Source of the DNA: Dimorphilus gyrociliatus
Taxonomy: Eukaryota; Animalia; Annelida
Length of the DNA: 64,000 bases
Reading direction: 5' to 3'
Assembly: GCA_904063045.1 (NCBI GenBank)
Contig: CAJFCJ010000026.1
Location: 288,964-352,963 of the forward strand
Shown: positions 1-64,000 of the stretch, piece after piece
Layout of the letters: each line of letters begins with the position of its first letter
Position numbering within the stretch: position 1 is the stretch's first letter
Notes under the pieces: model-generated
Seen by the model: only the letters and a program-made list of their open reading frames with translations
Databases searched by the model: none
Told to the model about the DNA's origin: nothing
Made by a program: the position numbers and the translations under genes

Positions 1-1
1 A

Positions 2-532
2 CCTTCACCAAAGCGCCATCTAATGGACATTGAAGGAGAATCTACAAGCAGGAACAACGATAGCGATACGTCTATCACTGAGGAAGTAGAAAAGAGAAGA
101 AAGAGTAATTCTACTCCTCCAACTACAAACTCTCCTTCACCGTCCCTTACAGCAAATCCACCTACAAATACAAAATGTGCTTCGACAATCAGGCAGACAG
201 CCTCACCGTCAACTACTAGCCCTTCAGCAGCCCCGAATGTGACTGTGCTACCCCATCATACAACGCCTTTCATGGCAGCACCTTACTTGTATGGATATCC
301 TTTAGGATTTCGCCATGCGGCATTAGACTCCTTATCATATTTCCCCCTTTGGCCTGGTGCCGCTGCTCAAAGTTCCAATTTTTCACCATATTTCAACCCA
401 TCCACCGACCCTCTTCATCCATTTAACCTTTTATTGCCTAAATCTCAATTAACGTCACCAACGCCATGTAGTACATCTAAAGAAGAAAATGTTCAAGAAA
501 AAACTGAAATACCTAAAGCTATTGCTAGGTAA
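2..532 (+). CDS. 3' part of a gene running in from the left edge; Ser/Thr/Pro-rich low-complexity C-terminus, possibly of a transcription factor
   Basis: Frame 2 is open from the window edge (PSPKRHLMDIEG...) to the stop at 532. S/T/P-rich stretch plus a PYLYGYP/PFNLLLP segment; a long AT-rich UTR-like tract follows. No domain is visible. Confidence 0.55.
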   Translation, partial: PSPKRHLMDIEGESTSRNNDSDTSITEEVEKRRKSNSTPPTTNSPSPSLTANPPTNTKCASTIRQTASPSTTSPSAAPNVTVLPHHTTPFMAAPYLYGYPLGFRHAALDSLSYFPLWPGAAAQSSNFSPYFNPSTDPLHPFNLLLPKSQLTSPTPCSTSKEENVQEKTEIPKAIAR

Positions 533-1712
533 CGATGAACGTTAATTGATATATCAATAACATACAGTATGTTTATACATCATGTGTGTTATTTTATCTA
601 TATTGTATATAGATATTTATATATACAATCTAGCTAGTCATCACGATAATATTTATAGATATAACGCGTGTGACATTAACTTAGCTTACGTTTTCTGCAA
701 AGGCGAACTGTTCAAATAAGTAATTGGTGCTTTCCTGTGTGGTTTGAGAATATTTAAAATCTATGCAATGTCAACAGATATCTGAACGTCTGATTGTATT
801 ATGCATGTGTAAAAATGCTCGTGTATACTATATGTACATACCATACACAGAATAATTTATACTAAAGCTTTCGCACATTGATAATATATTGCTATATATG
901 CACTGAGTGAATACTGTATTCATTAAACGATACAACTAAATTATCTGGTTTAAAACAAAGAGATTATTATCGTTCATTTTGCGCCTGATTTAATAGAGAA
1001 TATAAATGGTAGTCCCTTTATTTAACATTTTTTTCAAAAAGTAATCACAAATGAATCGGTCGAATATCATTCTGATTACTTCCGATGTCCATAAACTTGA
1101 ATATCGTTATTACCCCACAAGCCTTCCAATTTACTCTTGAAGTGTTTTCTTCTCATCTGAAACCTTTAAATAGAAAAAAAATTTTAAATTAATTTTTTAT
1201 TATATAAATAACTCTATGTACACAATAAGAAAATCGTTAGCAGAATGTTGTTTATTTTTAAATATAGACTTTTTTGGAACTTTGATTTTCAGTTATAATT
1301 TCTGACAGATACTCCTTGTTTAGAACAAATAACTGAATAGAAATTTATATTAAGAAGTTATAGTCAAAACTATTAGTTATAAATGATAGCTTATAACTTA
1401 AAATATAATAATTGAAAATACAAGAGAGATATTTTTTGTCATGATAAAATGTAAATGCTGTTCATTTTAAAATTATAGGTCAGTAGTAATGACGTTTTCG
1501 ATCAGTTTATCAGCTATTTTTTGACAAGAAAGGATTCAAAACTTAGCCAGTCTTTCATATCAAAGTAATAATATCAAAAATTAAAAAAAAATTTATTGAG
1601 ATGAGTAGCATAGGGAAGAAATAGAGCAGACCCGTTGCATTGACGTATTCTTTTATATTGATTTGAATTGAAATTTTACTATTGCAACATATTAGTTTCT
1701 TTTGATCATAAA

Positions 1713-4148
1713 ATGTTTCGATACAATATTTTAATTTTACTGTTAATTTCTTCGATTGCAATAGGTTTGTAAATTACTGTATTAGTTTCTGTGGAACTAA
1801 TTAAAGTCAAAATAGGAGAAGATTGTAAACAGGGTAGCTCTTTGGATATTTGCTCAAGGACCATTGAAGGAAACTTTTCAAATGCTTCGACCTACTGCAG
1901 TTCTCACGGATATGCTCTTCTTGAACCGAGAAGTCGAGAAATATTAAACAAAGTATACAAATTTAATATAACGAATTTTTGGCTGGGTGTAAAGTTCGTT
2001 CCGTTATACAAATGGGTATCAGCTGACAGACACCCTTACAATGGTTGAAGAATAATTTTTTCTAAATGTTTGAACATGGCCATGATAATGATATATTTTA
2101 GGTCTTGAAATTTTTGATCGCTGGAACTTCAATAAAATCACTTTGGGAAGGTCTAAATATTGTGTGACAACCTTTAACAGAAAACTTGTAGGCATTCCAT
2201 GTGCTAATATGTTGTACTCAATTTGCGAATCCGGTTAGTAAATGATGTTTGAGTGATCTCCCTATTGATGTTTTCTGCAGAGAATGCTTGCGAGCAATCG
2301 TCTGATACATCCTTCTTCGACGTTAAAAGTCAAGTGTGTATCTATTTAATTTTTAAGAATCTTACATGGTTTGAATCTGTAATATATTGTAAACATAAAA
2401 CTTGGCGTCTTTTTCAACCGAGTGAATCAAAATTGACTTCTCTACAATTACGAGTACCCCTCGTAACTTTAAACAAGTTTTGGATTGACATGAAAAATTT
2501 TGCTTTAGAATGGATATCAGATGGTTATAGAAATATTTACATTATCTAGTTGTCAATTTTCAACTCAATTTCAGGTAATTCTGTTACCTTCACTAACTGG
2601 AAAACTAACTATCCTGATGTCGAAAACGATTGTGTGGCAGTATCCGGTCAGGAATGGATAACCCAAGACTGTTCCCTTAAGAATTACGTCGTTTGTTCTA
2701 AATTAGCTAAAGAAGTAACAAAAAGTCGTACACATATACAATATTTATTGTTAGTCAGATTGAATGAACATGTTATCACAGGTTTGCCAAAGACTACAAA
2801 TACAAAAGAATCCACAATATATTCTCATTCAAGTATAAATGATATATTTTAAGTATTTATAAGCTAGTGTCTTATTTTTTTTAGGATCCTTAGATTACAT
2901 TACACAAGAAACTAGTACCTACATAAGTATTAAGGGTTGTTTTTTTAATCTAAAAGCTAATAATTTAAACGAATCTTGTATTTAGATGATAAGAAGGATA
3001 AATTGACAACGTCAGGTTAGAAAATTTTTATTTAAACTTTTTAGCTTCGAAGTTGAAAGAGTAAAAAAATTGTCAATAATAAATGATAATAATCTCTATT
3101 TATCTGACCCGAGATTAATTTCTCTAACAAGACAAAAAGTTTGACAAGTCTTTATTGTAGTATTTTATTTTAGACACCAAATCGACTTTTATAAAAACTT
3201 CATTCGAAGGTAAATTGCCAGCTTATTTTTTTAATTCTGCTATACTAAATGTTTTTAGAGTTGATATCTACTCCAACTGCATTTGAACGAAAAGGTAAGG
3301 AATAGTCTTCTACTACAGTATATCTCAATTTAAAGTTTTAAATGAAATTGAAGATATAATAACAACTAAATTATCTACGAAAAGATCTAGTAAGAATATA
3401 TTTTTATACAACTGACAAATATATATATATTTATATATGTATTCATAATATGAAAGACAAAGAAATTTCTACAAGTCGTACTACTCCATTAGTTTTGAAA
3501 ATAGCAAATGGGAATTCTTCAGAGAGATTATGTAAGATGCCAAAATTTAATTTGAACTTAATTAAGTCTTACTTGTAGATCTAATTGGATTATGTGGAGC
3601 TTTATTTATTGTAATTTTTACAATTTCATTGGTCATATTCTTTTTCATGAAATTATCATATTTGAAGTTTGATTTATATCTTTTCACAAATAGTTAATTA
3701 CTATAAATCAAATCTTTTTTAATATAGAAAGAACATTGAAAAAAAGCCTCAAAAAAATTATTCAAATAATGAAACACAAACTTCGGATAACTTATCTCAA
3801 GGAAATGAATCGGGGAAAAGATCCAGTCTAGGGGAACCAGATAATTTCGTAGAAGATCCAATAGTTTTAAATGAATCTTATAAGCCGTCAACTAAACATT
3901 CAAATGTCAAATTTCGAGATGAAATGCCAAGTAATGAAAACATTTATGGAGATGTTCCGTTAGAAAATTTTAAAATGGAGACAATAGTTGAAGAGGAAGA
4001 TAATCTTAGAAGTCTAGATAGTGATGATCAGGTATATATTAGATGCTTAAAAAGACAATTTTATTACTTTTAAATTTTTCAGCTAGATAATATATTCAAT
4101 GGTTTTGAATCAGTCTCAATCAACGGTTCAGTGACAAATGATTATTAG
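1713..4148 (+). CDS. Multi-exon type I membrane protein with two C-type lectin-like domains, a Thr-rich stalk, a TM helix and a cytoplasmic tail
   Basis: Signal peptide MFRYNILILLLISSIAI from ATG 1713; 51-nt phase-1 intron 1765-1815. CTLD motifs ASTYC...FWLG...WV...C...C and ESVIYC...FWID...FTNW...DC...W...C...VVC. TM exon DLIGLCGALFIVIFTISLVIFFFM (about 3579-3650). Last exon ends TAG at 4148. Confidence 0.8.
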
Positions 4149-4772
4149 CTGACTTGATTAACATAAATATCTAACGATTTAATATAATTTAATAAAGCCA
4201 GAAAGCAACCCATCCAAAAACAAATTAAATCAATTTTGTCACAAAGTAATTTTTTTAAAACACTGTATTTATACTAATTTAATTTAATTTCAAATTAGTT
4301 TTAAAACATTATGTAAAAAGTTCACCGGCAAGTAGAATAATCCATGAAATGTTCAATTTGCTTCAAAAATATATATTTCTACGATAGATCAGTAAGTAAT
4401 TTAAATCTTCCAAGTATTGTTTTGATGCTGTTAAGAATTAACATGCGAAAACGCTTACTATTTAAAAAAAAAACAATATTCTTAGTCTCCTAATAAATAG
4501 CTTATTGAGTAGACATTTTTGTTTTTTATACTTTCAGTATAAAAATTAACATCCATTAGGCCTATTAAATTAACACTTACCATAGGCCTCAATGCATTTC
4601 AGTACATAAGTATTAAAGTACACGTGATTGTTGAGCAGTGCTATCTTTTGTGTCACGGTTGTAAAGTTAGTAGAGTATTTTGTGAAACGGTAAGAAAAAT
4701 CTAGCATATTAATAATTTAACGCTTAATAACGAACTAACTCCATTTTAGACTTGGTATTTTGAAGAAGTGAA

Positions 4773-5318
4773 ATGGCAAGTCAACTTAAACACAAATCTA
4801 TGGGGAAGCCACTGTCTCTACAGCCCGTAAATCAAAAATGGTATGAAAGCGTGGTCGATGACTTCACTTCAAGTATATCTAGTAACCTTGACCAGTTTGA
4901 TATAGAAGCATTTCTGGAAGATATAAGATGTAAGGGACATGTTAGTGCGTCAACTCCTAATCACTCTGCCTCACACGAAGAGTCTCCATTAAAAGTTCGC
5001 ATAGCTAAATCATCTGTACGTAATAGCTCTCAAAGACGAACTCAGCATCTAGATTCAAACCCGTCGAGCTGGATATCTCAGGTAAAAACCGTTAGAAGAG
5101 GAAAGGTTCCTTGGTATATTCGCCATTTAAAGATTCCCTTTCAAGAGTTTCGTTTCGAGCCAGTGCATCATGTCAAGCTGGTAAGAGCTAATTGTGCTTT
5201 TCTGAAAAAGACTTTCAGGGATTATGCAATTCGTAGAGCCGAAGAATGGTCTGAAGCCGCTCTTATTATGTCGGATTTAATCAATCCAACGGCAAGTAAA
5301 AGGCAAGATATCTCGTAA
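4773..5318 (+). CDS. Single-exon hypothetical protein (181 aa)
   Basis: Uninterrupted ATG-to-stop ORF, more GC-rich than its flanks, with an AATAAA-like signal downstream. No confident domain. Confidence 0.55.
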   Translation: MASQLKHKSMGKPLSLQPVNQKWYESVVDDFTSSISSNLDQFDIEAFLEDIRCKGHVSASTPNHSASHEESPLKVRIAKSSVRNSSQRRTQHLDSNPSSWISQVKTVRRGKVPWYIRHLKIPFQEFRFEPVHHVKLVRANCAFLKKTFRDYAIRRAEEWSEAALIMSDLINPTASKRQDIS

Positions 5319-5843
5319 CAAAGTCTTCAGAGAAGTAAGATAGCGGAAGCTTATGCTTTATTTTAAAAGTCTATGTTGTTTATGAGTTATTATAAATACA
5401 TTTGTAAAATGGCTATTTGAATAACAATTAATAGAGAATATAGATATATGTAGGATTTTATACGCAATATTATATCTCTCTAGAAATGCTGAATCTTTCA
5501 TAAATACAATTGTTTAGAGTAGAAGACTAGACTCTTAACAATTTTTCATAACAATTATGAGTCTATGATATTAAACATTAAATAATAAATATAATAATAT
5601 ACTGCATATATACAGTATATATATATACTGTATATATTTAATTTTAAAGATTCCTTCAATTTCGTACCAAACTGTCTTCCAGCGGGAATTATAAAAAACC
5701 TCTAACAAACAAATGTAGAATCATTCTTATTAGGTATTTATTACTAGGTTATGCAGGATTTTTTAACGTATTGAGTATTTTTACTTTAGAATAACAAACA
5801 GTTAGAAAATCTCAAATAAACTTTTAAAGCTGTGACCCTTCCT

Positions 5844-6302
5844 TCAAACTGTTGACGAATGATGGAGTAATTCATGTCTATGCAAATAAAATTTGGTAGA
5901 AAACTCGTCATGACAAATGTTGCAAACATAAAGGGGCCCTTGATGAGAATATTTTTCATGCTGCCTTAGAGTTTTCTTCAACTTAAAATTTTTTTCGCAA
6001 ATTCCGCAAGTCCAGTTATGAGCAGTCCAGTGACAAGCAAAATGTCGCTTTATAGACCAAATATTGCCGACATAATTACACTTAGAGCATTGGTATACTC
6101 TAACGCCATTCTCTTCTTTTTCACTCAATAAGATTGGCACTAGTCCTTCATGTGCATCTTGTAATTTTAATTGTTCATTCGAGTTAACTATTTCTTCATA
6201 TACACATCCAACGACAGAGTTTCCACACTCAAAAGACGCATCATTCTCTATCGACATTATGAACCTTACTCGATTTGAGTAGATAATATTGTTAACAGTC
6301 AC
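5844..6302 (-). CDS. C2H2 zinc-finger protein (three fingers); true start probably the internal Met of MSIEND
   Basis: YQCSKC...KRHFACH, WTCGICEKNF...LRQHEKYSH, YVCNICHDEF...LHRHELLH. Confidence 0.8.
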   Translation of the reverse strand: MTVNNIIYSNRVRFIMSIENDASFECGNSVVGCVYEEIVNSNEQLKLQDAHEGLVPILLSEKEENGVRVYQCSKCNYVGNIWSIKRHFACHWTAHNWTCGICEKNFKLKKTLRQHEKYSHQGPLYVCNICHDEFSTKFYLHRHELLHHSSTV

Positions 6303-6662
6303 GTGAATGTCATATGGATGATTTAGAAATGTTCGTATTTGATGGGAAAAACTTTTAATATTTATGCTGTTTTATGGAAGATCTTTGAATTCGTCCTAAT
6401 GTTGTAATTCACAAAATAAGATTTGAAATTTTCTCAAATGTTGATAAACATAAAATGTTCTGATGGTGTCTTAATTCTATTTTGTTTTCAAGTGTTTATA
6501 AAAACTGTCTAATTTTTTAATATTAGAAGTGTATTTTACCAATATGAAACAATTCATTATTAAACAACACATATCAATTATGTTATAAAAAGTTTTACTT
6601 TGACAAGTAACAAAAGTTTTCAATGAAAGAGATGATTCAATTCCATTGTTATACAATAGAGT

Positions 6663-7142
6663 TTAAAGTATTAATAATTTTTTATGAATTGAGTTTATGT
6701 GATATTTAGTATCACCTTTACGTTTAAATTTCTTGTTGCAGATCCGGCATTGGAAGTTATAAATGTTAGAATGTTTTAGGACATGCCTCTTAGTGTGATG
6801 TAAGTCACTGAAAAAAGAACATTTCAAGCATTTATAAACTTTTCGACCATTTAACACATCACTCCTAAAAGAATCTTTCAATAGTTCAAGCTGAATATCT
6901 AGCCGAATTATAAAACTTTCAATATATCTATTTCTATCTTTGGGGCTAAAAGTGGATTCATCCTTAGTATCGCTTATTGAAGTACTATTCTTCTTCCCCC
7001 TTTCCTCTAATGATTCACTTTCAATACACATAGGAAAGTCATCAATTCCCTCCAAAGGCCAGTTCCATTCTCCACTTTCGTTGTCAATTAGTGTTTCGTG
7101 CTGAATATCTAGTTTCTTAAACTGGTTAAATTCGCTACACAT
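6663..7142 (-). CDS. C2H2 zinc-finger protein (two fingers), likely paralogue of the neighbouring gene
   Basis: YKCLKC...KRHVLKH and FQCRICNKKF...TKYHINSIH after an acidic N-terminus. NGRKVYKC parallels NGVRVYQC in the neighbour. Confidence 0.75.
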   Translation of the reverse strand: MCSEFNQFKKLDIQHETLIDNESGEWNWPLEGIDDFPMCIESESLEERGKKNSTSISDTKDESTFSPKDRNRYIESFIIRLDIQLELLKDSFRSDVLNGRKVYKCLKCSFFSDLHHTKRHVLKHSNIYNFQCRICNKKFKRKGDTKYHINSIHKKLLIL

Positions 7143-8147
7143 ACTCTTTATTCTGTTTTAGAAATTAAAATTAATCAACTTTTATAATAATGAAAAAAAG
7201 TATATCGTTCTTAGCTTAAAATGCCATATAAAAATGACTATTTTAATGTTATGACGGTGTATAAAATTGCTACCAAAGGATCAGCATCAACAACAAACCT
7301 AATATTTTTTTAAATTATTGAACAATAGGTCTAGTCTTTCAAAAAATTACTTCTTAACTTTCTTATATTGTCATAGTAAATTAAAATTAAAATAAAAGAA
7401 ACTGAGTATGCAGTATATTAGAATATTATACTAGCACTAAGTTAATAAGTATTATCTAGTATATATGACTTTCAGTGGATACAGATTGATAATATTGATA
7501 ATTAAAATCCTAAACTAATAAGTTAATCATTAGTGAGTAGTATAATATATTAAAAGAAAAAACATAAACTAGCATTTTTGCTGTCAGGAAACTCTTCAAA
7601 CTTGTCTATAAAAACACACTTAAACTAGCTGCAAAAGTCTAGAAATAAAGCCTTACTAAAATTTTATCCTAGAATGAGCAGACCAGTAAAGCAATAAAAT
7701 TAACCCAAATAGTTGTAACTTTCTTAATAAGCAACAATTTTACGGTCGAATTTCTTCTGAATGTCTGTTCTGTGCACTTCTAATTGTCAGAGCGTCACCT
7801 GCGAACATAGTATATTCATTTACCAGATAGTACAAATAACAAATTATTAATAATCAATATTTCTTCGTCTCAAATTTCACCAAAAAGTCTATATTCCAAA
7901 GTCTAGCGACACTTCCCTTTTATATTTAGATTTATAAAGTTACACTTTATAAAATTAAATGCTTCCGTTAAATTTACGTGGCTTCTTATTATAAAATAAC
8001 TATAAATGAATAAACCATTTTTCTATTATTATAGATAGTTAATTATTTGTTATTATTTGTATCTTTACAGCTAAAATGATTACAAAAATTTCGTTTAGCT
8101 ATTTTAAACTGTTATTATAATGAATATAGTTAGAAACTATGGCTGAA

Positions 8148-8467
8148 CCGTTAAAAGTGAAAATGTACTTTTTAAATGTAATCAGTTTTTTGTTGATAGT
8201 TTAACTTTAAATAATATTTCTAAACTTTTCCCATATTATTAAGCTTATGGGTTGCCTGAATAACATTCAATTCGAAAAATAAAAAAATAATAAAGTATAT
8301 ATATAGAAATATGGCTTACATGTACTGAGATAATGATTATTAGAGGATTCCTATTCCGTGTTCAGTTTAGTTAACCGTTGCGAACCGGTTTGTTTTACCA
8401 GTTTTCAAAACGAACTTTGCGTCATCAAATTTTCAACCAATCAGAATACTTTCTTTCTGTACACGTG
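8148..8467. promoter_or_regulatory. Candidate promoter motifs between the divergent zinc-finger and RRM-Tudor genes
   Basis: MYB-type YAACGG on the minus strand (8148-8153, 8375-8380), TTCAAA CHR-like (8404-8409), CCAAT (8437-8441) and CACGTG (8462-8467), all within 430 nt upstream of ATG 8579. Short motifs, so chance is possible. Confidence 0.3.
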
Positions 8468-8578
8468 CCATTTTATTGCTTTCACAAATATTCAACATAA
8501 TTTGTTAATGCTAGGCAAGTATTAGTTACTATAATACAGTAAAATAACATTTATTTCGTAAACATTAATACAGAAAAG

Positions 8579-11500
8579 ATGAGGTCTAAAAATGGTGCTT
8601 GTCCTTTGCCAATTGAAGACAGCAGCGAAAGTGACGAAAGCAGCGATGAAAGCGAAGAAGAGGTCATTCTTTTTTTAACTAACTTCCCTCATTACTTTCG
8701 AGAGCATGATATGATGGACATATTTGAAAAATATGCATCTGTCCGACCGAGAGTCAAAATCACTAGAGATAGGTTTTTGAAGCGGATAGGTTTTGCAATG
8801 GTTGAGGAACATCTGGTTCCTAGAGTTTGTCGAAAACTCGATGGTTTACTATTGAACAAGAAAGGAAGAGAGAGGTTTGTAATAAAGATTGCACCTAAGA
8901 AAAAACGACGTCAGAGAAAGAGGAAGAAGCAATCTGGAAATGACGAAGATCTCTTTGAATTTCTTGGCTACTGCAGTAGTGAGGTAATTAAATATAAACT
9001 AAGAGATCTAATCTTATTCAGAACTACAAAGAGTTTCTTTTTGTCGGAAGTATCAGTACAAAGATAAGTTTATTTTTATATGTTTAATGAGTTTTTTTCT
9101 TAATTAAGACTGATGAAGACGAAACGCCAAACGAAGGAAAACCAGCTGATAAAAAGAAGGTAATTCAATTATATTTATTGTATACGCTTTCAAAGAATTT
9201 TCTTTACTTTTAGAAACCTCAGAAAGAGTGGGAATTTGACGAAAACTTTTTACTTGATTGGCATGATGAATATGGAGACACAGAAGAGGTGAAAAAATTG
9301 TCCATATTAAACACAAATAGAAAAAACAATTATTTGACACAGGTTACAAAAGATCGAAAAAAATTTTTGGAGAATCAGATAGAATATCCAATATTTCGAG
9401 GTTCTACGATAATTAAGGTCGAATAAAATACTTTTCACTTATAAAATATGATAATCGATATCAATAATTTTATACATTTTTAGCCCACGGATATTTCTTT
9501 AGGGAAAAATTGTTTATTTATTATATATAACAATGACGAATTCGTAAAGATTTGCTCGTTAATGCCTGAAAAGCCTATTAGAATATTTTCACCAATTATC
9601 TCGGAACTCGTTATTGTCATGCACAAAAAACAGTTATATAGAGGACTTGTGCAAGAGGTGAAGGACAATGGTAAATATGCTGTAAGACTCATTGATGTTG
9701 GAAAGACAATAAATACATCACGTTTTTTTGAAATATCGGAGGAACTAGCCATGATAAAACCTACATCAATTGAATGTGAACTATGTGGAATAGAGCCTCT
9801 CCGTTTGAACTCTGATTATATACTTCCGTATGCAACTGTTATCAGGAAACTTTTGAAAAGTCCAGCTGTTGAACTTGAAAGTCTTTTCTTTTACGAAGGT
9901 GTACATTATATAGATATTAAATTCCTTGACACTGGCTTAAAAATATCAAAGTGGCTTATAGATAAGCAAATAGTACAAAGACTGCCCATCAGAGGCTATT
10001 TTGAAGGGAGGATGTCCTTTGCAAAAGATCCTCACAAGATATTTATTCAATTTAATTCTTCTTTAATTAAATCAATTGACCGTGAGCTGTCTCAGGAAGA
10101 CTATGTAGAATCGTTAGATAATACTGGATACTATACTGGCAAGAAAGTACTTGCAGGCAGAAGAGAGAAAAATAAGAGATGGTTTAGAGTCATAGAGAAA
10201 AATTCAGGCCTTGGATATCTTCTTGATCGTGGGACAACATGTAAAATTTCAGAAGTCAAAAATCTTCCTGAAAACAAATTAACTCTATCTCCCCCTCAAG
10301 CATATCAATTCGAATTTAATCGGACGATCAACTCAAAAGAGAAAGAGATAATTAAGTCTTTTATTGGAAAGGACGTTTGGATAAAAGTGATCGGACCTAG
10401 AGTCATTGAAGAAATATATTGTTTCAATGATACTGATACGCCAGAAGTTGTAAAAAGTTGTCTGACAACAAATACAGATGATATAAAGACATGGAATATT
10501 AAATCCCAAAAGAAATTATTTATCAGTCTTAAAGAATTTAAATCTTTTCCTGATAATGGCTTCAGCAAGTGCTACAATAAAAAAAATGAATTATACTTGG
10601 AAAATACTCCAGTGCGTCGAATAGATTTAAAGTCGATTAAAGAAATTGACTTAGACACAAAATTTAAAGATGAATATTTTTCTGATTATAAATCAGTAAA
10701 GCAAATTAATTTACTCGAATTTTCCCAAGCTAATTCTAATTCTGTCGGGAAGCATTCATTCAAAAAAAGAGAGTCTTACATTTTTATTGATAAAGGACAC
10801 TTTACCCAAAACAACAAATTTGAATTGTGCGAAGAAACTGACTATTGTTTAGATATTGAAAGTGACACGTATGTGTCGGATAATGTACAACACATCAGCT
10901 CAGAAAGAGCAATCCCAAACAAAACATTTAGCCCTTCTGAGAAAGCCTCAATAGAAAAATCACCTGAGGGTTTAAGAATAAGAGTACCAGTAGCTTGTGA
11001 CGAAGAAAATATCTTCTTGCTAAATTCATCAACCAGTAAATGCCAAGAATGTTATATCATGCGAAACTATTATTCTTTTTATAAGGTAAATGAAGATATA
11101 AAGTCTACAATCACACGAATGGGTCACCGTACAAAGGAATTTCTTAATGGAGACTTGCTTGCTGTTAAAATTGATGGAATATGGCTAAGGGCCCAAAAAC
11201 AAGAGAACGGATTCTATTGTTTAGATTTATGCGCAACAATTCCAAAAGAAAGAGCGAGTCAAATTGATCTCCTACCTGAAAGTACTTTTAAAATTCCTTT
11301 GCTTTCCATTAAGGTAGAAATTGAGCGTTTACAAAACTTTCAACAAAACGACGTTATAAGAGTAAGATACATACAAATTTACAAGGATAGAATTGTTGCG
11401 AAGGAAATGGACAGCGATAAAAAAATACGTTAGTTTCAATTTTTAAAAAAAGAGCTTTTTTAAACATTTCTTATCGCGCTCTATTTTTCAGCCAAACCAG

Positions 11501-12965
11501 ATAATATTCTTTATAATCTTATGAGAGGTAATATAAGTTCCTTGATGAAGAAAATTTACTTAATAATTTTATAATTTTTAATAACCATAGGCGTTCAAGT
11601 TGGGCGTTGTAAAAATTTTGAAAAGAAGCATCAGCAAATACATCGTCAACATGTCTTACCTGATGGAATATCTTATGGTAAAATAATGTCTGCTGAATCT
11701 CCTTCGCGATTCTCTTTGTTACTTGATGAGAAGGCAGGAGAATATGAAAGTATACTTAAAAGTAATCTGTATTTTGCTGAAAGAGGAGCTCCTATGATAT
11801 ATCCTGAGAAAGATCAAATGGCTGTCGCGTACTATAAATCAAAATGGCAAAGAGCAAGAGTTTTAGATTACGGAGTATCTAGAGTCTCACTTCGTCTTAT
11901 TGATCTTGGTAAAACAGATGAAAGAGCAATTATAGATAAAATGCTGTATGTTCAACCTGAGGTATGGGATAAGCCACCTGCTATGATTGATTGCGAATTG
12001 TTTGGTGCTTTCCCAAAACTAGGAGACAGCTGGACGTTGCAAGACAAGAAATTTTTTGAGGTAAGCATATTTGTCAAAAAAACGACTTTAATAAGACAGT
12101 TTTCTGTATTTCCTTACAGAACCTGGTCATTGGTAAAACATGCAAAATTCAAAATTTATCAAGAAAAGATTCTAAAAATTCAGTTCGAGTTTTCATAGAT
12201 GAGTCTGATATAAGGTCACAATTGATGGAATGTCAAATAGGATCGTGGAGGAATGATATACATGAAGTTGATATAGGGGACCCTCATAAAAACATATTTA
12301 AATATAGTCAAATTCCTATATTGCATCTAGAGAAGGGCACTAATTTCTGCTTGCATATTTTAACTAAAAATCCACTTCCATCATTATTTAGAGGGAGAAT
12401 TATACATCTTGAAACAATGGAAAGAATAGGTAAAATGAGTAGCAGTATGACTAAAAGATTTGAAAAAAATCCGAAAGTTTTTCAAGTCAGGAGAAGATTG
12501 GTAGCTGGAGAAGTTGTTTTTTCTTATAATAAGAATTTTAAGGCCTTTTATCGATCTGTCATTTTAAGTGGTCCCAAACATAACATATACAATGTCATGT
12601 TTATTGATAATGGGACAGAAGAAGAAATAAATATTAAAGATATGCGATGTCCAACAAACGATGATTGTATATCATCTATTCCTATACCAATTAGGAATTT
12701 AGGCTTCACCTACTCTCGAAAAGAAACGTTTAGCGACGCTGAATTAGAAAAATTTTCATCTATAGTTTCAGAAACCGATGGAAAATTTTTTGTTAAGCTA
12801 GCTTTCATTCGAGGAGATCGCTATGTCATTGAGATTGCAGAAGGAGATCAGGTAACGAACTGTGAATTCATCGTTCAATATTCTAAAAATGCGAAATTTC
12901 TGCAGCTTCTGGATAGAATAAGAAAGAATGCCTTCAAAGCTATTGGACCCTATTCATCTAAATAA
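8579..12965 (+). CDS. Multi-exon RRM plus about five extended Tudor domain protein (Vreteno/TDRD-like architecture)
   Basis: RRM RNP2 LFLTNF and RNP1 RIGFAMV. Tudor-like cores LYRGLV...LIDVGKT, RWFRV...LLDRGTT, IWLRA...CLDLCA, KWQRARV...LIDLGKT and FYRSVI...FIDNGTEE. The ORF pieces join in frame through short GT-AG introns (e.g. exon starts about 9109, 9484, 12119). Confidence 0.8.
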
Positions 12966-13160
12966 AGCGAGCAAGTCAATTTCTCTTTTAAAGAAAAAGT
13001 GAAAATTTTTTTTTGTTTTGATTGTTTCAAACGCAAATAAATGATTCCCTACGCTAAATTGATTCTAACTAAATCAAATTAAATTTACTGAAGTTTAATT
13101 TAATAATTTTCTTCAAGTATAAGTACTTTTCGAAATTTTTATTATTTCAAATGCAGAGAT

Positions 13161-13703
13161 TTAAGTATAACAGTCAATTCTAAACTCTAATTCATTCAAA
13201 TCGTCCACCACCAACCTTTCCTGACTCTCTGTCTTTTGTAACCTTAGTTGCAAATCAAAATGAGTTCTGGCCAAACCATCTAATTCCTTGTGGCACCTCA
13301 ACAAGGCTTTATTTATTTTATCTTTGCGTGCCAACGTTGAAATAATCGGCCTCTCTTCAGTCCCCTTATGATGGTTAGAAACCCTCCTTAAAAGAAGCTG
13401 ATCAGTTTTTAATTTGCTTTCATCCAAAAGACAATTGTCCATTTCTTCATGAATTTCTTTTAATGTCTTTTCTATTCCATCAAGTTTGTTGCAGTTCTTT
13501 GTCAGTGTTGTTTGTAAATTGCCTAAAGTAGTTTGAATATTTAATGTTGTTTCGGTCCCATTTGAAAACGTTTTTGCAGCCAAACTACCATTTCTCAATA
13601 TCGAATTAGATTTTTGATGTTCTTTATTTATTTTTTCTTTTCTTTTCTTCAAGCCAAAGAATTCTAGAATATGAATTGTTATCTTTGAAGTCATTGCATT
13701 CAA
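13161..13703 (-). CDS. Hypothetical coiled-coil protein (probably a terminal exon; 5' structure unresolved)
   Basis: 180-codon ORF with heptad-like segments (LDGIEKTLKEIHEEM, LDGLARTHFDLQLRLQKTE). Confidence 0.5.
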   Translation of the reverse strand: MNAMTSKITIHILEFFGLKKRKEKINKEHQKSNSILRNGSLAAKTFSNGTETTLNIQTTLGNLQTTLTKNCNKLDGIEKTLKEIHEEMDNCLLDESKLKTDQLLLRRVSNHHKGTEERPIISTLARKDKINKALLRCHKELDGLARTHFDLQLRLQKTESQERLVVDDLNELEFRIDCYT

Positions 13704-14279
13704 TGATGACAGTAATCATAGAATTTTATCACTTTCAAGTGACACGGGTAGATATGCAACTGAGCTTGTACTCCTTTTTTCCAATATACAGTACAGTAGG
13801 CTTGAGAGTACTTTTTCCAATTGAGCTTTAAATTACTTACTTGTAAATTCATTAGAAAATATTAGCAATACAAGGTTAATTATTATTAATAAAAAGCGAA
13901 TATTTGAGCATATAATAACGATTGATCACCTCTACAACACCATGATCCAAACGTTGAAATACCTCGTAAGGCTTGAGCTTTCTAATAACAAAGAACTCAT
14001 TATAAGGCAATCGAAGATTATTATGAAGCTTCATATGTGGTTCCTAGTAAATCCCCAAGACTACCTATTGAGCTCATCTATTTATTGTTAAAGTGTTTAT
14101 ACAATACAGTATATAAAGTGCTACACAAGAGAAGTTTATTATATTTTTAGTAATTTAATAAATGAGCTATTAACTTAATATTCTTTTAGAGGAAGTTTTC
14201 CATACATATTTTCATATTTTATGTTAATGATTGAGATCATCTTGTTCATTTACGATGAAAGTTAAATAATCTTATCACA

Positions 14280-14290
14280 CGCGCATGCGT
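14280..14290. promoter_or_regulatory. NRF1-like GCGCATGCG palindrome in a GC-richer intergenic patch
   Basis: cgcgcatgcgt in otherwise very AT-rich DNA between divergent genes. Confidence 0.3.
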
Positions 14291-15544
14291 CAACCCCAAT
14301 CCGCCATTATAACATGCCGTCATGAAATGGCATATGAACCTAAAGTTATTCATTACAAAACTACACACTCCTCTAAAAGTAAACGGACTCGACTGATGAT
14401 TAACTCAGTTACAAATCTTTCGGATAATTAAGTTATCTTGTATTTTTTAATACAATTTACAATCTTATTGAAAGCTTTGAAAAGGGAATCTTAAGAGGCC
14501 ATACTAGATTTAAAGTATATTATTTATTGGATAAAGGAACCATAAAACATCTGCTTTATCAAAGTTCTGGCATTCAGTTTTAATATGAATAGTTTTTGAA
14601 AATTGATATTAAAAATTAATCTCGTAGAAAAAAAACAATGTATTAAATGAAATGATTAATTACAGGATTCATTAAATCTGCTTATGAGGAAAATCTTAAG
14701 ATTTGCATGTAATATTGTCCAGAATAAAGAATTAATTTGTCTTTTGAAATCCCGTAACTAATTTCAAGATATCTTAATAATTTGAATTTATCTATATCTT
14801 TTCGTATCTTTCAGTCTTCTATGACTTCTATCATTATTCTACCTTTCATATCATTCTGATATTTGGATAGAGATAATATGTTCTTTAACAGCTATTATAA
14901 AGTAATTCTTTGTAGCTCAAAGTATCACCACATTTAAATTTAATAGCTAAATTAATTAAAATTATTAAATTAATAATTCTTTAAATGTTAGCTAAAAACT
15001 CTCTTTTACGGATTATTGAACTACTTCATCGACAAATAGGCAGATTATCAACTTAAATAGCAATTTTATTATCTATAAATTAGTAAGGACGCTTCGTAAA
15101 ATCTTAGAAACTTTCTAAAAACATTTGTATAATCTCCATTGCTATAGAAACCATCCTAATTTCTAGAATATCCGCCATTTTTGAAATTACTAAAATATGA
15201 ATCTAAATTTTAGGAACCTCCTTTCCAATTTATATCTCTTTCCACTCTAAAGTTTATTTGTTATATCCGATTTTCGGGTTTATTTTGAGGACTTAGTAAG
15301 TATCCTACACAACAAATTATACCTTAAAAGTTACTTATCAGATTGGATAAGTTATTTTTTTGTTTATTATTGCGAATGTCTGGGTTTTTGAATTTAATAA
15401 AAACCACGTGGCCAAATGTCAATTGGAGAGTTCAAGTACTCACCAGAAATTATCATTGAAATTTTTATTAAAACTAATTAAAAAATTGCTTATTAAATAC
15501 CAACTTTATTGAGACTTATTATAATACTAACATTTTTACAGACC

Positions 15545-17415
15545 ATGTTTAAGAAGTTTTATATTCATGATCGAATATTTGCAAAAACTAAAGGCTTACT
15601 GTATTGGCCAGCAAGAGTAAGTTAAACGCATATCTAAAAGCTTTTGTAAAAAGTAGAAATTTTCTTATTTATAGATAGCTGATGCATCTTTGTTGAAAAA
15701 ATCTCCATCCAAATATCAATATCCTGTTTTTTTTTACGGAACCCATGAAGTGTAAGTCGAGATATTTGCATATCATATTCTTTATACTAAAGAATCTACT
15801 TTTAGGGGTTGCGTTCACGTTAAGAATATCTATCCTTATTTTGAATTTAAGGAGCAATTTGCAGTGGAGAATGAAATGGAAAAATTTAATTTGGGATTAT
15901 ATGAAATCGAAAACGATCCGGAAGTACTGGTAAGTTTACTTTAATAATTTTTCTATTTATGTCAGAATCGATGATATTTTTAATTTTTATATTACTTGGC
16001 CTATTTGACTGTTTTTTATTTTACCAGGTTTTAGAAACAAAAGAGGTGGGGTTATCAATACCAGTAAGTAAATTTTCTGCATTTTTTTATTTGTAAATTG
16101 ATAAGGTAACAAACAGAAGTCACGCGAATAAGGAAGTTGGAAAAATATTAAGAAGTATTTTAAAACTTGTCGATTTATCAAATTTACTTTTACAGGATAA
16201 TGCGCCTGACAAGACCATAGTATCTGAAGTAGTTGAACCAGTTGGTTTTTCAGAAGGAAAAAGACTTAAGACGTTAGTATACAAATCTGTCAATTATAAA
16301 AATAAAATTCTAACTTTAGCAGGAAACAAAATAAGGCCCTGGTTAAAGATCGTTCCAAACAAAAAGAAACTAAGAATAGTATTAAACCAAGCATTAATAG
16401 ACGAAGTCTGCGAAATATGAACAGGTTTTTACATACAATATACTGTACCATAAAAATGGTTTGGTAGTTGCAAATATATATTAGGAAAAACGAGTAACCC
16501 TCCGGTATATCTAATCAGGCCTATGCTTTTTTTATTACACTGGCGGTTTTTGAAAGTAAACTTATTTTTCAAAATTCCAATCTAATAACAACTGAAGACA
16601 TGCTCTCAGCTAAATCTCCTTCCTTAACAAACTAAATGCAGTAATCATTTACTACCTCTTAACCACTAATAAATGGTTACTTCATTTTTAATAAATATGA
16701 AGTATAATCATATTAATATTAATATTTAAATATTATATCTATTCAGTATATATTTCTGTAATATATTTAGAAGTCGTTTTGGAGAAACCGAAAAAGATAG
16801 CGATCTTATACAATCGTCATCAAGTCAAATTAACGAAAACAAAATAATAACCAGGAGTTCTAAACGTAAAATGTCTGTAAAATATCCAAGTAACATACCT
16901 TCGTTTAAAAATGTTATATTATATTAGGAGCTCCCCTAGTGGGATTAAAAAGTGTGATTTTGATGAATCCATTGAATTGAAGTCTTGTTTAAAAAAATTA
17001 AACAGGTAAAAGTCTATTTAATGATTGCCAGGTTATTGCTATAACTTTATTAAAATAATCAGAAAAATTACTGAAAAGGAAAAAAAAGTCACCTTTCAAA
17101 TGAATGAGCAATTGAGAAGAAGAAATTCAAGCGCTACAAAGTCTAGATTCAAATTTAAAAAATTTAATACTTTAAAAATCTTAGTTTCCAATCAGGGTAT
17201 CGGAGAGTATAGCCAAGTCGCAAGTGAAAACGAACAAATTTGAAAAGTCGAGAAAATCTCCGAAAGGAAAGAGAAGAGAGATAGAAGTAGAGCCTTATTT
17301 GAAAACAAGGTCTGCCATGGCGAAAACATTAGCTAAACTTGAAAATAGTCCAAAGCAATCTCAACATGACGATAATAAAAAGAGAACAATGAATTTGAAA
17401 ACCTTTGAACAGAGG

Positions 17416-17458
<43 letters not shown>

Positions 17459-19938
17459 TGTATATATATATTCTTCACCTTTTTTATTACTATCTTATGC
17501 AGTTAGGAAATAATTAAAAAAAATAAGTAGAAATTGTAATGAGGCTAAAATGTATATTAATTCATTATGCTAAAATTTTTATTTACAAATTTGTTTTAAG
17601 GATAACGAACAATTCTACTGATCCATTTCCTTCGAAAGTAAACAAATCAAGCCAGAGTGATAAAGACCTAAATTCAAATATTAAAAACACAAGTCCAACC
17701 CTTGAAACGTCTAAAAAGGCATTTGATGCAAAAGAGTGTAAAACAATAAATATGCAAATAAGGAGTTCGCTTGAAGACACGTTTGTATACAAATTACAAA
17801 ACATAATAGAATATCCTGCATTTGTTATTATTATTATTATAATTTGTTATAATAGTATCATTGAAGTTATTACTGCTAACAAAAAGTCTGAAGGGAGCAA
17901 CCATCAGTCAAGTATGAGACATACTACTACTAAAAATAGGTTTGTTAGAGAAAAGTATTGTTCACTCTTTTAATTGATAATTTGTAAAAGCAGTTCTGGT
18001 GGAGACATTTCACGGAAAAATCAGATGGAGAAAAGACAAACAAGAAATTCAGCGAAGAAAATGTCTATAATTAATTATATTTTCATTATATTTAAATACC
18101 TAATCTTTCAGGATATTGGGAAAAAATATTGTGACCGAGTTCTCCCAACAAAAAACGGATGAAATCGCTGAGGGCTTCGTTAAAGAACAAAACGTAATGA
18201 CAACTGGAAGTTTGCAGGACCAAAAGTAGGACTATAAATGCTATATCTTATGATACTTAATAACTTTATACAGGACGAAAGATAGCAATAAAGAGAGTGA
18301 AAATATTCCTGGAAACACGGATTTACAACAAAATGTGCAAAATTTAAAACGGTATTGAATAATTATTATATGTTATGAATTAAAAATAATGTCGGAATTT
18401 TCATATCTATAGAAATTTTCCTGACAATAATCGGTCAGAAATTTCTGTTGGAGGCCGTTGCGAATTTACACCAAATAATATGGAAACAATAAGCTTGATA
18501 AAGTTTAATCAAAATATGTTTACTATATTTTCCTAATCCATATGTTGTTATCAGCACATCAGAAAGTTCGGACATCGTATGTCGTATTGAACAGGACTCT
18601 GAAGCTACTGCTCAAATTTCTGACATAGCTGCAAAACCTTTACTGTTGTATCAAACATTAAATTATGATATATATTTATGCAATTCTATTTTTGGAATAG
18701 AAAATCTGATGAAGAAGAAGCTTCGAAGGATTGTGAAATATATACACCAGAAGAAAAAGGGTTTGCTATTTTGTCATTACGAAAACTTTTACATCTAGCT
18801 ATACTTTTCAAAGTAACTCTGCCAAAAAACCCGATCAAGCTACACTAAAACCAGTCACAACCGGAACTAAAAGGTATCAATAAAAATTTCATTGTTTTAG
18901 CTGTTGAATATAATATTTATCTAGAAACTGCTTTGATGAGAAAATGGGAAATAATCTATCAACTAAACGAGTACGACAGGAGAGCACCATGGACGATCAT
19001 GGTACAATCAATGTAAAAATTCCATAGAATTTGTTAATATGAGTTTGACTAAGTCTTTTCACATGAATTTTTAGAATGCTAATACGGAAACAGATGATGA
19101 GCTTATTGAAAATGAGATAGATTCTCTTTATGAAGGTTAAATGAAATTTTAAGAAATGCAAAATTATATTTTGCTTATTTTTAGAATTATCTTCTGAATC
19201 AAGCAGTCTGAATATGCAAGAAAATGACTCGTGCGATGCTACGCACCAACCGGAAGAGGTCAGTGTAAAAATCCATATTTTTGCTAAATGAAGTTAAACA
19301 AATAAAATTTTTCAGCATCCTTCAGAAAATATTCCTGATGTCAATGATTCTAATAATTCGAACTTGTAACTATTTAAAAATTTTTATCACGAAGAACAAA
19401 TATAAATTACAAAGGTAACATTTTAGCTTGTGCATCAAAGAAGACGTCGTTGAATACGAAAGTCGATTGAGATTTGATGATCGCAGAAAAAAACTTCGAT
19501 TTGTGAAAGAAATAAAAAGAGAACTAAAAGATATTTTAAGCACTGATGATCTCAATTGTACTCTATGTTTTGAAGTACTTGACAAGATCTGTCGAATTAA
19601 TCTTACGCCGTATATTCTAAGACGATGTTCCTCTATTGTTGGTACAATAAAAAAGGTATGAAAGAAATTAGACATATTAAAAATATTTCTTTTATTATGT
19701 CTTTAGATAATAAAAATGAACACAACATGTCTGCTGAAAGCTAAAGCAAAGCAAGCGTATTACAAATGCAAATCTTGCTTTATGACCTTACCAGGTCAAA
19801 AGTTTTCGAAGGTTCGATCATTATATAAAGCTGTTTAAGAAATAAAACTTTGATTTTTTAAAGATTATAGAACAACAAGTTGCAACATATAGAGAAACTA
19901 AGAAACTTAAATCAGAGGAAAATCAAAAAAGTAATTAA
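15545..19938 (+). CDS. PWWP domain plus C-terminal IBD/TFIIS-N-like domain protein (LEDGF/PSIP1-HDGFL2 family), many short exons
   Basis: Exons read FAKTKGLLYWPAR / YQYPVFFYGTHE / FNLGLYEIENDP (HDGF-type PWWP). Long charged low-complexity linker. C-terminal LKDILSTDDLNCTLCFEVLDKI...IVGTIKKI...KAKQAYYKCKSCF matches the LEDGF IBD pattern. Stop at 19938. Confidence 0.8.
17420..17470. repeat. (AT)n microsatellite inside an intron of the PWWP gene
   Basis: About 18 perfect AT units followed by ACTG and more TA units. Confidence 0.95.
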
Positions 19939-20123
19939 TTTAATAATGTAATCTTATGTGTTTTTGTTAACTTTATCCAACAAAACAATTGAAATTATTA
20001 CTTTCCAATTAATAAATTATAAAGAATAATGTAAACTGACGTAGTCTGTGTAACATCGCTCAGTGCTCTGTTGCCAAGGGTGAACACAAGCGTAAACAAA
20101 TATGAAAACATTAGTCTTTTAGC

Positions 20124-23100
20124 ATGGCGCTAAAACTAAAAGAAGAAGGTATTTGCCGAGTTTTCTTCTCTTCTCCATTTACTGGGATGGAAGAAGAAAG
20201 GCAAACACTTACTAAGAGATTTTGGCCAAGAATCGAGTCCCTGTGCAGTTCAAAAGGGCTACAGTTTTGTGCAGTTGACATGAGGTGGGGCATAACTGCA
20301 CAGAGTGCCCAGGCTGCTCGAGTTATAGATATTTGTCTTCGGGAGTGTGCTAGATCAGATATTTTTGTAGGTTTCTATGGTCAACGGTATGGTTGGCATG
20401 GAGAATATGATGAAACTCTTCAAAAAAATTTTGACAATGCCAAAGAGAAATTCCCTTGGATTGATAAATATCGTGACCGGAGTATGACTGAACTAGAATT
20501 TATGGAAGGTCATTTAAATGATCCGGGTAAAATGCCAGCTTGTATTTGCTTTAGAGACAAGGTATTTATACTCTTTACATTTAGCAACAGATAACTATAA
20601 AAAATAATTTTAGTCTTATGACGATGAAATGTACAAAAAGGCTGAGTTAGACGGTAATACTGCCAAAATGACAGCCTTCATTTCTGAGTCTGAGGCTGCG
20701 AAAGTTCGTCTCGAAAATTTGAAAGAAAATATCATTAAAACAAAAGATAATACCATTGGTGTTATGGAATCTTACAAATCACCAAAAGAAGCTGCCGAGT
20801 TCATGTTCGACTGTATTTGGAGCTTCCTTAAAAGTATGTTGAATACAGAAACAAGTCTTTCTCACAGAGAACTTTCTCTTGCTCAACATGATGCATACGC
20901 TGCCACTAGGTCAAAGTTATTTATTGGTCGACAAGACGTCCTAGAAAAATTATCAACAAATAAAACAAACATTCTGATATCAGGAGAATCAGGCTCAGGA
21001 AAATCTGCTTTAATTGCCAGCTGGGAAAAACTAAAGTGTAAAAAACAGGACGAACATATTTATATTACTCATTATATTGGGTGTGGCAGTGAAACTACAA
21101 GTATTTTGGATATTTGGAAGAGAATAAATACAGAGATACTCTATAAGAAAAAAGATTTAGAATTTACTACAGAAGAGAAAACTATTCGGGAAACCAATGA
21201 GATCAGAGATCATATAACAATATTCCGAAAGTTCGAGCAAAAACTGAAAGAAAAGGGAGTTGAATGTACAATTGTCTTGGACGGCTTAGAAAAAGTCGAA
21301 AAATCGTCAAATCAAGTTTTCACTGTAATTAAGTGTAATATTTTATACTGTATATTAAATGTATAATATCATTATATTTTATAACAAATAGCCTCTTTAT
21401 TGGATACCGAAAGTTCAAGAACAGCATATAAAATTTGTCCTCACCACAACATCGCTTGATAAAGAAAATATTGACGAACTGAAGAGTAGAGGCTATTCTG
21501 AAATAAACTTGCCTCTTTTGGATCGCAATGAAAAAGAACAGTTGTGTCTGGTAATTTTTACAAAACTTTCTATCTTGAATCATTTAAATTTTCCGAAACA
21601 GACCTTATTAAGAGAAAATTCAAAAGAAATGACTCAAGAACAGCTCTCAAAATTAGTAGATATTGAACAAACTCAAAACCCGCTGTTTCTTAAGGTTCTA
21701 ATTTCGGTAAGCTTTTGGAACACTCTGTGTTTAATTATGAAATAAAAATTAGTACATAACAGGAACTTTGTGCTTTTGGCTCATTTCGGCTAATTAATAA
21801 TAAAATTGATGATTTAACATCAGCAAAAGAGTTAGAAAATTCTATATATAAAAATGTATTAGTTTTCTTATTAATTAAGATCTACACTGCAGTATTAGTC
21901 AACTGTTCGAAAAAATGATTATTCGTCTGAAAAGAGATTATAATGACCCAGAAGCAGGCACAGAAATTGTTGAGAAGGTAAAATATACCAAATTAATATA
22001 TTTCAAAACAAGTTATACAATGTTAATCTTTTATTTTACCAATTGTAGACTTTATGCGGTCTTACCCTTTCAAAGTATGGTTTCTCTGAAAATGATCTGA
22101 AAAATTTTTTAAATATAAAACAGCATATTTGGTCTCCGTTTTATTACGCTATTGAAAAATTTTTGCTGAATCGACAATCAATGCTACAGTATGTGTTACT
22201 TGTTTACTACAAATATTCTATTTCCAATATTTTAGAATTGCTCATTGGGAATTATCAATAGTTATCGAAAAAGAATTTATGGCCTTTGCAGAAATTCGAA
22301 AAGGCCACATCGAAAACATGGCTAATTTTTTTTATGATATCTTTCAAGTAAGCTGAAATTAAATTCAGGATAGTAAAATATTCGCAATAATATATTCTAC
22401 TATTAGGAAAAGATCAGGCGATCAGAAAAACTATCTATAACTCTTATGAATGAACTACCTGAACTCTTAATGAAAGTTAATAAACAAAAGGAATTAATTA
22501 CGGTTTTGAGTAATGATCAAGTTATTTCTCACTTTGAAAAGTTAATAAGATAAAAATTTCACTGAAAGTAATATAATTCCTCTTCTGTTCGTAGCAAGAA
22601 TGCATTTGAAATCATATCATATATGAATTTGCTTTCAATGGATAAGATTGTAAATACTTTTTCTGAAACAATCTTGAGCTACCCTGCTAAAATACATTCA
22701 TTCTATGAACGAAATTATATAGAAGACCAGTCAACTATATCTCACAAAGTATTCTTTAGACAAAATGATATCATCTTTAAACATTTTTTTTTGTCTGCAG
22801 ATATTTAGTTTTTATGATAAAATTTATAACATAGCTGACAAAGGCAAAATTTACACCCTGGCTGAAGTATGCTTAAGGCGAGGAATAAATATTATTAGCC
22901 ATTGTCGAAATAAATCGGAAGATTGGCGGACAAACACGCTATATCTATACAAACATCGGTTAGGTTGCCTCTTATCTGACCTTATGCGGAAGTCTGAGGC
23001 CCTAAAAGTCCATGAAGAAGTTTTAGAGTGGAGAAAATCCGTTGGAAGCCGCTCAGAGATTCAAGCAAGCTATCATTCAATTGGAACAGTATACTTGAAT

Positions 23101-24729
23101 GATCAAAAATATGATATGGTAACTGTTATTTTTTTCGACATAGGTAAATAATATTAACTATTCATTTCTTATAACATAGGCACTTGATTACTTCAAGAAA
23201 GCTATGAAGGTTCAGAAGGAACTTTCCGAAAATCCAGAACTTGATAAAGCTGATGATCGTAATGGGTTTAATAATAAACATTCCTTCGCTGCAACTCATT
23301 CAAATGTAGGTCTTGTCCACCTCCGTACTGGCAATTTATTAGAAGCTGAACGTCAAATAAAACAAGCACTTGAGGTGAAAAGATAATTTATATAGCATAT
23401 TTTGGTTGTTGTTACATTTTTATTTTACACAGCTATACACAGAATATTTTTTTGGAGAACAAACACTTGATATATCCTATTGTTATCACAACCTTGGAAT
23501 GATTTACAGAAGACTGAAACAATATGATAAAACACACGAATATTATACAAAGTAAAAGTATATTGATAATTATCTTTTCTTAGAGGTTTCTTTTATCTAG
23601 ATCTTTGAATATAAAGCTAAAATACTTAGGAGAAAAGAGTATAGACGTGGGTACAACGTATATGAATCTTGCAACTCTGGAATTAGCTAGAAAAAATGTT
23701 CAGATGTTCTTTGATTACTCTGCTAAATGTTACGAGATTTTAAACGTATAATTTAATATTAATATTCTTTATTAGAATGCAAAATAATTTACAAAAATTT
23801 AAAGGAATGTTTATCGGATAAAAATCATCATCAGATTATGATGGCAAAAGAAAACTATGCTCATGGCCTTTTTCTGATGAATAGAAAAGAAGAAAGTAAA
23901 GAAATATTTCTTGAAACAAGTAATTTGGTTTTTTATTTGTTATACAGTACTTTTCATGTTCTTTAATAGTTGCTGTCCACGAGGAGAGAAATGATTTTGA
24001 AAAAGGTCTTCTTGTGTTATATAAGAATATGATATATTACCTAAAAGAGCAAAAACAATTTAGGACAATCTTTCGCTTTTTGGCACCAGTTATGAAGACC
24101 AAACTGTTACGCGCATATCATTATATTATTATGGATGAAGTTTATGAAAATCTAAATGATGAGAGTCTGAGAGAAGATAATTTATGCCTTGAGTATGGCA
24201 TTGAGAAATTTCCAAACAGTATAGACCTGCTTCAATATAGTGGCACAAAGTATTTTGACAGAGATTTTGTGGAATTACGAGACTTCACCTTAAAAATATA
24301 TAATCTATTTAAAAAAATTGGAAAAAATGAAAATTTACCAATAATATTATTTTCACAAGCAATGTTGGAAACCAACAGGGAGAAATACGCAGAAAAGGCT
24401 TTTCTTTTGATTAATGAAGGTTTAAAGATAATGCCCGACGATACAGTAAATATCATACCTAGAATACTTGTCACAGTCTTAAATAATGGAACATATTTTT
24501 ATAACAGGAAATTTTAGCGATGAAAGCATATGCTTTTTGCCTTGATAAAAAATATCAGGAGTGTCTCGACATTTTAACAATGTTGACAGAAAATAGTACA
24601 AAAAATCATTCTGTTCTGAAACCATATTTTGAGGATATCTTAGATATGGGGGAAGCTAATGATCAAGATTGTGAAAATTTCTTAAAAGAAGTAACTGATT
24701 TAAACAATAAACTGCATAAGGTCGAATAA
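20124..24729 (+). CDS. DUF4062 - P-loop NTPase (NACHT/STAND-like) - TPR repeat protein, NPHP3/TEP1/NWD-like
   Basis: N-terminal RVFFSSPFTGMEEER...VDMRWGI...FVGFYGQRYGW (DUF4062 pattern). Walker A GESGSGKS; Walker B IVLDGLE; NPLFLK helical-domain motif. TPR units ASYHSIGTVY, ATHSNVGLVH, CYHNLGMIY, TTYMNLATL. Confidence 0.85.
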
Positions 24730-25088
24730 CAAGAGTAATTACTTCTTCACATTTTAACTTGGTTTGTTATGTGCACACTGTAATGATATTTCAATACAAC
24801 AAGTATTTCACATTATAAATCAATTGAGCTCTCAGCAAGACGACTATTTTGATAATTGAAAATTTTTTCTGCCGTATAGTCTTTTTAAGCAATTTAAGGT
24901 TTAACATTAGATTAGGCTTACTGTGTTTGCTATCCATATAAAAATATAACAATATTAAACAGTTTCAGTACTAAATTTTTTTGTAGTATTTAATTACACG
25001 TATCTGTGAAACATCGAGCACGTGCTTGTAATCAGGTTGTTTAAAATAATATCACTAGCTATTTTTCAGAATCAGAGGATAAGTTAAG

Positions 25089-26645
25089 ATGAATCTTGAA
25101 AATCTCTGCTACCAAAAAATTTCCGACTATTCAAGAGAAATATTCTGGTATATTTCGGAACACGACATACTTTTCCCTCGAACTATATCTGACAATCTAT
25201 TCGAAATTTTTAGTCAAACACTTGGATCAAATATGTCTGATAAGTTTGAAGTTTTTTCCGGAAAGAAGTTTCAATTGCAAAATATTCGTATTGATTTTGG
25301 AAAAATCTCTTTCAAAGATAGCCTTCACATTTTAAAGGAACATCAACTAAAGAGGGTTCACTTTAAGAATGCAAAGAAGGCTTTTTCTAAATGGCATCAA
25401 ATCATTAACACAGAGTCTATATACTGCTTAGGATTAACTGAATTTGATGAAGTAGAACGAATAATTTCTAAGGATGGAATAGAAATTTATGACCTTTTAA
25501 AACTAGAAACGACTGTTTTACGATACTTTCCGTATCTAATATCTCTAAATGTATCAAATTCTACTTTTAACAATGACGACCTTCGTTTGACATCTGATTT
25601 GCATCCAAAACTTCAAAACATATGCCTATCTAATACCTTCGTAAATAACATAAACATTCTTAGCTATTTTAAAGAGTTGAGAAAAATTTCTGTTGGTCGT
25701 TCAGATTTGGGAATATCTGTTGAAGGCTTTTCAGATAGGTTAGAATTTTTGGACCTATCTCGAAATACTTCTGCGCATAAGACGTTTCAGAAAGAGTGCA
25801 GCTTTCCTAATCTGAAATACTTGGATATTTCTCAAAGTAATGGATTTGAAAAGATTGATATAAGGTAAATAAATATGTTTGTACATCTGAAGTGGTTAAT
25901 TAGTTTTATAATTTAGATATTTCTTCGAAAAACATTGCAAGCTTGAGTATTTTGGCTGCCTCTTTGTCAAAATACAAAGTTTTACAGAATTAAAAAATAC
26001 CTTTCCATTAATAAAAGTAAAAATTTTTAGCCGTTTTTGAAGATTATAATACTAATTTATTGAATTTAGATGGGGCACGAAAGCGATATTGAATGTATAA
26101 GCTGCTTATTTCTGTTTTCGGATGATATTTTTTATCGTAACTTTAGAGTGTTGAAACTATTTGAAAAAATATTATACTTTTTGCAAAAGGACTGTGAACA
26201 TTCCCTTATTAGCACTGTAGCGAAGGTAAGTAATTTATTTGTAACCATACTCTTTTCATAAATTTGCTTCAAGGCTCTGGTTCACTACGTTGAAAAAATA
26301 CTATATGAAGGCTTCGAAGGACGATCTTCCGGATGTTTTCATTGTTTTACAGCTTTGCTAAAGCACGAAGGAAAAGTACCTTTAGATATCAGGAGACGAA
26401 TTATCAATATTCTTCGAACTATGGAGAAAAGGAAAAGCAAATTTCTAATAAATATATCCGTATGTATAAAATTACATACTACAAACACATTTTGAGTTAC
26501 TATCATTTAGGATGAAAAAGCGAAGCAAAAATCTCACAACATAGGAAATGCAAGAGTACCAAATACTCTGCTACAGTACTATTCCAGTTCTTCAAAAAAA
26601 ATTCTATCAGTATTAAGCGAATTATTTACAATATTGGGTTTTTAA
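25089..26645 (+). CDS. ZER1/ZYG11-like leucine-rich-repeat protein with an N-terminal VHL-type box (short, divergent)
   Basis: BC-box NLENLCYQKI then Cul2-box-like FPRTISDNL. LRRs LISLNVSNS, LQNICLSNT, LEFLDLSRN, LKYLDISQS. The 3' exons are approximate. Confidence 0.7.
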
Positions 26646-26732
26646 GGGCAATGGACTTTTTCATGACACTGTTTACTTTAACAGCCTGCTTTTGTGCATC
26701 ATAATCTTATTTAAATACAAGAAATATTTCAA

Positions 26733-28413
26733 TTAGAAATCAATTAAGCTCTCAGCAAGGCAGTTTTCGTGATCATCGAAAATTTCTTCTGCCATATAAT
26801 TTTCACTAAACAACAGCGGAAAATCTATCTCATCAGAAGACCGAAATTCTTCAGATAAATCCACAATCTCAGAATGAGTTTTAAGTAATATCAAATCTGA
26901 AATTCGACTAGGAATATTAAGTTTACAAAGATTTTCGTCCAGAGGTCCTCGAATAAACTGGCGAACAGTAACAGCTGCCAGGTTTGACAACCTTCGAGGT
27001 TTAGGCATATTAATGATAAAGTCCAAAAAATTCACTGGGAAATACGTTTCAGCAGAAGAGCAGTAATATATTATTTCCAGTAGTTCAGTTACGTAATACT
27101 CTATAGAAAAGGTAACTAACTGATCAAAGCTGTCATTTCATATATTAATTTTACTCACCATTACTAGCTAAATTTTCAGGTATCTTTCCTGTAAAAACGA
27201 AGCCATTCTGTAAAAATACCGGTAGAGCTAAAAAACTAAACGCAATCATTTCTTCATTCTCTAATAATATTTCTTGAAAAAGGACTTCGCAAAAAAAATT
27301 TCCAGCATTTTCAATTGAAATAGAGCATTTGCTCATGCATTTTACAACATGAAACAAAGAATTAATATAACAATTACCAGTCAAACTTTCATTTAACAGA
27401 ACAAGATTACGAATCCAAGACAAAAGCAACTTAACAACTAGTTCCTTTCTCACAACAAAAAATTCAAGCAAGCATTTCACAGAATACATATTTTGCAAAT
27501 TCTGATTAAACAAAACAGAAACGCTATCATAATTTAATTTAGAGACAATCCAACTTTCAAACTTTTGTAACACACTAGGTGACTCTTGACAAATATATTC
27601 AATGATTTCTGGAGAGCTACTTATAAAATTATCAAAAGTAATTGCTCTAAAAAATTTTTTCTTCACAAATTTCTTTTGAATTAAATGAATGAAGATTTCG
27701 TAATTGCCTTTTTTGTAAGCCAACATTGTTAAATGCAATCTAGTGTTCACATTCCGCCAATTCACAACATCTTTAGATACGTAACAGAAATCAAACCATG
27801 ATATTTCTTTGTCTGTTATAATATTTTCATAATCGAAATCAATTGGACGAACAGAAAATACGCATTTAAGTCGATCAATCAAGCAGTATTTATCAGGACG
27901 ATTTAGTTTCAAAAGACATGAATATATTACCGAACAGAACTCATCGGTAAAATTGTTTGCTATGTCATAGTCAGAAAGTATTTCATCAACAATATCCAAG
28001 TTAGGCTGACACAGAAAATGGACAAAGATTGGTATAAGTAATTCGTTCCCTAAGACGTTACCCATTATAATATTCATCTCACAAAACCAACGTTTTTCCG
28101 CTAACATCTTAATGAGGGGCCAAAAATGTTTAATAAAAAAACATTGCCAGCATTTAAATACTTTAGCAATATTAGGAAATTCGACATTTTCCAAAAGGAA
28201 CTTGCACCTTTTTCGAAAGTTTCGAAATTTCGTGTAAAATTCATCTGATACATAATCAAAAAGCTCATCAGTAACCTGCGAAGACTTATCGCAACAAATG
28301 TACATTAACCCGTTCTTTCGGTCCAAAAGCACAGAGAGAGGAACAAAGTTTCGAGTCTCAAGGTATTTTAATACAGACAGTTCCAAAAGTGATTTCATGA
28401 CAAAAAAAAGCAA
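26733..28413 (-). CDS. Two-exon helical protein with a C-terminal SOCS box
   Basis: The 420-aa ORF ends at a GTGAG donor (about 27156) and splices in frame to EYYVTELLEII...KPRRLSNLAAVTVRQFI...LCKLNIPSRISDLIL (SOCS box). Confidence 0.75.
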
Positions 28414-29038
28414 CTAATTATCAATCTTTTCTAGAAAACAAAATAATTTACCACGTATAGCAGCAGCACCTTCTACCAAAAAGAACAATTGTTGAGTACT
28501 TTTAAATTAAAACGGAAAAGACTGGTTACATACACAGACTGTAAATTCATTTAAAGTGGTTAAAGTAAGACAAAAACTTCATTTTAGGTAATTTACTTTG
28601 CAGTTTTACGGTAGACTTTTGCTGTTCAAAGTCTTTTAACAGCTTAAAAAAATATTTTAATTTGACCTAAATTATTACAATTATTTAGGGATAATTTACA
28701 AGTTAGATAAATTAATAGATTCAGGGTAAACGAAAAAAATTTTGTGACTCATTACAATATTACAAAAACAAAAGCAGTGAAAAAGATTTCATGGCAATTG
28801 TCCATTCAGCTGGCTCTGTTGCTCATTTTCATTTTTCATTTGGCTATAGCGAAGCGCATTACTTTTTTGAAAATAACATGATTCAGAGCAAAAAAATCAT
28901 AATTATAGATCAACATTATTGAACATATTCAGGTAAAAAATTCCCAAATTTTTGGCTTTTAGCCAAGATATTTGAAAAGATCACAAAATATCTCAATATA
29001 ATATTGTAAATTCGAAATTCATATACAACATAACACTG

Positions 29039-32000
29039 ATGACTAAATCTAACCCGTCACAATCGTTTGAGCTAAAAGAACTAGAAAATCTTGAAGCGAT
29101 GGATGAAGAACAATTCATCAGAAAAAACTTTTTTTATCAAATCGAGTAAGAAAAAGCTGTTTTTTTCCTCAATATACAGAAAAAATTTATAAAAAAAATA
29201 TTCACTAAATAGGTGCCTAAAGGTCACGACTGATACTTTTGGAGAATTTTCACATATTAACTATTCAGCAAACGAAAAATCGAAAGTAAGATTTGGATAC
29301 ATTTATATATTCCTAAAAAATTATACTTTCTAGTATATACGGTTATCTGAAGATTGTGATATAAAGAATGTACTTACTCTTTTGCGTGATTACTGGCAAT
29401 TAGAAACTCCTGATTTAATTATTTCAGTAACTGGTGGAGCCAAAGATTTCGATATTAGAAAGACATTAAAAGAGTCTTTCGGAAAAGGATTGATGAAAAC
29501 CGCTACATTGACAAGGGCATGGATTATTACTGGAGGAACAAATTCAGGTGTAATGAAGCTGGTTGGAGAAGCTGTCAAAGATTTTTCTACCGCTTATGGG
29601 AAACAACGGAAACTGATAACTATCGGAATTGCCTCTTGGGCTAAAATAAGAAACAGAGAACAGTTAGTGCGAACTAACAATTCGTATGCGACTGTGTATA
29701 ACCCAAAATCTAAAAACGGAGACGAAATTGAACTAGATGTTAACCATACTCATTTCTTTTTAGTTGACAATGACATCAACGAGTACAAAGAAGAGATAAA
29801 CTTTAGAGCCAAATTAGAAAAAGCTGTATCCGAAAAATATTTAAGTAGAAATTTCGAAAATGATTCACAAAAAATTCCTGTTGTGTGTGTTGTTCTAGAA
29901 GGAGGTAGAGGTACTATTAGTACATGTTTGTCAGCTATAGAAAATAAAACACCCTGCGTTATAATTGAAAACTCCGGAAGAGCAGCAGATGTCTTATGTT
30001 ATGCCTATCGTAAATTTGAAAAAATGTTCGTTTTAAATAGTACATTTTTTATATTAACATAATCTATTTCCTATTTAACAGAGACCAACCTCCTTTTACA
30101 TATGAAAACTCTGTCAGGCGTTTTTTTCAAGAATACGCTGATGATGTTAAATATGATATTGAAGAAAAATTTAAAACTAAATTTGTAACTCTGTTTGAAA
30201 TGAATAGTGAACATAATTCTATTAGTTTGGACGAAGCCATTTTAGCATCTCTACGGAAAGGTAGTTTCTTCAATACATACATGATTTAAATAAAAATAGT
30301 TTTGGTTAAAAGGAGGATCAAAAGATGTTCTTCAGCAGTTACGACTCGCTCTTGCATGGAATGTTTTAGAGATAGCTAAAGAACATATCCTAAATAACGA
30401 TATTGATACCAAAGAAATACAAAAACTCTTTATGGAAGCAGTAAAAATATGCCGAACTGAATTTGTTTCTTTCTTTTTAAGGAATTATGATATTTTAGCT
30501 AATTTACTTAATTCTGACGAAGTTGTCCTTTTGTATCGAAATGTATAATGTATAATATACATTATTTACAGCTTATTATTAACAGTAGTTTTATAATTTT
30601 CCAGATCTCGAGGAATGTTTTTGGAAAAAATTTGGTAAAAATTTTCATGACTTTACATAAGCTTTTTGATTAAACTCTTTTTCAGAAAGGCAAGCTAACT
30701 GAAGAAAATATTGCTAAAGAACTTACAAACTTGACCATACATTGTCAACAAGAGTATTATAGCTTTGATTACAATAATACAGCTAAAGAACTGTTTGTTT
30801 ATTGCATAATAAAAAATCAAAAACAATTAGCGTTATTATTTTTAGATGAAATGGAGGTTTGACCCATAACACCTATGTTAAACAATATTGAAGACCTGTC
30901 TATTTCAGAATCCAATAGCAGCTTGTCTAATTGCAGAAGTTCTTCTTAAAGAGTTAGGATTAAAAATCGATGATTCTGAAATACAAAAAGAAATGGAAAA
31001 TAACTCTAGGTAACAACATGATTATACCGTTTTCTAATAAAACTTGAAGTTTTTTTAAGTTTCTTCGGAAGTTTAGCTGTAGAATTATTAAGTGAATGCT
31101 ACCTAGATGACGCTAAAAAAGCGCAACTTATGCTTGTAAGAGAAATAGCAATGTTTAACAACACCACTCTTCTGACATTAGCAAAGGCAGCTGACAATAA
31201 AACTTTCATTGCGCACGGTGCATGTAAGGCTCTGTTAGATCGTATTTGGAGAGGTAAAATCTATCTTTTAAAAAGGTTGTATATTAAAATGATAAAAAAA
31301 GTATTAACAAGTAATTTTTTTAGATCAAATTTTTTATGGGATACTTTCGACGAAGTTCAAAAAAATAATCAAGCTAAATACATCTACAATAGTCCTCAAG
31401 TCAATTTTGTTTTTAATTCTATAAGCTATACTATATTCCTACTACTTTTTTCATTTGTGTCTCTAACTAAAATGACCCAAATATTTACTTTATATGAATA
31501 TCTTTTGATATTTTGGGTATTCACGCTATTGTGCGAAGAAATTCGACAGTTTTATGAAATAGATGGAAGAACCAAGAAAGAAAAATTTTCTTCTTATATT
31601 CATAATTTTTGGAATATATTAGATATAATATCTATAGTTACTTTTTTGTCAAGTATTATTATGAAGGGTTTTGCTAAATACGAATGCAGGAATTGTTTTA
31701 GTGCCTATCAAATTCTTTTTCCTTCCAGTTTAGCTGTATTTTATTTACGATACTTGCACACTTTTACACCAAGCAGAATTTTGGGTCCCAAATTAATAAT
31801 GATATTGAAAATGATGAAAGAATTGGCATGGTTTCTCATAATTTTACTTATTGTGATACTCAGTTATGGAATTTCCTCACAGTCTATTTTATATCCAAAT
31901 GCAAAAATGGGTGCAGATATTATCAAGAAAGTTTTTCACAAAGCATATTTTCAAATATACGGCGAATTTTTTCTAGACGAAATTGAGCGAAAAGAATGTA

Positions 32001-32639
32001 ACCAGACAACTAATATTTGTCCAACGGAACACGCACAATGGTTCATACCAGTTTTATTAGCATTCTACACTTTATTTACAAATGTTTTAATATTAAATTT
32101 GATAATTGCTATGTTCAGGTCTGTTATTTACAAAGAAATAGATGTTTTCTCCTTACTATTTTCTTTACAGTTATACCTTTCAAGAAATTCATGAAAATAC
32201 TGACAATGTTTGGAGATACCAAAGGTACATGCTAATAAGAGAATTTTATGATCGACCTCGTCTACCGCCACCGCTGATTTTTATAAGTCACTTATGGTCT
32301 TTATTTTTAAAAATATCCGCATGTTCTTCAAAATCAAGAAAAACAATTGGATCAATTTTCAGTATGCTTAAATATATGATATACATAGGTTTTTATATTT
32401 CTTTATAAATAGGAATTAAATTTTTGAAGCCAAAGGAAGAAGAACTTGTTAAATGGGAAAAGATAAGAGTGGACCATTACATGTCCATTTTGGAAAATAA
32501 AGAGAAAGACATAATTTTAGAAAAACTTCATCATCTCGAAAAAATGACTGAAAGATTGAGTTTGTCAATCAATAATACAAAAAAACTTAAAAGAAGATAT
32601 AGCCGAAATATACAAAAAAACAATACGACAGTGTGCTAA
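29039..32639 (+). CDS. TRPM: TRPM-family cation channel (TRPM2/4/8-like), no C-terminal NUDT9-H or kinase domain
   Basis: MHR motifs LIISVTGGAK, WIITGGTNSGVMKLVGEAV, LDVNHTHFFLVD, VVLEGGRGT. S2 CEEIRQ; S3 WNILD; S4-S5 LGPKLIMI; pore YGEFFLDE; S6 LNLIIAMF; TRP box WRYQR. A coiled coil then a stop. Confidence 0.95.
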
Positions 32640-32889
32640 AAATAAACAAGTTTTTTAATAAAATTCTTCAACTATTAAAAATACTTAACGTATCTTTAAT
32701 AAATGTGTTACCAAAAATGTGTGAATACATAAGTTACTAAAGTATCAAAACACTGTATTACCAATTTGAAACATATCTAATCGCTGTGAATTGCCATTTG
32801 TTAACTGATAAGCTTACCACAATTACCTATAAACTTTTGATAAGAGAATATATAAGGTAGAAGATTTTCCATTAACTTTGTGTTTCACA

Positions 32890-34624
32890 ATGAAATTGTT
32901 TATCTTCTTTTTGACGATTTCTGTAGCCACGGCTGCAAGGAAATCCTACGACGGGTACCTTTTCCGTTTTTTAGTAAAATATGATATAATTTGTTTTTTA
33001 ATTTCCTCAGATATAAAATAGTGTCTGTTCATGCGAAAACTGATACTCAAGCCAAATGGTTAAATTATCTTCAAGAAAAAAATGTTTGCCTATAATTTCT
33101 TTAAATTTCTAATGTTGAAAGTTTCTTATTCTAGGTTGATTTTTTGGTTCCTCCTATGAAAGTCGATCATGAAGCTGTAATGCTTTTAAGTCCCAGAGAA
33201 TTTCTGAGAGTAAAAGTCCTACTCCATAAAATCAATTTGGATTTTAAAATTATTCACAGTCAAGTTGGAGAGTAAGAAAATTGTTTTTTTTTTATTCTCT
33301 TTTGTATTAATAGAACTCTTACAGAGATTTAAGAAATATGTTCAAACGTCTTGACGAAAAGAAGCAGTTTGACATTAATGACTATAATACTCTTGAAGAT
33401 ATCAATTCGTATTTAGACAACCAGAGAAATAATTGTCCTTCTGGCGCAAATTGTGAAATAGAAGTTATCGGAACCACCCACGAAAGAAGAGAAATTAGAC
33501 TTTTCAAGGTACTTTAATAGAAAAAACGTATATCCTTTAAACTCTACCTTCAAACAGCTAACAAAACCCGGCGCAAATAGAAGAATTTACTGGTTTGACT
33601 CAGCAATTCATGCTCGTGAATGGTTGGCTCCAGCAACGAATTTGAAAATCTTCGATACGGTATGGTATATATTTCTGAAAAAATGAATTTCAAAATATTC
33701 AGAGAGAACTATGATATACACTAGATGATAAAACAAACCGACGCCGATTCAATAAGTCTTTTGAACAAATACGATTTCTATTTCGTTATTATTTTAAACC
33801 CTGATGGATACGTCTACAGCTGGAATAGTGAGGTATGTTTTTATATGTATTATAAGTAAAGATTTGAAGCCAAAAAAATATTCTTTTTAGCGATTTTGGC
33901 GTAAGAATAGATCTCCAAATCCCGGCTCAATTTGCCTCGGAACAGATCTTAACCGAAACAATGATATATGCTGGAGATGTATTATCTAATCGTTAAATTT
34001 ATTCTACTTTCTAACAAAACTTTCTGACTGAAAGGTGATGGAACTTCTTCGAATCCATGCTCTGATACATACGGAGGATCAGCTGCCGCATCTGAATTGG
34101 AAACAAAAGCCGTTGCTGATACTGTTTCAAAATATGGATCTAGAATTGTAGCTTGGAATACTATTCATACTACTGCACAAATGATTCTTCATCCTTACGG
34201 ATACACCGAAAATGGTATATGCTATAGAGCAGATGATCACGATGATATGGTAATTATTATTTTATTTTACATTTGATAAAGTATGTACTTTATGTTTTTA
34301 TAGTTTAGGGTAGCAAATGCATATGCCGATGCTGTTGAAAACACTTATCAAACTGTATGGACCAGAGGAACCAGCTGTGAAACAATTTGTAAATAGTTTA
34401 AAAAATGCGATTTTAGAATTTATAATACATTTTTTACAGACGCGGCATCTGGAGGAACAGATGATTATGTCAAAGCTCATGGAAATGTAAAATATTCCTT
34501 CACGCCGGAATTGAGAGGGCCAGGATTCAATCCGTCACCATCGGCTATTGAGCCAAGTTATCAAGAAATGTGGAATGGCATCAAGGCGATGATCGCAGAA
34601 ATTGAAGCAATTGAAAGCGAATAA
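32890..34624 (+). CDS. Secreted zinc carboxypeptidase, family M14A, with propeptide; B-type specificity
   Basis: Signal peptide [16 protein letters not shown]; HARE zinc motif; NPDGY; WRKNR; DLNRN; third ligand in TIHT; [10 protein letters not shown] (Tyr248 and Asp255 equivalents); PELRG (Glu270). Confidence 0.95.
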
Positions 34625-35699
34625 TATAAAAAATAATTTTTCCCCAAATTTGTTTTAATGCAATTTCGAATTTATCAATTTGATATACGAAAAACAGTCA
34701 GAAAAGAACAGTTGTCTGTAGATAGATATATGCTTCTAAAAACAATGACAAATAATGAATTACAACTTACCAAAAGGCTGATTTTTGTTAAAAATTATTA
34801 ATAATAAATATGGGATGAAGACATTTAGACTTTACTTGGATTCTTTAGAAAATTATACATTTATATTGTCTACAAAAGAACTTGGAAAAATAAGTGTCCT
34901 TTCTTAAAATTTAAGTCAGTATATAAAGGAAAAAAAACACCCGAGAATAGCAGTCCTATATTGTTGCGTTTCATCATGATATAAGTTGATTAGAATAGGG
35001 AAACAATATTTACCAAGATTGTTGATTACAATACGATTAGAAGGAAAGTTATATGAACAACGTGTGTATGTTAACATATGATGTTTAAAGATAAATTATT
35101 TAGCGAATATTTTAGTTCTCTCATATTAAACATTATGATATGATCAGAGCAAAATATTTTTTTTTCACATTGATGAGTTTCTAAAAGACAAATTGTAGGC
35201 TTTTTTATGGCACTTGTTTTACAAAAGCTTATATAACAGCTAATTCTAAAAATTGTGTATCAAAAAAAAGATTGTTTTTATGCACAAAAAGGATTTTGTT
35301 GCATCAAAAAATATACATGAATTTTTTTTATTAAAAAGAAAATACACAACGGCCTATCAAATTTTTACATATTTCTAGGGATAGGATAAATGCTTCGATT
35401 TGCAAAAGTATTTCAACAAATATTAAGTTACTATTTTCTAAGTCAGGGTTCTATTTGTGTCTAGTAAGACAAAAAAAATTTTCACCAAAGCGATTCCGTA
35501 GAAAGATTTTTAATATCATTTTGAGTTTTCAATCAGATATAAAAATTATCCTCTATTGATCAGTAATAAAATGTTAGCCGTTTTTCCAAGGTTGTTAAAT
35601 ATATGTAGGCATTTTCTGTGCAATGTAATGATCTGTACTCTACAGTTTTCATATGTTTTAACTGGACGGAAAAATTAAATTAAAAGTTAAAGGAAGCCT

Positions 35700-36430
35700 C
35701 AGTAATTGCTGTATGAATTTTAGCAGAAGTAAATCCCCAGAAGAAATTAAAGAACTATTTGGTCGAATTCAGAGGAAGGCCGATAGAGTATGCTGTTTTC
35801 AGACGTCGAATACGAACGTTTTCAGAGAAGTTCCCGAATGTTGACAGCAATGTTTAATTTGAAGCTTTAATGTTGCAATTAGGTGAATCAGCTAAGACTC
35901 TAATTGAAGAATATGCTTCCATCAAAGGATGGAAGTTTTGAATCGGCTAGAGAGATTGGATCGCCAGTTTAACAGGGTAGATAAATACGAGGAAATTGTT
36001 AACCGAATTTATGAAAACATGAAACTGGATATAAGTAACGGCGATACTTTAATCAAACTCGCAGAATACATAAGGAGTGCAATAAAATTGTTTGTTAAAA
36101 CCAGGTCCGACCAATGATTGCTGTTGCAGTTAGTAACTTTACCGAATCACAAATAGGTAAAAAGAACTAAAGGAAAAATTAACCAAACTGAACAGATGTC
36201 TAAACTGTTTAAAAATTGGTTATAAAGCAAAAAAACTGTAATTAAGAAATATAATATATATAATTTCCAGAAATGAATTGGCACAATGGGAGGTCATCTT
36301 GAGAAACAAGCTAACAAGAGAGTTACTTCAGTTGATGTAGTCGGATGACAGTAAGATTAGGAACGTCCTAGTCAAGACTTCAGATGGAAGGGAAATTCGT
36401 AGGAGTGTACAAGAACTAATTCTAATTAAA
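35700..36430 (+). mobile_element. Internally deleted BEL/Pao LTR retrotransposon remnant (second family): gag piece joined to the integrase tail
   Basis: DUF1759-like LVEFRGRPIEYAVFRRRI...LQLGESAKTLIEEY with stops and frameshifts, and the BEL integrase-end motif DSKIRNVLVKTSDGREIRRSVQELIL. Loosely similar tracts at about 35608-35655 and 36456-36503 may be decayed LTRs. Confidence 0.7.
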
Positions 36431-36625
36431 TAATAATCCTTTTTGCATTTCACTGCATTTCTGTTTTATGTATGTTCTCTGTAAGACAGTTTTATTAATA
36501 TGGATTTTAAAATGTTACTTCAAACCTTATTCTGCCTCTTCAATATCTTTGCCTCTCTTCCATAAAGATATATTATTAGGGCATACTAAATATATTGAAG
36601 CCTCAACGCTACTAAAGAGGGATAG

Positions 36626-37030
36626 GATACAAAAAACTTAGTAAAAAGTGACGTATTCTACAGGATACGTATGGTCAAACCAGTGGTTACATATTGTTTC
36701 TCAGACTTACAGGATTCGGAGATGGCTCGACTTCTATTTGAACCGACTGTCCAAAATCACACATTCCTACATCAAAAACAAACGGTGTTGCAGAGATATT
36801 TTGAAAATAATACGAGACTGGTCAAACAAGGTAATCCACCGACGAACCTAGCAGATATCAAACTACAATGGCTACACACGTGTGCTCATTTCTTGGATGT
36901 GATAATAAGAGGTAATAAGGTCTTTTGGCAAACATTTTTAAAATGTCCTTCGCATGCCTATTATTTGAATGTAAAATTCTTGTAGATGAGCGAAAGAGCT
37001 ATGAATACGTACTATAGAGCAAGATAACCA
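36626..37030 (+). mobile_element. Possible Penelope-like (PLE) reverse transcriptase remnant
   Basis: Ordered motifs MARLLFE (PLE LANLFME), QRYFEN (RYVDD position), IKLQW...HFLDVII (IKFT...PFLDVLI), KCPSHAYYLN (RKPTHTxxYLN), then RAMNTYYRAR in another frame. Matched by eye only. Confidence 0.4.
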
Positions 37031-37639
37031 AATTAAGCACGTGACACAGACTGCTCGGAAGACGGAATTGCAATGAGCTTCATTATCATTATATCATATC
37101 ACTATCTCTTGAATAGTAAATTAAACTTGGATTTATTGTTTACTTCTTAAAATTTTTCTTATTTAGCCTATGTTAGTAGGGTTTGGGCTAACCTGACCTC
37201 TTTCAATGAATTTGCTTGCTCAACTTCTCTTCTCATAATTTCATTATGAAAATTTGGTATTAAGTGAGGATTCTGTTTATCGATTCGAGAAATTCATACC
37301 CTTAATTTTTAACTTTCAGCCTATGTGCAATCTACTCAAAAATATTAAACCGGAAATCCTTAAGGTCTTTTTTGAATTCATTCTAATCTTCAAGTTTTAA
37401 ACATTTTTAAAAAGATAAAAAAGATCTTTCAATCTTTCAAAAATATTTTAGACATATGGTGCGAAATTAGAGCCAAGGACAGAAAACGTCCACAAATCAG
37501 TAACCCTAACTTTTTCCATTACCCATAATTTCTTTAACTAGAAAAAGTTATATCACGGGTGATATAAGTTACGAAAGGTTGCTAACTGATTGCTATACAT
37601 GCGGTTTTTTGGAAAGGTTAATTACTGTAGAACGTAGTG

Positions 37640-39160
37640 TAGGCAGCCATTATCCAGGTAAGAGCTAACCCTGTTCAAAATCATTGAAAATATCGATATT
37701 TTCAGTGGTCGACTAGACAGACCACCATCGAGGTGATTTACAGCGAATCCTAAGGTATATCAAGCCATCAAGTCATATTTGAAATTGAGAACACGAGAGA
37801 TCTCTCATCAATATTCATAATATTAGCAAACACTTATTGATATTCAAGTAGCGGGAAATATTTGTTCATTTCAGTTCCTTATAAGGAACGAGAAGATGGA
37901 TTTTCTAATATTGAGATAACCCAAGAATATTTAAATAAGTTAGAAACTGGAAGATCTGGATAAATGTACGATTCTTCATCATCATTTGATGTCGGAAAAT
38001 CATTTGATGATTTTGATACTGGGTCTCCTGGTTTCTTTAATGATATTACCGATATCGATATTCTGGCAAATTATACTCAATCTTGCAGCTACTACAAAAT
38101 CTTACCATTCAAATGCGATCCAATATTTCACATATATTTACACAGCAACAAATCTATGGACCGATTGCAATCTATTCGCTGACTAGAGAATTATATACTG
38201 TATAATGCTGAATGTAGGAAAGGAATCCAGACTCTGTTTGATCACTACGGCGTTAAGGGTCTTAAAAAGAATTCAATACGATTCGAATCTGATGGCAAAA
38301 TATTATATTAAAATAGAAGAGTTCTTCTAGCGGGTCCTTCATTGTTGGCCAACCAATTACAATTTTTTCTCTTCACCGCGAGCATCGATTCGGAGAGTAA
38401 AACTGACGGCAACAATACGGGCAGCCAATTTTATAAAATCTCTTCAATCTATCTTGAGAATATGCAAAATATGTTTGGTAAATAATTACAAGACGATTTA
38501 CATATGGTTAATTTGTCAGATTCCCGGAAGAATTTATAAGTTTGGTTTAACCCTAACCTTAAGACTAACCTACAGGATGATAAAGTATACCTTAGTTATT
38601 ACATGTCTAGGTACTCTTGCTGAACAAATATTTTTATCATCAGATTCACTGACGGTCGAATTTCAACTGTTTCTGGACATGTGGGGATGATGACCTGAAC
38701 CTATTATATCCGATTCCGTTTCAACTTTTCAAAAATGATATCGAACATAGATCGATATTATAAACAATAGTATTAGATAAAGTATTTATCGTGGAAATTT
38801 ATTTCATCTTACTCTTTACATAAATTTGGAGTTTAAAAGAGACAGGGTTATTATAGTAATTAAAACGATGTTAACTACTTCTAATCTAAAGAAAAAACAT
38901 GCTTCAATATGAGAAACAACGTAAAAGACGTAAGACGTATGTCTTACGACTATGAATATGACCCGACAACAACATCCGAAGAACGTCAACTACTAAATGC
39001 GAGATGCCAACACAAAATTATTCAAAAATCTCTTCAAGAAAGCAAGATGGTGGAAAGATATAAAAATGAATTTGTGCTTTATTTTGACCAACAAGTTCAA
39101 ACATTACACAACACATTTCAGAATGTAACTATGAAATGCATTCAGGACGCGATAAGATAG
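37640..39160 (+). mobile_element. Heavily deleted BEL/Pao pol remnant (protease/RT/integrase pieces), same family as the minus-strand array
   Basis: DDFDTGSPGFFNDITDIDILANY, GIQTLFDHYGVK, LLAGPSLLANQLQ, ICKICLVNN, PEPIISDS and YDPTTTSEERQLLNARC...VLYFDQ each match peptides of the minus-strand copies (e.g. ORFs 53064, 53417, 51349, 57737). Confidence 0.8.
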
Positions 39161-39175
39161 AAAGGGAAGTTAGAG

Positions 39176-41057
39176 AACCCTAACCCTTATCTAACCCTTT
39201 CCCTGACTTTCTAATTGCTTTCTTAGAGTTAAAAGCTCAGAATTCTCAATACATATCTTTTTCAGTAAAATATCGCCATTCTGTTTATAACTTTGGACGA
39301 ATATAATTTATTCGCTAATACACCTCGACAAACCTGAGGGGTATTTGAACCAATACTTTGGCAATATTATTAAATGAGCAATACGGACAACTTCGGTTGG
39401 GACCTGACCGAAATTCATGCGATCATGATAAAACAAAGCACATTTTCCATGAATACTTAAAAAAATTGCGTGACCCAAACTTTCCCTGATTAAAATTGAG
39501 AACACTACGGGACTCTCATTAATATTCACAAAATCAGTTCAAACTTATGAACTTTATGAATATTCAGAAAGAAAGTTTTCCAAATTGAATTTAATAATTA
39601 ATTTGAATATTCAGGAAGTTGTCCGCATAAGGAATAATATTCGATCTTTCTCATGAAGATCAATAAACTGAATTTGTCCTGCAAAAAATTGCGAAAAATA
39701 GAGAATTCTTTTCAAGTTCAAAAATGTAAACTAATTCTGACCAAAAATCCTGACTCACTAACTCTTTTCAAAATTCATAAAATGTATTTTAACCCTAACC
39801 CTAACCCTAACTCTGAAGATTCAGAATCAGATTATTCTTATGAATATCTCATTTTCACCGATATCCTTCAACAAAGATAATTCTCAATGAAATTTGACAG
39901 CAGCGAAATACCTCTTAATATTTTTCTAATGTTAGCTCATACTTCTCAAAAGTCATATTGGCTCATAAAAATAACTATAAAAATTACCTCATTTTGAAAA
40001 AGTTGGCTTTTACTAAAATTATAAACATAAGAAAATACTCATCAATATTTATCAAACTATTTTATATCAATATTTATGACTTAAATTTAAACTACAAAGA
40101 TTGAAAACATCAAGAACGTTTTATTAATATTCAAAATATTGACTTATTCTCGTCAATAATCAAAATGATATCTAACCCTAACCCTAACCCTAACATAGGA
40201 AATGCATGGCCTGCAAACAACTCATTGTTAGTAGAGCATGGACAGTAGGATATAGTGCATTGTCCAACAAACAACTAACCAAACGTTCTGTCTGACGAAA
40301 CATACGTAACACCGATGATTTTATTGCAGTTTTAGTTTTCATTTAGTTATAATGTGTATAAATTGAAAGAATTCCGATCACCGATCGAAGCTGGACTACT
40401 ATAGCCGAGTAAGTCAAAGTTCGTAAAATCCTCAAGAGCATTAGAAAGTTAGAACTTTGTGAGTGGGAAAAAATCAAACCGAAATACTAACAATTAGCTC
40501 AAACTTATCAATACTCAAAATATTTCCATTGATATCAAGAACATGTATAAAAAACATCTTCTTAGCTTTAATATTAAGAACATCAGAAAACTCTCTTCAA
40601 TTTTGATAATATATTTACAGAAGTATTCATCATATAAGTTTTTCTACACTGAAATTGAAAAAATCCAAATTCTTCTCAAGAATTTATATGTTAGCTCGTT
40701 GTCATCAATGATCATAATTTTAGAAGATTGCGATTACAACAGAATAGCTTATGCGTCTCATTTAGAGACGTTCGAAAAATAAATAAGATAAAGTTAACCC
40801 TAACCCTAACATAGTAAAATGTACTTAAAAAGTACTGCGGGAACTGTCATAATTAAAAGTTATTCTATTTAATATTCAAGATTTGAAAAAAGTTGTTCAC
40901 GTTAAATTAAGAAAAATAAAGAATTTTATTATCATGGATATTCATACGATTCGATTCTCATGAATATTCAATTAATTGGTTTTTCACGAATATTCATAAT
41001 TCCAATTGATTGACTAATGTCAATATTCATTAGATTTATGTTAACCCTAACACTAAC
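39176..41057 (+). repeat. Cluster of short telomere-type (TAACCC)2-4 tracts in an AATATT-rich degenerate repeat
   Basis: Tracts at 39176-39198, 39790-39811, 40172-40194, 40795-40810 and 41042-41057, all with the C-strand on +. Two end in TAACATAG. Recurrent GAATATTCA motifs lie between them. Confidence 0.85.
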
Positions 41058-41621
41058 TTTGTTACGTGTTTTTTCAGGATGTTGGAATCGACTTAAAAAT
41101 GCTTTTTTTAAGGGACGGGAACTGTTTTAGACTACATTTCTTACTGTCTTTTGCTTTAAAGGATAGATATTAGAAACTTTTCACTATTTTTCATGTAATT
41201 ATCTGTTTTTCATCAATATTCCTGATCCCTGGTGATTAATAATATCAGCCAAATCTTTTTAATATTCAAAATGGTGGGTAATTTCATAAATATTCATGAG
41301 TCACATTTGTGAAATATTGACAAACATCAATTGTTACAAGTCAATGAAGTCTATCACAAATTTTCATGCATTAAAAGTTTTTTACACCAGCTTGAGATAT
41401 CTGAATAGGTATTCTCGATGTTTCCAAAAATTCTTTGACTGTCATTTCGGTAATTGTGGGAAGCCTGGATAAAGTCTCAAAAAAAGACTATTACTAAAAT
41501 TAATAGAGAAATGAACAGGATGAAGCAGAGAGGAGAGAGGGTAACATTCACAAAAACACAAGCAAGCATTTGCCAAATGATTATTCCAATTGAATAATTG
41601 TTCCAATTGAATATGAGAGGG

Positions 41622-44600
41622 TTAGGTCTGTAGGATGAAATCGTCTATATGTAGATTTGACTTGCACTTGTCCCTATACCATTTAGTCCTTTTAGGCAGA
41701 TCGTTATGTAATTTTGTACAACTTTTTAAGTGTAATTGTTGACGTTCCTTTGTAATCACTGCTGGGTTGTATTCACCGTCTTTAATTTGTAATTTGTTTA
41801 ATTTGATGAAATTTTTGGGTGATACAACCATAGGGTCGGTTAAATCATCAACCCCAAAGCTTACGTGGCGATGATTCATTTGGTTTTCAATTGGCGAAAC
41901 AGTTTCCCATATCAGTTGTTCGTTTTTCTTTAACTCCGAGATAAGAATCATTTCTTTTATTAGCCCTATTAGGTTTTCAATAATTCGCATTTTGTGGGTG
42001 GAGAAGGCGGCGTTAAATTTCAAATCTAAATATTTCACATTAGATTTTTGAAGGTCCAAGCCGAGTCAGAGATGATCGACTATGGCCAGTTCCATCTGTT
42101 CATAAACAGTTGAAACTCAATCATTAAAGCTTAAACTGTCAACGAAGTTATAGGTGCTATTTGTACCGCACGGTGTCTCAGATATGAAATTATTAGCAAG
42201 TAGACTTTGTCCCCATTCATGGTTCAGCAGATGGATCCTGTGAAATCTATCGCACAGTTCTGAAAAGGGTTAATGAATTCACCAATGCGTGATTCGGGTA
42301 GGTTCACCATCCTTAGGACCTTTCTTTTGTGATTTTTCACGATGAGAAATTTTCATCTCTTTAAAACATATTTTTATTTCCGTTGGAACATAGAGCAGGT
42401 GTTGGTTCTGCTATAATTTCTTTCAAATGGCTCTGATAGTAGCATTATTCATGTTGTAATGGATGTAGTTGATGAATTTTGTGATAATAGGGTGGTGAGC
42501 ATTAACTATGATCTTCTTCATTTTTCGTGATTCATATGACCTTTATTGCTGCTGTCAATTCTGATCGAGGAGAGAAGAAAACACGGGAAGAACATGCCAA
42601 AAGGAAGCCTTGACTGTCTTTCACTGCATAAACATTGGCGCCATATGCTATTTGGGAGGCATCGGCATAGATATGAATTGCATCGACGTGTGGAATCTTC
42701 CTCGAGATTTTGTAGATTCCACAAATTTCCTTCAGTATTTTAGTGATATTGGTTTCGTTTTTACTTGTTTCATCCCATGTGAGACCGTGGAACTCAGAGA
42801 TGAGAACCTTAGCTTGTAGCTTTATAGGTTCGATGAATCCCATAATATCATATACTCGGGCTAAGTTAGAGTAGGAATGTCATTTTGTGATGGGCGTTCG
42901 ACATCTCAATCATACAAATTAACTTTAATTTCGTCGCGATCAGGAATGTATAGCTTAATAAGGGAGTCAATATACTTTATTTTTAAAGAGGAATGGGTGC
43001 TGATCCAGTTGCTATTTGTTGCGCATTTTATGAATGATGGGGAGTCATAAGAGAGCGGACAAAATATTGCCCTCCTTTTGAGGGTCTTCGTATAGAAATC
43101 CAAAATAGGGTGAATGTGTTTTGTCAACGCCCCTATTCATGAATATATGCTTTATGTCAGCAAATATGAAATATGATTGAGTTCGCCATAACGTAAGGAG
43201 GTGGACTTGATTTGACAACCACGAGGATCTTGGATGAAGTATATCATTGAGGGGATAGCCTTTATAATTCGCTGCTCCATCAGAGACAATGCGGATTGAG
43301 CTTTGTTTTGTAATATGTTTGCATCATGTTTGAATGGTAATGGAATAGTCCAATAGTCATTTGTAGGCTGTACGTAATTCGCCATAATATCAGTTGCAGG
43401 AATATCATTGATTGAACAAGATGGATCTGTATCAAGATTGTCTACATCGGGCAGTTGGATAACTGGATTGATGTAGTGAACATTTGGATTGGTCTCTAAT
43501 TAGTAGTTTCATCATATGACGAGGTGGTTTGAAACCATGCAAGAACATATAAAATGTAAGTGTAATTTTTAGTGATATACCATTTGAGGGGTCCGAGATG
43601 AGCATGTGTACAATCCTGGTATAAACTTTGTCTGATGAATAAATCAACTCGATCAATGGATAGTGGTGGCTCGATATAATGCGAATTATATATTTTGGCA
43701 TCAGTGATAGCGATCCTACAACGTGTGCATCAACATCATATTCCCTCCTCCAATGAGGGACTATAGTTCCAACTTTCTCTGTTGTCATCGTTTGAAAGTC
43801 ATGTCATTGTTGACGTATATGTCAATACGCCACTTATACTGACTGACTCATTGTGTAGGATATGGTCTCCAGAAATTGTCTACAAATCAGAGAGATAGCT
43901 GCCCCAGTATTGATGAGAGGAGCTATAATCCTATGATTTTCTGAATTGCCAGACGCGGGAACCTTGACTGTTGCAGCATAGACTGGCATTCTCTCTCTGA
44001 TACTCTCCGATTGGTTAAAGTTCACTGCAGAAGTCGATTTACGTGTTGTTGTCCGCTTCTGAAATAAAGGTGTGTGATACTTTGGATTGCATTTCTTGCA
44101 GTTAAATTTTGATTGACAATTTTTTTACTTGTATATCCGCCACATAGACAATTGGAACAATGATTAAGAAGTTGAATCAATCTCTGTCTTCCCTTAGGCT
44201 CCGAGTTTATATATGTTGGGCAATATGCCAGATACAAGTCTGATTTTCTGTCCATAAACAGTTGGAGTTTTTGCTGGTTGTGACTTTAGTTCTACCCTCC
44301 GAGTTCGGATAGGGATTTTTATCGGTTGTTATGTATTAATGTTTGGGTGGCCTTTGATTTATGAGGTCATAAGAGAGTTTGGTCATGTTGGATGCTAGAT
44401 AAGTTCCTTTTTCGACGGCTTATTAAAATTATTAATTATTCTTGAAATAGATTGACCTAATTCAGATACAATTGAGTCAAAGTTATCAGGATATTTGAAG
44501 ATAAAAGAAGAGACTGAACTTTGAATGTCTGGTAGCATTTTTCTGTATAACGTTCAAGTTTTTCGAATTGCTAACGTCTTTTATAATTTGGTAATTGTAA

Positions 44601-45160
44601 AAACGAAAAAGAGTGTTTTAAACTCAACCCAATCGCAACATTATTAGGTTGGAATTAGGTTGAGGATTCGTTGCAATGTGTTTCCTCCATGTAATGAAGT
44701 GTCACCAAAGATGAAATCTAAGGTGTGTTAATAAGGCTTAGGAATTTCTTCATAATCACCTTTATTATTGCTCACGATATTCACAACAGTCGGCTTCGAT
44801 TTAGAATCTTCGTTGATTCTCCCGCCATTTGTATATGACGTTCCGTTACATTCTGGTCGAAGTTCCACCATCTTGTTCTTCGACCGTTGGAGAATGTTCT
44901 ATCTCTTGCGTTTGAAAATGGACAGGTGACTTACATGATTCCTTGGTAGAATTTATTTAGTTAGAACCAATCACTTGAATGATACGTTCCATCTGTTTTT
45001 CCAGAGAATCTTTCTTCGAATCTACTTCTTTGCTCCTTCAGTTTCTCATCAAGTGTTGGTGAATCGACCATGTTGGTCAGTTGAGTTGTGGTTTCCAAAT
45101 GGTTTAGTTTGAGTTTGTCTCTACCTCAGCATGTTCAATTTTACTAATATCTTATATTAT
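41622..45160 (-). mobile_element. BEL/Pao internal region, copy A (gag-PR-RT-RH-IN), decayed and 3'-truncated
   Basis: gag knuckle YCPTY...CSNCLCGGY (44022-44255); protease LINTGAAISLI; RT pieces; RNase H IHIYADASQIAYGA; integrase tail (41622-42059). Many stops and frameshifts. Confidence 0.9.
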
Positions 45161-46592
45161 TGTTGTCACACAAACTGGCGACTTTATGATTAAGATATAT
45201 AATTTATATACAATAATCGTAATAATCGTAGTAATCGAAAGTAGCTGTGATATGAATGAATAAGGTAGAACGAGTGATATTTGTGTCTTAACTAAGGTTT
45301 TTTTAAAGTATTAACGTAGCGTTTGTAAAATGATCACATAACGTATAGATATAAATTTATATGAAAACAGTGGAAATTCATTACTATTTCATTACGAGAC
45401 AATGAAAATTTTTTATTCCAACTGCTCTGCCGAAAAGAGACCAATGAAGCTTTTTCATCTCTTCCTTTCTCTTTCTGTTAAATTGTTCTACAATTTTTTC
45501 AATTCTCTTCCGTAATTCCTCCTTATTTGTAATATGAAAATCTGTCGTGCGTAGCATCTTTCAACATATGCCAAACATTTTCAATAGGTGACAGGTGAAG
45601 AGAATATGGTGGCCAGGGCAAAATCTTGAAGTTTTCAACTTGGAAAAAGTTTTTCACCGTCTTTGCCTTGCTGCAAAATAAATCCTTGTGGCATTTTCTT
45701 ACAGAAGAAGGGTAAGGCCTCCTTTTTCAACAAATTCAGGTACCATATCTTGTTACATTTTTTTTTGTATGCGTGAGATACACAAGATCCCATCTGGAAC
45801 TAATGCCCTTCACACCACTAACCCACCTCCCAGCATTGGAGTTTTGATCCTTAGGCTTTCCCTCTCTGTATTAAAGCTCCAGATTTGAAAATTATCGGGC
45901 CGTTTGAGAGAAAACCTACATTCATCCAATATTATAGCGGTTTTCCAGTTGGCATTTTCTCTTATCCAATTGGAGCAAATGTTAACCCTCTTTTCCCTAA
46001 TCTACCTGATGATAGAGGGTGTTGTTGAATTTTTGATACTTGGTACCCATTCTTTTTATCGTTCTTTGCAGTGTCCTTTTAGAAATATTTATTTGGCATA
46101 TGCTGTAAAGGTTACAGGGCTCCCATAAGTGCCAACCTTTTTATAGATTGGTTTTGCAATGTATTACACCATCAAATTCTTTAGATTTAGAAATTCAGTG
46201 ATCTCTTTGTAGGTTCTCCCACCCTACCACCTTCTCCATCACAATTTTGTGAATTTCTTTGGAATGCGTATTTTTTTTCAAGTTACAAACTACAGTGTTT
46301 TCATACAATATATAGAATGTCAGCAAGAAAAAGTCAATTAATCTTAAACTCTTTTTTCAACAAATTTTTCATTGTCTCATAATGAAACTGTAATGAATTT
46401 CCAATATTTTGATATATAAAACATTGATTTTGATTAGTTAACGGGGTAAAATTTGTAAAAAATATACCGCACGAAAAATGTTGTCTTTGCTGTATATACT
46501 GTATATGTTGAGGAAGTTACGATCGAAGATACTATAAATTTAAATATAGGGACGTAACGTCCTTAATGGTAACGATATGATCACCGACTACA
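45161..46592 (-). mobile_element. BEL LTR shared by copies A and B, split by a Tc1 insertion
   Basis: Left terminus TGTTGTC at 45161, right terminus GACTACA at 46592. The segment gtagaacg..tgatattt.tgtcttaac matches the intact LTR at 57379-57601. Confidence 0.75.
45366..46505 (-). mobile_element. Decayed Tc1/mariner transposon
   Basis: Minus strand reads NWKTAIILDECRFSL, LGGGLVV, FILQQ and ILPWPPYSLHLSPIENVW. The right end falls at ...ACTG|TA (about 46501). The left end is approximate. Confidence 0.8.
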
Positions 46593-48480
46593 CTGGCCGA
46601 GGAGAGAAACCCTAACCCCATCTCTTGCGCCTCTCTCGATTTTGTTGTGCCCAGTATGTATTTCGAAGATACGGTCTGTAATTTTACGGGTCATATATCC
46701 CAACTTGAAGATATACCTGAACCGTTGGTCAAGGTATAGAACGAGGTCGTCGGATTGTAGGTTCAGCTTGCATATGTCTTTATACCATTTGGTCCTCTTG
46801 TGCAAGTTGTTGAATAGTTCCGTGCAATATTTTGCGTTCAGGAGCTGAAATTCTTTGGTGATAACAGCAGGGTCATAATCGCCGTCTTTTATTGCCAGTT
46901 TATTCAGTTTTATGAAATCTATGGGCGATACCGTCATCGGTTCCCCTAAATCGTCGATCGCGAGACTTATTGGATGACGGTTCATTAGATCCTCGATTGC
47001 CAAATGATGAGGCGAATGGTATCCTATTCGAGACGCTTATTTTTCTTTATTTTACTGGTGAGCATCATCCCCTTTATTAGGCCGATTATTATTTCAACGA
47101 CTCCCACTTTGTGTGTGGAGTAAGGGAAATTGAACTTTCAGTGAAGATGTCTCAGCCAAGTCGGAGATAACTGATTTTTGCCAGTTCCATCTCTCCACAA
47201 ATAATTGGAATTGGATTATCAGTGTTTGACTCAGGTAGATTCGCCATTTTTAAAACGGTCCTTTATGATTCTTTGCTATGCATAGTGTGCATCTCATTGG
47301 GACACTTTTTATTCCTGTCGTAGCATGGAAGAGGTGTAGGTATTCAGATAATTTCGTCCAGATAGCCTTAAGTGACGTGTGGTTCATTTCATGATGTACG
47401 TGGTAGATTAATTTATTAAGGATAGGATGATGGGCGTCGACTATGATCTTTATTTGTTGTGAGTCGTTCGATCTTCCTCCTCAAGCAGTGAGTAAGACTT
47501 TGATGGCCTTGTCAGTGGCATGGTGGTTTGGACGAGTTTGAACAGGTGCCCTTTCGTTGTGCCCTTTCAAGTTTCCAGATCCCTATTTCGTTGTCCGTGA
47601 CTCTATCATCTGGTGATGACCGGACGTTGGATTTGAATTTCAGGATCCAGGCCATTACGTGCCGCATTTTTGGCCATTCTCCTTTTATCTCGAAAGAAAA
47701 ATCAATAGCTATCATGCTAATTGTAATGTTGGGTGTATCTATTTCTATTAATGCTTCCCATTTCTCCTTTATTTTTCTTTTTGCTTTAGTTAGGTAATCG
47801 GCAGGGTTGTCTTCTGAATTTATAAGGCACCAATTGGTCTTTTGCTTTTGTTCTTAATATTGATTTCATGGCGTGGCGTATGTGATTTGCCAGTTTTAAA
47901 TCACCGATTTCTAAGGAGCTAAAAAGTTTCTTGCTTTTGACGAAAACTTGGGATGTCTGGGAAAATGGTACTATATGGACATGATAAAATTCGTGACTCC
48001 TATAGCTGTCGTCAATTCTGCTTGTGGGATTGATGCCCTGGGCGAGGGAAAGAGTCGAGAAGATGTCAGCAAGTAGCCTTTACCTTCGCTAACCACATAT
48101 ACAGCTGCGCCATAGGCCATGTCCGATGCATCGGCATAAATATGGATTGCATCAGGAGATGAAATCTGTCTTGTAATTAAATAAGAACCAGATATATCTT
48201 TTGAAATCTTATTGATGTGGGTTTCGTTTTTACATGTAGCATCCCAATTTAGGTCGTGGAATTCAGAGATAAGGATTTTGGCTTGTAGTTTTACAGGTTC
48301 AATGAATCCCACGATATCATATATTCGGGCGATGCATGAATAGAACTGACGTTTAGTGATAAGACGTTCAAAGTCTCGACTATGTATGTTGACTTTGATT
48401 TCATCTTGATCCGGAATGTACGTTTAATATCTGGGCTATTTTTAGACAAGTTTTCTAGCCATTTCATCTCTTTCCTTACA
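46593..48480 (-). mobile_element. BEL/Pao copy B (RT end, RNase H, integrase)
   Basis: GFIEPVKLQAK...IHIYADASDMAYGA (47971-48312); integrase tail ORF 46581-47003 ending at the LTR. Confidence 0.9.
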
Positions 48481-48489
48481 TATGTCATA

Positions 48490-49250
48490 GTTTTTTTTAC
48501 TGTATCCCTCTTTATAGTTGGGTACAACATTTTCTGAAAGTTTACCTATAAATTATACCCATCAGCATTCGTCCAAAGTGGGAATTGGCAGAGTCCTCTC
48601 TGTTATATTATATAAATCCAACTACCATTATGTTTCCAACCATCAAACTTTACTGTTTTAGTTGTATATTTTGGATCATTTCTTGTACCGACTGGCCTCT
48701 TAACGTATTCCCTACGACGACGATGGAGTTCGATTTTGCTCTCATCACTGAATATCACTTTTCTCCAGCTATTTGAGCTCCATTTAAGATTTTGCTTAAT
48801 TTGCTTCCCATTTAGAGCTGGCTTCTTTTTGCAACAGTCCTTCCATTTAATTTGCACTTGCAAACAATTTTTTTTCACGCTAGATAGTAATATTTAAATT
48901 AGGAACTGCAGAATTTTCTAGAACTCCCCTAGAAGCGGTCCATTCTGGGTTTGATCTGCACGTTTTTGTAAGTTGTAGCTCCATCCTCATCGTTATTTTG
49001 CGTGGTCTACCAGACCAATGTAGGTCTTTTATCGTTCCAAATTCTTTAAATTTTTTGCACCATAGCGATCGAATTTTGTTGCAATACCTCGAATGGTCAT
49101 TTTTGGCATGCTCAAATGATGCATGCTCTAAAGATAGGCGACGTATTTTTTAATATTTCCAAAATAAATGGTATGTTCTAAATTCTTTGAAGAACAAGAG
49201 AACAATATTTGTAGGCCATTTTTTTTCAATGACACTACTCATAATTATGA
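48490..49250 (-). mobile_element. Tc1/mariner remnant (N-terminal half)
   Basis: SGRPRKIT linker, WRKVIFSDESKIEL (first catalytic D) and KTVKF. Confidence 0.8.
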
Positions 49251-49349
49251 GGTAGTAGTGACGGTATTATAATTACTTCATAGCAATCTAAATTCATAGT
49301 ATTGTAAAAAAGAGTAAAAAACTGATTTTGGACAGTTTTATGATATAAT

Positions 49350-50850
49350 CTAGGAGTGTTGGGATCATTGGCTCTTCCAGGTCGTCGATTACAAAGTTTA
49401 TCGGGCGATCATTCATCTGTTTTTCGATGGAGAATATTGTTAGACGTATATTTTCCCAATGATGAAGCGTGTTTCTTTTTTAACTTCGATGTAGAAAACA
49501 TCATTTTAATTAGTCTTATAAGTCTTTCTAAAATTCCCATTTTGTGGGAAGAGTACGGTGAGCTTCCATATCAGATGTTTTACACTGGGTTACTCCTGAT
49601 AGCGTTTTTCTATTGTTCGTTGTAATTTTCGGAAGGTCGGGGCAGAGTCAGATCCAAATGACCCCGGCATTCCCCACCTATTCGTAAATAGTTGGAATTC
49701 TACCGTCAGGAGTCCGATAATAGAGATTTTATGGACGATATCTGCACAGCGCATGAGCGGAGGCATGTGATGACAAGAAGATATACAGTACTTTCTCGTG
49801 GTGTATAGTCCTACATATAGGTCCGGTTAGATCTACCGCACAATCTTGGAACGGACTGGTGAATCCCTCTGTTCGAGAGTTCGGTAAATTCGCCATTCGT
49901 ATGGTCGCTTTCTTATCATTGTTTGCTAGATAGATTTTGCATCTTTTGACAACTTTCTTTACGCCTATTGTAGGATATATAGGGTGTACGCATTCAGCTA
50001 GTTTCATCCAAGTTTCTTTGAGAAACGTATGACTGTATCCTTAATGGATGTGGCTTATGAGCTTTATGATGATGGGGTGACGGGTATCCACAATAGCTTT
50101 CTTTGTCTCTCTTAACTTGTCGGACCTTCCTAATGTGATATAGGTATTATCGTCCTCTTTCATCAGCAAATATGGTTTTACTAGTTTTTGTATTGGCATT
50201 TGTATTGGCACCTTGTACGATTTTGATTAAATGCCGCTGGTATGAGTCTAATTCAGCCGTCGATATGTTTGGGTGTTTTAAGAAGTTGACAGCTGATGAA
50301 GCTTCTGGACATTATACGGCGCATCTTTGGCCAGTATCCTGGAATACTGAATAAGAAATCTGCTACCACTAGATTTACGGTAACGTTGGTTTCACTCGAT
50401 TCTATCTGATTCCTTTTGAATAAAGGCCATTTCTCCCTCATTCTTTTTCTAGTTTTCGTCAAATAATCTGCAGGATTATCCGATGATTGAATATATTGTC
50501 AACATTCTTTTCTCAGTTGCTATTAATGTTTTGACTGCGGATGAGACAGTCTTTGACAGTTTCAAGTCTCCATTTTCTAGATAGCATAGAACTATCTTAC
50601 TGTCTGCGAAAACTTTGATCGGGGATTGTAGGAACACATTCTTATAGGGCTTAATAAAATTAGATGCCCGTACTGCTGCCGTCAATTCTGCCCTAGGAAT
50701 TGATGCTCTCGGCTAGAAGTGACGAGAGGACGAAGAAAGGAGATAACCCTGATGCCCATGTATTACATATACAGCAGCACCATATGCTACATCCTAAAGC
50801 GTCAGCATATATATGTGTTGTCGACGTAGTGAAATTCTAGGCCAAGGTAG
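49350..50850 (-). mobile_element. BEL/Pao copy C (RNase H end and integrase)
   Basis: ELTAAVRA...VFADSKIVL; integrase zinc-finger region VVKRCKIYLANN...ANLPNSR...PFQDCAVDLTGP; GILERLIRLIK...MNDRPI. Confidence 0.85.
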
Positions 50851-51000
50851 TTTTGTACTCGACAATAATTACCGCTATAACTATTATTAATAATAACGTC
50901 CTTTTCTACTTTACTGGGACCTGAATATATTTCATATGTTCGACTAGAAATTTGTTTGGTTATATAATCCAATGAAAATTTTTGAGTAGTATTAGAGTAT

Positions 51001-51018
51001 TAACCTAACACTAACCCT
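51001..51018 (+). repeat. Degenerate telomere-type tract at the truncated 3' end of BEL copy D
   Basis: taacctaacactaaccct directly abuts the point where integrase-tail homology stops. Confidence 0.55.
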
Positions 51019-51019
51019 G

Positions 51020-54000
51020 TCTTTGCGTAGTTGAGTCTTACAGCTTGCAATTAGTCTATTACGCTCCTCAGATATTGTTGCTGAGTCATAATTGTCGTCT
51101 TTAAATTGGAACCTTTGATAGTTTTATAAAACAGAAAGTGTTACTGTCATCCGTTTACCTAGTAGTTCATCGATCGAAAAACTAATCGATTGATTATTCA
51201 TCTGATTCTCGATTGCAGATATCGTGAGGCATATTTCTGACCAAGTTGATAGTTGATTCTTTTAAAATCCGAAGTGGTAAGTAGTTTCTTTATAAGGCCT
51301 ATGAGTCTTTCTATTCTACTACTCCCATTATATGTGAATAATATAACATTAATTTATGGAGCGATATAATTTCGTAAACGTTGGAGCGGAATCTGATATG
51401 ATTGATTCTGGACATTCCCATTTATTCAGAAATAGTTGTATGTCAATCATCAGTGAACTTGATGATAGGGAATTTGTAGCTAATAGCTTTAGTTTTGGGA
51501 ATCTTTCCAGCGTAATACTGTCCACGACGAAAATATCCATATAACCTTAACTAATTAGTTTGTCTTTATTTTTTTTTTCAAATTTATATTTTTTATGTTA
51601 GTTAAAGAGTTACTTTTCAATCCTGTTCCCTTTGTTGACAATAACCTGACAAACTCTCTTCCCCATTCCTTCATACAAGTGCTTTACAAAATCTCTATCA
51701 AATTTATTAATTTTTTCAACTTTCTCTTGAATCTTATCCCATAAATGATTGAGGGTTTGAGGTTTCTCTATTTCATAAATTTTTTGTTTCAAATAACTCC
51801 ACAAATTCTCTATGGGATTGAGGTCAGGAGAGTATGGAGGCCAATCAAGGACTTGGATCCTATTCTCCTCCAGCACATCTAGTGTTACACTGCCAGTGTG
51901 TGGGGGTGCATTGTCCTGCCGCCAGATGAAGTTTTCACCAAATTTTTCCCTCAATACAGGAAACATTGTTCCCAGTATGAATTCGAAGTATATTTCTCCA
52001 GTTATGTTAGAGGGAAGTCTTTGGATGAAAACTTCACCATTAGAGGATATACACCCCCACACCATCACTCCTCCTCCACCAATAGGAAGCTTATCCCTGG
52101 ATAGTCTTGGTCGATCATCTAACTGCCACATTTACATGTGATCCGGTCCACCTAGGGAGAATCTTGACTCATTTTTACTCACTTTTGATGATCTTCACCT
52201 CCTATCAGGTTGTCCCTCCCTTTTATTCTCACAAATATACTGCAATGAAGACTTAAGGATATTCAAATCCCTTTCTAATTTTTCATAGGTCATCTGGCTT
52301 TTTTTCCATCTTACCAGCTGTCTTACTTGCCTGTCGTATTTCATAATGACTAATAAGTTGAAACAATTGTCTGCTAAAACTAAATTGTTCGAAATTCGAA
52401 TGTTCTATAAATTATTTAGACCAAAAATATGTTTGTATGGATATTTATAGCGCACGAACATCCACGAGAGAAACGGCGAGAATATGAAGAGAGAAGATAG
52501 CCATTATCATTATGAATAAGGTATACTACGGCACCATAGACAACGTCAGATGTATTAGCGTAGATATAAATGAGATCAGGGTGGGGTACTTGTCGAGGGA
52601 GGGTATAGATATCTGAAGTTTGTTCAATGATATTCTGTAGAATCAGTAATTTCAGTATCCCAAGATAAACCATGGAATTAGGAAATTAGTAGTTTAAGTT
52701 GGAGTTTACTAGGTTCGATAAAAACCAAGTATATTTCATTTATTGCTGGCAAAAAATAATAGAAATGACGTTTCGTAATTGAGCGGTCAGATGGCCAGGC
52801 ACCAAGACCAAGTACTTTCATGCGAAATTCAAAATGTTTAATTTGAAGTGAAGAGTGAGAGCTGATCCATGGACTGTTAGTAGTGTATTTGGGAAGAGGA
52901 AGGTCCTTCGATAAAAGTTCGTGGTGTAAGCGAAAAGCTAAGTTTTCCAATTCTTACTCATAGTCAGTCACCTACTAGAATTTAAGTCATCCATGTAAAA
53001 AGATTTCAATATAATGTACTTTTCGGTATCTGATAGTGATTTAGCTTGAAGGATTGTAGAATTTTAAGCGGTACAGGCGATAAAAGGAGAACTAGTAGCT
53101 CCAAAAATATGTCTAGTCATAACAGCAGAAAGTATATGATCTTTCCTTAGAGGATCTTTGTAAAAGAAACCAAAATAAGCTTGATGAGATATCTGTATCC
53201 TAATAAAATTCATGAACATAGACTTTATAGCGGCTAATATAAAAAATGATTGGGTACGCCATAAAGTGGGAAGTTGTAGTTGATTTGACAATAGTGATGG
53301 TCCAGGTAAAAGGATGTCGTTTAGAGAGTAGCCTTGATATCTAGCAGCTCCGTCAAATACAATTCGGATAGTTTCTTTTTCAGGACTCTTTACGCCATGA
53401 TGAAGTAGATAAAATTTTACTTCGTGAAGTGGAACAGGGCGAGCATAGCCTTTGTCAAATAGAATTTGGATACCTTGTTTATATTCATCATTATAGATTT
53501 GTTGACGACGAATCGATTGAAACTGACCCTTTGCCATAGATTTGTTATTTGTAAAACGGAAGGATCATGTTTGAATGGTAGAGGAAAGGTCCAGTAATTG
53601 TCAGACGGTAGAGAGTAACTGGCTAGGATATTAAGAGCGCGAATATCGTTAAGAGAATGATGAGGTTCAGAATCAAAATCGTCGACATCGGCAAGTTGAA
53701 TGATAGGATTCAAATGATGAACATTCGGATTTGTCTCAACGTATGAGATATAATTAGCCATATGAGTCTCTTCCGCATTTGGAGAAAAAGGAGTTCTATG
53801 TTCTATACCAACCAAGAGGATATTTTATATAAGTGAAATGATCACGTCGAAAGGTGTATAGAGGTCCATGATGAATTGTACATCTACCAATTAGTAGATC
53901 AAGTTCACCGGGAGATAGCTCTTTTTCTGAGAAGTTAGAGTCGATGTATGTGTCCATATCATCTATTAGATGATTGTTTCTTAGTAGTAGGTACACTATG

Positions 54001-54850
54001 GACCACATAAGCGTAGATATCATGGTATTGATCGAGATGAGGGAATATGATCTTGACTTGTTCCTTGGCAATTGATTGAAATGGGTTCTTTGTATATGAG
54101 ATGTCCATACGGCATTGTTCAGTGGATTAGGTTACAGATGGGTAGATTTAAAACATAAGGAATTTTTTGAATTCGACAAGATCGGCTACGGCATTAGGTT
54201 GAAAGAGTTTTTCTTATTAAGAAATCGGTCTAAAGTGTTTCCCTCCTGGTATTAAGGTATTACCATAGGCAAAATTTAAGATTTGTAAAAGATTGGTGAA
54301 ATTGTCCTTGTGTTTACTCAAATCATAATACTCTTGGCAATCGTCATCATCTGCTAGCCAACGTTTTAAGATTTGAAATTTTTCAATATCTTCTAATTCG
54401 GCTTCCAACAATGGGTCAATAAAGTTTATGCTAAAATTCTGGTAATTGGCACTTTTTTCATTTTTCAGACGAGTCAATCTTTTCGTTCCTTAGAATATCA
54501 ATTCTAGAATTCGGATTCGAAATGTATAGTGTTGCGTCATTTTCTCTGTTTTTAAATGTTCGAAATTTTTTGATATTAGAAGTTCCGTTATCTTGTTCTT
54601 CAATCGTTGTAATATGTTCCAAGTCTTGTCTTCGAGTGTGAATGGGAGACTTATATGATTCTTTAATCGTACCTGATTGAATGGATCCTATCATTTGTAT
54701 GAGGCGTTCCATTTGTGTCATCTCTGATTTCATAGCGTTGATCTCCGCTCTATTTTGGGCGTTAGATTCCTCAATTTTTCCAGTTTTTCATCTAATGCTG
54801 ATGAATCAACCATATTGGACTGTTGAAATGTTTCCAAATGGCCTAAACGG
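51020..54850 (-). mobile_element. BEL/Pao copy D (gag-PR-RT-RH-IN), interrupted by a Tc1 element
   Basis: gag pieces 54217-54733; RT IRIVFDGAARYQGYSLNDILLPGPSLL, RHIFGATSSPF and FYMDD (about 52990); RNase H 52416-52673; integrase CPESIISDSAPTF (51349-51540). Confidence 0.9.
51570..52410 (-). mobile_element. Tc1 (DD34E) transposon remnant with an open C-terminal catalytic ORF (51610-52131)
   Basis: GGGGVMVWGCIS, WRQDNAPPH, 34 residues, then DWPPYSPDLNPIENLW. The N-terminal part is decayed. Confidence 0.9.
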
Positions 54851-54859
54851 CTGGTGCAT

Positions 54860-56080
54860 TTAGCAATCGTTTGACTTTGATGGTATACTTGGGGAGGGGT
54901 AGGTTCTTGGCGGCAAGTTCATGATCTAGATGGTAGGCGAGATTCTCCAAGTCCTGTTTATTATTGCTTAAGAGAATGAGGTCATCCATATAAAAGGATT
55001 TCGATATTAGTTCTTTCTTTAGCATTGTCAGTGTTGTAGCTTTGTTGATGATCGAATGTAGGCTGTACAAGCGATGAAAGGTGAGCTTGTAGCTCCAAAT
55101 ATATGGCAGGTCATGACTGCCGAAAGAATGTGGCCTGTTTTTGTAGGGTCCTCGTAGAGAAATCCAAAATAAGATTTATGAGGGGTATGAACTCGGATGT
55201 TCATACGCATCGACTTGATGTTGGCTAGTATAGAAAATAGTTGCGTGCGCCATAATGTAAGAAGTTGCAGTTGGTTAGGCAGCAGTGAAGAGCTTGGTAG
55301 AAGGATATCGTTTAAGGAACGTCCATTGAACTTTGTGGCGCCATCGAAAACAATCCTAATAGTTTCTTTCTCTGGGATCTTGACACAGTGGTGGGTAAGG
55401 TAAAACTTAACTTCATCGTGGGGTACAGGACAGGCATAGTCTTTATCGAAGAGTGTTTGTATACCTCTGATGTATTCGCCGTTCTATTTTTTGTAGGTGA
55501 ATAGATTGGAATCGTCCTCTAGCCATTGATTTGTTATTTTGTAATTTCGGTGGATTGCATATCATAGATGGATATCCTGTCATTGTCATAATCGGAGTGA
55601 TTTATAATAACAGGAAGGGTCGCTTTAGGAGATGTTGGTGGAGAGATGTATGGTGAAGTTGGTTGCATCATTAACAACGGGACTTAGAAGGACAGTTGTC
55701 ATTGGTATGGCCGCTTCGTAAACAATCAGAGCACAGGTGAAGAATATGAACTAGTCTTTTCTTATCGTCTAGGTTTGCGTTGGAATATGAAGGACAGTAG
55801 GCCAGGCATAGATGATTTTCGGGGCATAGGCATCGTGAACTTGTAATTGCATTTGTTGATAAATTTGTCGTAGTCTATTACGGGGGGAACGTAGGATCCA
55901 TTTTGGATAATATTTGTAACGTTCGTGATTGTTTTATCCAGTTCTTGTACGAGTGAATTGAAGTCAAAGGAATGGTTAAAAACGATATGTCTGACTTTCT
56001 GCTGGATGGGTATTGGTAATTTAGGGATAAATTGATTAAGTTTAGGGTGTTGCCTTTATTTTCTAGTCGATTCAAAGATA
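54860..56080 (-). mobile_element. BEL/Pao segment E2 (gag knuckles joined to RT, protease missing)
   Basis: LCLAYCPSY...CSDCLRSGHTNDNCPSKSRC..C..LHHTSLH (about 55620-55820); HIFGATSSPFIAC; SFYMDDLIL. Confidence 0.85.
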
Positions 56081-56099
56081 TAAGAAGAATGTTGAATGG

Positions 56100-57378
56100 G
56101 TTGAAAGGTTGCGTTTTTATTAAGAATTCTTTCTATCGACGTTTCGTTGACTACACCACTATTCGTAGCGTATTTTGTTACAGTTAGGCCTTCTTTATGT
56201 AGACGATACTCCAGGTTTTCTAGTTCCTGCTCATTATCGCCTGGGAAAGCTCAGTATTCTTTAGTTGGCTATACGTTGATATTTTATCAATGATTTCTTA
56301 TGCAAAGTCGAAGTCTTTTTTTTAAACTTTTGTATAAGTTTTTTATATACCTATTAGGTATTTTTTGAAATTCGTCCTCCCATTGCTCTCCATAAATCAT
56401 GTTTATTATTTATATTGTGTTTTGGCATACAGTTTCCTCGGTATGCCATAAATTTTCTATCATGTTGGGCTCAGGGCGGTCGGCTGCCCAATCTTTTAGT
56501 ACTTTTATTTTTTCTTTTCTTAAAAATTCCAATGTGGAGGCTGAAGTATGGCACTTTGCCCCATTCTGCATTAATCTTTCATCTTTATGGTAAATGGGTG
56601 ATAAATACTGACTTAAAATTTCTTGATGTTTCAAACTGTATACCCATCGTACAAGGCTATTGCACTGTCTCCTTTAGACTTTATACAGCTTTCGTCTGAA
56701 AAATTACGTTGTTGATGTCTTTCTCGTCCTCCTCCATCAACTGCGTCGCTTGTTTTAAGACCCGGTTTCCCTATGGCAATATAGCCTCGATATTGATATC
56801 TTATTACAAAATCCAGATTCCTGAAGTACATTTCTTGCAGTAAGGAAAGGGTTTTCTCCCGGCAATGTTACAAGGATGCGTAATGAGCTTGCTTGCATTT
56901 CTTACATTTGAATTTTGATGGGCAATTTTCTCTCATTTGTCCATCCTGTAGACAATTCGGGCAACGATTGAGAATTGGGACAATCTTTGTCTTCCCTTAA
57001 GATCGGAATTATATATAGGTCGGACAACAGGTCAGACACAAGTGATTTTCCGTACATAAACACCTGGAATTCTTGTTAAATGATGAAATTTGTCTGTCTT
57101 TAATCTAAAGTTTTTTTGAACTCAATCCAATTGAAAGGGGATTGTCTCTTTGAGAATTTGAATGATGCGGGCTCCATTTGTGTCGTCATTCTATTCTCCA
57201 TCGCGTTGATCTCTGCTCTATTCTGAGCGTTTGATTCCGAAAATCTTTCTTTGAATCCTTTTCTTTACTCCTCCAATTTTTCATCCAGTTTCTCATCAAT
57301 TGTGCTTCCCAAATGGTTTGGAAAGTTGGTGTATCTGTCTCTTTCTTGGTATTTCAATTTTATTATACTCTAAGTTAT
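56100..57378 (-). mobile_element. BEL/Pao segment E1 (gag start, knuckles, RT piece) with a nested Tc1
   Basis: gag start next to the LTR; RCPNCLQDGQMRENCPSKFKCKKCKQAHYASL (about 56875-56970); RT piece QELENLEYRL...VTKYATNS (about 56150-56250). Confidence 0.8.
56340..56865 (-). mobile_element. Tc1/mariner remnant
   Basis: NPFLTA, NFSDESCI, MQNGAKCHTS and IKVLKDWAADRPEPNMIENLWH. Confidence 0.8.
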
Positions 57379-57601
57379 TGTTGTCGTTGAGTGAGTTACG
57401 ATCGTAGGTGACCGCTATTTACCGAATTTTACTAATATAGCACGTAGAAGGTAGATGTGGGGTTAGGGCGAAGAACGTAGAACGCATGATATTTATGTCT
57501 TAACAAGGATTTTAAAAGTTAAAACGTAACGTAGTTTAAGTTAATAATGATAGGCGTAATGTAAAATCGTTTAGGACTAGTCGCTATGACCACCGACTAC
57601 A
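57379..57601 (-). mobile_element. Complete 223-bp BEL LTR shared by tandem copies F and E1
   Basis: Termini TGTTGTC...GACTACA (6/7 inverted match). The integrase tail abuts the right end and the gag start abuts the left end. Confidence 0.85.
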
Positions 57602-60600
57602 CTGGCCGAGGAAAGGGGAACGGAAAGGAGCTCATTCGATAGGTAAGGGATTGTCTCTTGCGTCTCTCGATTTTGCTGTACCCTGTATTTCAGTGATTTG
57701 ACGAGTATTGTGTCCTAGTTTAAAGTTATATATAGATCATTGATCAAAGTATAGTATGATATCGTCTGCTTGTAGTTCTAGCTTGAACTTGTCTTTAGTC
57801 CTTTTACATAGGTCGTTAAAGAGTTCCGTGATACATTTCGAGTTTAATAGTTGACGTTCTTTTGTAATCACTACTGCCGGGTTGTATGCGCCATCTTTAA
57901 TCGGTAATTTGTTTAGTTTGATAAAGACTATGGATGGTACAGTCATTAGATCGGATCACCTAGTTCGTTGATCGAGAAACTTATGGGGCGTGGTTCATTT
58001 GGTTTTCGATTGCCGAAACAGTGAGTCTAATAGTGTCCCAGTTAAATTGTTTTTTTTTCTTTCTGAGCTAATGGTCATTCTTTTAATCAGTCCAATCAGT
58101 CGTTATGGGGTGAATAGACTGAGCTGAATTTCCAGATCAGGTACTTTACGTTCGATTGTTTTCTATAGTTCCATTTATCTATGAATAGTTGAAACCCAAC
58201 CATCAAAGTCACTGGGGACGGTGAGGTTGTAGGTATCATTTGTAAAGAACGGAAATGCAAAACAGATAATCACAAGGGTATAAAGTCATGGTCATAAAAA
58301 CCCGGACACTGTGAATTTTGATAGGCAAAACCTAATCCTTTTTTTATTTTTTCAGTGTTTATTATTAGGTTATTTTTATATGCGACCGCCCCCTTTTTCG
58401 ATACATTTACTAATTCTTTAGCCTATCCCATAATTCATTATATAAATTTGGTAACAACTCTGGATTCTTCTTGATAATCTCATAACTAACAGGATTTTTG
58501 AATTTTTTCCCACAATTTATCCTCAGACTCGAACTGTTGCCCATCATAAACCATTGTTTTTGTAAGGTGTCACATATTCTCAATTGGGCTCAGATCAGGG
58601 CTCTTTGCTGGCATATCAATTGGCTTGATATCATTATTTGCAAAGGCATCTTCCACAATAAAGCAGCTATAATTTTCTGCATTTAATTTTGTCCTTATCC
58701 TTTTTTGCCCAATCTACTATTATCTCAAAGGTAAAGTCGACAGTTATCACGTTAATCATAGTATTAGGTGTGTCATACTCAATATATATTTCTATAAATG
58801 CTTCCTATTTCTCCTGCATCTTTCTTCTCACCTTTGTCAGGTAATCGGCAGGGTTGTCCTCCAATCTAATGAAGCACCAACTGGCTTCCGATTTAGTTTT
58901 TAACTATTGATTTCACTGTATGACGTATATATTTAAATCTCCGTTTTCAAAGTAACTATGTACTACTTGACTGTCAATGAAAACTTTAATCTGAGTGTCT
59001 AGAAAGACGGTTTTATAAGACTTGATAAAATTAGCGGCTCTTATAGCTGCCATCAATTCTGCTTCAGGGATTGGTGTGGTGTCCTGGGCGATGAAAAAAG
59101 GCGAGAAGATGTCAGCACATTGTCTTTATTGCCGTTGACCGCATATACTGTTGTGCCATAAACTATGTGGGAAGCATCGACATAAATGTGGATTACATCA
59201 GGAGATGAGGTCTGTCTTGTAATTGAGTTCCTACCCCGCCGATTTCCTGACAAAGGTGAGAAGAAAGATGAAGGAAAAATGGGAATCACTGGAAATCTCT
59301 TTTATTACCTTATTAATGTAGGTTCCATTGTTGCTTGTTTTGTCCAAACTTTGGCCGTAGAACTCAGAGATGAGGACTTTGGCTTGTAGTTTTACGGGTT
59401 CAATGAATCCCATAATATCATACATTTGAGCGATATATGAGTAAAAATGACGTTTCGTGATTGGACTTTTGATATCTCGGTTATATAGATTAACTTCAAT
59501 TTCATCTTGACGCGGAATAAAGATTAGTCCTAATACATTAATAGGGTTTTCGAAATGCTTGATATTTAGGGAAAAATGCGCACTGATTCATGTACTGTTC
59601 GTAACGTATTTTGCTAGAAGTAGGTCTTTGGCTGCCAGTTCTTGGTGTAACTGGTATGCTAGGTTTTCTAATTTGTCTTCGACATCGCCGACCAAAATAA
59701 GATCATCCATGTAAAAGGACCTTGACATTATTTTCTTCTCTTGGGTAGTTAAGAAGCTTGATTTATTGTGTTATTTAGAGCACTGCATGCAAAAGATAGA
59801 ATATTACCCTCACTTTGGGGATCTTTGTAAAGGAACCCAAAGTAGGGTTGATGTGTTAGTTGCTCCATGGTGAGGCAAATGGAATTTGACTTCTTCATGT
59901 GGTACCGGGAGTACGTAAGAGTTATTGAACAAGGACTAGATGCCTTTTTTATATTCGTTGTCATCAACAGATTTGCGGTGGACGGCTAAAAATCTCTCTC
60001 TCGCCATAAAACGATTGTTTTGTAACACGTTCGCATCATGTTTGAATGGTAATGAAATGGTCAAATAGTCATAATATCAACTGCATGCGAGTCGTTAATA
60101 GAACGGGGAGAATCTATATCAAGTTCATCCATGTCTGATAATTCAATTGGCTTGGTCCACGAGATGAACATTTGGATTGTTTTTGGTGTAGACTGTGTTG
60201 ACCATATTGGTACAATTAGTAGTCTCATTATGAGGTGAGGTGGTTCGGAACCAACCAAGGGCGTTATCTAACGTAAGTGTATTGTTTTGTCAAATACAAT
60301 CGTTTTGGGGAGGTCCAAGATGCGTATGTGTACCATGCTGACGGGAACTTTGTCCAATGAGCAAGTCTACTCTGCCATTGGGAAGAGCTGGTTCAGTATA
60401 ATGTTTGTTGACGTATACTGACGGTTAGTTTGGCATGGGTGATAATGAATCCACTACATGAGCGTTGACATCTTATTTCTTTCCTAGATGAGGGAATATG
60501 ATTCTGACTTGTTTCGTTGTTATTGCTTGGAAGTCGTTATTGATATATATGTCAATGTGACTTCATTTATTCAGGCTCGTTATATTTTCAGGAATTGTCT

Positions 60601-60844
60601 ACTGATGAGAGAGACAGCTGCCCCTGTATCAATGACCAATTATTATTAACCAATGGATTTTTTAATTATCGGCACTGTTACATCATACACAGGGTCTTTC
60701 TTCAAATTTCTAATCCTTTGCTCCTCAGTTTCCCATCAAGTGTTGTCGGCCATATTGGTCAGTTGAGTAATAGCCTCCAATTGGCAACTGCTTGAGTTTG
60801 TCACTTCCTCGGCATATTCAATTCTTACTATTACCTTAAATTAA
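57602..60844 (-). mobile_element. BEL/Pao copy F (short gag, PR, RT, RH, IN) with a nested Tc1
   Basis: Protease LVIDTGAAVSLIS (about 60600-60640); RT FYMDDLIL (about 59700); RNase H IHIYVDASHIVYG; integrase tail 57737-57946. Confidence 0.9.
58283..58730 (-). mobile_element. Tc1 remnant retaining one TIR
   Basis: TA then AAGTCATGGTCATAAAAACCCGGACACTGTGAATTTTGATAGGC, similar to the TIR at 61902. Minus strand reads PAKSPDLSPIEN. Confidence 0.8.
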
Positions 60845-60947
60845 TGTTGTCGTTGAATAGTTATAGCTGTGATTATCGTTATTAGCCGACTTTATTAATA
60901 TAACACGTAGAAGTCGTCAAGCTCAGTCGTTGTGACCACCAGCTACA
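60845..60947 (-). mobile_element. Shortened outermost 5' LTR of the BEL array
   Basis: TGTTGTC at 60845, a shared core (taatat..cacgtagaag) and a ...GACCACCAGCTACA terminus. No element sequence to its right. Confidence 0.75.
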
Positions 60948-61349
60948 TATAGTATAGGGATAGGGGTGAGGTGGCGCTCTCTGTATAGCATACCCATATC
61001 ATGCAGTTTTTATGATTAAGTTAATTTTCTGCTTTTCCTTGTTACTTTCCTCCAATGGTGTGACGAGATGTTTTTTCTCAGTATTATTGACTGGTTATGA
61101 AATGATGTTGTTGTTGAGCAGCTGAATTTTCATCAAGATTTCTATGAGTCGACGTCTATAATCTTCAAACAGACCTTACATCTGAGATAAGGAAGACTTT
61201 GAAAAAATTAAAGAATTTATTAGGCTAAGATAGATTATTCTAGCAGTTTCACATCGAAATTCATAATTTTAACTGATTCTCATCAATTTTCAAATCATTA
61301 ACTTGTTCTTAAAAAGTAAAAATTATTGTAAAAATGCTGCGGGGTAACG

Positions 61350-61460
61350 AAAGTGAAGGTCGACAGATTTCTAAAATGGTGGGAATGTATTGAAGGTCAA
61401 GGTCAACAAATTATAGAAATGGAGAGGGGGTATTGAAGGTGAAGGTCGATAACTCACAAA
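61350..61460 (+). repeat. Three degenerate about 45-bp tandem units containing AAGGT(C/G)AAGGTC
   Basis: aagtgaaggtcgac..., tgaaggtcaaggtcaac..., tgaaggtgaaggtcgat..., each followed by an aaatgg motif. Confidence 0.7.
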
Positions 61461-61901
61461 AAATGGTATAGAATTATTTGCAATATCTTCAGCTAATCTT
61501 TTTCCAGACATTTTCAGCTCCTATTAATTCGAGATGTCAATCTTTCTTTCCTGTTAATTATTTAAGGAATGATTTTTTTGATAAAGTTATCTAGAAAATG
61601 AAAAAATGTTAAGTTTCTGTATTTTGAAAGCAACCAACAGAATAATCAGTATCTTTATTTTGAATAATTTAAAAAAAGGCAAATGATATTTGGCTGGCTT
61701 GTCAGCATTTTTCTATCATAAAACTGTCTTCTGTTTTAAAAGAACCAGACTAGAACATATTTTCAAATGTTTTGCTTTTGAAGTAAAATGAATTTTTGGA
61801 ACTTTTTAGTATATTTCATGGGGAAAAGAAACCATATTAGAATATTGTTTTTAGGCTAAAGGCTATTGGAACACATTTAAAAAGGTATTTTGCATGGAAT
61901 A

Positions 61902-62626
61902 AAGTAATGGACTAAAAAATCCGGACACCGTAAATTTTGATAGGCCAATTTTGAAAACACCCCAAAAATGTTATCTTTGTTTTAAATTTGTTTTTTTTGT
62001 CTAAATTTACATAAAAAGAGTTATATTTACGTAATACTGAAAAATATTAGAGAAAATCATCATATTTATGAATATTATTACAAAAATAATAATATTATGG
62101 AGTAATGGTTTGGGGACTAATAACCTCAGATGGGGTGTTTGAGGTTTGGAGGGTAAGCAAAAAAATTAAATGCTCAAACATATTCTTGTTTTGTTGTTGA
62201 AGATGTTTTCCCTGTAATTGACGAAATCTCAGATAAAATGGGGAGAAATTACATCTTCCAACAAGACAATGCTGGCTGCCACACAGCAAGAGTTACCAAA
62301 TCTGTATGTTTGGATGGGAGCTAGAGTAAGTGCATCGAAAAAGAGGGTCGTCAAATTCAAAGTTAATAAAAGTATTGGTCCCCAAACCCTTGTCTCACGG
62401 CCGAATAAGAAAAAAACACATAAAAAAGCATACAATATAAAAACAAAAAAAATGATGTAAAAAGTTATCTAAATACTATTTGATAGAAATTTATATGTAG
62501 AACCGAGTTTCACCTAATAATTAATAGCTACAATATTAAAAAAACAATCTTTTTTGATAAAGAAAAAGATTTTTAATGTTCGGCCTATCAAAATTTACTA
62601 TGTCCGGATTTTTTAGTCCCTTACTT
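61902..62626 (+). mobile_element. Internally deleted Tc1 element with both 45-bp TIRs and a TA target duplication
   Basis: Left AAGTAATGGACTAAAAAATCCGGACACCGTAAATTTTGATAGGCC; right GGCCTATCAAAATTTACTATGTCCGGATTTTTTAGTCCCTTACTT; TA on both sides. Inside: GVMVWGLIT and IFQQDNAGCHTA. Confidence 0.9.
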
Positions 62627-63504
62627 TATACACTAGTTAATTTATTGTTGTTAAGCGAAAAGTATTAGCATACATTTTACAATGTGTGTTTTTAGTGGGT
62701 CGGACAGGTACCATACTAGAAGACATTTTACAAAAAAAAATGTTTCGTTTCCGGAAAATGAGAGAGAAACCACACTAGGAAACAAAAAAGGAGTTTTGTT
62801 TGAAAGAAAAAGAATAGGGACAGAAATTGCACTAAATTCCTTTTAAATATTGTTCTTAAACAAAATATACTAACATACACCTTTAAATATGTTTTTAGGG
62901 GAGACAGGAACCAGATTATATATACTTTTTAGAAGTGTTGCTGTTAGGGCAAAAGTACCAGCACACGTTTTAAGATATGTTTTTTGTTTCGCGAAGTGGA
63001 GATGGGAACCATATTAGAATGTAAGTTCAAAAGGATTATGGATTGAACAAAACCAGTGTTTGCCTACATCTTACGAATGTGACGACTCCTAACGGCCCAC
63101 AAAATGTAATCATTATTTTATAATATACAAAAAAAGTCAACGTTTATAGTGTGACAAAAAATTTTCGCGGTAAAACCAGGTCATTTCTATAAATTGAACA
63201 TACAAGATTTTAAAATGAATTGCAATAATTTATTTATAAAAAATTTGAATAATTGATTCTTATATTTGAATAATTTGCTCATAAATCTCTTTTATATTGT
63301 CAGAAATTTGATTTGGATGATACAACTTTTCGAGACAATAATTGATTTTAAGTAGGATTTCTGGAAGGTTGGAGCAATGAATGAACAAGCACATTTTCAC
63401 TTACGTACCTTTGACCAAAATAGAGTTTCACCCAATCCCAAATGTTTATACCAGTTTACAAAAAAATTCATTCTGTGAATACATTGACCTGTCAAAATGG
63501 GGGC

Positions 63505-63730
63505 CGACATAAAACGTCCCCAAATGAGATTTTTCAGAGCAACATTTCGGATTGAAAAATGGGTGGCAGGAGTAAAGTAGCTTTTGATTCATAGTTAGGG
63601 GGGTTCCACCTAAGGGTTAGGAGTAATCAAAAAGGTTAAGGAGAGACAAGGACTAGGTTAGGGTTAGGGTTAAAAGCGTGCATTCGGGGACGTTTTCTGT
63701 AGTATCCGTTGGCATCCGTCGGATGGCTTT
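63505..63730 (+). mobile_element. Helentron/HINE-like non-autonomous element with a TTAGGG-rich core
   Basis: 22-bp inverted repeats (63505-63526 and 63681-63702, 19/22 match), an internal GGTTAGGGTTAGGGTTA tract, and a 3' hairpin CATCC-GTC-GGATG (63713-63725) followed by a T run. Confidence 0.6.
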
Positions 63731-64000
63731 CTGGTACAATTTTGTGGAAAATGACGAATTTTGAAGGAATTTAAACAAAGATTTAATTGAAAAAATTTAC
63801 TGTCTTTTTAAAACTCTGAAGAGTCTGACATCCGGTGTTGGCCTTCGCAGTCTACTGCTGGGGGCATCTCTCTTGGGATTCTAAAATTGAACTCATTCTT
63901 TTTCAGGTTCATACTCGTTAGTGCCAACTTTATCCTTAGTTCACTTCACCCACAATCCTTGCAAGGATTCGCTAAAACTGGCAAGCACAACAGCAAGCGT

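Follow-up and report, generated by a model that had tools for sequence, protein, structure and literature searches.

Strand-uniform BEL/Pao and Tc1 remnants in the genome of Dimorphilus gyrociliatus: a decayed transposon island or a piRNA source?

Introduction

Does a stretch of DNA in which every recognised transposon remnant lies on one strand represent a piRNA source comparable to Drosophila flamenco, or an ordinary island of old, decayed elements? The question is raised by a block of ~19 kb (41.6–60.7 kb) within a 64,000-nucleotide stretch of the D. gyrociliatus contig CAJFCJ010000026.1 (positions 288,964–352,963; hereafter the window, the contig being C26), which a preliminary description had put forward as a candidate flamenco-like cluster. 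We favour the second answer with a probability of roughly 0.55: the block would be an ordinary old and eroded transposable element (TE) island, in which the strand of the BEL/Pao copies was inherited and that of the Tc1 elements arose by chance, and whose arrangement does not imply a function.

Results

The block is composed of BEL/Pao and Tc1 remnants on the minus strand

Using tblastn with BEL/Pao gag and pol open reading frames (ORFs) and 21 intact Tc1 transposases, all from the same genome, we recognised twelve BEL/Pao and Tc1 pieces in window 41.6–60.7 kb, and all twelve lie on the minus strand. The preliminary description had counted about seven BEL/Pao and five Tc1 remnants, all minus, and tblastn agrees with it for every match. 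Coding remnants of the two kinds of element make up 76% of the block, with unassigned gaps of 0.1–1.1 kb between them. The features of the block and its edges are as follows (window coordinates, strand, description, method).

38198–39213, plus: BEL/Pao pol remnant, colinear, internally deleted (tblastn to the L011 pol ORF)
39214–41621, no strand: spacer between the plus-strand remnant and the minus-strand block, free of TE protein matches (similarity and repeat scans)
41631–44231, minus: BEL/Pao copy G, gag 86–272 and pol 83–889, many stops (tblastn)
45358–46416, minus: Tc1 T1, transposase aa 37–349, L031-like family, both 55-nt terminal inverted repeats (tblastn and repeats)
46620–48423, minus: BEL/Pao copy F, pol 273–928 (tblastn)
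48424–49327, minus: Tc1 T2, aa 21–273, L014-like family, filling the E/F junction exactly (tblastn)
49324–50793, minus: BEL/Pao copy E, pol 373–836 (tblastn)
50895–54114, minus: BEL/Pao copy D, gag 217–267, pol 30–399 and pol 727–926, T3 inside (tblastn)
51514–52455, minus: Tc1 T3, aa 6–72 and 156–345, L012-like family (tblastn)
54885–55838, minus: BEL/Pao copy C, gag 75–141 and pol 46–245 (tblastn)
55882–57155, minus: BEL/Pao copy B, gag 47–147 and weak pol 218–361, T4 inside (tblastn)
56290–56880, minus: Tc1 T4, aa 72–129 and 203–356, L015/L016/L027-like family (tblastn)
57586–60636, minus: BEL/Pao copy A, gag 189–291, pol 35–530 and 719–951, T5 inside (tblastn)
58357–58704, minus: Tc1 T5, aa 209–345, L022/L023/L030-like family, at the pol 530/719 gap in copy A (tblastn)
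62099–62312, plus: Tc1 fragment, aa 186–260, 78% identical in protein to the L025 family, 1.2 kb past the block (tblastn)

The seven BEL segments (A–G) are arranged head to tail as consecutive gag-pol units, with 40–770 bp between successive copies. The Tc1 pieces are located at discontinuities in the BEL sequence: T5 splits the pol of A (530/719) and T3 that of D (399/727), T4 separates gag from pol in B, and T2 and T1 lie at the E/F and F/G junctions, respectively. The BEL/Pao identity is indicated by Peptidase_A17 (Pao aspartic protease) matches on the minus strand at window 42616–42888 and 47974–48357, and by colinear tblastn matches to the gag and pol of L011, an intact relative, with E-values down to 1e-109. 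With regard to Tc1/mariner, T3 matches DDE_3 (E = 4e-14) and all five remnants match intact Tc1 transposases. No host gene was seen in the block, as had been described before, and a Pfam scan of its plus-strand ORFs yielded no match. An Rfam scan of window 36–64 kb and a Pfam scan of ORFs from the 10 kb beyond the window end were likewise empty.

The remnants are old and the Tc1 insertions are independent

The BEL copies are full of stops and share 65–78% DNA identity with each other and 65–72% with L011. The earlier account had offered local tandem duplication as an alternative origin of the strand bias; a recent event of this kind is excluded by the 65–78% identity of the BEL copies and by the absence of shared DNA similarity among the Tc1 pieces. 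The five Tc1 remnants have ~30% mutual protein identity, and each is nearest to a different Tc1 family. As they derive from five families they represent independent insertions, which bears out the claim that they are dissimilar and independent. The same diversity rules out repeated copying of a composite BEL and Tc1 unit. A T2-like Tc1 nested in BEL at C26:686 kb also argues against such copying, since its identity to T2 (72%) does not exceed that of dispersed copies (71–77%).

The terminal inverted repeats of T1 lie 949 nt apart. The youngest piece of the block is T3, which at the DNA level is 79% identical to an active family. Except for short 89–92% matches between T3 and one other Tc1 locus, on contig C148, the content of the block is at most ~80% identical to active families.

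The BEL/Pao strand is consistent with an inherited array

Copies E and F have relatives in a second island on the same contig. Copy F is 80% identical in DNA to C26:636146–636495 and copy E 67–83% identical to C26:635190–635963, so that both are nearer to the copies at C26:635.2–636.5 kb (67–83%) than to their neighbours in the block (65–72%). Judged from coordinate tables only, these relatives have the same order and relative orientation and are free of T2. A second, inverted island thus appears to share the E/F junction, which suggests that an existing array was copied. Elsewhere, islands of the same BEL family each occupy one strand as well: C26:624–637 kb is all plus, and C26:685–689 kb, C26:614–616 kb and C13:547–553 kb are minus. 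The BEL copies are not countable as independent strand events.

LTR retrotransposon tandem or head-to-tail arrays form by unequal recombination or segmental duplication. We infer that an ancient BEL/Pao family formed a head-to-tail array in a gene-poor part of the contig, and that at least part of this array subsequently gave rise, as one unit, to a copy in another island. Insertion of five Tc1 elements, each from a different family, into or between the BEL copies would have followed, and deletions would afterwards have trimmed all of the elements. The common strand of the BEL copies would be inherited array structure. For the five Tc1 elements, chance is the simplest explanation of the shared strand, the case having come to notice because many windows were scanned.

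The short head-to-tail spacing of the gag-pol units and the several one-strand islands of the family could also reflect self-nesting of BEL/Pao in a fixed orientation, or unequal LTR recombination, with coincidental agreement of the Tc1 elements. We regard this as quite unlikely: LTR pairs and target-site duplications are not definable, even the flank repeats of L011 are only 62–75% identical, and identity within the block is lower than to copies in other islands. Moreover, adjacent copies of another BEL family (L010) can be opposite, and the Tc1 strand is left unexplained.

The one-strand pattern breaks at both edges of the block

A plus-strand BEL remnant at 38198–39213 lies 2.4 kb upstream of the block. 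Its five pol pieces are in order with respect to L011 (44–116, 398–430, about 700–751, 753–894 and 913–942), and this colinearity rules out the match being a compositional artefact. TE orientation flips across the spacer, from BEL on the plus strand at 38.2–39.2 kb to the minus-strand block. Degenerate telomere-type hexamers were observed within this remnant, at 38548, where one of its deletions is joined, and at 39176, close to its 3' end; the spacer itself contains two short tandem repeats as well as three short (TAACCC)n runs (39790, 40172 and 40795).

On the other side, beyond the plus-strand Tc1 fragment 1.2 kb past the block, a younger Gypsy-like fragment lies on the plus strand ~5 kb beyond the window end (L032:4610–5625); this is the nearest young retroelement fragment to the block. 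The one-strand pattern is broken at both edges, and the limits of the block were chosen post hoc. Further downstream, ~10–20 kb past the window end, the minus strand carries BEL remnants from other families, together with two additional Tc1 remnants at ~17.5 and ~27 kb past it, giving seven minus-strand Tc1 elements versus one plus over ~50 kb. The possibility that the plus-strand fragment at 62.1 kb and the minus-strand element ~27 kb past the window end are one Tc1 split by inversion was rejected, because the downstream element retains both N- and C-terminal parts.

Upstream, the recognisable host genes of window 1–38 kb (multi-Tudor, STAND NTPase/LRR and TRPM) are all on the plus strand, as are nearly all ORFs of at least 75 aa at 32–41 kb. 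This arrangement would suit a block situated within a long plus-strand host transcription unit or immediately beyond its end (for instance TRPM read-through, or a long intron or lncRNA missing from the annotation), with selection having removed insertions whose own signals run in the direction of that transcript. Such filtering is very unlikely in our judgement, given that the TRPM ion-transport domain stops at 32.2 kb, that the plus-strand BEL remnant stands between the gene and the block, that no plus-strand coding exon was found at 39–74 kb (the rest of the window and 10 kb beyond), and that introns are short in D. gyrociliatus (PMC7854359).

The strand statistic is weak

The preliminary description held that DNA transposons insert in either orientation, and elsewhere in the genome the strand of Tc1 elements relative to the nearest reverse transcriptase or BEL match within 15 kb accords with this premise (10 same, 9 opposite, or ~50:50), in a tally made by hand from top-scoring matches only and including some small contigs assigned either to a microsporidian or to palindromic amplicons. 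Tc1 neighbours within 30 kb of each other were on the same strand in 9 cases and on opposite strands in 25. The agreement of all five Tc1 elements with the BEL strand has a nominal p of 0.5^5 = 0.03. This earlier figure is uncorrected for the many windows that were read, and the edges of the block were set after the fact; the statistic is weak and post hoc. In the wider region there are ~11–12 independent minus-strand events versus 2 plus (two-sided p ~0.02), and since the preference for the minus strand extends past the window end, chance is not a comfortable explanation.

Evidence bearing on a piRNA source

The strand uniformity of five independent Tc1 families together with the BEL array, and the flip in TE orientation across the 39.2–41.6 kb spacer, would also be expected of a uni-strand piRNA source, in which a plus-strand precursor starting in the spacer is antisense to all of the remnants and is processed to piRNAs, antisense insertions being kept by selection. 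The genome contains three Piwi-domain loci (on contigs C10, C19 and C20). Only that on C10 has an Argonaute Mid domain, and by exclusion those on C19 and C20 are, from their domain content, putatively PIWI-like. D. gyrociliatus has negligible 5mC and lacks DNMT3 (PMC11292947) as well as a SUV39 orthologue (PMC12153100), such that another route of TE control is to be expected. In addition, 173 of 619 25-mers in T3 match an active Tc1 family with at most 3 mismatches. AATAAA is scarce on the plus strand (10 versus 34), although base composition alone predicts this ratio, and poly(A)-signal depletion as a sign of a precursor was therefore discarded.

Several lines of evidence nevertheless make this reading doubtful. 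Remnants other than T3 have almost no near-matching 25-mers (0–29 per alignment, relative to the intact copies compared). The block lacks fragments of the abundant, recently active Gypsy type, the nearest of which is in the sense (plus) orientation. The TE islands published for the scaffold are closed in whole-animal ATAC-seq (PMC7854359), a large master cluster was not found in the annelid Capitella (PMC8915122), and the nominal p of 0.03 is uncorrected. Our literature search found no paper giving small RNAs for D. gyrociliatus. The sequence evidence, taken together, does not favour a flamenco-type locus.

A broader version, which we hold to be unlikely, is that of a unistrand piRNA source in a spiralian with a 78-Mb genome and neither DNA methylation nor SUV39. 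Plus-strand transcription, perhaps bidirectional, would start in the 39.2–41.6 kb spacer, antisense DNA transposons would be kept by selection, and the block would be one of several strand-uniform islands on the scaffold that jointly serve as TE memory. If one-strand piRNAs were produced, the locus would constitute a compact and tractable TE memory in an annelid that lost DNA methylation, and would extend antisense-biased clusters beyond insects.

Discussion

Like the flamenco-type loci (PMC10643416; FlaHMM, PMC11400887), the block contains nested TE remnants, nearly all on one strand, at a border between genes and repeats. Those loci span 180–1085 kb (PMC10643416), whereas the block, at 19 kb, is over ten times smaller, and even the loosely minus-biased domain around it reaches only ~50 kb, with interruptions, rather than hundreds of kilobases. 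Strand bias is strong within the block; plus-strand pieces interrupt the pattern at 38.2–39.2 kb, at 62.1 kb and ~5 kb beyond the window end. In flamenco-type loci the bias is confined to env-bearing Gypsy elements, which are enriched (PMC10643416), whereas the block holds BEL/Pao and Tc1 only: it has no env-bearing Gypsy material, and none of 150 scored RVT_1 matches was a Gypsy-type match on C26. Flamenco-type loci also contain recent insertions that match active elements, whereas the content of the block is all old (no more than ~79–80% identity) and falls short of the similarity to active elements expected of fragments that direct silencing. Finally, flamenco-type loci have a single promoter and a long precursor, and are defined by one-strand piRNAs of somatic follicle cells, with 1U bias and phasing and without ping-pong.

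The piRNA loci of Capitella teleta (PMC8915122), from the same phylum, are closer in scale: they measure 1–20 kb, comparable to the block, and some are unistrand. They were, however, delimited from small RNA reads, and no master locus antisense to TEs was found in Capitella (PMC8915122).

The block resembles LTR retrotransposon tandem arrays in its successive gag-pol units of one orientation, its short spacers and an apparent junction common to a second island. It differs from them in that its copies are ~30% diverged, its LTRs can no longer be recognised, and its strand is also that of five unrelated DNA transposons.

TE islands in gene-free, closed chromatin have been shown on Scaffold002 and Scaffold026 of D. 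gyrociliatus (PMC7854359, Extended Data Fig. 3b). Taking C26, from its number, to be Scaffold026, we consider the best reading to be that the block is an ordinary decayed island like those already described for this scaffold. The description of those islands does not give TE strand orientation, BEL/Pao arrays or small RNAs. The value of the block is mainly as a pointer to the recurrence of strand-uniform BEL/Pao islands on C26, and it has in common with the published islands the same genome, an old cluster of TEs without host genes, and a position adjoining a gene-dense stretch.

Element content and strand of the block

The window (G000:C26:288964-352963) lies on contig C26 (CAJFCJ010000026.1) of a 77.9-Mb assembly in 349 contigs; plain coordinates below are window positions. 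Its host genes, all on the plus strand, fall within 1-38 kb and encode a multi-Tudor protein, a STAND/NACHT-like P-loop NTPase with LRRs (20124-25868) and, after it, a TRPM channel with a SLOG domain (29382-32194; E = 2.5e-65). Between 42 and 60 kb, G+C content rises from ~0.30 to 0.36-0.38. Using the genome's own BEL/Pao and Tc1 proteins, obtained through assembly searches for Peptidase_A17 and DDE_3 (loci L001-L031), we mapped the pieces of the block (~41.6-60.9 kb) by tblastn against the window. All element comparisons were piecewise, with neither a consensus nor a repaired reading frame.

BEL/Pao and Tc1 remnants in the block, from tblastn
60636-57586, minus, BEL/Pao copy A: gag 189-291, pol 35-530 and 719-951
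57155-55882, minus, BEL/Pao copy B: gag 47-147, weak pol 218-361
55838-54885, minus, BEL/Pao copy C: gag 75-141, pol 46-245
54114-50895, minus, BEL/Pao copy D: gag 217-267, pol 30-399 and 727-926
50793-49324, minus, BEL/Pao copy E: pol 373-836
48423-46620, minus, BEL/Pao copy F: pol 273-928
44231-41631, minus, BEL/Pao copy G: gag 86-272, pol 83-889
45358-46416, minus, Tc1 remnant T1
48424-49327, minus, Tc1 remnant T2
51514-52455, minus, Tc1 remnant T3
56290-56880, minus, Tc1 remnant T4
58357-58704, minus, Tc1 remnant T5

The one-strand observation is real: every tblastn match is on the minus strand, as the preliminary description had claimed for its about seven BEL/Pao and five Tc1 pieces. Coding remnants make up 76% of the block, and neither a Pfam search of its plus-strand ORFs nor an Rfam search over 36-64 kb returned a match. 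The pol remnant of copy A also carries a 56-nt inverted duplication (58799-58854 and 59233-59288, 89% complementary, 378 nt apart).

We think it somewhat probable (roughly 0.55) that the block is an ordinary decayed transposable element (TE) island, of the kind already published for Scaffold026 (PMC7854359, Extended Data Fig. 3b), assumed from its number to be C26. The strand uniformity of the BEL copies would then be structural, and that of the Tc1 remnants within reach of chance.

Non-independence of the BEL copies

The BEL family of the block is concentrated on C26 and keeps to one strand per island. In another BEL family (L010) neighbours can be opposite.

Other islands of the BEL family
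C26:624-637 kb, plus
C26:614-616 kb, minus
C26:685-689 kb, minus
C13:547-553 kb, minus

In the first of these islands lie relatives of copy E (C26:635190-635963, 67-83% DNA identity) and copy F (C26:636146-636495, 80%), which adjoin as E and F do in the block, with order and relative orientation kept and T2 absent; judged from match coordinates, pol 927 meets pol 309 at C26:636144/636145. This arrangement suggests copying of part of a ready-made BEL array, in inverted orientation, between the block and the 624-637 kb island in one direction or the other, with T2 arriving later. The BEL copies are thus not independent of each other, in line with the preliminary description. Recent tandem duplication is excluded, since the BEL copies are mutually 65-78% identical in DNA and the Tc1 remnants share no DNA similarity; repeated copying of a BEL+Tc1 unit is excluded by the Tc1 remnants being nearest to different families.

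Strand agreement of the Tc1 remnants

The five Tc1 remnants, of which T1 keeps both terminal inverted repeats, are mutually ~30% identical in protein and each has a different nearest family among those sampled; together with the lack of DNA similarity, this marks them as independent insertions, in agreement with the preliminary description. Their agreement with the BEL strand (5/5) has a nominal probability of 0.5^5 = 0.03, and over ~50 kb from the block start the count is 7 minus to 1 plus (0.035, one-sided, nominal), both before any correction for the genome's 1314 windows. The null of 0.5 per insertion used in the preliminary description held in a hand tally of strands among the top-scoring matches of assembly-wide tables, which covers best-scoring copies only. 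Outside the window, Tc1 elements and the nearest reverse transcriptase or BEL element within 15 kb were on the same strand in 10 cases and opposite in 9, and Tc1 neighbours within 30 kb were on the same strand in 9 and opposite in 25; elements therefore do not share strands as a rule, and a null of 0.5 is reasonable. Some of the tallied matches lie on small contigs attributed either to a microsporidian or to palindromic amplicons, and these may account for the surplus of opposite pairs.

Edges and downstream DNA

Plus-strand elements stand at both edges. A BEL/Pao pol remnant at 38198-39213 is taken as real because it aligns in five colinear pieces to the pol ORF of L011, an intact relative; a Tc1 fragment at 62099-62312 matches the L025 family at 78% protein identity over aa 186-260. 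The surroundings are thus mixed, and the block is the longest stretch of uniform strand that they yield.

We examined 60 kb past the window end as successive 10-kb pieces (L032-L037). In L032 there are young palindromic MITEs: a ~210-bp element, with 93-96% identity to the more than 40 copies in the assembly and an internal telomere-like (TAACCC)2-3 motif, occurs in opposite orientations at L032:765-973 and L032:6165-6373. Also in L032, a young 1-kb fragment (4610-5625) aligns with three Gypsy-like copies immediately 3' of their reverse transcriptase and has 87-96% identity to copies on C99, C118, C55 and C132; by this comparison its strand would be plus, the reverse of the block. L032:1-296 has a second copy ~21 kb further along C26 in the same orientation (C26:374048-374346, 296 bp, 97% identity), suggestive of local duplication within the TE-rich domain. 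Next come, at ~10-20 kb (L033), minus-strand BEL remnants from other families, and two Tc1 remnants at ~17.5 and 27 kb, both minus. The second (L034:6864-7654) is L025-like, the family of the plus piece at 62099-62312, and lacks ~aa 162-244, where a (TTAGGG)3.5 run stands; the plus piece overlaps this gap imperfectly. From ~41 kb onward come FLYWCH/MULE elements on both strands, with FLYWCH zinc-finger ORFs at L036:6503-9009 and L037:925-5390, one of them preceding an ORF that resembles MULE transposase weakly, below threshold; a protein kinase exon lies at L036:2464-2910.

Within the ~63 kb of TE-rich DNA that begins at 38.5 kb and reaches ~38 kb beyond the window, short telomere-type repeats, (TAACCC)/(TTAGGG) in 2-5 copies, occur at 25 sites; chance would give fewer than one. 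They include sites at 38548-40810, 46608 and 63656, the rest being in L032-L035; the gene-rich 1-38.5 kb and the DNA ~38-60 kb past the window end have none. A single palindromic MITE family accounts for eight sites; the remaining 17 are flanked by unrelated sequence, and in 13 of these plus is the C-rich strand. Several sites coincide exactly with an internal deletion junction in a TE remnant.

Telomere-type sites within TE remnants
38548, deletion junction of the plus BEL remnant
46608, 3' end of copy F
L033:1236, in a BEL reverse transcriptase
~27.1 kb past the window end, in the L034:6864-7654 Tc1, between aa 161 and 245

The repeats resemble scars left where telomerase filled repaired breaks, for which there is mammalian precedent, or relics of an old subtelomere.

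Age of the block and the case for a possible piRNA source

Its divergence makes the block a fossil. T3 comes nearest to an active family, at 79-80% DNA identity, with ~15 near-equal copies (77-80%); T2 reaches 71-77% to relatives and the BEL copies 65-80%. The maximum, 89-92%, is confined to three 220-320 bp stretches of T3 against one Tc1 locus on C148. In T3, 173 of 619 25-mers lie within three mismatches of the intact elements compared, and the longest exact match is 40 nt; all other alignments yielded 0-29 such 25-mers.

This decay, and the absence of any recognised Gypsy-like sequence inside the block (the nearest such fragment is on plus, opposite to it), weigh against the block as a candidate unistrand small-RNA source locus, which we consider unlikely. 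Speaking for such a locus, the assembly has three Piwi-domain genes; since the Argonaute Mid domain is also present in C10 only, the C19 and C20 genes are predicted, by exclusion, to be PIWI-like. Cytosine methylation is negligible and DNMT3 absent in D. gyrociliatus (PMC11292947), as is SUV39 (PMC12153100), and another route of TE control would be expected. The literature searched contained no report on small RNAs of this species. The 2.4-kb spacer between the plus BEL remnant and the block (39.2-41.6 kb) showed no promoter-like feature among those testable from sequence; it contains two short tandem repeats and three short telomere-type hexamer runs. AATAAA occurs 10 times on plus versus 34 on minus, as base composition alone predicts, so its plus-strand rarity is not special. 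The multi-Tudor gene (8579-12965, plus; several Tudor domains, best Pfam TUDOR E-value 2e-13) precedes the TE island by 30 kb; Tudor proteins often act in the piRNA pathway, and this proximity is probably coincidence.

On these sequence features, a flamenco-like interpretation is not favoured. The env-bearing, Gypsy-type 'Dingle' is the commonest TE class of the genome (PMC7854359). Capitella, the only annelid covered by small RNA data in the literature searched, has piRNA loci no larger than 10-20 kb and none identified as a master locus (PMC8915122). Flamenco-like clusters in Drosophila obtain their strand bias exclusively via Gypsy elements, unlike the block with none recognised, and span 227-1085 kb (PMC10643416), whereas the block spans ~19 kb.
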